A DNA stretch of 64,000 bases. Source: Hamiltosporidium tvaerminnensis FI-OER-3-3 (lineage: Eukaryota; Fungi; Microsporidia). A program made the translations under genes and the position numbers. Below the pieces are notes generated by a model. The model was not told the DNA's origin. It worked only from the letters and a program-made list of their open reading frames with translations, and made no database searches. This document shows positions 1 to 64,000 of the stretch, piece after piece (the stretch's first letter is position 1; each line of letters opens with the position of its first letter). Location: positions 1,178,001-1,242,000 of the forward strand of contig CM061248.1 in NCBI GenBank assembly GCA_022605425.2. The letters are read 5' to 3'.

Positions 1-1430
1 GCACATTTAAAAAAATTGAAAAAGCACGACTAGAGAAGAAGATTGACGCATAAATAAAGACCACCAAACAAATCATCTAAAAATTGTTTTTAATTTTAGT
101 GGTAAAGTGGTCATTCTGAAGAGTAATTAAGAGAATAGTTCATAATATTTATACATAAGCATCACTTGTATGAAAGTGTGATGCAATTCCGAAAACAGAA
201 TCGAATGTTTAAGTTGTTCCAAGATCAATTTTTACTCGCTAATCCGGACTTTGAGATCCAAGTATGTGTTTTCTGTGATAAAATTATGAGTTTTGGCCAT
301 GTTTACATCAAGAACCAATTCAATTTCGCATACGAAAATACCTGGTACTACACAGAACAAATACTCTTACCTTTGTTAACATATCCCGATAAATCCATAG
401 GCAGAATTAATTGACTTTTCATTTGAAAAATTGCAAGAGTTTATAGACTCAGAATTTCTGTATCAAGATGCTTTCGACTTATAAAATATCTTTATTATAT
501 TGTCAAATCTATATATTTAAGAAGAACATCACCCAGGTTGTTTAGTTTTGCTTCGTCTAAAGTATTTTATCCTGATAGAAACTTTACAAAGAAGTAGTTA
601 TTACAGAGCAATAACTTATTTTCGAACCTTTACGTGTATACGAAATAATTAATGCAGTAGGATTAGATTGAAGCGGAAAAAAAAGTTTGCCAACTGAAAA
701 CCAAAAGAGAGGTAATAAATGTCAGGGAGCAAAAAAACAAGTTTATTTACATTTCGATCGGAAACCTATATGCATATTCGAAAGAACAATTTTAGATAAA
801 ACCAAGTCAAAGATATAAACGATAATGCTTATTTAATAAAAAGTTTTTTTAATAAATGCACTTTTATTGAAACTTGAAATTTCAAAAGGCAAAAATATAA
901 AATTGTTTTCAAAAAGCCGAGACAAAACACATCAACAAGAAAATTATTAGAGAGATTCGGGAAGCAGATATTTTTAGTTCTGATTTCTTGTGCCATGTAT
1001 AAAATTCATTAAATAGCCAAATTAAAGATATCTACAAAGAGGAGAGACGTACACATGCGGATCCCAAAACAAATATTTATATGTCATTTTTTAATTATCA
1101 CAAGCAACATGCAGTCTATAGCGATACAGTGGTCTAATGACAAATATGATACAAGATTTCTTGTATAAAAACATAATATAACAAAATTAACTAAGCGGCG
1201 AGCATATATGTTTTAAAGAGACCTTTACTGATCTAAAGCGAATCAAGTGCTAACAAAAATTACAGAGTAGATAAGATAGAATATTATACTTAACACGGTA
1301 TAGTTTACTAAATTAAAAATAGAAGTTTAAGCCTAGTATTTTAAATGCTGTGCTACCAACTTTAAGTCAAGAATTTTTTATGCTCTTTCCGAACATTCAA
1401 TAGCATTAATAAACTATCGGGTGAAAATAT
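1..1430 (+). pseudogene. Highly degraded R4-like non-LTR retrotransposon remnant
   Basis: ORF 166..414 (YESVMQFRKQNRMFKLFQ) matches YESRKQFRKENRMFELFR of the intact copies. Degenerate traces of later RT motifs (QGAK ~723, ALINY ~1400) follow in the expected order. Boundaries approximate. Confidence 0.55.
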
Positions 1431-1472
1431 TAAGAACAAGACGACAAATTTCGCAGAGTTATATAAATGGAT

Positions 1473-1544
1473 AGTCTAATGGCCTAATGGAGAGGATATC
1501 GTAATTTGCTTCTCAGGGGCATAGTTCATTCCCCGGTTGGTGCA
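1473..1544 (+). pseudogene. Degenerate tRNA-like (tRNA-Gly-like 3' end) remnant
   Basis: A-box-like TGGCCTAATGG, B-box-like GTTCATTCCC and a 3' end CCCGGTTGGTGCA. The acceptor and anticodon stems do not pair cleanly. Confidence 0.25.
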
Positions 1545-2212
1545 CTCTTTATCTTACGTTCAAAAGTTTACGCGAGTCTGACAACCTAACTAATCAAAAG
1601 AAAATTGTGTTTTTGCGCCTATAACTATAAGAAGCTATGATTCATTTTTGGATTATGTTCCATCCGTAGAGAGAAACGAGCTTGTAAATAAATAAAGAAA
1701 GAAAGAAAGAAAAAGAATTATGTACTAAAAAAAAGGGAAAATCAAAGAATATCAAAATTTAATCGCGGAATATTACAATCTTAAAAATTATGTTCCTTCT
1801 TCAGAGAAGTACCGTAACTCTATTAAAATAAAACAACATTAAATGAAAAAAATATTTTTAATAATCAGAATTTACTGTATTTTTCAAATAATGATATTAA
1901 TAATCATTTGTGTTAGAGACATATACTAGATCATTCTAAAAGATATTTAGAATTCGTAGTTTATAAATTTAAATAAATTAAAAATAGTTTTATATTATAA
2001 AAATAAAGCCTTCGGTATAAAAATCTATAAGTAAATTTACAATTTATTTTTAAAAATATATTTTTAGAATCATCTTGATCTATTTTTAATTTAGTTCTGT
2101 TATTCTGAAATATATTCCTAAAATCAGATTTTCTTATTCAACTATTAATTAAATTAAATTAATTTAATTTGAAATACTTGATAATAAAAAAAAATCCCAC
2201 CGAAAATATTCA

Positions 2213-3007
2213 ATGAAAAACTATAAATTATCAAAGACTGATGTTTGTTTAGAAGTTCTAAATAAAGATACACATGTTTGCACAAAGGAACAATCAAGAA
2301 GGGATAAATATATTTTTTTTCTGGTATTGTTTTTTCACCAAATATGCTTTGCCGGTATTTTTATTTTGTTTTTATCATATGTATATAAATATGACATTGC
2401 GGTAGAGTTATGTATAAAATATTTTATTTATATTACAATCATAAATTCCTATTTCTATATGAAAAACAGAAAAGAAGAGATAGTTTCGAATACAATAGTA
2501 AGATATTTATTTTCTTACGGTGTAAATTTACTTATAATATACTTGGATTATTATATGAGTTTTCTAATAAATATAGGAAAAAATTTGAATCCAATATCAA
2601 AGTTTACTTATGAACAGTCTTCTCTTTTTTTAATGTTTATATCATTTATATTGTTCTGCAATGCTTATTATTATTCTAAAGGAATAGAAAAGTTTATAAA
2701 TATAAAAAAAAGTTCGATGGCATTGTTTTGCTTACTTTACACACTAGAAAGTATATTTTTATTGACATTGAAATTTATAAAATTTCTTGGTATAATTGAT
2801 TATTCAAACGAACCTCTTCTAGTTCCATGCTTGGCAATAATATTATCACAAGTGTTTCTATTTTTTTGCTCGCGAATTAATACACGAAAGATGAAATTGA
2901 TAATATTACCAATGATGTTAAACGCTTTATATTTTTGGAATTTTTTTAAAGAAGTGTTCGTTAGATTAAGTATTTTGATGATTTCTTACAAAAATATTCT
3001 TTTTTAA
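2213..3007 (+). CDS. Hypothetical multi-pass membrane protein
   Basis: 264-aa ORF with ~6-7 hydrophobic segments and a CCC motif (aaatcccacc) ~15 nt upstream of the ATG. Confidence 0.7.
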   Translation: MKNYKLSKTDVCLEVLNKDTHVCTKEQSRRDKYIFFLVLFFHQICFAGIFILFLSYVYKYDIAVELCIKYFIYITIINSYFYMKNRKEEIVSNTIVRYLFSYGVNLLIIYLDYYMSFLINIGKNLNPISKFTYEQSSLFLMFISFILFCNAYYYSKGIEKFINIKKSSMALFCLLYTLESIFLLTLKFIKFLGIIDYSNEPLLVPCLAIILSQVFLFFCSRINTRKMKLIILPMMLNALYFWNFFKEVFVRLSILMISYKNILF

Positions 3008-5023
3008 GTATAATTCTATTTACAATTAAACATTTGTTAGTTTATCTTATTTTTAGATATCTTGAGAATTTTTTTTCTTTTCGTTTTCCTTAAATTTTTT
3101 TATATTTCATCCAAACGAGTAAAAATATTTCTTATATTATTACCTTTGTTTAAAAACCAAAAAGCTTATTATTTTCCTTTAAAGTGTACTGTAATGGTCT
3201 TTTTTAATTGAAAATTAAATTACATTAAACTTTCTTTGGACTTTTTGTTCCTTGCCTTGTTGTTTTCTATTTTAAGAAGATTAAAATTTTAACCTTAGAA
3301 TGTGCTGAATAATAATTCTATTTATACAATTATCTTAATCTCTGATCTACATAAGTCGCCCGGTTTTAAAGACATTAATCATAAAATCGAAGTTATGAAG
3401 TGACAGTTGCTGAGTGAAATATGCCAAGAGACTGTATGAAACGTTTCCGAGAATCGTGAAATTCCTCCACAAGGTGAATCTTGTAAGGAGCACGGAAAAA
3501 TCGTAAGGCGAGTCTAATAAACGCCAAAGACATCTTCATTTCAATGATAAAATTTACGCATTGAAATTCCAAACCCTCTGTGTTGATATTTTTCCTTACT
3601 AGATAAAAGAAATTTACAGTTTCTTTTTATAGACAAAGATTAGAAGGACATTCAAATAAGGAATATTGGAAAAGATTTCAGAAAATGTATAATCGTTAAG
3701 GAGAAATTTGAATTACTGTACCGTGAGCAAACAAAAAAATCTATGAAAAGCAGATATAAAACAAATATTATACTCAAAGCACCAAAAGAAATGTTAATCC
3801 TGACTTTACGTTTTTTTTCAAAGAGATAAAATCGATAGCCGAGATATATGTGAAGTTAAAATTTTTAACTGCAATAGTTGATGAATAAATTAAAGAAAAA
3901 ATCCGTTAAAATGGTACTTATTTTGTAAATAAAAAATAGAATTTTACTAGTTTTGAGAGTACAAACGAAATTAGAAAAAAGATTCGAAAATTTTTATGGC
4001 GCGAATCCGATGCAATAAAATGATTTTATATAATTATTACACATGAAATATTTTATTCATTTTTTGTAATTTTATTATAAAATTACGTTCTAAATACACA
4101 AAGCTTAAAATAATAGGGTAAATGGTTTTTTTATTTTGATAAAGAGGATTTGTAAAAGATAATATCAGACGAATCACAATGCAAAATCTTTTATATTAAA
4201 TCTGAAATATATTCTAAGAGCCGAAGAAACATTTTTATACTTTTGAAGTTTAAAAAATACTTAAAACTTCTTGATTATTGAGGTAAATAGCTTCAGATGA
4301 AATAATAAAGATAATGCGAATAAAACCGCAATAATATTATACTTCGATTGGGCAAATATATTAAAATTTCTGTAAAAAAATTAGATGTATTACTCTGATT
4401 CGGCAATTTTTAAATGAATCTGCACAAATCTGAGCGACACCTAAAGTAAAACATACGTATAATTCAGAAATTGGCTTGAAATATATTTAATTAAATAATA
4501 TGACCAATGGAATAGTACACGTATAAATCAAAATTACCTCAACAGTTTTGTTTAAAATAATTGAACTAAAAAACAAATGAAATAACTCTGTTTTATATTA
4601 AAATAGAATAAATCAATCTTTTATTCCCAATAATATAGCACAATTTTTAACAGATACTTAATTTTAAATGTTTAAAGTTGGAAATATAAACTGAAAACTG
4701 TAGATTATAATTAAGTCTTGTTTTCACCAAAAATCAATTTAGATATTTGCAAGATATTTCTTATAAAATAGCAGATAAGGTATTTATTTTGTTAAAATGA
4801 CCTTAAATTATACTTTTGTTCACAAATTATAAGAAAGTATTCTAGATAATTTTTTTTGTTATCTGAGTATTGTTTTCGTAATTTATACTAATTTATAGCA
4901 ATTTATAGCAATTTATAAATAATTTATAGAAAGACTTAAATATTTATATCTTTCGAAACTTCTATAACTTGTTAATAAATATTGAATTATAAAGTTGAAT
5001 AGTAAAATGGTAATAAAAGAAAA

Positions 5024-5220
5024 AAAATAGAAGGAAATGAGGTTATAAAATATTTCTAAATTGTATTTTAATTACAAATTATAGAAATAAATTTCTTTAA
5101 ATCTAAGATAAGATAAGAATAAAATAGAAGGAAATGAGGTTATAAAATATTTATAAATTGTATTTTACTTACAAATTACAGAAATAAATTTCTTTAAATC
5201 AAATCTAAGATAAGAATAAA
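5024..5220. repeat. ~97-bp direct tandem duplication (2 copies)
   Basis: aaaatagaaggaaatgaggttataaaatattt...ctaagataag occurs twice with few mismatches. Confidence 0.8.
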
Positions 5221-5774
5221 TTTAATTATTTTGAGACAAAGTTTTTTTTAGGTACCATTTAAATAACCAAAGTAACAAGTTTTAAATTATAAAATAAAGA
5301 GGATAAAATAGAGTTATTTTTTATAAATTAACTTTTTTTTAAATCGAAGTAATGAAAAATCTTAAAATGTTTTGATATGAAGTATATTGTTGATAACCAA
5401 TTCTATAGATATTGTCTTGATTAGTTATAGTTAAAAACAATTATAGAAACGAACAATTTAGACTTTTAATAGATATTTACATTCAAATTTTTAGAATCAA
5501 TGTTTTTAAAAACCAAAAAAATAAATTTTGAAGTATAAATATTTAGAAAAAAACTTTGCTTAAAACTATTTTTTAATAATTCTTTAAAGAGGTAATATAT
5601 CGAATTTAATACTTAAGAAATTGGAAATTTTGAAACTAAAATTTGTAATCTTTTTTCTTTGTTTTGTAGTATTATTATGAAACAAAGTTTCAAAAGTCTA
5701 TAATGTTTATCTATTGATGGAATGTAAAACTATATAATTTTGGACATAAGAAAAATGAAACATCAACAAACATA

Positions 5775-7481
5775 ATGAAAGTAAATGAGGTATCTGATAT
5801 ATCGGGTAACATAGAATCTGAACTAAACAGTATTTTAGATGAGAAGGCTGTTTCTCCTGGGTATATAGATGAATCACAGTATTTGTTGCAAAAGATTGTA
5901 GGGAAATACAAACTAACAAAGAATCTTGGTTCGGGAGGTACAAGTAAAGTAAAACTTGGAATTAATAATGAAACAGGAGAAAAGGTAGCAATAAAGATTG
6001 TTTCTAAGAAAATGAGTACAAGTTCTTTAGGGAAGGATACTGAAGCCAAAAGAGATGAAAGAATATATCGCGAAGTTTTAATTTCTACACTTTTAAATCA
6101 TCCTCATATAGTGAGATTAAAAGATTTTTATTACAATGAAAATAATTTTTTCTTGGTATTCGAATATATTAAAGGAAAACAGTTGTTGGATTTAGTGGCT
6201 AGAAATGGCGCATTATCTGAAAATGATTCAAGAAGATTTTTTAGACAAATTTTATCTGCTGTGGGATACATACATAACAACTCAATAGTGCATAGAGATT
6301 TAAAAATAGAAAATATACTTATTGACGATGATGGAAATGCCAAAATATTAGATTTCGGACTTTCAAATTTCTATGATAATAAGCGATTGTTAAATACTTT
6401 TTGTGGTTCTTTATATTTTGCTGCACCTGAGTTATTGATGGGAAGACAATATAGTGGACCAGAAATCGATATATGGAGTTTAGGAATTATTTTATACGTA
6501 ATGTTGTGCGGTAAAGTTCCTTTTGATGATAAAGATGTGCATGCATTGCATTCCAAAATAAAGAAAGCAAGTCTTACATTTGTAAAATCTTTATCATCGG
6601 AAGCGGAAGAGCTTCTTTCTGGCATGATTCTGCCTACTCCTTCTTCCCGACTTGGAATGGATCAGATAGTCAAGTCCGTTTGGGTAAATAAAGATTATAA
6701 AACAAATGTTGATTTCTTCAACAATAGGAAATTTCTTTTAAAAAGACTTAGAACGGGATATCTTAAACTAATAAGCTACGTTGTAAGATCACAGTTTCCC
6801 GATATGGAAAAAGATGTGAGAAGATATATTTCGATATGTAAAGAAGGAAAATCAGAATCTTTGGAACAAATTTACTGGGCAAGAAGACCTACAATATCAT
6901 TATATTATCTTTTTATAGAAGCAGTTGGCTTAAACGAAGACCTTATAGAAATAACTGAAGATAAAATAGATGAATCCGATATCAGCGATGAATTATGCCT
7001 TGGAACAGAAGAAGACCGACTACAAATGTACCACAATTTCGTAAGTTTTGTATTTTCAAAAGAAAAAAACAATTCCTTTAGTAAATATTTTACAGGAAGC
7101 ATATTTTTAAATAGTGAAAGTTCTTTAAACCACATTGAAAAGACAGTTTTAGGCGACACAAGTAATATAGATAACCTTCCTGCAATAAAAAACACGTATC
7201 TTAAAGGTTTTTTCAAAGGTATTAAAATCAAACCTACTCTTAGCCACACCGAGATTAAGAAAATATTAATACAATTTTTTACAGCTATGAAAATTACTTA
7301 CGAAATAAAAGAAAAGAATTATAAGCTTATTTACGATATAAACGAGACGAAATGTGAATTTAAAATATCACTTTATTTCAATAAGTTGTTTAAAGAACAT
7401 TTTTTATCTGTTACAAGACTTTCAGGTGACAAAAAGCTTTTTAGGGATGCGTTGGTTTCATTGGCGGGAATTTTTAAATAA
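5775..7481 (+). CDS. KIN1: Kin1/MARK-family Ser/Thr kinase with C-terminal KA1-like domain
   Basis: LGSGGTSKVK, VAIK, HRDLKIEN, DFG, FCGSLYFAAPE and GKVPFDD (Kin1/2 signature). The C-terminus CEFKISL...RLSGD is KA1-like. Confidence 0.85.
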   Translation: MKVNEVSDISGNIESELNSILDEKAVSPGYIDESQYLLQKIVGKYKLTKNLGSGGTSKVKLGINNETGEKVAIKIVSKKMSTSSLGKDTEAKRDERIYREVLISTLLNHPHIVRLKDFYYNENNFFLVFEYIKGKQLLDLVARNGALSENDSRRFFRQILSAVGYIHNNSIVHRDLKIENILIDDDGNAKILDFGLSNFYDNKRLLNTFCGSLYFAAPELLMGRQYSGPEIDIWSLGIILYVMLCGKVPFDDKDVHALHSKIKKASLTFVKSLSSEAEELLSGMILPTPSSRLGMDQIVKSVWVNKDYKTNVDFFNNRKFLLKRLRTGYLKLISYVVRSQFPDMEKDVRRYISICKEGKSESLEQIYWARRPTISLYYLFIEAVGLNEDLIEITEDKIDESDISDELCLGTEEDRLQMYHNFVSFVFSKEKNNSFSKYFTGSIFLNSESSLNHIEKTVLGDTSNIDNLPAIKNTYLKGFFKGIKIKPTLSHTEIKKILIQFFTAMKITYEIKEKNYKLIYDINETKCEFKISLYFNKLFKEHFLSVTRLSGDKKLFRDALVSLAGIFK

Positions 7482-7604
7482 AACATCTCTTTAATATATT
7501 TTTTAATTAATTTAACCTAATTTAGTACAAATCTAAAATATTGTTTGAATTCTAAAACATGTGTTTTAGCTTAGAAATAATAATTCTAATTGTTTTGGTA
7601 AAAT

Positions 7605-10600
7605 ATGATAATCTTTATATTAGGAATAGTACTAGGACAGTATGAAAAAGATATGCTTAGGCTTACAAATGAATTCAGAAGAGAAAATAATCTCAAAGAA
7701 CTTGAATTGTACTATCCTTTGGAAAAAACAGCACGAATGCAGGCAGAATTTATGTGTAGCATTATGAAGATAACACACGATGGCCCTGAAAAGAAGACCA
7801 GAACTCTTGATAGAAGACTTCTTCTAAATGATTTCGTTGGAGAAAATATCGGTGAGAATATTGCAAAACAACAAGGGGATAATTATGGTGAAGTCTTTCG
7901 TATTTGGAAACGATCCGATAAACATAAGAAGAACATTTTGGGTGATTATACGTATACAGGAATTTATACGTGCAAAGATAGAAGAAAAAACCGGTATTGG
8001 GTTCAAGTTTTTGGAAAGCCAGCTTCTGGAAAAAAATCATCCAAAGAAACAAAAGATAGAGATTCTGACTCGTCTAAAAAAGAATCTAAGAATGACGAGA
8101 ATATCAAGAGCAGGATAGATAATAATGATGTTACGAGTAAAAAAGGTGGCACGGAAATTACAGCTAAGGTAGATAATAAAGATGGTGAAAACAAGCAAGT
8201 TAAGAATTTAGAAGGTAAAAATGATGGGAAGAATAAGGAAGAAAATAATACAGAAAGTAAAAATGGAGTGAATAATCAAGAAGGTAAAGACAAAGGAAAA
8301 AATGATAAAGAATCAAAGATTGACGAAAGCAATAATAAAGATGATAAGAAAGACAAGAAAAAAGATGAGAATAAAGGCAATGAGAATGAAAACGATAAAG
8401 ATAAAGATAAAGGAAATGATACTAGGAACAAGAAAAAAAATGATAATAAAGCAAACAAGAGTGAAAAGGATGATAAACATGAGGACAAAGGCAAGAAAGA
8501 GGAGAAGGATAATAAAGAACCCAAGAATGATAAGAACAATGGTAATAATAAAAGTGATGATGAGAAGAAAGATATTAAGAAAACAGAGAATGGTAGTGAC
8601 AATAAAAAGGATAAAGATAAAAACAAAGAAAAACCACAGGTGGACATCCAATCTCTATTAAAAGATGAAATAAACAAAATAAAAGCTGAAATAATCACGG
8701 AATTGAAAATGCAAAAACAAGAAAATAAGTCCAACGAAAAGCCAGAAGATTCTAAAATAGATTTACAAGAATTAAAAAGACTTTTATCGGAGAATCCTAA
8801 AATCCTTAATAAATCAAATGAAGAACCATCTGATACTTTAAAAACACCACAACAGGATAATAATACGAGTAAAATGGCATTATCTGAAGATATTGGGTCA
8901 TCAAAAACCAATTCTGATACAAAAGTTTTAGAAAATAAAAAGTTTATTAGCGATCAACAAAAATTAGATACAATTCCTAATATAGAAACCTTAAAACATA
9001 ATGAATCAGTGAAAAACGACAAAGAAAAACCAGATTTAAACAAACCTGGAAACAAAGTAACAGAGAATCCAAAAAGTGAAATCTTAAAAAATGATAAAGA
9101 AAAATTTGATCCAAATAAACCGGAATATAAAGCGGCAGATATTTCTAAAAATGTAATTTCAGAAGAAAAACAAAAGCAGCCCACCAAAGAAAATGAACAA
9201 AAAAACTCTCCTTCAAACCCTGATCAAAATAAAGAAAACCCAAAGAATACTCCACAAGAATCCCTACTGGCAAGATTTGGAAATACCGAAAATAATAAAA
9301 ACACATCTACTAATGCAGAAAAAATTTCTAAACCAAAAATACCAGATGAATTTCCCAGTAAAAAAGATTCAAAACCTTCAACCAATACTATTACAAAAGA
9401 AAAAGATAAATCAACCGATGTTCAACCTGAATTTAAACAACCTAATCAAAGTAAAGATGAACCTGCAAATACCAAACCTTCATCGACTAGCGACATTAAT
9501 TCATCCAAGAAACCAGAAGTAAAAATTCTAAATGAGCCCCAACCAAACACTAAATCACCTGACACCACAAAAACACCTTCACCCGAAGATAAACATTTTG
9601 ACATTTCATTTCCCCCTGAACCAAAACCACAAAAACCTTCTGGAAATCCCTTTTCGCTTTCTGAGTCACCAAACACGAACAATAAACCAAATGAAAATAC
9701 TAAGGAACCACAAATACCAACAGAACATTCCATTTCACCTCCTACTTCACCACCTACCAACAATAAATCAAATGAAAATACCAAAGAGCCACAAAAATCT
9801 TTAGAACCTGCTATGCCACCACCCATCAACAATAAACCAAATGAAAGTTACTTCCTTGGAAACACATATAAAGACCCCACATCTCAAAACACCAACACCC
9901 CTAACCCAGACAATTCTCCTCATCCTCCAAACACCAAAGAACCAATAAAATGCCAATCAAATAAATTATTTACGTGTTTAGATAACAGCAATTACACTTT
10001 TATTATTTCACCTGATATGATCAAAAAAATATACGAAAATTATTTTCCTAAAAACGGTAAATCACCAGACAAGCCAAAGACAACCAGCGAAGATGAAAAT
10101 ACCAAAAATTTGAAAAATGGTAGGGATGATATTGGTAATGGAACTAAAGAAGACAAAGAAAATAAGGAAGGGAAGGATGCTAAAGATGGTAATGAAGATA
10201 AAAAAGATAAGGAAAGTAAAGATGGCAAGGAAAGTAAAGATGGTAATGAAGATAAAAAAGATAAGGAAAGTAAAGATGGTAAGGAAAGTAAAGATGGCAA
10301 GGAAAGTAAAATTGGCAAGGAAAGTAAAGATGGTAATGAAGATAAAAAAGATAAGGAAAGTAAAGATGGCAAGGAAATTAAAGATGGTAAGGAAGAGGAT
10401 AATAAGGAAAAAGAGTCCCCTAAAGAACCACCTAAAGAAACATCGAAGGAAGCATCCAAAGAACCCCAAAATAGAGAATCTAAACAAATATCGAATGAAC
10501 CCAAAGACAAAGACACACCCAAAGACAAAGATACACTAAAAGACAAAGATACACCAAAAGACAAAGATACACCCAAAGACAAAGATACACCCAAAGACAA

Positions 10601-11012
10601 AGATATACCCAAAGACAAAGACACATCCAAAGACAAAGATATACCCAAAGACAAAGAAATACCAAAAGACAAAGAAACTACAAAACAATCTTCCTCACCC
10701 TGTCCACAAACAAAACCTTCACTTCTAGAAATATTTAAAGTCCCTTCCCACCAAAAAGACCAAAAACCAATTTCTTCACAAAAATACAAACTTTTAGAAA
10801 CAGAAATATTTCCCGATATGAACTATGAAATAATTATAAGTACGAATAGTAAAAATAAGGATATTAAGGATATAGACAGTAACAATACCAAGGCAAATAA
10901 TAAAGATAGCAAAGATAATAATAATAAAGACATATTCGATAGTAATAAAGATAATAATAAAGAAGATATAGAAATAGATCAACCAGTGTTCTACGGGTCC
11001 TCTTTACAATAG
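7605..11012 (+). CDS. Secreted CAP/SCP-domain protein with long K/D/E/N/P-rich low-complexity tail
   Basis: Signal-like N-terminus MIIFILGIVLG. CAP motifs TNEFRR, ITHDG, GENIA, W..S..HKKNILG, YWVQVFG. Tandem KDGKES and KDKDTP repeats. Confidence 0.85.
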   Translation: MIIFILGIVLGQYEKDMLRLTNEFRRENNLKELELYYPLEKTARMQAEFMCSIMKITHDGPEKKTRTLDRRLLLNDFVGENIGENIAKQQGDNYGEVFRIWKRSDKHKKNILGDYTYTGIYTCKDRRKNRYWVQVFGKPASGKKSSKETKDRDSDSSKKESKNDENIKSRIDNNDVTSKKGGTEITAKVDNKDGENKQVKNLEGKNDGKNKEENNTESKNGVNNQEGKDKGKNDKESKIDESNNKDDKKDKKKDENKGNENENDKDKDKGNDTRNKKKNDNKANKSEKDDKHEDKGKKEEKDNKEPKNDKNNGNNKSDDEKKDIKKTENGSDNKKDKDKNKEKPQVDIQSLLKDEINKIKAEIITELKMQKQENKSNEKPEDSKIDLQELKRLLSENPKILNKSNEEPSDTLKTPQQDNNTSKMALSEDIGSSKTNSDTKVLENKKFISDQQKLDTIPNIETLKHNESVKNDKEKPDLNKPGNKVTENPKSEILKNDKEKFDPNKPEYKAADISKNVISEEKQKQPTKENEQKNSPSNPDQNKENPKNTPQESLLARFGNTENNKNTSTNAEKISKPKIPDEFPSKKDSKPSTNTITKEKDKSTDVQPEFKQPNQSKDEPANTKPSSTSDINSSKKPEVKILNEPQPNTKSPDTTKTPSPEDKHFDISFPPEPKPQKPSGNPFSLSESPNTNNKPNENTKEPQIPTEHSISPPTSPPTNNKSNENTKEPQKSLEPAMPPPINNKPNESYFLGNTYKDPTSQNTNTPNPDNSPHPPNTKEPIKCQSNKLFTCLDNSNYTFIISPDMIKKIYENYFPKNGKSPDKPKTTSEDENTKNLKNGRDDIGNGTKEDKENKEGKDAKDGNEDKKDKESKDGKESKDGNEDKKDKESKDGKESKDGKESKIGKESKDGNEDKKDKESKDGKEIKDGKEEDNKEKESPKEPPKETSKEASKEPQNRESKQISNEPKDKDTPKDKDTLKDKDTPKDKDTPKDKDTPKDKDIPKDKDTSKDKDIPKDKEIPKDKETTKQSSSPCPQTKPSLLEIFKVPSHQKDQKPISSQKYKLLETEIFPDMNYEIIISTNSKNKDIKDIDSNNTKANNKDSKDNNNKDIFDSNKDNNKEDIEIDQPVFYGSSLQ
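10170..10675 (+). repeat. Coding minisatellites (18-bp units KDGKES and KDKDTP)
   Basis: aaagatggcaaggaaagt units at ~10170-10395 and aaagacaaagatacaccc x~9 at 10503-10675. Confidence 0.85.
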
Positions 11013-11149
11013 TAAAAATTAAATTTAGTATTTGTCGTTATAATTGATTGTAAAGGGATGTTTAATATATCATTAAATAAATTAATATAATTATTTTTAG
11101 TAAATAAAATCCTTTTTTTGACAAATTAGAATTAATTAATTTAAAAATA

Positions 11150-11340
11150 TCGTAAGATTAATAAATTTAAAATAATTGCAAGATTAATAACAAATAAAGA
11201 ATAGTAAGACTTATAAAAGAAATTTAAAATCATTGTAAGATTAATAAAAGATAAAGCAGTAAGACTTATAAAAGAAATTGAAAAATAATTGTAAGATTAA
11301 TAAAAAATAAAGCAGTAAGACTTATAAAAAAAAATTTAAA
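11150..11340. repeat. ~57-bp tandem repeat (~3 copies) between convergent genes
   Basis: Repeated aaaataattgtaagattaataaaa..taaagcagtaagacttataaaagaaatt. Confidence 0.75.
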
Positions 11341-11487
11341 ATAGAAATATTTAAATCAAAGAAATAAGAATATTGTAGCAAAAATAAAGAAATAAATAAA
11401 AATTATAACAAAAATACTTAAATTATCATACATCTATCTCATATTATAAATTGTATACCCCCTGGTCTTCTATATCTATATATCCTT

Positions 11488-12684
11488 CTACATTCTTTTA
11501 TATCCATAATCTATACATCCATTAGGACTTTTATTAATATAACCAGGACTCTTGGTTTCTTGTTTCTTTCTATTTTTAAGAAACTCATAAATTTCGGTGG
11601 GTGACCTTAATTTTTCAAGTGACGGATCAATTTGAGAAATAGCTACTGTATGTGAAAGATGTACAATGGGTACTTTCTTAGGTACAGGATAACTAAAAGA
11701 ACTTTTAGAACGTGCATGTTTAAGAATTTCAAACATAGAAACCATTTTTTTAAACACATTCTGTGGTTTATCTTCTTTTTTAACACAAACCTCTTCACAG
11801 GTTTTTTGTACAAAAAAACTTTGAATAAAAGAATTCGAATGACTTCTATTGATAAATTTTTTATGTAAATTTTTATTACCTAAAAAAAATAATAAAATGG
11901 AATCAGAAATACATTTTGTACTTCTTTTTTGTTCCTGCCATACTTGTTTTATAAATTTTGATTTCTCCTCAATTAAAAATAAAAATTTAGAATTAAATTT
12001 CTGTTTTTCATAAGAAATACCACTATTTTTACACATTTTTTTATCATTAAAATTTTCTACTCCATAAGAAATACCATTATTTACAAATATTTTTTCATCT
12101 TTAAAATTTTCCATTCCATCAGAAATACAATTATTTTTACACATTTTTTTATCTTTAAAATATCCATTTTTACTAATTTTATATCTTTTACTTTCATTTT
12201 CTTTAAAAATAATTTCTTTTTTATTTTCTACTTTTTCATAAAAATATTCTAAATTTAAATTTTTATTTTTTCTTAAATTTTCTATTTTTTTTAATATTTT
12301 AAATCTTTCTAACTCTTCATATGAAATAATCCATTCAAACGTAAAAACAACTTTTTTACTATTTTTTAATATGAAATATAAAGGAAGATTTCGAATACTA
12401 TTATAATATTTAAGGGTGTTACTTACCTTACTATAATATCTATTATAAAGGGTGTTATTACTACTAATAGGAATATTTCTTATTAAAGAAATTTCACTAA
12501 AAATATTTTCATTTTCAAAATCTAAAAGTGGTCGATATATACCTTTATATCGGTGATATTCTAATATTTCTTGTCCTATCTTTTTAGAAAAAGAAGAAAG
12601 TGCATACGAAGCATCTGTAATTGAAAAGTCTTGGTTCTGTTCTATAACACTTAAATTTTGGTCATTGTCTTTATTTTCCTCCAT
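11488..12684 (-). CDS. Hypothetical protein, possibly an Eaf1/Vid21-like (NuA4) N-terminal region
   Basis: 398-aa ORF. The segment PLYFILKNSKKVVFTFEW..EELERFKILKKIENL resembles the Eaf1 pre-HSA region (weak, from memory). Internal 3x repeat FKDKKMCKNNGISYG. Confidence 0.6.
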   Translation of the reverse strand: MEENKDNDQNLSVIEQNQDFSITDASYALSSFSKKIGQEILEYHRYKGIYRPLLDFENENIFSEISLIRNIPISSNNTLYNRYYSKVSNTLKYYNSIRNLPLYFILKNSKKVVFTFEWIISYEELERFKILKKIENLRKNKNLNLEYFYEKVENKKEIIFKENESKRYKISKNGYFKDKKMCKNNCISDGMENFKDEKIFVNNGISYGVENFNDKKMCKNSGISYEKQKFNSKFLFLIEEKSKFIKQVWQEQKRSTKCISDSILLFFLGNKNLHKKFINRSHSNSFIQSFFVQKTCEEVCVKKEDKPQNVFKKMVSMFEILKHARSKSSFSYPVPKKVPIVHLSHTVAISQIDPSLEKLRSPTEIYEFLKNRKKQETKSPGYINKSPNGCIDYGYKRM

Positions 12685-12899
12685 CTATTTTTTTTAGCAA
12701 TGCAAAATTTTTTTTAATTTTTTTATTAAATATGGGATGTTAAAATACATCGAAAATAAAAATAGAAAATTAAAAGAAAAGAAGGGGATGGAACTGAACC
12801 GTTGGTAAATAAAATATTGGTGGAAAGGAAAGGTGTAAAGGAGAGAAGTAAAGGAGAAGGAAGTGTAAAGGAGAGAGAGGGTGTTATTGCTGAGTATTA

Positions 12900-13512
12900 T
12901 TAAAGGGTGTTAATTAAATAGTATTATAATACTAATACTAAAGGGGTGTTAATTATATTACTTCAATTACTATTACTAAAGGGGTGTTAATTAAAATGTA
13001 TTATAATACTAATACTAAAGGGGTGTTAATTATATTACTTCAATTACTATTACTAAAGGGGTGTTAATTAAAATGTATTATAATACTAATACTAAAGGGG
13101 TGTTAATTATATTACTTCAATTACTACTACTAAAGGGGTGTTATTCATATATATAATCTAGTAATACTAAAGGGGTGTTATATATACTACTAAAATAGTA
13201 AGACTAAAGGGGTGTTATTCATATATATAATCTAGTATTACTAAAGGTGTGTTATATATACTACTAAAATAGTATTACTAAAGGGGTGTTATTCATATAT
13301 ATAATCTAGTATTACTAAAGGGGTGTTAATTATATTACTTCAATTACTACTACTAAAGGGGTGTTATTCATATATATAATCTATTATTACGAAAGGTGTG
13401 TTATATATATTACTTCAATTACTACTACTAAAGGGGTGTTATTCATATATATAATCCAGTATTACTAAAGGGGTGTTATATATACTACTAAAATAGTATT
13501 ACTAAAGGGGTG
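12900..13512. repeat. Complex minisatellite with TACTAAAGGGGTGTTA core
   Basis: >15 copies of the core, separated by 4 alternating ~20-nt spacer types that are themselves repeated. Confidence 0.9.
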
Positions 13513-13908
13513 CCATATACTAGTCTATTTAAATAGCTTTAATCTACTTTAATTTCTTCTCAAACCAACACCTTTACACCTATAAGTATAATAACACTGT
13601 AAAGTAGTACATGTGTTATATATAAGCAACTATCAATCCAGTTATATCTCATGGAATTCAATTCTCAATATCTTAATATTTGCTTCTTAATATTTTCTTT
13701 TATTTTACAGCTCATGGGCCAAATATAGATATAACTAATTAAATTGATATAAAGATAGAAAAGATAAGAATAATAAAGGTAGATATTAGTAGTCTTATGA
13801 ATAACACCTTATATTATACAATCCTTATAATAACACCCTATAATTACTATTACACCAACAAAGTCATATCTTATAAATAACACCCAAATATACTACCCCT
13901 ATCTTACA

Positions 13909-14484
13909 ATGTCATCGGTCCAAAACAAACTAGAATTTCTAGAAGTTTTAAACCATACAAAGTCAGATCTACAGGGTGTTTATATTTATCCCCTTTCTAA
14001 AAAAATATTCCGTTGTTATATTTTTATACGTACTGGTATATTTCATGGTAATGGATATTGTTTTACTATTACTAAGTCTAACACAGAGTGGATATTAGGA
14101 GGATCATCTGTCATAGAACAGATCAAGGAGTATATTAAGGATGGTGATGTAGGTGAGAGTAGTAAGGATGAGAGTAGTGTAAATGGGGGACATACAACTT
14201 ATAGTGATAATACCCTTATCTCTACTTTTACTACCTCCAATACACCTCCTACTATCAATGCTAATAACCCTTCTATTCTAAATTTTCCTACTTCTCTTAC
14301 TCTATACACTCTCCTATTAAAAATACGTTCTATATTATATGTTACTACTCCTCTTAGTCCTATAATTACTTCGATTCCATCAGAAAACTTTAGAAAAGCT
14401 ATTTTATCAAAATTAAATAGTTTTATAGAAAATAAGAGTAAGTCATGTCTTAAATATTATGTAAGAAATGAAATAAATAAATAA
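13909..14484 (+). CDS. UBC-fold (AKTIP/Fts/crossbronx-like) protein
   Basis: LQGVYIYP....F.CYIFIRTGIFHG..Y.FTI resembles AKTIP LPGVYVQP...[21 protein letters not shown]. No obvious catalytic HPN/Cys. CCCC motif upstream. Confidence 0.55.
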   Translation: MSSVQNKLEFLEVLNHTKSDLQGVYIYPLSKKIFRCYIFIRTGIFHGNGYCFTITKSNTEWILGGSSVIEQIKEYIKDGDVGESSKDESSVNGGHTTYSDNTLISTFTTSNTPPTINANNPSILNFPTSLTLYTLLLKIRSILYVTTPLSPIITSIPSENFRKAILSKLNSFIENKSKSCLKYYVRNEINK

Positions 14485-14608
14485 TTTGGTTATAGAATAT
14501 ATTTAATAAATTTCTGGTTTAAAACCACTTCCACGCTTTTATATTTTTCTTCTACCTCTTGTAGTTTTGTACAAAAGTATATTTATAGGTAATATTTAAA
14601 ATTATTTA

Positions 14609-15315
14609 TGGTGGAGGGAGGATAACCCCAATAAAAACTTGCTACTTGGTAGTTAAGTTGAAGTATAAAATCATTGTTTGGATTTTAAATGGTATAAAAC
14701 CACACTACATTTTCGGTTATTCCATTGGTGTTGCTATGAGGAGGGGAAGATCTATTAAATGGCGAAACCTTTTCTGCAAATTTATTTCCAGTTTTTTATG
14801 TATCTAGATGGAAGACTGCAAGCGAACTTGCTGGTAATCGCCATGGAAACTCAAGGGAAAATAGCTTTGTACCTCCGGGTTAGAATACTTGGCGCCCTGG
14901 GATCTAAAAATAAAACTTTAAAAGCCGGGAAAACCAAGATGCAGATTATACCTGTTGATATGACGTTGCCTGTTTGAGTGAACTCCGTACAAGTTGCCTA
15001 AATATATATTAACAAGAAGCGTATTAGTTTTAGAAGGTGTAGAGTTGTGGGAACGCTGCATAGTCTCAAGAAAGCTTGGTGTAGGCTTCGGCATCACATA
15101 CCACGCAACGAACATTAACAAACACCGGGCAACTTCCTCGCCTATTAAATAGGTTCTATACACCTCTTAGATGAAAATCTTTGAGGCCTAGGTATCGCAA
15201 ATAGGCATTTATAGGTATTGGGGTAGCTGTTATTTATGTTAAATCTAGAACTACGTTAATGTCGTGCAAACAAGTATATCACTTACCACTGTTTTAAAAA
15301 GAGGTGAGATTTTTG
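14609..15315 (+). mobile_element. Structured non-coding element, copy A (divergent subfamily)
   Basis: Begins TGGTGGAGGGAGGATAACC and ends ccactgttttaaaaagaggtgag. Colinear with copies B/C, with compensatory changes. Confidence 0.85.
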
Positions 15316-17367
15316 GTAGTAGTTATATTTTTAGTATTCTATTTAATCTTAACATATTTAATCCTACACTTATCCTTTTTATTATACATTTTTATATTTT
15401 AATTTTTTTGCTATATTATCTTTATTAATTGCCTATTATTTCTATATCAAGAGAATAATATATTGGAGATTAATTATTAGTTAATTATACTATTTATCGT
15501 TATGTTATTCGTTTATATGTAGGGATAGATGTACTATAATTTCTTTTAATACAGATATTGATATTGATGGACTATTTAATGTCACGGGCCAATAAGCCCC
15601 CCATGTCCAATAGAACCCCCTTTATTCTCTACTGATTTATAGAACCCCCGTTATTTCTTATGATTTATAGAACCCCCGTTATTTTCATATATTTTACCTA
15701 AGGGCCAAATATTTTAAAAATAGAAGTTATTTATCTCTAAATTTAATAGGGGGTCTCTTTAAAAATTGCTTATATAGTTTTTAACTTGAATTTCGCGCCA
15801 AAAAAAATATTTCAAGTTTTGCCAGAATTAAAATAAAAACTTTAATGATAATACTTAAATAATAAAAAATGCCTATAATAATTGCAAAGTAAACCAAATT
15901 AAACACGTTTTATTACGTCTCCAAAAACTGTTCTGATGTCACCATCATTGTTTTTTTACTTCAATCATGTTGTTCATCAAAATACCGGCAACTGTAAAAA
16001 CCGAATTATCGTAAAAAGAGTCAAAAGGCGCTCTTTTGGTTTTAGTATTCCTATCGAACTCATTTTTTTTTATCAAAACTTGATTTTTAATAGACAAATC
16101 TCTCTTGAGTTTATTTGAATTGTTGCTTTCTATAATTATTTCTCTATAGTTTTTAAAATGCTTAGCCCCATCCGAACGAATCTTACATTCGATTTCAAGA
16201 CCATCAGCTATTATAGTGGTTGTGGTGGTTACTGTTTCAGTAACTTATTCATGTATAACCGAGGCAATTTCTAGGCTTCATTTTGTTTTTCCTGCATTTT
16301 ATTCGGCTAAAACCATATCAGGATCTATATCAATAGCAGGCATCATCGTACTGGCTTCGTTTTCAACTATTATGATTCCAGAAATTGTATTGTTAAAACC
16401 TGGCTTTCCGAAAAAAGCATAAATAGAGATTTGTTTGTTGCACTATTTATTGTTCTTTTATATGAATAAACAACATTTTTACGATATTCAATCAATTTTC
16501 TTACACTTGTTTCATGCAATTTCTTCGCTAGCCATCTTTTTATGGTTTGATTTACACGTCCCGGTTGACCTTGCGCTCTTGGATTGCGTGGTCTTCCATG
16601 TAAATTTTGATGTTAATATTTGTTAAAAAGGCATCAAGTAGTGCATTTTTAAACTCTTGACCGTTATCGGATTGTATTTCCACCGACACACCGAAGTTGT
16701 CAAAAAAAATTTACTGCATCTCTTACTAATTCCGAGGTTTTATTAATCAGCTTAAAGCTCCACAGATATTTTATGTATGTGTCAATTTCATTACGAATCC
16801 GGATATATTGATCATTTTGATCACTGTATCCCTTGAGATCTACATAATCCTCCATAAAGTATCATATTTTTTGGTAAAATGATTTATATATATTGCCCTG
16901 AATTGTTTTCAGAAAATTGAATCGAATAAATGTTTCACGGTCTTTAACATACTTTTTTATGTATTCCTTGGGAATTCCATAGTATTTATGTGCAATCAAA
17001 CCATCATTTTATTTACTCCGACGTGTGCAACAGCATGCTCTGTTTGAATAATTTGTTTATTCAAGGCAGTTTCAAATCCAAAAACGGCTCTTATTGGATG
17101 ATCGCGTCTTTTAAAGCAAATATCATCTCCGAGCAAAGTAAAATGTTCTGCCTCCTGCCTCCTGCCTCAACAACCACTTTTCTTTTTGAAATACTTAAAA
17201 AAAACAAAAAATAGGCAACCATTATTCAAATGTATATACAATTTTATGTTTTTTGGTATCTTTTCAAATCTTCAACGAAATTTTGCCTATAAAATACTAA
17301 CAAGTGCAAAAAACCGAAAAAGCAAAAAAAGAACCTAAACGAAAATATAAATTTTATTGGATATTTT

Positions 17368-19477
17368 TGGTGGAGAGAGGATAACCACATAAAAAACTTT
17401 CTGCTTGGCAATGAGTGTGTGAAACTGGTGTGAAGATCGATGTTTGTATTTTTGGTGGGAATACAACTACACTACATCTTCGGTTGTTCCATGGGATTTG
17501 TTATGAGGAATAGAGGTCTAAGAAATGGTGAAACTTTTTCTACGAATTTATTTGTAGTTTTTTATGTAACCCGATTACAGACTGCAGCTGAACATGTAGG
17601 TAATTGCCATGTAAAAGCATGGAAACATAGCCTTGCTCACTCGGGTTATAAGACTTAGTGCCTGGGATATATAAAAAACAAAACCATTAAAAGCCGGGAG
17701 AGCTAAGTAGCAGGTTAATCCTGTTGGTATGACATTGCACTGTTTAGGTGGACCCCATGTAAGTCTCTGAAATATATCTTAGCTAAAAGTTTATTGGGTT
17801 CAGAAAATGTAGAGTAAGTGGGAATGCTGCATAGTCTTGGGGGAGCCCAGGGGGGCTTCGGCCTTCGATCACACTCCATGCAACGGACATTAACGAACTC
17901 CGGGCAACTGCCTCGCCTATTAATTAGGTTCTACACACCTGGTAGATGAAAGGCTTTAGGACGTAGGTATCGCAGGGGTTACCGATGGAGTGTTGGGGTA
18001 GCAGTCATTTATGTTAAACCTAGAACTGCGTTAATGTCATGTAAAACAAATATAACACTTGCCACTATTTTAAAAAGATGTGATTAAATTAATAAAATTC
18101 TGGGTTAATAGATTTTCTCTCGTTTAACTAATTTCTTCCATCACTTTAACCACTTTATTCTCTTTTTCGACATCCGACTTATCATTAATGTCTATCGTCG
18201 GTTCCTCTGGTCTGGTTAGGTCATCTAAAATAAGGAGTAAAATATTTTTTGAATTTACTTGTTTAACACTATCTTCCTCGTTCTTCACTTCTTTTAAGGG
18301 GGGTGTTGGCTGTTTATGCATCTCAGCTCCTATAATAACACTTAATGACGCTCTCTCCCAGCTCTCTTCGGCACTTGGTCCTGACTCAATTCCTCTTCGT
18401 CGATCGAAGGAAATCATTTCGACTGTTTTCTTAATTACTATGGACTGAATGTATGCCTCTACATTTATGGGTATTTGTAATCTTTTAAGATAAGTCTTAT
18501 GGTATTTTGTCACAATACCGTCCCATGTTATCACATAAGGAATTATCTCTACACTACATTTGTAAATAAGACCCAGCTCATTTGCTAATAGGTCATACTT
18601 CCTAAGTTTCTCTGTTTCAACTATTTGAAGTGAGTCTTGGGAGGTGATTCCTACTTCAATGAGGGTAATCTTATTTCGTCTCTTGTCTAAAACGAATATA
18701 TCTGGCCTATTATTTCGAATTTTGACATCAGTTTTTATTCTGGTGTCCACTCTTATCTCTGCATACTCATTATCAAGAATTTCTTGAACTGAGTGGCTTC
18801 TGATTCGTTTTGAAGACTTGAATTTATATTTATTTAACAAGAGCAAATGTATACATCGTACCACTTCATTGTGTCGTCTAGTATAGTCATGACCAAGCAT
18901 TTTTTCACATCTCGTTGCTAAATGGTCTACTGTTTTTCTAGACGTGTTGCAGTGTTGACACACACCTTCTGCTCCCCAAAATACGTTTCTATCCTGGATA
19001 TAGCAGAACACTGCTTCATCACGCGGTCTTACACTTCCTTTCTTTAACCATCTTGAGGAGTCATTTACGCTTACTAGCTCGTTGTTTCTAGCATTATATA
19101 ACTTTGAATGTAGTTTTCGTTTTTCTATTTCGTTATATAAGTTAGCTAGTTGAGCTTCATCTAATTTATTTTTAGTGACCTCCTCTGCCATCCCGTATTT
19201 TACTTGTAAAAAGTCTTTTATTAATGCAAGATGGGTTTTATTATCATTCTCCACCTTAAGGATTGCTGCTCTTCTGGTCGATGTTTCTTTAGATTTTTCC
19301 AGACAATCCAAGAGTTGCAAAAGCATATGTTCGCTTTTGAACTCAACACTATGAAGACCTCTCCCAAGTTCTGTTCTGGGAGGGTACAGACGCTCTTTAC
19401 ATCCTAGGCGAAGATGTATCTTGTTATTTACTAAAACTGCACGTACTGCGTCAAAAGATGTGATACTTTTAAATAAA
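17368..19477 (+). mobile_element. Structured non-coding element, copy B (17368-18084 plus 19465-19477), interrupted by an R4-like fragment
   Basis: Closely similar to copy C. Its tail acttttaaataaa resumes at 19465. Degenerate TSD ttattggatatttt (17354-17367) / ttactggatacttt (19478-19491). Confidence 0.85.
18085..19452 (-). mobile_element. 5'-truncated R4/Dong-like RLE non-LTR retrotransposon
   Basis: CCHC (CQHC..HLATRC), RRHN and RPDI..IEVGIT..K..KY endonuclease motifs. Near identical to 26467-27835. 12-bp TSD aaaagatgtgat (18073-18084 / 19453-19464). Confidence 0.92.
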
Positions 19478-19767
19478 TTACTGGATACTTTATTCACAAT
19501 TCACACATCTCATTTGTTTTCTAAAAGAAACGTTAAAAAAAGATGGATAAGAAATATTGGAAATGATACTAAAATAAGAAGGTTTATACGAATAAAGGGA
19601 ATAAATGGGTTATAAGGATATAGAAATTAAAAGGCTATATGAAAAAATAAAGGGTGTCATCAATTTTAAAAATGTATAGGAAATAACCGGTTCTATTGGA
19701 CATGGGGGGTTTATTGGCCTGTGACATTTAATAGTACTACTTTTCCTAACTAGTTAAGATTGTATAT

Positions 19768-19990
19768 TCATTCTTCCTTGGCACTGCAGCCTTAAGAGCA
19801 TTGACTCCCTCGGTAATACCAACCACCGGATTTTCCAGTGAATTGTTTACATTTTCTGATTTTGTAACAAGAACGCTTTATAGGATGGGTTGTTAACTCT
19901 AAGACCAACCCAGAAGCGCAGTCTTTTTTGTCGCCTCTTACGAAAAGCAGAGAATAATTCATTCCAATTCTGCTCTCGGTATGTAGAAAA
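19768..19990 (-). mobile_element. Short bipartite non-autonomous RTE derivative (SINE-like)
   Basis: The 5' part matches the RTE 5' end at 40420-40535 (GCAGAATTGG..CTCTGCT.TCGTAAGAGGCGAC..GGGTTG..AACAACCC). The 3' end GGCTGCAGTGCCAAGGAAGAATGAA is RTE-like. TSD aagattgt(a/g)tat at 19756-19767 / 19991-20002. Confidence 0.75.
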
Positions 19991-20694
19991 AAGATTGTGT
20001 ATGAGAGCGTAAACAAGAATCCGAAAGTCTTTGTAAATGTATGTAAATTTTTATCTGTTTATAGTTTTTTCTTAGATTACTTTTTAAAATGATTATAAAA
20101 TTTTATTCATCTGGACAAATTTGTTGAAGAAAACAAAATTTTAAAAAACTTTAACGTTTTGTGATATAGAGAAAATTACTTATTATAAACTCGTAAAAAT
20201 GTCTAAAACATTAAAATTTTTATTTTTTATTGTAGTTATACTGATACTTATATGCCGTTTTTAATGGATTATATTGGTTTTTTATAATATTTTGGATTTA
20301 ATTGTTTTGCTATTTACGGATTTATATAATCTTAGAGTTCTTATAAGAATTAAGAATTTAAAATATGAACTAAGAATTTAGTATATAAACTAAGAATATG
20401 TTTGGAATGTGAATTGGAGCAAGAATAAGAATGAGAGTTGACAGTTTTGGGAAATAAAGTGTTTTAAAACACTATACTTATGGACAAATCGAAGCTGTAA
20501 AATTAATTGTGTAATAGTATATTACATACTCACAAATTCTCAACATTAAATCCTACATCTTAGATTTAAAGTGAAGTAAATGACTATCCAACAAAAAATC
20601 CTTTATATACAACTTGTTAATTAAAACTGTCAGATATTCTATTTTACGATCCATAGAAGTATAAATAAGACTACTCCACTAAAATAAATACTTT

Positions 20695-21336
20695 ATGGAT
20701 TTATCAAACAACCACAGAAAAAAAAAATCATATAAATCCATAGAAAACAGACGTAGGCAATATTTTAAAAATCTAAATAATTACATAAGCAGACGTATAC
20801 ACATGTCCTTTGAGGAAATAGAGTCTGAAACCATGCTATTATTGTTAGAACGTAAGTTGATTTTTAACAGTGATAAAAAACTTAGTGTATATCAGTTTAC
20901 CAATGATATACAAAACAAATTTATACAGAATTTACTGTGCTGCAATTTAAACTTTAAAACATTTGATGATTATTTGAAGCATGTGTACTTAACACACAAA
21001 GAGTATAAAGCTGGATATGAAGATCAATGTGTAGGAGAGTATAAATCCGAGGATTAAGGAAGAAAAATAGGAGAGTATGTAGGTGGAAACAGAGACAACT
21101 TATGTGATATTGATTATGAGTTTTATGATAGAATACTTAATAAATATAAGATGTATTGTTGTACTACTAAAGGATGCGCTAAGAGATATACTTCTGCTTA
21201 TGGATTGAGATACCATTTGGAAAACGGACATTCTTCCTATAGAATACCCAAAAGGTTTTTATGTACCTTTAATGATTGTAATAAGAGTTATAAAAATGCA
21301 AATGGTCTCAAATATCATCTAAGAAATGGGCATTAA
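20695..21336 (+). CDS. SFP1: Sfp1/JAZF1-like split C2H2 zinc-finger gene with one in-frame TAA (21055-21057)
   Basis: N-terminal finger CCNLNF..FDDYLKHVYLTH and C-terminal fingers ending CNKSYKNANGLKYHLRNGH. Both ORFs are in the same frame, and the interval between them is open apart from the TAA. Confidence 0.7.
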
Positions 21337-21428
21337 ATCATATAATGCATTATTATTATGAAAATATCATTGAATAAAAGTGTATTCTTTACATTGATTA
21401 AATAAAATGTTTTCTATAATTCTTACAA

Positions 21429-21510
21429 TGATGGAGGGAGGATAACCACAATAAAAACTATCTGCTTGGCGAAGAGTCTATATAAATGATGTGAATATCA
21501 TTTGAGTTAC
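21429..21510 (+). repeat. 5' fragment of the structured non-coding element
   Basis: tgatggagggaggataaccacaataaaaactatctgcttggc matches the element start. Confidence 0.75.
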
Positions 21511-22799
21511 TTCGATATTATTAAGCCAGCTGGATATATAGGCATATCACCTATAATTCCGAGTTATAACAGATTGAAAGAGGACGGGGGTTAGTAAGTA
21601 TGTTTAATTCTCACAATGTTTAGCTCGTGGAAAATAAACTTAATTTTACATTTAACGTAAATCACGACAATTCATATTGTCTTCTTAAACTTTGTTATCA
21701 TTCCCAAATTTCTCAAAAATTTCCATTGGGTTATAAGACTCAGCTGATTTATTTTCTCGTAGTTTTAGAGCCTTTCATTCATAATTCTTACCGTCCCTGA
21801 GCGATTTCATAATATAACTTCTTATCTGCAGGTATGAAACTATTTTGCAACATATATTTTGCTTTATTTAAAATTTTTATTAGCTTTAGTTGATGTTTTT
21901 TTTTGTCATTTAGAGTTACCATTTATTTCCATCGCCTTAAAATTTCCATTTCTTTAGTCATAAGATGTGTTAAAGTTTTCTTTGACTGAATATTCGATTT
22001 TTTAGCGAATGCCGCATAATTTATAATTAATTGAAATTTTTCTGGCTATCTATTTTTGAAAAATTAAAAATTAATTAAATATTATAATTTCAGTACCTTT
22101 TTAATAATAATTGCTTTATGCAGTTAATATTAAATATAAATAAATTTCCCAGTGAAATGGTTGAGAAATTGATTGTGTCTACATTTTTCATTAATGTAAA
22201 AAAGCTTCTAAAAAACAAAAAAATCTATTTAATGAATGCCATTTTAGAAACCAAAAGGTTAAAAAAATCCTACATGTTTTATTCTGTTCTTTAACCTTCG
22301 GTGTAGAAGATGACCAAATATAATTTTCACATTTTTAACTTTTAATTTGTTATAAATCGGAATTATATTTAATTGGCTTATAAATTTAGTATGCTTTATA
22401 TCTCACTAAACCGGAAACAATTGTTTTTAGACCAATTCTACATACTCTATGCCGGATAGATAGTTTTAAATGTGGTTTTATAAACCCTGCGCTCTAAATA
22501 GATGAAAGAAATTGGAAAAGTATATATTTATGCTTTTAATATGCTGTAATATAATAAAAGAAAATTTCATATTACTTGTGAATGTTTTTTTAACTATTCA
22601 CATTTTTTCAAGTGTTTTAAGTTCTACTTCGGAAACCAAAAAGATTTCTGTTAAAATTATAGAAAAATCACAAGTTTTGAGTTCTTGATTAAGAAACTAT
22701 TATTCTTTCTTAGTTTTCTGAATATGTTTGATATTACGAGTTATGCCGTGCTTTGTTAGATCCCTGCTCGAATATATCTTTTATATTTCTGATTTTCTT

Positions 22800-23480
22800 G
22801 TAAATATTTAAATGAAGCTATCAATAAGAGTAAATGGTCCAACCCGCTTGACTCTTTAAGTTAGATGATGCAGTGCGTGGAGTGACCGTGGGCATTAACT
22901 ACAGCTTCGCTCAGTATGTAAAAAATGTCTGCAGTTTTTTAGAACAGAACTCGGAAGAGGTTTACATAGTGATTTGCGCAAAGGCGAACATATGCTTCTA
23001 CTATTCTTGAATTGCCAAAAAAGTAAAAAAAATAAATTGAAGAGCAACAATTCCAAAAGTTGAAAATGCTAATAAAGCCTATTTCGCATTAATAAAAAAA
23101 TCCCTTAAAACGTAAAATACGAGTTGCAAGAGGATGTAACAAAGAATAAACCAGAAGAGATCATTTCACAACTTAGATAACGAAATCAAAAATTTAAAAC
23201 TTCATTCAAACGTTTAAAAAGTTAGACATAACGAGCTACTAAAAATATATGACCTCTCAAGATAAAAAGAGAAGCACAATACCCCCTAATCAATCAGACT
23301 GTTCCGCTAAATCCAGAACAGAAATGTTTTCGAATGCGGCGGAAGTATGATAAACAAAGGAATAAGTTCGGTAAAATCTAATGGATTAGCAACCCGATCT
23401 TAGAAAACGTTCTAATATTACTATGCCTGGCGGCATTATGAAGTTGTTAAAAGCCTGCATATACTTTATTTAAATCGTTA
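22800..23480 (+). pseudogene. Degraded R4-like retrotransposon remnant
   Basis: ctttaagttagatgatgcagtgcgt and gaactcggaagaggtttacatagtg match copy 51936-55718. Confidence 0.65.
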
Positions 23481-24459
23481 TAAATTTAAATACATTTAAC
23501 GAATAAAGAGTCACTAAGTTAAAAGAAATTCTGGAACAGCGCATGTGAAGATTAGAGTAAAACACTTCATAAAAACTTCTGTTAAAAGCCGGAATAATGG
23601 ACTTGAAATGTTTGTGTTGGATTAGAGCAAAAGTCTTAAAAAATTTGACCCCGTGGCCACATTGACTTATAAAAAAAAGTCTCCCAAGCCAAAAATTCAT
23701 TACTTTTTTTCCCCAATGCTGAAAATCATTGCTGTAATTCAAAGTATTAAATTTTAAATCTATCTTTTAGAGTTTCATTTAAATATTCATATAAATAAAC
23801 ATGTATGGTAAATATATTTCTATATAAAAATAGACAAATGAATTACTGGATTTTTTTCATTGTCTTACAGCTGCGTAATTCATTAATCTGATAAATTTGC
23901 TTAATGTTTTTTTTCGTATCGGCTCTACCTCTTTTCGAGGAAACATTTTGTAAAATAAAATATACCAAAAATATTTACTGATCTAAATTAACAAATAAGC
24001 ACCTGAAGTAGTTACCGATAATTTCTATCAGTAAATTTAACCTACAATACCTAAGAATAATCACCTATGACGGTCAACTCATCAATCTATTTAATAATAA
24101 ATTAGGCCCAATTTTTATATTATTTCATTTGAATTTTTTAGTATAAAATAGTAAAAAAAAATACTAGCTTAAAAAAAAGAGACCATATGAATCTTCATTG
24201 TATTACAAATTCATGCCTAAATTATATATAATTCCAATTCTTTTTGTATGATTTAACTATATTTTATTTCCTTATTTAAAAAAATCTGCTTAATAGAAAA
24301 ATTATAGGACCAGAAAAATATGGCCGCAGGTCGGATAAAAAGTGTCCAGGGATGGATTTGACCCGAAAAACGTAATTTGCAGCCACTTGAATCAGAATAA
24401 TCCGTAAAAATACCCACGTAAAAAAATTTCTTCCTAAGTTTCACTTTAAGTGATCAAAT

Positions 24460-24978
24460 TGAAAAACTTGGGGAGTATAACATGCTAGCTAATGAGCATG
24501 GTTTGTTTATATTTATGGTGTTGAGATAATCCCTTATTTGATTACCCGCAAAGGTATTGTAATAAAATATCATAAGTTCTGCCTAAAATGACTGCAAATA
24601 CCTATGAACATAGAGACATACATTCGGTATATAGCCCTTAAGAAGACAGTCGAAGCCATTACCTACGATCGACGCAGAAAAATTTAGCCAGAACCAAATG
24701 TCCAGAGGTGATAGAAGGAGTGTCAATAAGTGATATTAAGAGGGCCGAAATATACGAGGAAATAAGATACCATCTAAAACAACCGAGAAACGAAGGTGAT
24801 TTTTTAAAACTAAAACGAAAAAATAATACACCCTTTATTTAGATAAGGGGACCACACTAAAGGAACGAATAATAAAAATAATAGAAGCGTGAATTCACAA
24901 GAGGATGGTTTGTTGGTTAACGAGGGGAATATTAAATCATAAAGATTTAAAACGTTTTTTAGCTCAGAATTTTATTAC
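24460..24978 (+). pseudogene. Degraded R4-like 3' remnant
   Basis: gttgagataatcccttat..ggtattgt..aaatatcataag, ending in a terminal-like ctcagaattttatt. Confidence 0.6.
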
Positions 24979-25994
24979 ATTCCTATTTTATAAAACTTCT
25001 TTTAATTTTCTATTTAACTTCAGAATGATCTAAAAATATCATGAAGACAACCAAAAAAGGCCTCGATTAAATGTTTAGATTTTAAACCTAAATCATATTT
25101 CATCTATTTTTTTTATTAGCATTTTCTACCCTGGTACAATATTTTTTCTTAATCAAATATATTTTGAGTTACAGCAAATGACTTCCTTTATCCTATGCCG
25201 AAATACCTCTTTAAGATATTTACGATCACTCTATTATGCGTTTATAGAAGACACCCTGCAAAGGTCCTAAAAAATTTAAGAACAAATATTGCATATTATT
25301 ATGTTCTCCCGGTTTCTTTGTTATACTCTCTTCTTATATTACGGTATAAAAGTAAAAGCGTACTAATATGAAGAGTAAAAAAACCAAATATCCTTACATC
25401 TTTTTCATTCCTTCTTAAAATCTATTTTTTTAGCTTGGCTTTTTGTTTTTTTTTCATTTGTTTAAACTTTTATTGAACTATTGAAGACTTATATAAATAT
25501 AACAATCCTAAAAACATAGAGAAGATATAACTAAAGCAAATATATAACATTTTTAAATTTTTATCGTTATTTTTATTCTTCCTAATTGTCCCAACATTTT
25601 CTAGCTCATATTGCGGTTTTTATTGAGATATTTTATTGTTGCACCGAAACTGTAGTTTCCCATGAAATAAAAACATAACAATAAATTTTTGTATGATCTC
25701 ATAGGATCGAAAATGAGAAGATTTGCTAGATTTCGCCTTTGGATACAGGTATTGTTTTTATAAAAACCAAATGGTGTGTTATAATTGATTTCCAAAGCAC
25801 CCTATAAGATATTTAAGTCGTCGATGTGTTATAAATGGTATTGGAAGAGGTATGAATAGCCTGCCAGTTTATCTACTTACTTACATATTCCCTTCTACCC
25901 TTTCCTCTCATTGTCTAGGCTGAACAAATAAAAGTTTTCATGGGGTTTTTTAATCGTTATACCTCGAAAATATAGCTGCTTGGCCTATGGATCC

Positions 25995-26099
25995 AGAGTG
26001 TTTATAACCCCACTAAAACCCCAATATGATTTTTACCTTTATTTCCCATGCAAATTACCAGGCAAATAGTTTTTAATGTGGTTATCCTTTCCCCACCCA
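25995..26099 (-). repeat. Divergent 5' portion of the structured non-coding element
   Basis: ccaggcaaatagtttttaatgtggttatcctttccccaccca aligns with the reverse-complement start of the element. Similarity may extend further left. Confidence 0.6.
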
Positions 26100-26466
26100 A
26101 AGATTATATAATTTTTTATCTATCATATTTCAATTTAAAAAATAAAGCCAGAGGAACCAACAATAATTTTGTTTTATTTGTAAACTTTTTTTACTTCTTA
26201 TACATATTATTTGTAATAAAGTACACAAGAACAGAAATATCTGTCAATCAATGAAATATCATTCTGATGCTAAGAATATATTAATTTTGTTATTTTTCTT
26301 GAGAGAAATTCTAGTAAGGTAAATGAATCTAAAGTTTTGAGTATAGGGTTTTTCGATCAATATAATAATCCTTGCAATCAATATAATAATTTTTCGATCA
26401 ATATAATAATCCTTGCAAACAATAAAATAATTTTTCGATCAATATAATAATCCTTGCAATCAATAT

Positions 26467-29400
26467 TTATTTTGTAAAATTCTGGGTTAACAAATTTTCT
26501 CTCGTTTAACTAATTTCTTCCATCACTTTAACCACTTTATTCTCTTTTTCTACATCCGACTTATCATTAATGTCTATCGTCGGTTCCTCTGGTCTGGTTA
26601 CGTCATCTAAAATAAGGGGTAAAATATTTTTTGAATTTACTTGTTTAACACTATCTTCCTCGTTCTTCACTTCTTTTAAGGGGGGTGTTGGCTCTTTATG
26701 CATCTCAGCTCCTATAATAACACTTAATGACGCTCTCTCCCAGCTCTCTTCGGCACTTGGTCCTGACTCAATTCCTCTTCGTCGATCGAAGGAAATCATT
26801 TCGACTGTTTTCTTAATAACTATGGACTGAATGTATGCCTCTACATTTATGGGTATTTGTAATCTTTTAAGATAAGTCTTATGGTATTTTGTCACAATAC
26901 CGTCCCATGTTATCACATAAGGAATTATCTCTACACTACATTTGTAAATAAGACCCAGCTCATTTGCTAATAGGTCATACTTCCTAAGTTTCTCTGTTTC
27001 AACTATTTGAAGTGAGTCTTGGGAGGTGATTCCTACTTCAATGAGGGTAATCTTATTTCGTCTCTTGTCTAAAACGAATATATCTGGCCTATTATTTCGA
27101 ATTTTGACATCAGTTTTTATTCTGGTGTCCACTCTTATCTCTGCATACTCATTATCAAGAATTTCTTGAACTGAGTGGCTTCTGATTCGTTTTGAAGACT
27201 TGAATTTATATTTATTTAACAAGAGCAAATGTATACATCGTACCACTTCATTGTGTCGTCTAGTATAGTCATGACCAAGCATTTTTTCACATCTCGTTGC
27301 TAAATGGTCTACCGTTTTTCTAGACGTGTTGCAGTGTTGACACACACCTTCTGCTCTCCAAAATACGTTTCTATCCTGGATATAGCAGAACACTGCTTCA
27401 TCACGCGGTCTTACACTTCCTTTCTTTAACCATCTTGAGGAGTCATTTACACTTACTAGCTCGTTGTTTCTAGCATTATATAACTTTGAATGTAGTTTTC
27501 GTTTTTCTATTTCGTTATATAAGTTAGCTAGTTGAGCTTCATCTAATTTATTTTTAGTGACCTCCTCTGCCATCCCGTATTTTACTTGTAAAAAGTCTTT
27601 TATTAATGCAAGATGGGTTTTATTATCATTCTCCACCTTAAGGATTGCTGCTCTTCTGGTCGATGTTTCTTTAGATTTTTCCAGACAATCCAAGAGTTGC
27701 AAAAGCATATGTTCGCTTTTGAACTCAACACTATGAAGACCTCTCCCAAGTTCTGTTCTGGGAAGGTACAGACGCTCTTTACATCCTGGGCGAAGATGTA
27801 TCTTGTTCTTTATTAAAACTGCACGTACTGCGTCATCCAACTTTGAGAAGTCGCCAGGTTCAAGTCGAAGTACACCTATATGATAGTTTATTAGAGATAT
27901 CGCATGTTGATTGATAGCTTGAAATAAATTTCTTGCATTCAATCTCGTGCGGCAAAGTCTCTCTACCCTCGCTATCAGTTTGGTTTGTACTTCCTCAAAC
28001 GACTTACGTGTTGGAATTCCTCTGCTATCTTCTATTATTCCGAGGTATTTGTAAACATCTATTCCTTCAAGAAGAGTAGCAGTATTCTCACAACACGAAT
28101 CATTTGTGGCCGACTTCTCTCTGTTTATTTCTAATCCTATATTTTTCATAAACATTTTTACTTCCTCCGTCATCTTTTCAAGCGTTGTTCCATCTTTGGC
28201 AAGGAGCTTAAGATCATCAATGAACAAGAGATGATTGGTAGAGTGGGGTGCATCCTCCGTTTGTATTGTCACCTTTGCGTATTCTTCATTGAGTTTACGG
28301 CTCAATGGATCCATACACAGCACAAACAATAAGGGTGACAAACTATCTCCCTGTAGAATCCCCTTATCAATCTTCTTGTTCATAATTTTTTCAGACCCTA
28401 CCGAAATATCAATTTTCCATTTTTATATTGTTACCTTAATAAATTTCAGGATCCAATCAGGTAAATTAAGGTTTTCGATGACTTGTGTCAAATAAGCATG
28501 ATCTATTGAATCATACGCTTTTTTGACATCAATCCACGTCGCCTCAAGATTGTTTCCATACTCTTTATTAATGGCAACATTTAGCAGGGCCTGCTCCTTC
28601 GCTCCTTGCGCACCTCTCACTGCACCCAATTGATTATCTGCTAGTAACCCTCGCCTCTCTACCTCAAGCTGAACAACTTTTGTAACACACTTTGTCGTCA
28701 GCTTGTAAAGGTTTGACATACAAGTTATTGGCCTATAGTCGGAGCCTTTTTGTGGTACGCTTTTTGGAATGAGATATGTTAGCCCATGATAAAACCAATT
28801 AGCCTGTGGTGTTCCTTCAAAACATATGGCTTTCACAATATCATAAAGATACTTGTGAAGAGTCGTAAGTTTTTTGATATAAAAATTGTAGATCCCATCA
28901 ATTCCGGCGGCTTTCCAGTTAGGAAGCCAATTGATAATATCTACAAATTCATCAATGAAGGAAACGTGGCCTGGTGAGTATCCGGCACGAAAGGTATCAG
29001 ATACTCATCATACGTAACTATTTCATTATTTTTGTTCCACATTGTGGACCAAAAACTTACAATTTCGTCACGATTAACCACATGCTCGGATTCCACACGC
29101 TCAGACAGGCCACGATAATATCTACCTCGGAACAACTCAAACATACGATTCTCTTTTCGGAATTGCTTCCTACTTTCGTACATCGTAAGTTTTTTTTCGT
29201 AAACAGTTATCAGCTCATTCTTCTATCCTACAGCCTCCGATAGATCATTTGTTTTGTTTAGGTCTAAATTAAACTCTCGCATAATTTTTTTAAGACTTTT
29301 AGTTTGAGAAGAGGAGAGTTCTTCTCGTTTACGTGCTTTCTCGAGGATATCTTTTGAAAGTTTTAACACTGAAATTTTACTCTCAATGCTTTCTTTCCAC

Positions 29401-30262
29401 GCTGATCTTGGCCTCTCTTTACGTGTTTCATCGTCATAACATACCTGTGCTGTCTGGATAATTCGGGCAACGTCTGTTATCGTCATAGGTACATGAGAGT
29501 CAGCATATTCACCGACTATTCGATTAATAAGATCAAGAACTGTAGTGTCAACCAATTCATTTGGAAGCTTTCGAGTTCGGACTACTACTTTTCCGATTTC
29601 CTCCTCAGATATTTTTTTGATATTACTCAAGTATTTTTCTCTCAGGCTTATAAATCGAGTAGCATCGGTCAAGGAACATGGCTCGGCGAGACAAGTGGCG
29701 ATTCGACGTCGCTCTCCATTCTCTTCCTGCCTAATTTCCTCTTCCGTCTTATTGTGTGCCATTCTTTTTAGCACATCGATAGTTTCGGTACAGGAGAACT
29801 TCTCATTATAGTAGCTCTGTATCTCTTTCCATCCATTTCTAGGCATTCGGTCAAACCTTGTTTGTACTGCAAAAAGAACACATCGAATAAATTCTTGACG
29901 CTCGGCCTCTATAGATCTGAGTATGAATCGGAGTACAACGAGCCTTTCGGAAATAGGTATGGTACAAAGGTTTGGCCAACTAGCAGCTATATCTGGCCTA
30001 GGGGTCACGGTGCTTGAATGCATAGGGTTAGATGGCGAGGGTATGGTGTTAAGCAAGCATACCTTTGTGTTTGTGTTTGCTTCGCTTGGTGGTATAGAAA
30101 TGTTATTTATGATGGTGGATGGTGTGTATGAGCTTGGCTGTGGAATTCCCTGGTCGTTTTTACACTCTCTAATTACCTCATCCACTTCACTTGCCCTGTT
30201 TGCAGCCTTTATTATTTTTTCTTCTTGTTTTTCGCTGCCTACATATTTTCTTATACCCATTT
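26467..30262 (-). mobile_element. Full-length R4/Dong-like RLE non-LTR retrotransposon (ORF broken into 4-5 pieces), inserted in the left TIR
   Basis: RT motifs WKAAGIDG, YRPITC, DVKKAYD, QGDSLSP, LFIDD, YKYLG, followed by CCHC and RLE. 13-bp TSD ttgcaatcaatat (26454-26466 / 30263-30275). Confidence 0.93.
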
Positions 30263-30367
30263 TTGCAATCAATATAATAATTATTTTTAAAAAATAAAAA
30301 TTTAAAAAATAGAAATTTAAAAAATAGAAATTGAAAAAATAAAATTATAAATAGTACTTGAGATTTA

Positions 30368-31400
30368 TTATTCATGAATCATTTGCCCTACCTCAGCCTT
30401 TTGCAAATATCCTAACATTTTACGGTAAAAAGAACTACAATGTTCTCCCGTGATTTCATTAAATTTTTCATAAATTAATATTCTCAACTGAGGCTCAGTA
30501 CGAGCATCACCTCGAATTACTTTATTTTTCCAGACTGAGAATACATTCTCAATTGGATTAAGAAAAGGAGAGTAAGGTGGAAGATATTTTATTCGATACG
30601 AAGCAATTTCCTCATCATCATTCAATCCACGATAGTGATGAATTCTCGCATTGTTCATTACAAATATTGGAGTCAGAATTCCTTGCCTTTGACAACTTTC
30701 ATTAATCTCCTTAATAAATAATTTAAAATCCTCATCATTTACGGCCCTCTCATGAATCTTATGGTATATCATACCATATTTGTTCATTGCTGCGACTTCT
30801 GAAATATTTATACTTCGAGCTGCTGTTACAGATAGGTATGCAGATTCACTTCTCATGCTACGGCCTCTACTGGGGCGTGTGACTACTGCAAACCCAACTT
30901 CATCTAAAAAGACAAAGTTTTTGTCATCGTTATCAACCTCCAACTCACGAAAACTAGTTGCGTAATTGGTTCTTAGCTCAATTATCGAAAGTTTATTTCT
31001 ACGCTCATGCTAATTTTACACGCTTTAGAGTGTAATGGAACTCCCTTAGTGCGCGATCAATTGTACTAGTTGACACATCAACATTAAATGTACATTTGAC
31101 TCATTCTGCCAACTCATACAAGGTTTTTGCACACTCCAAATCAACATAGGGTTGTAGGCTCTCTTTTATTTCCAAAGTTAACTTTGAGCGCCTATCAACA
31201 CCTCTTTTCTCGACAAATACCAAGCCGGTTTTTAGATATTGTCTAACGATACTATTAACCGTCTGGCAATTTATTCGATACATAGAGGCAATTGCGGGCA
31301 TAGAATAGCTTTCTAATTTCTTTTGAATTCTGCGTTCCCGATCATTAATAGAAACTTTTTGTTTCCCAGAATTGGAATGGGGTTTAGTGGGAGATTTTCA
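30368..31400 (-). pseudogene. IS630/Tc1-type DDE transposase (frameshifted)
   Basis: FVFLDEVGF, VMNNARIH (second D changed to N), YLPPYSPFLNPIENVF, and an HTH fragment at 31101..31301. Confidence 0.88.
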
Positions 31401-33410
31401 TCATGTGATCCCGATGTTTCCACAAGACACTTCAAAACATTGTCATTTTCGCACTCTATACATTCCGGTGTTTACCCTAAATGAAAATCATATTTGTTCT
31501 CGTTGGTATTTTTACCTAAAAAAGAATTTGACATGGAAGTTAATTTTATAATGAATGAATTATTTTTTCAATTTTTATTTTATAAATTTCTATTTTTTAA
31601 ATTTTTATTTTTTAAAAATAATTATTATATTGATCGAAAAATTATTATATTGATTGCAAGGATTATTATATTGATCGAAAAATTATTATATTGATTGCAA
31701 GGATTATTATATTGATCGAAAAAGGATTATATTGATTGCAAGGATTATTATATTGATCGAAAAATTATTATATTGATTGCAAGGATTATTATATTGATCG
31801 AAAAACCCTATAATTAGTAATATAAAGCTTAGCATTAATGTAAAGAACTAACAATAATTTCTTTCAACTACAAAAAACAATCGAACATCAAAAGAAATAT
31901 TTTTCTAATTTCAAATGATTTAGTCATATTTAATATAATTTTATATTTGGAAATTCTACCTCTTGTTTATACTATAAGCCTTTCAGTTTTTTATAATTAT
32001 ACAATATTTTATAGAAATTTTATAAATAATGATATATGGATTCATTCTTTTTGAAAGATTCTTAGAATTTTTATAAATAAAAACTAAAATAGTAAATTGA
32101 TTTTAAAATTATAAATACGGATTTTTTTCTAAAATTTATGAAATTTAATCTTTGCTTCCATTTCATAACGTTATTATATAAACCACTTTCTTTTATATTT
32201 ATCTATTATTCGATTGAAAGAGATATTATATTTAATGTTGTAAATGAAAATGAAGAGTCTTTCATAGCTCCAATTATAAAAAAAATGAAACTCGAATGTC
32301 TATGTCAAATCAAAAGAGATAAGGCTTATGCAAATTACGAAAAAAACTGTTTGGAAAGAATGTATCTCAGAGATTCAAATAGGCAATATGAACAGTATTA
32401 TATAGAATTTATTGAGAGAATTGGTCTTAAGTTTATTATATTTGAAAAATTTAACAAAATGAATAATAATATAGAAATATATCTCTTTCATCATATAAAG
32501 AAGTCTGATTTTGTAATATTCTATGAGCTTTTAATTTCATATTATTTACCGGTATATAAAATGACAATTGAGAAGTTTTACACAATATTGTATTGTTTAG
32601 AATATTTTAGAGTCAAGTATGATAATAAATTGAGAAATGCGATAAAAATAATTTGGTTTTTTTAGTGAAATCTAATGAAATGATAAATTTTGATATTGAA
32701 AAAGTATCGTTTCATTTTATAAAGCAACACTATTTTTCACATGCTTTATTTCAAAAAATATTACAGGAATATTTAATCCTACTGAATAACGGAAAAGATT
32801 TAAAATTTTCGTTTTTTATAAAAGAAAGGAATCATATATTTCTAAGATATATAACGGGATACTTACAGATGATAGAAAGCATATGTTATTAATTAATGAC
32901 GAATTTGATACATTTTTTTAGAAAAAAGTGGTTGTGAATCATAAAAGTCACTGTTTATTTTTAATGTTTCTAAATACATTAGATATAAAATATTTGCATA
33001 TAAAGTATTTAAGAGAAACGTATTCGAAGAGTTTTTGTTTTATTTTAAAAAATTAAAAAAAGATGGTTGATGAGATTGTATTATTTAGGTGTTACATATC
33101 TGATGAGGTAATTTGTTCTCTAAATGCAAATTTAAATTTTAAAAATTTAAAAAAGATAGTTTCTATTGGATCTAAATTTGACACAAGCTAGATTTTCTGC
33201 GAGCATTTAAGTATTATAGAGGAATTTATGTGTTATGAAAATAATAATTATGAAAGATATACAGTTCCTGAAATCAAAAAAGGTGATCTTAATATAGCCG
33301 AGTTTATAATACAAAATCTGAAGCATAAATACCAACAATGTTCTATCGAAGAATTCATCAAGGAAAATGATAAAGTACAAGAAGAAAATAAAAATTTCTT
33401 TATAAGTTAA

Positions 33411-35704
33411 CCGTTTGACTGCTACGCGGCGCGAATGCGCTTCGTTCATTTGTCTCGAAAACAGCGACGCAGCGCTTTCGCGCTGCCAGTCACAGTGTGT
33501 CTTTTTGCTCCGTGGAATTGAACGTAGTCTGACCTCGCGAGTACTTTGTAACACGAGTGTATTCTAAACTAACTTTTTACCGTTTTTATATATTATTTAA
33601 AAAATATAACCATGTCACGGACTATTATTTCGGACATTGATTCGATTGCTAGCGATTCTGAGGATGGTGAAATTGGTGGTGACACAAGTAGTGATGATAG
33701 CATTATTATAACTCATCGAAGAAAAAGACTGAGGATTGAAAGTGAGTCTTCTATCTCATCTTCATCTTCGGAAGTAGAGGAAACACCAACTTTTACGAAT
33801 ATTCCTCCGACTAATGTGTTTTCCAAAGCAACAAATAATTTTTTCGAGACTCCTGGACCTAGATGGGCGCCTCCCCCCGATGCTTCACCGGTAACATATT
33901 TCAATTTATTTTTTACCACATCACTCCTTGAAACCATTGTAAGGGAAACAAATCGATATGCTACCCAGTTTTTTGCCTCGCACACTGTTTTGAATAATTC
34001 TCGAGCAAAAAAGTGGACGCCGACAACGATATACGAAATCAAAGCCTTTATTGCAGTCTTACTCGAAATGGGGATTGCGAGAAGGCCAACAATTGATAGT
34101 TATTGGGCAACAGGTTCCCGGCAATTACCATGGTTTAGGACAATGTTTTCAAGGGATAGGTTTCAACTGATTTTGAAGTTTTTTCACTTGATTGACAATA
34201 CGTCATTATTTGAACCAGGACATCCGAATTATGACCCATGCGGCAGATTTGATATGCTTGTCAAGCAAACAAATACTGTATTTCAGCGGCATTATATACC
34301 AAATCAACAATTAGCTATCGACGAGTCGTTAGTTGGTACTCACTGTCATTCTGCCATAAAACAATACATCCCAAACAAAAAAAACCATAAATGAGGGATA
34401 AAATTTTGGATGTTGTCGACTCGATTTCTAAATATTGCTTGGGTTTTTTTTGCTACAAAGGAGCTAAAAATACAGATGACAGAGATTATGTACAAAAATA
34501 TGGCCTTGGATTTACGGTTGCGCATAAATTGCTTTCAACTGGCAATTATCTGTTCAAGGGCTATCATCTGTTTACAGATAATTTTTACACAAGTTTACGC
34601 TTGGCCAAAGCCCTTTTGAAACAAAATACTTATCTAACTGGAACAATTAGACGTAACAGAAAAGAGATTCCTCCAGAAGCTAAGAAAGCAATCGTAGGAG
34701 AAGCGAAATACATGGCACATGAAAATGTATTGATGTGCTCTTTCAGGGACAAAAAGTCCAAACCAACCCCAGTCATACTGATTTCATCAAATTCGGATAC
34801 TAATAGTGTGACGATCAAGAAAAAGAAAGGGAATTTTGAATACGAAAAGATGAAACCAAGCATGCTTCATGAGTACAATAAATACATGGGTGGTGTGGAC
34901 GAGTGCGACAAAATGCTATACGTGTATTTAGACGAGCGAAGAACCCTCAAGTATTGGAAGAAAGTAGTATTCAACGTATTTGGAAGAATGGTGCTGAACT
35001 CATATATTTAATATGTTTCAAACACTACTGCAAAAAAAAATGAACCGGCTCAAATTTACATCGAAAATTATTGACGACATCGAAAAGGAGTGGATGTACC
35101 ATAAAAATAGCGTGTCAACACAACCATCTTCATCAACTAATAAATTTGCGCTTGAAAAATTACCGGGTCGTAACTTACGACAATGTGCGGTGTGTAGCAA
35201 CAGAAGGAGCGGGATCAAGCGATCCCACCTTATTTGCGCTTGTTGTAAAAAAGGCCTTCACGCTATTTGTGCGGCAAAAAATAGTTGTAATACATAAATT
35301 TTTTAAGTAAGAGTCAGAATTTTTCACTCTCATGAAAACGATCCTTTACGTTCGGAAAAACACTAGGTAGTATCACATAATAATATTATTTTGTGATACT
35401 ACCTAGTGTATTATCGATAGTAATTGTTATCATGTATCACCTAGTGCCTACGCCGGAATCATTCGAAATCATTGATTCACGTGCTGATCATAAGAGAAAA
35501 TCAATAAACTTTAAGTTATCTTTTTATAAATTTTAATTTTTAACGACCACTTGTTTTTCTATGTTATCAATAACACTTGTTACATTGTAGTTGTGCGAAA
35601 CAATATATATATATATATAAAAAAAAAAAAATTGACAACATCAATTGAAAATAAGTCCCGCAGTTTTCGTGCGTTCTTGCAATAATTGCTTAGCAGCCAA
35701 ACGG
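33411..35704 (+). mobile_element. piggyBac DNA transposon
   Basis: TTAA TSD (33407-33410 / 35705-35708) and TIR CCGTTTGACTGCTA / TAGCAGCCAAACGG. Confidence 0.95.
33612..35297 (+). pseudogene. piggyBac transposase (nonsense codon plus frameshifts)
   Basis: IDES, TDNFYTS, YNKYMGGVDECD catalytic DDD and a C-terminal CAVC..CACC..LH..C domain. Split into three ORFs. Confidence 0.92.
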
Positions 35705-37435
35705 TTAATTAATGAAGATAAGTTTAAAGGTAAATTTAGAATCATCGGATATTTTGAATGCAAGAATAAGAATATGAAAGTCAAATTTTTTTATGAGTAT
35801 AAAGGGTGTTATAATATTTCAATTAGTTTAGAAAGATTAAATGATAAACGATTTATTAAAAAAGAAAATACTATTTTAGAAAAAAATATAAGGTCTATTA
35901 AAATTTACTCTTCAGATATAAAATCCGATTTTCTAAGAGATATTTTAAATATAGAAGGGCTAGAAAGATTAGAAATAAATAATTCAAATATATATTGAAA
36001 ATGAAATTTGCATTAAAAATGAATCTATTAAATATTTTAAATTCTGCCCTAATTACAATGATTGTTATTCGATTTTTTCAAAGTTGATAGATATGATGAT
36101 AGCTCTTCCGGAAATATACTTTGATAAAACAAATAATATAAATTTAAACCGTTCAGCAGATCAAATTTTTTATATTACAGAGTTATATCTTTCTAATATA
36201 AATGATAGGATTGATTTCTTAAAACTTTCAGAAAAAAATAAATATTTTGATTTTAAAGCCACAAATAAAGATATTTTGGATTCTGAGTATCCTATAAATT
36301 CTTTGAAGTTTTTATTCCAAAACTATGATCTAAGCAGTATAAAGCAATTAAGTATTTCTGATTTTTCTATTGATAATTTAAATGTAAAAGCATTTAGTAA
36401 TTTATTGGATCTAAAAGAAATAAATATTTATAAAATTAACTTTCAAAATATATGTTTTTCAGAATTATTTTGTGCCTCACGGGAATATAAAATAAAAAGA
36501 ATGGAGTTAAATGAAATAAATATATCAGAACAAGATTTAATATTTATTGAAAATTTAAAGAAAATTAAAGATATCATATTTTGGTGGTGTGATATACATG
36601 AAATGACTTTTTTTAAAATAAAATTTTTGTTTCTTAATGAATTTTACATTGAACTGAAATATAATAGAGAAGAAGATGATCTACCAAATAAAACTATTAA
36701 ATTTATTAAAGAGAAATTTAAAAAGAAATATATTGTTGTAAAAAAGATTTGAGAGTTTGAAAATATTAAAATAAATTTGTCGTTTCAAAATTATATGTAA
36801 ATTATAGGTCTTTATAATTTCAATTAAAAAGTTAAAGTATTTTATTTTTTGTAAATATTTAGTTTAATCTGTAGAAAAAACAGAAGTATAAATATAAGGA
36901 GTTTTCTAATGCAATCTATTAAAATTTTTATTAGCCAATTCTTTCCAATGCGTATTACAGACAGTCTATATGTGAAATAAAGCTTTGTTACTTTTTAAGG
37001 TTTGTCTTATGAAATTCTAGGGAGGGAAATTGAACAGTCTGTAACTAAAAGCAAATTTTTCTAAGCATAAAAAAACAAATTAGATAATCGAGATAAATTC
37101 GTTCCTCGTTTATGATTTCTAACATCTTGACACCTTATCGCTTTTAGTGAAATCAATGTTTTCATTCTTTTTTTAAAACAATCTAAAATTATTAAAAGGC
37201 AGATGAAGGACAATTAATTCAGATAATATACTTAGTAATTAGTATTGGAAATCTTATAACAGAAATTATTGTTATAATTGTTAATACGAATGATTAACAC
37301 GCTATACCCACGACAGAAAATCAAATTTGTTAAGAAAAAGATGATCTGCAAATTCGTAAAGCTTTTTTCATGAAAAATTTAGAGTTTTATGTGTAGGCAT
37401 CTCCCCTATTTTGGTATATGTCATTATCTATAGTT

Positions 37436-40400
37436 ATTAATTTATACTAGGCGCTATGAACCGTACGATCCTTAGTTTCCTTCAATAATTCCGCCTAAAA
37501 ATCTCTTTCCAGCGCAAGATTCCACCAGTCTTCTACTCCCAGAAGTCAGGCGGTATTTTTAAATTGATCAATTCAGCGAGTCTAGGGTCTTCCAAACTTC
37601 CCTTTTCGGACTGGTATATGGTTCAAAACTTTAGAAGATATGCAATGCTCATTCTTAGCAGATGTCTTACCCAGCGGATTCTGTTTAAGTAGACTAAGTC
37701 TACGACTAGCAAATCTCTTAAGTTGGTATGGAGTTTCCTGGTGTGTTGTTTCGTTAACCCAAATTTTCTTCTTTAAGTTCATAAATACGTCCCAGTACTT
37801 TCCTTTCGAATACCGCTAGTCTTTGCTCATCAGTCTTCTTAAAAATCCAAGATTCTAATTACACATAAGAACAGGTCTCAGCAGCGTTTTGTAGAGTATG
37901 AATTTCGTTTTCCAAGTGATATGTTTGGACTTATAATGCTTGAGAAGACTGTAAAAGAACTTTTTCACCGCATGAATTTTTCTTTCGATTTTTTTGACGC
38001 TGCTGTTGTTTTACATCTATTCTTTATCCCCAATATACATAATCTTCGACTGTTTAAAAGATATAATTCTCGACTTGGAATTGTGAAAGTCTTCGATCGT
38101 CGCTAAATCTCATATATTTGATTTTATGAATGTTAAAAATCAAGCCCATCATTTGGCTTGCGATTCAAGGCTATGAACGCATCTTGCAAATTACCTTCTA
38201 ATCTTGCAATAACGTCAATGTCATTAGCGTAATATACGATTTGAATTTGCTCGTTGAATATGTAACCTGCAACCTGTAGACCCGAATCACGAACTACTTT
38301 CTCCAGAGAAAAATATAATAGTAGACATACCAATGCGTTAACCTGCTTTAGATCATTAAATGTTCCAACTGGTTCTGACAGAGTAGACTGTACTCTGATT
38401 TTCCAATTTGATCCAGACATTGTCATTTTAGTCAATCTAATCAATTGAGGAATAATACTAAATGCTTTCTGACTCTGCAAAGCATTTTTCCGTTGAATTT
38501 ATCATAGGCTTCCTTGAAGTCTATAAAAAAATAGTGAGTATTTATCTTATATTTACATGTTTTTTCCAGAATTTTTTATAGTGTATAGATCTGGTCTAAT
38601 GTTGACCGAACTTTCCGGAAGCCGCATTGGTATTCTCCGATGATTTTCTCCGCATAAGGTAGCAGTCGTGTGAAAATAATGCTAGACATAACTTTGTAGG
38701 TTGTGTTAAAAAGAAATATTCTTCGGTAATTTTCACAATTCAATGTGACAACCTTTTTGTGAATACAAAAAGATAAGACTTGTATCTCATTCTTTCGCCG
38801 TTTTCTATTTTTTCTATATCACTAAAATTAAATCGGTCAACTCCTTAATGTAATTTCCACCACGGTTTTTAATGAGTTCACTGGGAATTTCTTCCGTTCG
38901 AGAGGCTTTTTTGTTTTTCTGTTTTTCCACAGCTTTATGTACTTTTCCATAAAAAGGCTCAATGTCTTCATAGATACCTGTATTTTCTAGTGCGTCAAAA
39001 ATGTTGTCCGTGGCTGCTTGATCTCCGCATTCCCCAGTATTTCTCTAAAATATTCTGGCGCTATAATTATTACTCCTGTGTGTCACTTATTATCTCACCC
39101 GTTTTACTTCTACAGCTGTTTGTTTGTAGAATGAAAGCTGTCTGGTATCATTCACCTTTCTAATTATTTCTCTCCTCAGGTGTTTAGTATTATAGATCTG
39201 ATATTAGCTCTATTTGCGTCATCATAGCTTTTCTCTTTTTAGCTCGGTGTATCCTCTTTTCCTCATTTCTAGGATCGTATATCGTTCAGTATATACTTAC
39301 CGTATTTTTTGTATCATAAAGTTGTAGGCCTTATTCTTAGTTTTGATTATGCTTGCGCATTCCTTATCAAACCATTCATTTCTTTGACATTTCGCTTAAA
39401 TCTAATAAATACCCACGCTGCTGCTACTATATTTTGTTTAAGCCTGTTCCATTTGTCATCTATATCTTCCCTACTCTGTTCTCTAACGATTATGTTGGTT
39501 TCCGACTAAAATATTTTCTTTCTTTTCTCCTCCTTAAAACATACTGGTGTTATATCTGAAAGACCCAGTTCCTTTTTGATTTCTGGTGTGTGAGATTCTT
39601 GCTCTAAATCGTGCAAAGAGGAGGAAATGATCTATGTCAGACTTGGCGCTGCGATGTACTCTAACATTAAGTAAGCAGGTGCTGTGACGCTTGTCAATGA
39701 AGATGTGATCTATTTGTTTGACTGAACCCCATCCGGCGTCGTCCAAGTGACCTTGTCTATGTTCCTGTGATTAAAAATTGTTCCACCAACAATTAAATTT
39801 TTGCTAATTGCAAAATTAATCAGCCGGAATCCATTTTCAGAATGCTTTTCATGTAGACTATAATTTCCAATACTGCTGCAGGCATAGTTTTACCTATTTT
39901 TGCGTTCATGTCTCTAGCAGAAATTTGATTTTCTTTCACCGAAAATCTTCGTATACTTTCCCTAAGAATGTCATAAAAAGCCCCTCTTTCCTCATATTGT
40001 ATCTTATGTGTGAGCATAGGCATTGATAATATTAAAGTTGAAAAATTTCTTTCTTATTCTGATTCTACATAGCCTGAGTGCGTAGGCTTTAAAATCGATT
40101 ACGAGCGGTTTTATCTTGTTTCCAACCATAAATCCTGTCCTCAGTAGGTGGTATTTTTCGTGACAGCTATAGTAGAATGAATAGTCTTTCCTATTCATAA
40201 TTCCTTTTCTAGTCCATCTCATTTCTTGTAGTGCTACAATATCGATTTTACGCTCAGAAATCACATAAGAAAGACACATAATGGTACCAGTCTATGGCGG
40301 GAACGCACGTTGCATGTTGCAAGTATAATATCGTTTTTTCGTTTAACCACGCTTGGAAGTTTTTAAATCTTTTGTATGAGTTTATTACGTTTTTAAGAGT

Positions 40401-40535
40401 TCGTAATATGTAGATGTTAAAGGGTGGGTTGTTAGCCCTACGCCCAACCCCGGCCTGAAGGACCAGTTCCTTTTAGTCGCCTCTTACGACAAGCAGAGAA
40501 TACTCCAAGCCAATTCTGCTCCCGGCATGTAGGGA
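37436..40535 (-). mobile_element. Degraded RTE-clade non-LTR retrotransposon (APE + RT)
   Basis: APE motifs IDIVALQEMRW, INAYA, DMNAKIG, QIDHIFID, SDIDH. RT YANDI. Structured 5' end at 40420-40535. Many stops. Confidence 0.85.
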
Positions 40536-40805
40536 AAAATCATCTATATTAAACATAGAATTTCTTAATGTCATGAAAAAAATACAACACATGTCACAGT
40601 TCCAAAAATTATAAAAATCATAAAGAAAACCGAGAATAATTATAGAAAAAATAAAATATGAAATAAAAAATTAAAAAAAAGGCAAAAACAAAGAATCAAC
40701 GCTCTTTTACTAACGCATACCCTTCATCTCATATCCCATCTCATAATCTATTCATTAAACTTTCTTATTAACTTCCTATATACCCCCACCAATACTTAAT
40801 AACTC

Positions 40806-43800
40806 TCATATCAATCCTAATACCTCCCCCTTTTCTCTCCTAAAATCAACAACAACCTCAGGAAAGTTATCGCCATCAATATCAAACAAACACTCAACAC
40901 CACAGTAAATAACACCATCACCTTCTTTCTTACAACACAATTCACTAATAAATTTTTCTAAATTATTTTTAAACCTCTCATTATCATAAAACGTACAAAA
41001 CACAACAGTATCTCTTATTGTTACCATACTTATATCTACATTCCACACCCTTTTAAAATATTTTAATATTTCAGATAATTTACAGTCACCAAAGACAAAG
41101 CTATTCCAAAGAGTAAAAGTAGTAGTATTGGTATTAACAGGGTGTAAAGTATTAGTACTATAATTAACACCCTCTAATCCATTACTGTCACTAACATCCT
41201 CACATCTATCTCTATTACTAACACCCTCTAATCCATTACTGTCACTAACACCCTCTAAACTATCTCTATCATTAACACCACCCTCCCTACTATCATACCT
41301 AACCATCCCACATTCCATCTTCTCTGCCTCAATAACATCTGTACACCCTATAAATGAAAGTCCTAAATTAACATACCAATTCTTATACCCATTACCATAT
41401 AAAACATATCTAATCATTTCTAAAACACATAACCCTGATATAACAGATGTAGTAGTTGCTATTGCTGGTATTATACGACCTGCTATACCTTTTACTGTTA
41501 ATTTAGATACCTCTTTTATTTTATAATTACGTGCTCTTAAATTAGCACATGCATATATAAAATCTATATGACCATTACTATCATTATCCTTTTCAAGAGT
41601 AACAGGGTGAAGAGTAATTATATTATTAGTATTGTTATTAGAGGGGGTGTTAGGGGTTACGGTATTTGGTGTGTGATGAAAGGGGTGTTGTTCATTACTA
41701 CTGTTATTAAAAGGGCGTTGTTTATTTAGACTGTTACTAACACCCTGTTGTCCATTACTACTGTCATTAACACCCTTTATATTATTGCCCTTATGATTAA
41801 CACCCTTTATATTAGTTCCCCTGTCATTAACACCCTTTACATTAGTATCCTTGTCATTAACACCCTCTAACATACTTTTATCATACATCCCCTCTCTTAT
41901 TATATCCTCCACCTCCTGATAACTAACACCTTCTCCATTATCCTCACTTTCTAATCCCTTTATCCCATACACACTACTTATAACCCTACAATAACTCTGT
42001 ACAAACAACACATGTAAACAATCATCCTTATTAAAAATAAGGGGTACAGGTGGTCTCTTAGGCGGTACCCAAAAAGGTTGTCCTTCCCCTGTTACATGTC
42101 CAACAGGAAATGTTTCTATAAGTGTCTTAATATTTATATAAAAATACTTATTAAATAAAATAACACCTTCTCTTACACATTCATATATATTCTTAGGTAT
42201 ACTTCTTACTAACACACTTATATCCTCACCAATAGCAACACTCTCAGTACTAAGATTATCATGGGTAGGGATAGTAGTATGTGGAGTGTTATTAGTGGGT
42301 ATAGTATTAACAGGGTGTTGCTTATTAGTACTGTCATTAACAGGGTCTTGTTTACTAGTACTATTATTAAGAGGGTGTTGTTTATTAGTACTGTCATTAA
42401 CAGGGTCTTGTCCCATATCCTTATAACTAACACCCTTATAATTACTACTACTGTCATTATCACCCTCTAATTTACTATCCCTATAATTATCACCCTTTAT
42501 ATACTCACTTATACTAATAATCTTCTCTTCAAAATTACTCTTAAACTCACTCAATGCCCACTCTATTGTATGTTCAATACAATGAGGAAAATTACGTATA
42601 GTACATAACGGTATACTCTTATCAGGTGGATCTCTACTACTACTATAACTCTCTGTCTTATAAGGTATTACTACTTGTACATTACCTTTGGTACCTAAAG
42701 TACCACTTTCAAACAAAGGTATTTTATTAGTAATACATCTTTTATCTACATACAGTCTAGCTTCTATATTATCTAAAGCATTTACAACTAAAGAGGTGTT
42801 AGTAAGAAAAGTATCAGAGAATACAGACTCAGTCTCTTTACCTACTTTAAGGGGGTGATGTATAATACTATTGTTTATGCATTTATTTAGGGTTAGGGTA
42901 GGGTTAGGGTCCGAATTGGAGTTGAGATTTGGGTTAGAATTATCTATAGTTATATTATGGTTAGGTATTGTATCATTCTTATTATCTAACATATCCTTAT
43001 TATCCCTATCTCCACCCCTACTATCAATATCACCCCCTACCTTTCTATAATCACTGTTCATTCTTAATGACTCTTCTACTGCTACTTCACTCTTCATACG
43101 TTGTACATCTTTCTTCTTAAACAAGAACTGCCTATTAAGATTAGAAGTTTCTATAGAATCCATATCAGTTACTGTTATATTACCATTAACACCTATACCA
43201 CACATAATTAGGTTTTTAAGATGTTCACATCCTATAGCACCAGCACCTACAAGAAATATTTTAAGAGAATGTAAAATGGAAAGGTATTTAGAACCGAAGA
43301 GAGTAACAAGGGGTGTGTATCTATTAATGGGGGTATTGTCTTTAGTGTTATTATTGGTGATAGGTATGTCGATGGGGGTATTGGTAAGACCCTTATAATT
43401 ACTAGTACTATTACTAACAGGGTGATAATTACCAGTACTATTACTAACAGGGTGATAATTATCGATACTATTACTAACACCCTGTTGTTTACTAGTACTA
43501 TTACTAACACCCTGTTGTTCATTTGTACTATCATTAACACCCTTATATCTATCACTACTATCATTAACACCCTCTAACCCTACCCCACTATCACCCTCCA
43601 TTGAACACTCAAAGTATAAGAACTGATGTAATGGATAATACTTATTACAACACCCTTTAATAACCTCTTGTGATACAAACCCACCTATAACACTACACAT
43701 AGGCATTAAACTACCACAACACTGTTTACAAAATAATTTAATTAATTTTTCATTTTTATCAATATTTCCATATTCATACTCATACATCTTTAAGAAGGTA

Positions 43801-45113
43801 TTAGTATCTAAAGGTGTTAGTGTCAGTGTGTTATAATTATTAGTAGTATTGTTCAAAGGGTTGTTGGTATCTAAATGGTTATTATAAGTATCTAAAGGGT
43901 TATTACAAGTATCTAAAGGGTTATTATCTAAAGGGTTACTACCATCCAACATATCCCTATTACTATCACCCTCAATCTCATTCCTACTCATGTACGTGTT
44001 AAGGGTTAGAAAACATTTATGTAGTATTAAGTCTCTTTCAGGTGTTGAGTGTGGTAGTGTTAATATATCAGGTGTTAGTAATGATTGTGATAAGGATTGA
44101 AAGTAAAAGGTTTTAGGTACTTTAACCTCTTCAAATGTACCACCCTCAACAATACCGAAGTGGAATTTGGTATTAGAGTTAGTAGGAGGGTTAGTATTTA
44201 TTTCTTTAATATCTTTAATATCCTTACTATCTTTAATATCCTTACTATTATCTTTAATATCCTTATTACTAATATCACCCTCACCCTTATCACACCCTGT
44301 TACCTCTAGCTTTACTTTGTATGGTGTTAATACTTTAACTTTAAACTTTATATCTTTTAAATGTGGTATATCATATATCTGTATAACACTAGAATCTTCT
44401 AACTCATGTCTTATATTATCAGCTGTTGTTAATATACCTTCTTGTGAAATATCATTTATAGGACCTGAAAGTAAAGGTTCTCCTGTTATATCATATGTTG
44501 TAAATGAAGGACCAAAATCTGTAAATATTTGTGAAAATAATCCTTGTATTTGACAAGATATAAAGGGGGTGTTATGTTTACGTGCTATGGTGTTATAATG
44601 TAATGATAAGGAGAGTGGTAGATTAGCACAGACAATGAGATTAGCGTTTGGGGTGGGGGTGTTAGTAGTATGATTATCTATATTATTAGTATTCATATCC
44701 TTATTAGTATTATTATCCCTGCAACTATCCAACCTACTACCATCACAACTACTACCATCACAACAATTGTGGTATGGGTTGTGTATTTGTATGGTGACGT
44801 ATGGGTTGAGTTGGAGAAGAGAAGAAAGTACAGAAAAGTCACGTCTGTTACCTATATGTTCAGTACGGAAATAGAAACCGGTACAAAGGTCAGTAGGATG
44901 TACAGGTAAAGGATCATATATATATAAAGTATGAATACCAGCTAAAATAATATTTTTAGCTATTTCTTGACCTAAACCATCCATACCGTATATAAAGACA
45001 GTAGATGACATTAGTTTGGACATTGTGTCTGTTCCTAGTACGTATAGTTGGCGAGAGTATAGTGATTCGTCTAGGTTGTTTGGTTTTTGTGATGTTTTTT
45101 TGTTTTGTGGCAT
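40806..45113 (-). CDS. UBA1: Ubiquitin-activating enzyme E1 with long low-complexity insertions
   Basis: LYSRQLYVLG, GAGAIGCE, SNLNRQFLF, catalytic PLCTIRNFP, GRIIPAIATTT. CCC-rich motif upstream of the ATG. Confidence 0.95.
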   Translation of the reverse strand: MPQNKKTSQKPNNLDESLYSRQLYVLGTDTMSKLMSSTVFIYGMDGLGQEIAKNIILAGIHTLYIYDPLPVHPTDLCTGFYFRTEHIGNRRDFSVLSSLLQLNPYVTIQIHNPYHNCCDGSSCDGSRLDSCRDNNTNKDMNTNNIDNHTTNTPTPNANLIVCANLPLSLSLHYNTIARKHNTPFISCQIQGLFSQIFTDFGPSFTTYDITGEPLLSGPINDISQEGILTTADNIRHELEDSSVIQIYDIPHLKDIKFKVKVLTPYKVKLEVTGCDKGEGDISNKDIKDNSKDIKDSKDIKDIKEINTNPPTNSNTKFHFGIVEGGTFEEVKVPKTFYFQSLSQSLLTPDILTLPHSTPERDLILHKCFLTLNTYMSRNEIEGDSNRDMLDGSNPLDNNPLDTCNNPLDTYNNHLDTNNPLNNTTNNYNTLTLTPLDTNTFLKMYEYEYGNIDKNEKLIKLFCKQCCGSLMPMCSVIGGFVSQEVIKGCCNKYYPLHQFLYFECSMEGDSGVGLEGVNDSSDRYKGVNDSTNEQQGVSNSTSKQQGVSNSIDNYHPVSNSTGNYHPVSNSTSNYKGLTNTPIDIPITNNNTKDNTPINRYTPLVTLFGSKYLSILHSLKIFLVGAGAIGCEHLKNLIMCGIGVNGNITVTDMDSIETSNLNRQFLFKKKDVQRMKSEVAVEESLRMNSDYRKVGGDIDSRGGDRDNKDMLDNKNDTIPNHNITIDNSNPNLNSNSDPNPTLTLNKCINNSIIHHPLKVGKETESVFSDTFLTNTSLVVNALDNIEARLYVDKRCITNKIPLFESGTLGTKGNVQVVIPYKTESYSSSRDPPDKSIPLCTIRNFPHCIEHTIEWALSEFKSNFEEKIISISEYIKGDNYRDSKLEGDNDSSSNYKGVSYKDMGQDPVNDSTNKQHPLNNSTSKQDPVNDSTNKQHPVNTIPTNNTPHTTIPTHDNLSTESVAIGEDISVLVRSIPKNIYECVREGVILFNKYFYINIKTLIETFPVGHVTGEGQPFWVPPKRPPVPLIFNKDDCLHVLFVQSYCRVISSVYGIKGLESEDNGEGVSYQEVEDIIREGMYDKSMLEGVNDKDTNVKGVNDRGTNIKGVNHKGNNIKGVNDSSNGQQGVSNSLNKQRPFNNSSNEQHPFHHTPNTVTPNTPSNNNTNNIITLHPVTLEKDNDSNGHIDFIYACANLRARNYKIKEVSKLTVKGIAGRIIPAIATTTSVISGLCVLEMIRYVLYGNGYKNWYVNLGLSFIGCTDVIEAEKMECGMVRYDSREGGVNDRDSLEGVSDSNGLEGVSNRDRCEDVSDSNGLEGVNYSTNTLHPVNTNTTTFTLWNSFVFGDCKLSEILKYFKRVWNVDISMVTIRDTVVFCTFYDNERFKNNLEKFISELCCKKEGDGVIYCGVECLFDIDGDNFPEVVVDFRREKGEVLGLI

Positions 45114-45354
45114 ATTTTTTATTTTGGGGAGGGGAATTTAAATTTGTTTTTATTTTGTATAAAAGATAGGGATTTTGGGGATAGTATAGGGATATAGGTT
45201 AGGGTAAGGGATGTACAGGGTATAAGGGTAAAGGATATAGGTAATGGATTTATTATAAGGATATAGGTAAGGGGTTGTTATTTTGCTTTTATTTTGTCTC
45301 TAATAAATAACATAAGGTAAGGGATAGTATATAGGGTGTGAAAGCATTATATTC

Positions 45355-46152
45355 AATGAAATTCTGGGTTAAAATATTTTTACCATTTTTTTATATGTTT
45401 TCTTCTACCTCTTTGACCAGTGCTGTCTCTTCTTCCAAATCCGACTCTTCATTTATTTTATTGGTTGGTTCCTCTAAAGTGGTTCCTCCTTGTGAAATAA
45501 GGGGTGTATTATTTTTTGGTTTTAAATTTCTTGCACTATCTTCCTCTCTCTTCGCTTCTTTTAAAGGGAGTGTTGGTTCCTCATACATCTCTGATCTCCT
45601 AATAACACCCATTGATGCTCTCTCCCAGCTCTCTTCGGCATTTAGTCCTGACTCAAGTCTTCTTCGTCGATCAAGGGAAATTGTTTCGACTGTCTTCTTA
45701 AGTACTATAGACTGAATGTATACCTCTACATTCATGGGTATTTCTAGTCTTTTAAGATGAGATTTATGGTATTTTGTCACAATACCGTCCCAGGTCATCA
45801 CGTAAGGGATTATCTCAACACAACATCTATAAATAAGACCCAACTCATTGGCTAGCAGGTCATATTTCCTAAGTTTTTCAGTTTCAACTATTTGAAGTGA
45901 ATCTTGGGAAGTGATTCCTACTTCAATGAGTGTTATCTTATTCTTCTTCTTATCTAAAATAAATATGTCCGGTCTGTTATTCCGAATTTTAACATCAGTT
46001 TTTATTCTGATGACCACTCTTATCTCTGCATACTCATTATCAAGAATTTCTCGAACTGAGTGACTCCTTATTCGTTTTGAAGACTTAAACTTATATCTAT
46101 TTAGAAGAAGTAGGTGTAGGCATCTAACCACTTCATTATGCCGTCTAGTGTA
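45355..46152 (-). mobile_element. 5'-truncated R4-like fragment (RLE domain)
   Basis: RPDIFILDK..IEVGIT..KLRKY and the conserved 3' terminus AACCCAGAATTT. Confidence 0.88.
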
Positions 46153-46655
46153 ATTTATATAGACACTGAAAGTGTTAATATAAATAAAAAAAATATAAAA
46201 ATCGCCACTGTTTCAAGAAGATGTGATATATTTCAAAGAAAACTAACCCTTTATAAATATGTTTTATTTTTTTATGCACTACTTTATCTTTTTTTTGTAT
46301 AGATTCTACTTAATACTTCTTTAATATTTTATTTTTCTTTATAAGAATCAATTTATTATTCTATTTGTTATATTTGTATATTATTAGACGTTTTATCATT
46401 TTAAAGATATTTTTCATTTGTATACTAAAAAATATTTAAGAAGAAATAATTTTAATTGAAGTGTAAGTAGATTCTATAATAACCATATTTTGTTTTTCTT
46501 TTATATATTCGAATACTTTGTTACAGTTTATTCATTTTTAATTTTAATAACTCTTAGGAATATGAAATTTATAAAAAAATTTATAAAAAAAGACATTAAA
46601 TTTTTGTTTAAAAATAAATATCCCATCGACCATTTTTTAGACAAATTATATAGCA

Positions 46656-47621
46656 ATGCAGACGAAAATATCAAAACGAGAATTACATGGAATTAAAATA
46701 TTAAAGAAAATAGCATCTGGTGCATTTGGAGAAATATATATTGCATATGATGAAATAAGAAATAAAAAGATAGCAATTAAAGTAGAATCTAAAAGTCATA
46801 GAGGTTTATTAAAATATGAATATAAGATATACAAAGTACTTGGCAAGGATACTTATAATTTTGTGTGCCAAGTGTATGGATTTACAAGTGTTATAATGAA
46901 TGGTGAGAATCATAATGCTATGCTTATGGATTTACTTGGACCTTCGTTAGAGAATCTTTTTGTTTATTGTGATAAAAAATTTAGTTTGAAAACTGTTTTA
47001 ATGTTGGGTGATTTGATGCTCAATAGAATAGAATATTTACATTATAGACATTTAATTCATAGAGATATCAAACCGGATAATTTTGCGTTTGGATATGAAA
47101 AAAGTAATAAAAATAATTTATTTATTTTGGATTTTGGACTTACGAAATATTATAGAGATCCATCTACATATAACCATATACCAATGAAAGATGGTAAATC
47201 TTTAACTGGTACTGCCAGATACGCTTCTATAAATACACACTGTGGGTTGGAACAGAGTAGAAGAGATGATTTGGAAAGTTTGGGATATTGTTTAATATAT
47301 TTTTTAAAAGGATGCCTTCCATGGCAAAATTTACAAGCAGAAGATAAAAAAAGTAAATATTTAGCTATAAAAAGAGTAAAAATGAGTGTTTCAGTTGATA
47401 CACTTTGTAAAGATTTACCGATAGAAATTAAAAAGTTTCTGGAATATTCACATAAACTTGAATTCGAAGAAATGCCGAATTATTTGTATTTAAAGGATTT
47501 ACTTAATGATGCTATGAAATATAATAATTTTAGACACGATTTTGAATGGGATTGGATCATTAAATCTAAAAATGATCCTAAATTTCAAGATAAATTAGCA
47601 AATGGCTTTAAGTATGAATAA
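46656..47621 (+). CDS. Casein kinase 1 (Hrr25/CK1 family)
   Basis: IASGAFGEIY, LLGPSLENLF, HRDIKPDNF, GTARYASIN, EQSRRDDLESLGY, LPWQ. Confidence 0.93.
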   Translation: MQTKISKRELHGIKILKKIASGAFGEIYIAYDEIRNKKIAIKVESKSHRGLLKYEYKIYKVLGKDTYNFVCQVYGFTSVIMNGENHNAMLMDLLGPSLENLFVYCDKKFSLKTVLMLGDLMLNRIEYLHYRHLIHRDIKPDNFAFGYEKSNKNNLFILDFGLTKYYRDPSTYNHIPMKDGKSLTGTARYASINTHCGLEQSRRDDLESLGYCLIYFLKGCLPWQNLQAEDKKSKYLAIKRVKMSVSVDTLCKDLPIEIKKFLEYSHKLEFEEMPNYLYLKDLLNDAMKYNNFRHDFEWDWIIKSKNDPKFQDKLANGFKYE

Positions 47622-48920
47622 ATAATATATAACAATTGCTTTAGTTTTTTTTAAAAAGTATATTTTTTAGTTTTTCACATCTTAAAAACGAATATTACTC
47701 CATCAAGTTTTTCTTTTGAAATTAAAATTTTTTATATCTCAAAAAAAAATTGAATCACATTATTTATTTGAAAAATATCACAAATCTCAAAAAAAAATGA
47801 GAATATAAGTTTTTATGGTATTATGACGGTTCTAATATAAAGGAATTGTTACTTTCGCAAAACCAATTTGGATCAAATTCTATACCGCAATCAGAAATTT
47901 TTTTATATTAAGAAAGTGTGATATTCATTATATAAACAAGAAAAATGTACTGGATTCTGCTAATATTTTTTGTATAAGCTTGATTATGTTTCCATTGTGC
48001 TCGTTTTTCCCTGATTTAAGTGCGACTTTTTACATACTCCAAACGTTCCTCCCCAATCCGAATTAGAGTCAGTTTTGTATTGGAAACTTACACGGGAATA
48101 CTAGAAAGTGTAGTTTTATATTACAGGAGCAGACCGCCATCAGCTTTTCTGGCCTTTTCAATGTAACTTTTTCTTTATTTTTGACAGGCTTATAGTATTC
48201 CAACTTGTGTGAGACCGTGTAAGTTTCTATGCTTTTTATAGCAATTACCCAAAATTTATATTTTTTTCTTTATAGTTAGATAAAAAACTCTAAACTTTTA
48301 TTAAAAAAGCTGTACAAATTTGCAGATCATCTTTTTCACATACGAATTTTATGAAACGGTCGAATGTTAGCGTATTTATCATTCGTATCAAATCTTCAAA
48401 CAATAATTTCTTATTCCCCATACAATTAGTTACCAAGCAAATGCTTTTATATGTGATTATCTCCCATCGAGCCTTTAAATAAATGATTTTTTTTAAAAAA
48501 ATGAAAAGGCTCATTCCCTACAAAAAGATAAAGTGTCAAGATGTTAGCCATTCCAAATGAGAAACAAATTTATTTTCAACTAAATTGTTTATTTTATGAA
48601 TGAGAAAAATCTGCTTTTAGTTACCGCCTGTTTAATTTATCCGATCAAAATTTCATAAGACACACCATAAAAAAAGTAACAAAGCTTAATTTCACATATA
48701 GACTGTCTGTAATACCTATTGAAAAAAAGTAGCTAATAAAATGTTCTAATAAATATTTTTTTAAAGGTGATTATATCCATGCTTCTGTTTTTTCTACCGA
48801 TTGAACCTACATATTATTGAAAATGAAAAAAATACTGTAAAATTCTAATTTAAGAATATAAAAACCTAGAATTTCCATATAATTTTAAAAGGCACAAATT
48901 TATTTAAATATTTCCAGGCC

Positions 48921-51243
48921 CTATCTTCTCCTACTTTGTAACAATATGTTCGTATTAAATTTCTCTTCAATAAATTTAATAGTTTCTGCAGCTAAATTAT
49001 CCGCTTCAAAAATATATTTCAGCTCAATGTAACCTTCATTATTAAACAAAAATTTTATCCAACGGTAAACCTCTCCCTGTATATCACATGATCTAAATAG
49101 GATATCTTCAATTTTCTTTAAATTTGCAATAAATATTAAATCTTTTTCTGATATATTTATTTCATCAAACTCCATTCTTTCTATTTTATATTCCCGTGAG
49201 GCACAAAATAATTCTGAAAAACTAATATTTCGGAAATTAATTCTAACAATATTTAATTTTTTTAGATTACATAAATTACTGAATGCCTTTACATCTAAAT
49301 TATCGATGGAAAAATCTCTGATAATTAGTTTCTTTATACCCCACATTTCATAGTTTTGAAATAAATTATTTAAAGGACTTGAAGATAATTTCAAATTTTC
49401 TTCATCTTTACTCGTGGCTTCAAAATCAAATTTTTCATTTTTTTCTGAACGTTTTATGAAATCAATCATTTCATTTATATCCCAAAGATCTAACTCTGTA
49501 ATATAAAAAATTTGATTCACAACACGGTTTAACTTTATAGTGTTTGTTTTATTAAAGTATATTTCTTGAAGACCTATCATCATATCTATCAACTTGAAAA
49601 ACTACAAAAACTACCACTGTTGTTATGGGAGAAACTAAAATATTTTATAGATTCGTTTATAAAAATTTCATTTTCAATAAAGATATCTGAATTATTTATT
49701 TCTAATCTTTCTAGCCCTTTTATATTTAAAATATCTCTTAGAAAACCAGATTTTATTGCAGAAGATCTAATTTCAATACACTTTATATTTTCTTCTAAAA
49801 TAGTATTTTCTGTTATAATAAACCGTTTATCATTTAATTTTTCGAAAGTAATTGAAATATTATTAAAACACCCTTTATACTCATAAAAACATTTGAATTC
49901 CAAATTCTTATTCTTGCATTCAAAATTTTCAGTTATTTTAACTTTATCTCTAAATTTGTCTTCATTAAGTAATTTTAAATAAAAATCTTTATTTGCTTTT
50001 GGTATATTTTCATTTTCCTTGATATATTTTTCGATGGAATGTTGTGGGTGTATATGCTTCAGACTTTGTATTATAAACTTTGCTATATTAAGATACCCTT
50101 CTTCGATTTCATCGAGAGTATATCTATCATAAATATACCCTTCAAAAAATATAAATTCGTTAATATTGGCTAAATTCTCTCTGAATATGAAACTTGTGTT
50201 GAATCTAGATTCAATAAAAACTATCTTTTTTAAATTTTTAAAATTTAAATTTGCATTTAGAGAACAAATTACATCATCAGATATGTAACACCAAAAGAAT
50301 ACAAGCTCATCAATCTTCTTTTTTAAATTTTTTAAAATAAAACAAAAACTCTTCGAATTCGCTCTGTTTAAATACTTTATATGCAAATATTTTATATCTA
50401 ATGTATTTAGAAACATTAAAAATAAACATTGACTTTTATGATTCACACCATCTTTTTTATAAAAAAATGATCAAACTCGTCATTAATTACTAAAGTATGT
50501 TTTTTATCTTCCCTAAATAAACTTTTATATTCATCAGAGATATCATATTCATATTCTTTTATAAAAAACAAAAATTTTAAATCTTTTCCGTTATTCAGTA
50601 GTTTTAAATATTGTTGTGATATTTTTTTGAATAAAGCATGTGAGAAATAGCCTTGCTTTGAAAAATGAAACAATTCTTTTTCAATGTTAAAATTATTCAT
50701 TTCATCAGATTTCACTAAAGAACACCAAATATTTTTTATCACATTTCGCAATTTATTATCATATTCAACTCTAAAATATTCTAAAAAATACAATATTGTG
50801 TAAAACTTCTTAATTGTCATTTTATGTACCGGTAAATAATATGAAATTATACACGCATAGCATATTAAAAAATCAGATTTCTTTATATGATGACAAAGAT
50901 ATATTTCTATATTATTGTTCATATTGTTAAACTTTTCAAATATATCAAACTTAAGACCAATTCTCTCAATAAATTCTATACAATACTGTTCATATTGCCT
51001 ATTTGAATCTCTGACAAACATTCTTTCTAAACAGTTTTTTTCGTAATTTGCATTAGTCTCATCTCTTTTGATTTGATATAGACATTTAGGCTTGAGATCA
51101 TTATTGCCTAAAGCTATGTAAGACTCTTCATTTTCATTTACAACATTAAATATAATATTTCTTTTACTCGAATAATAGATAAACACAAAAGAAAGTGGTT
51201 TATATAATAACGTTATGAAATGGAAGCACAGATTAAATTTCAT
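48921..51243 (-). pseudogene. Signal-peptide/LRR-like family member 2 (two single-base frameshifts, possibly sequencing errors)
   Basis: Three ORFs overlap by 4 nt. Comparison with member 1 shows 1-nt deletions at ~50446 and ~49592. Confidence 0.8.
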
Positions 51244-51935
51244 AAATTTTAGAAAAAAATCCGTATTTATAATTTTAAAATCAATTTACTATTTTAGTTT
51301 GTATTTATAAAAATTCTGATTTTTTTCATAAAACGTCAAGAATGATGTGGCTTGCAATTTAAATTAATTAAAATTTTATAAAATGTTTTGAATTATAAAA
51401 AATTAAAAGGTTCACGTTTAAACAATTGTTGGTTTTCTAAACGTCAAATTTTATTGAATAACAATACTATTTGTAGAATTTTAATAAACGAATATTTCTT
51501 ATGATGTCCGATAATTTTTTGTAGTTTAAAGAATCGATAATTGACTGTTACTAAGATTTCAGTTAAGTTTTATATTACTAATTACAACAAAAATTCGATT
51601 CTTTAATTTTTTGCAGAATTTCTCTCAATATAAAATACGAATTTTGATTATTCTTAAAATAAGAATTATATTTCATTGGCTGACTGTCATTTGATTTTGC
51701 TTGTCTACTTTAAAACGAATAATATCTATATAAAAAGTAAAAAAAATAGTTATTGAAATGTAAGAATATACACTGTAAAGCCTAGGTGTAATTATGGAAA
51801 AGTTTAGAAAAATATCTATACAAAATACAAAAATAAACTGTTACGAAATGTAAACATCATAATATGTAGTGATCGGTTTTAGCATTGATTTTTTTTGTTT
51901 CTATTAAAATTATTTTGTGTATATGAACTCGCGAA

Positions 51936-54900
51936 ATGGGTAGAAGAAAAAAAGTTGACAGCGAAAATATAAAAAATGAAGAAATAAAGGCTGTAAACAA
52001 CTCGGAAATTAGTTTAAAAGAGACAAAAACGTGTGATAGAGATGAAGTGACTATATAAGAGACACTTCCACCACAAGCGACCATCCATAATAACACCCAC
52101 TCCCCATCGAGCACTATGTTATATGTTACTTCAGTCAGCCTGCTCGATTCCGCCCCCTTCTTCCTGTCCCGATTCTTCTGCGGGTGGACCAGCCAACACA
52201 ATGGAAAACCTCAATGCACCTGCCATTCCAGAAGGAATTCGACAGATGTTATTGCATTCAATACTTGACTCTGTCACGGCCGTAGAACAGGAATGGCCTA
52301 GATCTGCTATGTCAGCAGTGCAAAAAATGTTTGAGGAATGCCTAGAAATGGCTGGTCTGCAATTCTTAGGTACTATAATGGGAAATTTGGTCGAACTGTT
52401 GATATCGATGTGTTAAAAAAATTAACACATAATGAGGTAGAAAGGGAAAAAAGGAAAGAAAAGGATGGAGAGCGACGTAGAATCGCCACTTGTCTCCCCG
52501 AGCCATTTTCCTTAACTGACACTACACTCTATATGAACCTGAGAGAAAAGTTCTTGTTTAAAATCAAGGAACTCTCTGAGAAGGAAATCGGAGATGTAGT
52601 AGTCCGAACAAGAAAACTTCCAAGTGAATTGGTTGATAGTAAAGTTTTGGAACTCATAAATCGGATCACAAGTGAATGTACTGAATTTCATGTGCCTAAG
52701 AATGTTAGTGATGCAGCTCGAATCATCCAGGCGGCCCAGGTATGCTATGACGAGGAAACGCGTAAGGAGAAGCCTAGATCTGCTTGGAAGGAGAACATAG
52801 AAAGTAAAATTTCTAAGTTAGTACTTTCCAAAGACCTCCTCGAGAAGGCTCGTAAACTAGAAAAGCTCTCTACTTCGGAAACGAAAAGTCTCAGAAAAAT
52901 TATGCGAGAGTTTAATCTAGACTTAAGCAAAATAAATGATCTCACTGAGGCTTTGGTTAAGAAGAATGAGGCTTTGAATGTGTACGAGAAAAAAATTACG
53001 ATGTATGAAAGTAGAAGGAAATTTCGAAAAGAGAATCGTATGTTTGTATTATTCCGAGCTCGATTCTATCCAGGTTATTCGAGCGGTTTGAATCCGAGCA
53101 TGTGGTTAATCGTATACGAAATTCCGGAATTTTGGTCTACAATGTGGAACAAAAATGATAAAGTAGTACATATGATGAGTATTTAATACCTTTCGGTCAA
53201 ATACGCAACAGACCACGTTTCCTTCACTTGAAGAGTTTAAAGATATTATCAATTGACTGCCTAACTGGAAAGACGCTGGAATTGATGGTAATTATAACTT
53301 TTACATCAAGAAACTTACAAGCCTTCAAAAATATCTTTACGATATTGTGAAAGTCATATTTTTAGAATTAACGCCTCAAGCCGACTGGTATTATTGTGGA
53401 CTTACTTATCTGATACCTAAAGGTACACCAAAGACTGGCTCTGATTACAGGCCAATAACCTGTATGTCAAACCTGTATAAACTGACTAAAAAATGTCTTT
53501 CTAGCGTGATTCGAGTTGAGGTGGAAAGACGAGGATTGCTTTCAGAAAACCAGTTGGGAGCGGTTAGAGGAGTGCAAGGAGCGAAAGAGCAGGCTCTACA
53601 CAATATTGCTTTAAATAAAGGGTACGGAAATAATCGTAAGACAACATGGATTGATGTTAAGAAAGCTTCTGATTCAATAGATCATGCAAATTTTACTCAA
53701 TGCATTGAAAACCTTAATTTACCTGATTGTATCTTGAAATTTATTAAGGTAATTGTATGAAAATTTAAAATTGATATTTCGGTAGGGTCTGAAAAAATTA
53801 TGAACAAGAAGATTGATAAGGGGATTCTACAGGGAGATAGTTTGTCACCATTATTGTTTGTTTTGTGTATGGATCCATTGAGCCGAAAGCTTAATGAGAA
53901 ATACACAAAGGTGATAATACAAACAGATGCAGAATCCCACGCAACTAATCATCTCTTGTTTATTGATGATATTAAGCTCCTTGCCGAAGATGGTCAAACA
54001 TTGGAAGAAATGACGGAGGAGGTTAAAAAGTTTATGAACAATATAGGATTGGAAGTTAACAAAGAGAAGTCAGCCACTAATGATCCATGTTGTGAAGATA
54101 CTGCTACTCTTCTTGAAGGAATAGGTGTTTATAAATACCTTGGAATTATAGAAGATAGCAGAGGAATTCCAACAAGTAAGTCTTTTGAGGGAGTACAGAC
54201 TAAACTTATAGCACGAGTAGAAAGACTTTGTCGCACGAGATTAAATGCAAGAAATTTATTTCAAGTCATTAATCAACATGCAATTTCTTTACTAAACTAT
54301 CATATAGGTGTACTTCGACTTGGACCGGCTGACTTCTTTAAGTTAGATGATGCGGTGCGTGCAGTGTTAGTAAAGAACAAAATACATCTACGCCCAGGAT
54401 GCAAAGAACGTCTATACCTTCCACGTAAAGAACTTGGAAGAGGTTTACATAGTGTCGAGTTCAAAAGCGAACATATGCTTTTGCAACTCTTGGATTGTCT
54501 GAAAAAACATAAAGATACATCGATCAGAAGAGCAGCTATCCTAAAGGTTGAGAATAATAGTAAAACACATCTTTCAGCAATTAAAAACCTTTTAAAAATA
54601 AAATACGGGTTGGAAGAGGAAGTCACAAAAAAGAAAAAGGAAGAAGCTCAACATGCTAACCTATATAACGAAATCAAAACCGAAAACTACATTCAAAGTT
54701 ATATAGCGCTAGAAATAACGAGCTGGTAAGTGTAAATGACTCCTCAAGATGGTTAAAGAAAGGAAGTATAAGATCACGTGATGAAGCAAGTTTCTATTAT
54801 ATCCAGGATAGAAATGTATTCTGAGGTGCAGAAGGTATGTGTCAACACTGCTACCAGTCTAGGAAAACAGTTGATCATTTAGCAACGAGATGTGAAAAAA

Positions 54901-55718
54901 TGCTTGGTCATGACTATTCATGACAACATAATGGAGTGGTACGATGTATACATTTACAATTGCTGAATAAATATAAGTTTAAGTCTTCAAAACGAATAAG
55001 GAGTCACTCAGTTCAAGAAATTATTGATAATGAGTAGGCAGAGATAAGAGTGGACACCAGAATAAAAACTGATGTTAAAATTCGGAATAACAGGCCGGAC
55101 ATATTTATTTAGATAAGAAGAAGAATAAGATAACACTCATTGAAGTAGGAATCACTTCCCAAGATTCACTTCAAATAGTTGAAACTGAAAAACTTAGGAA
55201 GTGTGACATGCTAGCCAATGAATTGGGTCTTATTTATAAGTGTAATGTTGAGATAATCCTTTATGTGATGACCTGGGACGGTATTGTGACTAAAAAACAT
55301 ATGACGTATGTTAAGAGACTGCAAATACACATGAATGTAGAGGCATATATACAATCCATAGTACTCAAGAAGACGTTCAAAATAATTTCTTTTGATCGAC
55401 GAATAGGACTTGAGTCTGGACCAAATGCCGAAGAGAGCTGGGAGAGAGCATCATTAAGTGTTATTTTAGGAGCTGAGATGTATAAACAAGCAATACCCTC
55501 CTTAAAGCAAGAAGACAACGAGGAAGATGATGTTAAAACGGAAAATACAAAAAATATTTTACCCCTTATTTTGGATGGGATAACCACGGTTAAGGAACCG
55601 ACACTTAATGCAAATGAAGAGTTGGAGTTGGAGGAAGAAATAGAAGGAGTTAAAATGGTGGAAAGAATAATTTAAAGGGAAAAAATCGTCAACCCAGAAT
55701 TTTATTACCTAAAAATAC
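51936..55718 (+). mobile_element. Full-length, degraded R4/Dong-like RLE retrotransposon (second subfamily)
   Basis: Same RT/CCHC/RLE motifs as above. TSD aactcgcgaa at 51926-51935 / 55719-55728. Confidence 0.92.
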
Positions 55719-55822
55719 AACTCGCGAATATTTTAATTATTGATTGATTAAATTTTTTAACTCGATTAAATTCGAATAATTGTTGATTTCTTAGTTGCAT
55801 TTTTTTCAAAAATAATATTATT

Positions 55823-56549
55823 TTTATTTAAAAGTATCACATCTTTTTAAAATAGTGGCAAGTGTTATATTTGTTTTCATGACATTAACGCAGTTCTAGG
55901 TTTAACATAAATAACTGCTACCCCAAAACTCCATCAGTAACCCCTGCGATACCTACGTCCCAAAGCCTTTCATTTACCAGGTGTGTAGAACCTAATTACT
56001 AGGCGAGGCAGTTGCCCGGAGTTCGTTAATGTCCGTTGCATGGAGTGTGATCGAACGCCGAAGCCCCCCGGGCTCCCCCAAGACTATGCAGCATTCCCAC
56101 TTACTCTACACTTTCTGAACCCAATAAACTTCTAGCTAAGATATATTTCAGAGAATTACATGGGGTCCACCTAGACAGTGCAATGTCATACCAACAGGTA
56201 TAACCTGCTACTTAGCTCTCCCGGCTTTAAATGGTTTTTATTTTTATATCTCCCAGGCGCTAAGTCTTCTAACCCGAGTGAGCAAGGCTAGGTTTCCATG
56301 TTTTTACATGGCAATTACCTACATGTTCAGCTGCGGTCTGCAATCTGGTTACATAAAAAACTACAAATAAATTTGTAGAAAAAGTTTCTCCATTTCTTAG
56401 ACCTCTCCTCCTCATACAAACTCCCATGGAACAACCGAAGATGTAGTGTGGTTTTATTCCCACCAAAAATCCAAACAATGATCTCACACCAGTTTCACAC
56501 ACTCATTGCCAAGCAGAAAGTTTTTTATCTGGTTATCCTCCCTCCACTA
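55823..56549 (-). mobile_element. Structured non-coding element, copy C (intact, 19-bp TSD)
   Basis: TSD tttcaaaaataatattatt at 55804-55822 / 56550-56568. Confidence 0.92.
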
Positions 56550-57214
56550 TTTCAAAAATAATATTATTATAATTTATATCCAATTATGTGAAAAGTTTTA
56601 TTTTGGTACTCAACACCGAGAGGTACAAAAGGACTAGAATAAGAAATAAGTTTTATTGTGGTTTTTAAGATTCTTGAGGAAAAAAAGCAAACTAAGATAA
56701 TTAAATTACCAGGAAAAACAAGACTCAATTGAATATGAATGCCAATCGAGGAAAATAAAAGGCAAATTTGCTTGTTAAATTCATTGTAGCATTATACACC
56801 TTCGTATAGTGAAGAAGTATGAATCGACTTGTCTTGTTTTCAAAATACCATCTTCTCATACCCCACAAATTTATTTATCATCATACTTTCATTTATTTAG
56901 CGCATATTAAACTCTTGATCTCTGTATTCAAGCAATTAAATTTGTGAGAATTGGCCACTTCACGCCGAGTAATGATATAATAGAAGCCAAAAACTAGAAA
57001 GTCCGCAAAATTCTAAAGCAACACAGATATAGGTCTTAAAAAAGGCCTAAAAAAACCTTTCGGAAAACCAAGATATTATAATAAGATACTTTTGTTTCTT
57101 TAATTTTAATTTATTATAAACGATCAACATGGTCGGTAAATTAATGAAACTGGCCGAAAGTAACTTGGCGACACCATTTGATTTCGTAGGTTTTATATCT
57201 TGATACTAATTTCA

Positions 57215-58128
57215 ATTTTAAAACTATCACATCTTTTTTAAACAGCGGAAAATGTTGTTTTATTTTCATGAAATGCAGGGGGTTCAGGTTTAAAATAAAT
57301 TACTACTCATCTTCTATTCTTAATAGGTACATCTGAAGATCCCCCTACAAAAAGGTTTTTATCTACAATTTTGTTAAATTATTAAATAATTTGAAATTTC
57401 AAAGTTTCGTTACCATTTATGTGAGTTGCCCGAATACAGTTCGGCCAAGAAGTGATTTTTCTTCATGCATTTAGGACAACTATTTCTCTCACAGTGATTT
57501 GCTTAAAACATCTTCGAGCAAATCACACGGATGGGATGGTCAAGATAAATATTTTAGTAAAAATCCGAGGGACTTTTTTGGCACATTTTTTTATGAGGGT
57601 GACACAGAAGTGGTTAATTTTGCTCCTAGGGTGTAATCGCGATCGAAACCCTACCTAAAGCACAAAATAGACCAGAAACATTTCCACATATTGTACACCT
57701 TTTGAACCTGTAACTTCCACATAAGATAAATATCTGCGACTTACATTAAGTTTAACTAGACGTTCCACATGTCATAACACGAGTGTAGCTTAATACTTTG
57801 CTGTTCTGGGGTTACTGGTTTTATTTTTGCTAATCCTCGGCCTCAAGTCTTTTTGCTCGAGCAAGCAAGACTAGGTTTCCATGCTTTTAAATGGAAAATA
57901 CCTATAAGTTTAGCTGCGGTCTATAATCTTGTTACATAAAGAACTTAAACCCTTCCTTGTATAAATTTTCTTTTTTTTAAACAATCTTATCCATATAAAA
58001 ATTTCTACGCAAATACCGAAAGTGCAATTTGATTTCATCCCACTAAAATTAAACAAGGATTTCCACTTAGTTTTTTAACACATTCATAAACAAAAGATAA
58101 TTTTAATGAGGTTATCCTCCCTCCACCA
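57215..58128 (-). mobile_element. Structured non-coding element, copy D (divergent, ~900 nt, internal expansion)
   Basis: Same termini (TGGTGGAGGGAGGATAACC ... TTTAAAAAAGATGTGAT) and shared blocks GACCGCAGCT and CATGGAAACCTAG. Confidence 0.8.
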
Positions 58129-58313
58129 AATGTAAATTAACAAACGATTAAATACGATACCAAAATACAAATACTTTTAATTTTGGATTCAAAGCACAAT
58201 AAATTTATATTTCCAGTACCTTTCATTTTCTTTACCTTCAGAGTTCTATATTTCTTATAAGAATATTATAAATATTTTTATAAATAAATTTTGAATTTTT
58301 TAGGGTCCCTCAA

Positions 58314-59921
58314 ATGATAAGAGACATTCAAAAAAACAGAATTAAAGAGTTTTTACAGGTAAAGGGATTGGATTGGAAAGTATTAATTCTTGATAAGAAA
58401 ACACATGAAATTATTTCACCACTTCTCAAAATAAATGAATTACGTGAGTGTGGTGTTACATCTCATTTTATGTTAAAAAGTAATAGAAATCGTATATCCG
58501 ACACGCCTGCAATATATTTTGTGGAGGGAAATAAAGAAAATGTAGAAATAATAATAAACGACATACAAAAAGGACTTTATGTTGGATTTTATTTAAATTT
58601 TGTAAACAGTATTGATCGAAGAACGCTGGAAACTTTAGCATTTGAACTAAGTAAGAAAGGTGTTGCTTTTCAAGTGAAAAGTGTTTTTGATCATTTTATA
58701 GATTTTATTTCATTACAAAACGATCTATTTATAACGAATTTAAAATTTTCATTTAAAAACTTACAAAATATAGAAACATGGAAAGGTATAACAAATTCTT
58801 TATTTGGAGTGTTCCTGTGTTTAAATCAAAAACCTTTAATAATTTTTCAAAAAAAAAGTGATGAAAATTTTGTACCTAAAAATATTTCAAAGATGCTCGA
58901 AAGTAAAATTAAAAATTTTGAAAAAATACAATCTTCAAGAAAAAAACCTCTTTTAATTATCATTGACAGATATTTTGATCTTATTTCACCATTTGAACAC
59001 GTATGGAACTATTCTGCTTTGATAAAAGATTTAATGGAATTTCATTTAAACCGAGTTCAAATTGAAGATGAAAAAGAACAAAATATTAATTATGATTTGG
59101 ATCCTTCTGATTTCTTTTGGATGAAAAACCAAAATGAATTTTTTCCTTTGGTAGCTGAAAAAGTAGAAAAGGAGTTGTTAGAATATAAAAAAGAAGTGGC
59201 CACGCAAAATATTAAAGAAAATATAAATAAAATGAATATCCACACTGTTTTGGAAAAAGCACCTGAAATGTCTCGAAGAAATGAAATAATGCATTCTCAT
59301 ATGAAATTGTGTTTAAAATTAGTAGAAAAGATTAAAGAAAGAAACATTGATGATTTCTATAAAATTGAAAAAAGTAAATACAAAAAAAACGAATTAATTG
59401 ATATTTCTGAGAAGGGAAATGAAGATGATATTTTAAGATTAGCAATTAGTTTAATTAAAAAAGAAAAAGAAGAAATTTTATCTGCACTTTTAAAAAAGAG
59501 AAATATAAACAATAGTTGTTTCGAATTTGTTAAAAATAATATAAATTTGAATACAGAAGATATTTCAAATACCGGAACTTCATATACAAGTGTTGTCAGT
59601 AATGTATTAGGAAATATTAAAAAATTACTTCCTTTAAATACAGACATGCCTATATCAATACTCGTAGAAAATATTTGGAACAAATTTAAAAATGGAAATG
59701 TAGATGGATATGACTTTTATAATTTGGATGGAACTGGATTGTGTTATGATAAAGAAATATCAAGTATAATTGTATTTTGTCTCGGTGGAGGAACTTATGC
59801 TGAACTTAAAAGCTTAAAAGTATTAGAAAATAAAATACAGATACCTATTATATATGGGTCTACAGAGATGCTTAATAGCAAAGAATTTACAGAACAAATT
59901 TTAGAATTAAATAAAAATTGA
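58314..59921 (+). CDS. SLY1: Sec1/Munc18-family protein, Sly1 subfamily
   Basis: WKVLILD, ISPLLKINELRECGVT, PAIYFV, YDLDPSDFFW, IVFCLGGGTYAE, IIYGSTE. GGGTCCC upstream of the ATG. Confidence 0.88.
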   Translation: MIRDIQKNRIKEFLQVKGLDWKVLILDKKTHEIISPLLKINELRECGVTSHFMLKSNRNRISDTPAIYFVEGNKENVEIIINDIQKGLYVGFYLNFVNSIDRRTLETLAFELSKKGVAFQVKSVFDHFIDFISLQNDLFITNLKFSFKNLQNIETWKGITNSLFGVFLCLNQKPLIIFQKKSDENFVPKNISKMLESKIKNFEKIQSSRKKPLLIIIDRYFDLISPFEHVWNYSALIKDLMEFHLNRVQIEDEKEQNINYDLDPSDFFWMKNQNEFFPLVAEKVEKELLEYKKEVATQNIKENINKMNIHTVLEKAPEMSRRNEIMHSHMKLCLKLVEKIKERNIDDFYKIEKSKYKKNELIDISEKGNEDDILRLAISLIKKEKEEILSALLKKRNINNSCFEFVKNNINLNTEDISNTGTSYTSVVSNVLGNIKKLLPLNTDMPISILVENIWNKFKNGNVDGYDFYNLDGTGLCYDKEISSIIVFCLGGGTYAELKSLKVLENKIQIPIIYGSTEMLNSKEFTEQILELNKN

Positions 59922-60149
59922 TATTCTAAGATTAAAAATTTATAGATTTAGGGTTAATATTTGCAGTTCTATAGTTTAAGGATTTGATATGTTCTAAATC
60001 TTTTGTTTTCTTTTGTTTTTAAATATTTGTAGTTCTGGAATTCATTATTTGGTATTTCTGAAATAAATTACCATTCCAAGACTTTCTTTATTATTGCTTT
60101 AAAAATACTTTTTTATCTTTTTATTATGTTTATATATTTTTATTTCGTC

Positions 60150-60500
60150 TATGTACTTAAGAAGACAGACGAAACGATTTCCTTTGATCGACGAAGAGGA
60201 CTTGAGTCAAAACCAAATGCCGAAGAGAGCTGGGAGAGAGCGTCAATGGGTGTTATTATGCGAGCAGAGATGCATGAGGAACCAACACCCCCTTTAAAAC
60301 AATCAAGTAGAGGGCAAGATGGGGTTAAAACAGAAAATAACAAAAATATTATACCCCTTATTTCAGAAGAAGGAACCACATTTTAGGGACCGACGATAAA
60401 TATAAATGAAGAGTCAGAATTGGAAGAAGAAATGGTAGTGGTAAAAGAGGTAGAAGAAAATGCATAAAAATCATAAAAACATTTTAACCCAGAAATTTAT
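60150..60500 (+). mobile_element. Short 3' fragment of R4-like element
   Basis: VLKKTDETISFDRRRGLES..AEESWERAS, ending AACCCAGAAATTT. Confidence 0.85.
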
Positions 60501-60904
60501 CAACTAAGAAAAATTTTCGAATATAGTTTAATATTATAAGACTTCGAAATATTATTTTTATATGTAATTCGCTTAAAAATGTATATGCCATGTATTACAT
60601 TATATCAAATAATATATGATGATAAAATGCATGGTTTGGGTTCTGTTGAGAAACCAACGTTATACGAGAATTCTACTTATGTCAAATCAGAAATGAGTTC
60701 AGTAGGGGTATCTTATATTTTATTTTAATTTTATCAAATATTAGATTTATTCATTCAATATTTTTTATTTGGTAGTCTATTTCAGATTAAATTTGAATAA
60801 AGCGGTTATAGATGGCACATACACTTTATCTTTGTACATTGTATGCCTGTAAATATATCCTAAAAACTAAAGTTTAGTCAAAAATAAATTAAATTTATGA
60901 AGAA

Positions 60905-61400
60905 TGATATCTATGCCTGATCTATTGGCAAATAAACAAATCTTATTTACAAATTTATTGTTGAGATAATTCTTTATGTAATGACATGAAACAGTATTGT
61001 GACAAAATACCATAAGAAATATCTTGAAAGACTACAAATACCTATAAACCAGAGGAATTTACTACGATAATAATACGCAAGAACCAGTCGAAACATATTC
61101 CTTTGAGCATCATTATGAACTTTAGTGTGAAAAAAATGTTCGGGAGAACGAGAGAGTGCGTCGTCAAATGTTATTAAAGAAACCTAGATACATGATAAAT
61201 CAATACACCTTTAAAGATAGGCTAATAACGGAGAGGACCGTGTTGAACATGTTAAATCAAAAACATTCACACTTTTATTTCAGACAGACGGCCCACACTA
61301 GATGAACCGACAATAAATATAAAATAAATTTCGGATTTGAAAGAGCTCGAAGTTATTAAAAAGGTATAAGAGAATATATAGAAGAGTGAAAAAAATTTAA
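60905..61400 (+). pseudogene. Degraded 3' fragment of R4-like element
   Basis: gttgagataattctttatgtaatgacatgaaacagtattgtgacaaaataccataag. Confidence 0.7.
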
Positions 61401-61849
61401 ATGAATACCTTATTAAATAAAAATGATTTAAAAAATGCTCTGCTCTTATTCAGTGCGAAAAGATATAATGGTTAAGATTTTGGAAATTTCTACAGTAAAT
61501 GCCGATCTAATTCAGAATATTTCATGGTTTATTCTACGAATAGGAATGATTTGCGTTGGCTGGAAATCTATTTTTCGAAAATTATGTCTCACAAACCCCA
61601 AGAAATCAACAAAGCCCTAATTCACGTTTAGATTGTGTGCCATACATATTGAAACAAACAATTATATAGCAAATTCAAATAAACTGTATTAGAGAGGTGA
61701 GATATGCTTAATTTTGCTTTTATGCAGATTAAACCCAAATAGTTACCAAAAAGCAGAATAAACCGTAAATTTTTAATTGAAACACCCAAGACTTATAATC
61801 TATTTATAATTCCAAACAGCAAAATTTTAATTAAATATATAAAAGCCTT

Positions 61850-64000
61850 AAATTACCCTAAAACAATATACTTGTTTTAAATGTTTCTTTTATAAAATAA
61901 TTGTTTTTTTTTAATAAATAATCATTTCGTTCATAATATTTCAGTTCAATATATAATTCAATGATAAACAAAAATTTTAACATGATGTAAATCATTCATT
62001 GTATATTACACCTCCAAAATATGATTTTTTCAATTTTCTTTAAATTTGCAATAAATATTAAATCTTTTTCAGATATATTTAATTCAACAATCTCCAATCT
62101 TTTTATTTGATATTCCTGTAAAACACAAAACAACACCTGAAAAAAAGTATTTTCACAATTAATTCTAAAAATAATTACTTCTTTTAGATTCAATAAATTA
62201 CTAAATGCTTTTACAGTTGAACTATCGATAGCAAACTCGACAAAATAAAGTTTCTTTATACTGGTCAGATAATAGTTGCGAAATAAGATTTTAAAAGAGT
62301 TTGAAGGTAATTTGTACCTAACATATCTATATTGAGGGTTGTAAAATCATATTTTTTCTTATTTGCTAAAATTTTTAATGAATCAATCATTTCATTTATA
62401 TCCCAAAGATATAATTCTATATTATAAAAACTTTGATTTACAAAACTTTTTAACTTCAAAGAATTGTATTTTAGAAACTAAATTTTCTTGAATATCTATT
62501 GTCATATCTATTAACATAAATATGGTAAAAATACTTATGCAGATATTTGACGAGAATCTAAAATATTTAATCAATTCGTTTCTAATACAGTTTCCCTTTT
62601 AATATATATATTTGAAAAAATTATTTCCAAGCTTTCTAGCCCGTTTAATATTTAAAATATCTCTTAGAAATCAGATTTTATTTCTGAAAATGAAATTTCA
62701 ATACACTTTATATTTTCTTCTAAATTGTTTTTCGGGCTATAAAAAACTGTTTCTCATTTAATTTTTCTAAAGTAATTGAAATATTATTAAAAACCCTTTG
62801 TACATATAAAAACACTTGACTTGAAGATTATTATTCTTCCTTGAAAATATTCGATGATTCTAAATTTATCTTTAAAGTTATTTTCATTAATTAACTTTAA
62901 ATAGAAATATTCATTTCTTTTTGTGTGTTTTTAATTTTTCTTGATAGATTTTTCGATAGAACATTGTTGATATGTATGCTCCAGCTTTTTATTATGTTAT
63001 CAAATATATTCAAATTCCCTTCTTTTATTTCATGAACTTCATATCTTTCATAGTTATTGTTTTCATAAAACATAAATTCCTATATTTACTTAAATTCTTT
63101 GTAAAGGTGAAAATTGTATCTATTTCAGATTTTATAAAAACAATCTTTTTTAAATTTAAGAAATTTAAATTTGCATTTAGAGAACAATTGACGGCATTAA
63201 ATATGTAACACTTAAAGAATACAATCTCATCAATCTTTTTTTTATATTTTCCAAAATAAAATAAAAACTCTTCGAATTCATTTTGTCTATATTATGAATG
63301 TGTAAATACGTTAGATGTAATGTATTTTTAAACAATATAAATAAACTTCGGCTTTTTTGATGCACAGAAAAATTTTTTTAAAAAAATATGTCGTGTTTAG
63401 CATTTATTACTAACGTATGTTTTTTATCTTCCGTAAATAACCCTTTATGTTTATCAGAAATATAATATCATGTTCTTTTGAAAAAAACAAAAAATTGGAA
63501 TTTTTTTCGATAATCACTAGTTCGAAATATCCTTGTGATATTTTTTTAAATAAATCATGTGAAAAATAATCTTGCTTTGAAAAATGAAGCAAAACCTTTT
63601 CAATATCGAAATTTATCATTTCATTTGATTCCATTAAAGAACACCAAATATTTTTTACCGCATTCCTCAATTTATTATCATATTTGACTCTAAAATATTC
63701 TAAAAAATACAATATTCTTTAAAACTTTTCAATTGTCATTTTATGTACCGGTAAATAATATGAAATTATAAACTCATAGAATATTATAACATCAGACTTC
63801 TTTATGTGATGACAGAGATATATTTCTATATTATTGTTCATATTGTTAAACTTTTCGAATATATCAAACTTAAGACCAATTCTCTCAATAAATTCTATAT
63901 AATACTGTTCATATTCCTATTTTCATTTAAAATGAACATTTTTTGTAAAAAGTTTTTTTCGTCCTTTTCAATCATATCATATCTTTTGATTTGACATAGA
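61850..64000 (-). pseudogene. Signal-peptide/LRR-like family member 3, heavily frameshifted, runs off the window
   Basis: YFLEYFRVKYDNKLRNAVKNIW and ISEKDLIFIANLKKI match members 1 and 2. Confidence 0.8.

What the first reader, a model, noticed from the sequence alone, without database searches (positions are those of the whole stretch)
55823..56549. Unassigned ~720-nt mobile, covariation-supported structured RNA family
SEEN: four long copies (14609-15315 +, 17368-18084 +, 55823-56549 -, 57215-58128 -) and fragments (21429, ~26000-26099, ~46203-46230) share fixed termini TGGTGGAGGGAGGATAACC ... AAAAAGATGTGATACTTTTAAATAAA. There is no ORF conserved across subfamilies and no TIRs. Copy C has a perfect 19-bp TSD. 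Nested long-range helices in copy B: ATGACATT 17729/AATGTCAT 18033, TTTAGGT 17743/ACCTAGA 18018, ACCCCA 17752/TGGGGT 17994, GTAA-GT-CTCTG 17759/CAGGGGTTAC 17973, TGTAGAG 17808/TTCTACA 17929. There are two C(UUCG)G loops and a GAAA-loop hairpin. Differences between copies preserve pairing: CTTAG/CTAAG vs CTTGG/CCAAG, CTCTG/CAGGG vs TGCCTA/TAGGCA, GCCCGGGG/CTCCGGGC vs GCTTGGTGT/ACACCGGGC, CCTG/TAGG vs CCTC/GAGG. G-U wobbles and tetraloops identify the TGGTGG-first strand as the RNA. KNOWN: long variable TSDs are the mark of target-primed reverse transcription, and SINEs usually have tRNA/7SL/5S heads. This element has no such head and contains internal T5-T6 runs that would stop Pol III. INFERENCE: a large structured RNA (ribozyme-, IRES- or RNP-scaffold-like) mobilised in trans, probably by the co-resident R4-like RT, and under selection for its fold.
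Basis: partly seen in the sequence, partly recalled or inferred. Interest (0 to 1): 0.92.

Follow-up and report, generated by a model that had tools for sequence, protein, structure and literature searches.

The report
Microsporidian SINE-like element, structured RNA
This is a real, very abundant ~730-base non-coding jumping element of the water-flea parasite Hamiltosporidium, most likely copied by the genome's own LINE retrotransposon; it has no recognisable parent RNA, and one odd single copy may be a working host RNA related to it.

Summary
The element is real and mobile. The genome is Hamiltosporidium tvaerminnensis. It holds 328 exact heads and 552 tails of the element, and 39 of 46 young copies have a target-site duplication (control 4%). 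It behaves as a SINE-like retroposon. The likely mobiliser is the resident R4-type LINE: similar TSD lengths, the same TTAAATAAA end without poly(A), one 13-bp target used by both, frequent adjacent insertions. There is no Rfam hit, tRNA, B box or ribozyme motif. The closest analogue is Entamoeba EhSINE1/EhLINE1.

'Covariation-supported family' is overstated. The signal comes from one single-copy variant, A (14609-15320): 9 double-compensatory changes against 2.4 expected (p=0.0005). Seven decayed copies show no excess, a global fold test is not significant, and the fold is not uniquely determined. A lacks TSD and LINE-like tail, ends in a hairpin plus an Sm-like motif, and is unusually conserved in H. 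magnivora, so it may be a host RNA gene. Telomerase RNA fails the template test; U1, RNase P and MRP lie elsewhere. The 'fragments' at 21429 and 26050 belong to a sister family with the same head. No RNA data were obtained. Other readers of this scan noted the family in many windows of this genome.

The parts
55823..56549 (-). Copy C: young full-length SINE-like element (727 nt), 97-98% identical to at least 40 other genomic copies
56550..56568 (-). 5' copy of the 19-bp target-site duplication of C
55804..55822 (-). 3' copy of the 19-bp target-site duplication of C
56443..56549 (-). ~105-nt modular head, shared with a sister family; candidate internal promoter (inferred). A-box-like start in some copies, no B box
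55878..56192 (-). Structured 3' arm (nested long-range helices, UUCG- and GAAA-loop hairpins); fold not uniquely determined
55823..55831 (-). Terminal TTAAATAAA, shared with the RLE LINE 3' end; contains the species' A[A/U]UAAA polyadenylation hexamer; no poly(A) follows
17368..18084 (+). Copy B, body (94% to C); tail split by a LINE insertion
18085..19452 (-). 5'-truncated R4-type LINE inserted antisense into B's tail, 12-bp TSD at 18073-18084 and 19453-19464
19465..19477 (+). Displaced last bases of copy B, followed by B's decayed TSD (12 of 14 match to 17354-17367)
14609..15320 (+). Copy A: single-copy divergent variant (76-78%), compensatory changes, no TSD, ends in a hairpin plus GATTTTTGG (Sm-site-like); candidate host RNA gene or relict master
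57215..58128 (-). Copy D: old 914-nt variant with a different, itself structured ~310-nt middle; duplicated with its flanks 8 kb away
26467..30262 (-). Full-length R4-type (RT + CCHC + PD..D endonuclease) LINE in several ORF pieces, starts within 3 nt of its ATG, 13-bp TSD; probable mobilising family
51936..55718 (+). Second full-length R4-type LINE in several ORF pieces, 10-bp TSD, tail-to-tail with copy C about 105 nt apart
21429..21575 (+). Sister family: same head on a different body (also at 22480 and 26100 on the - strand)
25945..26100 (-). Sister family copy (head plus second body)
46174..46241 (+). Decayed tail-only fragment next to a truncated LINE
48077..48467 (-).
40522..40608 (+). 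Decayed 3' part abutting the 5' end of a degenerate RTE-like LINE; a matching head remnant may lie at 37261-37388

Best explanation
A non-autonomous, SINE-like retroposon family of Hamiltosporidium (at least ~550 copies), copied by target-primed reverse transcription using the RT and restriction-like endonuclease of the resident R4-type LINE. SHOWN: dispersed copies, fixed ends, variable TSDs, more tails than heads, no coding capacity, shared terminal TTAAATAAA, shared targets. INFERRED: a copy is transcribed from the start of its head, probably by Pol II because of an internal T6 run, no B box and a terminal AATAAA; the LINE protein binds the RNA 3' region, nicks AT-rich DNA and primes at or just beyond AAUAAA, which leaves 0-23 extra A/T-rich bases and no poly(A). 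The fold probably serves RNA stability or loading onto the LINE protein (inferred) and is partly inherited from the lineage represented by copy A.
For: 328 exact heads and 552 tails, controls 0. TSD in 39/46 young copies vs 11/272 mismatched pairs; exact TSDs mostly 9-19 bp, about 13 typical; LINE TSDs of 13, 10, 12 and 14 bp. LINE 3' end occurs 566 times and ends in the same 9 nt. The same 13-bp target beside a Tc1/mariner end is used by the LINE in the window and by the element in L022. LINE ends lie within 75 nt of 7/46 young copies, with overlapping TSDs in L015 and L027 (about 1 expected, p about 7e-5 if ~22 LINE ends are assumed). The LINE protein has RT, CCHC and PD..D..K motifs and its solved relatives are R2 proteins. 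Star-like tree with AT-biased decay of old copies. A[A/U]UAAA is this species' poly(A) signal (PMC10542269).
Against: Homology to the LINE is limited to about 9-11 A/T bases and is not significant on its own, unlike the ~70 bp shared by EhSINE1 and EhLINE1. No transcript was seen (one RNA run had no parasite reads). An RTE-like LINE is also present and its TSDs were not tabulated. The polymerase is unproven. R4 clade assignment rests on domain layout, not on a tree.
Confidence: 0.78

Rival explanations
1. Origin variant, compatible with the best explanation: copy A is a functional single-copy host non-coding RNA gene (Sm-class RNP-like, ~710 nt), and the SINE arose from it or its ancestor by gaining the LINE-type AAATAAA end.
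For: Unique in the genome; no TSD or LINE-like tail; 3' hairpin plus GATTTTTGG, matching the Sm consensus AU5-6GR quoted in PMC3603654; 9 double compensations vs 2.4 expected; two hairpins more stable than in the SINE consensus (-10.1 vs -2.1 and -7.3 vs -2.1); swapped strands pair worse than own strands; 2 substitutions in 712 nt against H. magnivora vs 143 in 6666 non-coding nt.
Against: A also breaks 25 consensus pairs (29 expected, not significant); its own fold z is only -0.8; the adjacent 380 nt are also invariant in one H. magnivora haplotype, so low divergence may be a shared tract; the Sm motif was noticed after the fact in AT-rich DNA; no expression data; no homologue outside the genus found.
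Confidence: 0.25
2. The element is a ribozyme or IRES that self-processes or recruits ribosomes.
For: GC-enriched, G-skewed strand with UUCG and GAAA loops and long-range helices; precise 5' ends could reflect processing.
Against: No Rfam family at E<=10 beyond noise; no hammerhead, HDV, twister or group II D5 motif in the consensus or A in loose pattern scans; no downstream ORF for an IRES.
Confidence: 0.06
3. Copy A is, or the family derives from, the telomerase RNA.
For: TERT is present; A has TAACCC near its 5' end, U-rich and A-rich tracts, a 4-bp stem with 5-nt loop and a terminal Sm-like site.
Against: Telomeres are pure TTAGGG; A reads TAACCCCAA, which would template TTGGGG; no template of 8 nt or more in consensus, A or D; no paralogue with a correct template behind the same head (hits equal control).
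Confidence: 0.04
4. Mobilised by the RTE-like (APE) LINE, or an internally deleted derivative or UTR of a LINE (SIDE, RIME-like).
For: An RTE-like element lies at 37420-40540; another reader reports the head on a LINE (s1-599655, not verified).
Against: No significant similarity between the consensus and either R4-type copy or the RTE copy (best E 0.27); the R4-type LINE has no 5' UTR to donate; end sequence and target sharing point to the R4-type family.
Confidence: 0.1

Closest known systems
EhSINE1/EhLINE1 of Entamoeba histolytica (PMC2996970, PMC3716655, PMC1635306)
   Same: 0.5-0.7 kb non-coding element with no identified precursor small RNA, only weak A/B-box resemblance, hundreds of copies, variable TSDs, AT/T-rich targets, partner LINE with a restriction-like endonuclease.
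   Different: EhSINE1 shares about 70 bp of 3' end with its LINE and has internal 26-27 bp repeats; here only about 9-11 terminal bases are shared, there are no internal repeats, the head is modular, and a unique structure-conserving variant exists.
Classical tRNA-, 7SL- or 5S-derived SINEs (own knowledge)
   Same: Head-body-tail modularity, LINE dependence, TSDs.
   Different: No tRNA by ARAGORN or Rfam, no B box, internal T6 run, no poly(A) or tandem-repeat tail.
RIME/NARTc and R2 SIDEs (internally deleted LINE derivatives; RIME/NARTc as described in PMC2996970, SIDEs from own knowledge)
   Same: Non-autonomous, non-Pol III origin.
   Different: Those resemble their LINE along their length or at both ends; this one does not.
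Fungal telomerase RNA and Sm-class snRNAs (PMC3603654)
   Same: Copy A only: length scale, terminal hairpin plus AU5GG, small stem-loop resembling P6.1.
   Different: No template for TTAGGG; U1, RNase P and MRP genes are elsewhere in the genome; pseudoknot not demonstrated.

Membership tests
SINE-like non-autonomous retroposon | Dispersed multicopy, non-coding, under 1 kb | tested here: met
SINE-like non-autonomous retroposon | Variable-length TSDs and no TIRs or LTRs | tested here: met
   TSDs; termini unlike each other (no dedicated repeat scan was run)
SINE-like non-autonomous retroposon | 3' tail homologous to a partner LINE | tested here: inconclusive
   only the terminal TTAAATAAA is shared; not significant against shuffles in two of three comparisons
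Classical SINE | Head derived from tRNA, 7SL or 5S with Pol III A and B boxes | tested here: not met
   A-box-like start in A and D only, no B box
Classical SINE | Pol III transcription | not testable with these tools
   no parasite RNA reads; internal T6 argues against
R4-type (RLE) LINE as partner | Single RT with C-terminal CCHC and PD..D endonuclease, no APE | tested here: met
R4-type (RLE) LINE as partner | Placement in the R4 clade on an RT tree | not tested
   no reference R4/Dong sequences were held
Telomerase RNA | Template of more than one repeat complementary to the telomere | tested here: not met
Telomerase RNA | Pseudoknot with U-A.U triples and CR4/5-like junction | tested here: inconclusive
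   U-rich and A-rich tracts and a 4-bp/5-nt hairpin exist, no covariation support
U1 snRNA, RNase P RNA, RNase MRP RNA | Covariance-model match | tested here: not met
   no match on C or A; genes found elsewhere at C11, C12, C1
Known ribozymes and IRES families | Rfam model or core motif match | tested here: not met
Known ribozymes and IRES families | Catalytic or translation activity | not testable with these tools
   needs a bench assay

The most novel reading that the evidence does not exclude
Copy A (14609-15320) is an undescribed, conserved ~710-nt Sm-class host RNA of a microsporidian, and an R4-type LINE turned it into a several-hundred-copy SINE by recognising a minimal AAUAAA end: a SINE born from a large structured RNP RNA rather than from tRNA, 7SL or 5S.
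Probability: 0.2. Interest if true: 0.82.

Novelty: new variant of a known kind. Interest (0 to 1): 0.52.

Why it matters
My literature searches found no description of SINEs in Hamiltosporidium, and 25% of this genome is unclassified repeat (PMC10542269). At roughly 550 or more copies the family is about 1-2% of the genome (my estimate). It gives a second likely case, after Entamoeba, of an orphan-headed SINE paired with a restriction-like-endonuclease LINE, here with almost no shared tail and a LINE that has no 5' UTR. That makes template choice by R2/R4-type proteins directly testable, which matters because such proteins are being developed for gene insertion (own knowledge). If copy A is a host gene, it would add a large unknown RNA to the minimal microsporidian ncRNA set (PMC5499648) and identify a new source class for SINEs.

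Tried and rejected
Rfam at gathering and E<=10 thresholds: noise only. ARAGORN on the window and 55 loci: no tRNA. JGI metagenome scan with the head pattern: one chance hit in a bacterial gene. Viral contigs: none. Loci of related LINEs in Enteropsectra, Vairimorpha, Astathelohania and one metagenome contig: no homologue of the element. Reads: one RNA run had no parasite reads; two runs covered intergenic DNA evenly and so are DNA; one gave a single 189-nt contig. Blind helix enumeration and consensus-fold permutation: A not above null. Head alignment: no consensus structure, so a tRNA D-arm reading of the first 20 nt stays a resemblance. U1-like motifs inside the body: out of order, no model match, real U1 elsewhere. 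The neighbouring 191-aa gene has no homologue outside the genus, so synteny could not be used.

Full report
SETTING. The window is contig 3 of a 21.64-Mb, 17-contig genome. Its Sec1 and kinase proteins cluster with Hamiltosporidium proteins, and size and contig number match the H. tvaerminnensis assembly of PMC10542269. The window carries ordinary microsporidian genes, DNA transposons, several copies of an RT element and a degenerate RTE-like LINE.

OBSERVATION. Self-comparison and a profile search recover the four long copies and further remnants. Copy C has the stated 19-bp TSD. The helix-strand coordinates given for copy B that I checked are exact. Rfam gives nothing at gathering threshold and only noise at E<=10. 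Three corrections follow from the sequence. B's tail was split by a 5'-truncated LINE inserted antisense with a 12-bp TSD. The pieces at 21429 and 26100 are the same ~105-nt head on another body, seen five times in the DNA held. A and D are not subfamilies: A is unique, and D has one twin made by a local inverted duplication that includes the flanks.

A MOBILE FAMILY. The genome holds 328 exact 15-nt heads and 552 tails with at most one mismatch; reversed-pattern controls give 0. At least 40 copies are 97-98% identical to C over the full length. Of 46 distinct young insertions, 39 have a TSD, against 11 of 272 mismatched flank pairs; exact TSDs are mostly 9-19 bp. The 5' end is fixed to within 1-3 nt. 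The 3' end is AAATAAA followed by 0-23 variable, A/T-rich bases and no poly(A). Old copies lie 0.06-0.4 substitutions per site from one consensus, on a star-like tree, with GC-to-AT bias. These are the marks of target-primed reverse transcription (established knowledge).

THE PARTNER. The RT element has RT, a CCHC knuckle and a PD..D..K endonuclease, and no APE domain; its solved relatives are R2 proteins. I call it R4-type from this layout; no tree was built. Full-length copies begin within 3 nt of the ATG. Its 3' end occurs 566 times and finishes with the same TTAAATAAA as the element, also without poly(A). Its TSDs are 13, 10, 12 and 14 bp. One 13-bp target next to a Tc1/mariner end is occupied by the LINE in this window and by the element at another locus (L022). 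LINE ends lie within 75 nt of 7 of 46 young copies, in either orientation and with separate or overlapping TSDs; about one is expected if some 22 LINE ends are spread evenly (the 22 is my estimate). Beyond the terminal 9-11 bases there is no significant homology between element and LINE at either end. A[A/U]UAAA is this species' polyadenylation hexamer, about 20 nt before the 3' ends. Inference: both RNAs are Pol II products and are primed at or just after AAUAAA. The internal T6 run and the missing B box fit this; microsporidian Pol III signals outside tRNA genes are poorly defined (PMC5499648), so it is not proven.

IS THE FOLD UNDER SELECTION? The head-first strand folds better than its complement, but z-scores are modest: -2.2 for C, -0.8 for A. 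A two-sequence consensus fold of A with the family consensus is no better than when A's substitutions are moved at random (z -0.2 overall, -1.2 for the 3' arm). The 3' arm has competing folds. Against that, on pairs predicted from the consensus alone, A has 9 double-compensatory changes where 2.4 are expected (p=0.0005; 7 vs 1.3 at higher confidence), three of them in one hairpin, and none of seven decayed copies shows an excess. Helix by helix, A retains pairing better than random substitutions at the same sites in four of thirteen helices (p 0.012, 0.025, 0.017, <0.002) and borderline in four more, while no decayed copy reaches 0.05; these helices were partly chosen with A in view. Two long-range helices pair within lineage and poorly across lineages. 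Among young copies, shared variants break 1 of 34 times on a hand-drawn helix model against 24 of 120 for private variants (p=0.017), but there is no difference on the RNAfold-only model. So selection on some helices is real between A and the family, and only suggested within the active family. One divergent lineage cannot define the structure.

COPY A. It is single-copy, has no TSD, lacks the AAATAAA tail and ends in a hairpin followed by GATTTTTGG, an Sm-site-like motif. Two of its hairpins are more stable than their counterparts in the family consensus. It sits at the same place in H. magnivora with 2 substitutions in 712 nt, against 143 in 6666 non-coding nt nearby; the next 380 nt are also invariant in one haplotype, so this is suggestive only. 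RNase MRP, RNase P and U1 genes are elsewhere. TERT is present, but telomeres are pure TTAGGG and A's TAACCCCAA would not template them; no correct-template paralogue was found. A is therefore either the relict of an extinct master lineage or an unknown host RNA gene.

COMPARISON. It works like EhSINE1 with EhLINE1: a 0.5-0.7 kb non-coding element without a known precursor RNA, variable TSDs, AT-rich targets and a restriction-like-endonuclease partner. It differs in sharing almost no tail with the LINE, in its modular head and in the structure-conserving singleton. It fails the membership test for classical Pol III SINEs, telomerase RNA, U1, RNase P/MRP and catalogued ribozymes. I found no paper describing it; Repbase and Dfam could not be searched. 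Many first readers of this scan noted the same family in other windows of this genome, which is repetition, not independent support.

LIMITS. No RNA evidence was obtained. No relative outside Hamiltosporidium was found.

VERDICT. A real, abundant, apparently undescribed SINE-like retroposon with a probable R4-type partner (0.78). The open and more interesting point is copy A as a possible host RNA gene (0.2-0.25). Interest 0.52.

Noticed in passing
window 26467-30262 (-) and 51936-55718 (+); L036, L054: Full-length R4-type LINEs start 0-3 nt before the ATG, with no 5' UTR, so their promoter must be inside the ORF or borrowed from the flank.
   Followed up: partly
window 21429 (+), 22480 (-), 26100 (-); L022:862, L007:3626: Sister family: the same ~105-nt head on a second body of roughly 130 nt or more; a third body follows the head at L022:211. 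The second body begins with a stretch that recalls a pogo/Tigger terminal repeat (from memory, untested).
   Followed up: partly
window 57300-57610 (-) and L061: The middle of copy D is unrelated to the family, folds well (z -2.2) and is more similar between the two D copies than the 5' part is; gene conversion or constraint.
   Followed up: partly
window 37420-40540 (-): Degenerate RTE-like LINE, apparently inserted into a very old copy of the element; its structured 5' end (40417-40538) recurs at 19878-19992. No Rfam hit.
   Followed up: partly
window 26186-26466 and 30197-31812; L022: Tc1/mariner element whose end is a target for both the LINE (window) and the SINE-like element (L022) at the same 13-bp site.
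   Followed up: yes
window 31811-37388, 48284-51584, 61591-64000: Three copies of a multi-kb cassette with LRR-like ORFs at 75-83% identity, in both orientations; one copy is interrupted by a piggyBac/IS4-type transposase in two ORF pieces (33612-35011).
   Followed up: no
window 40806-45113 (-): Ubiquitin-activating enzyme E1 swollen to 1435 aa by in-frame low-complexity repeats.
   Followed up: no
window 12893-13512: Tandem repeat array of about 76-bp period that differs in length in H. magnivora.
   Followed up: no
L018 and L028: Two young copies carry a duplicated first ~23 nt of the head, suggesting re-priming or template switching at the 5' end.
   Followed up: no
G000:C11:188752, C12:846018, C1:1345768, C4:420294: Single U1 snRNA, RNase P RNA, RNase MRP RNA and TERT (911-aa frame) loci located in this genome.
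   Followed up: no
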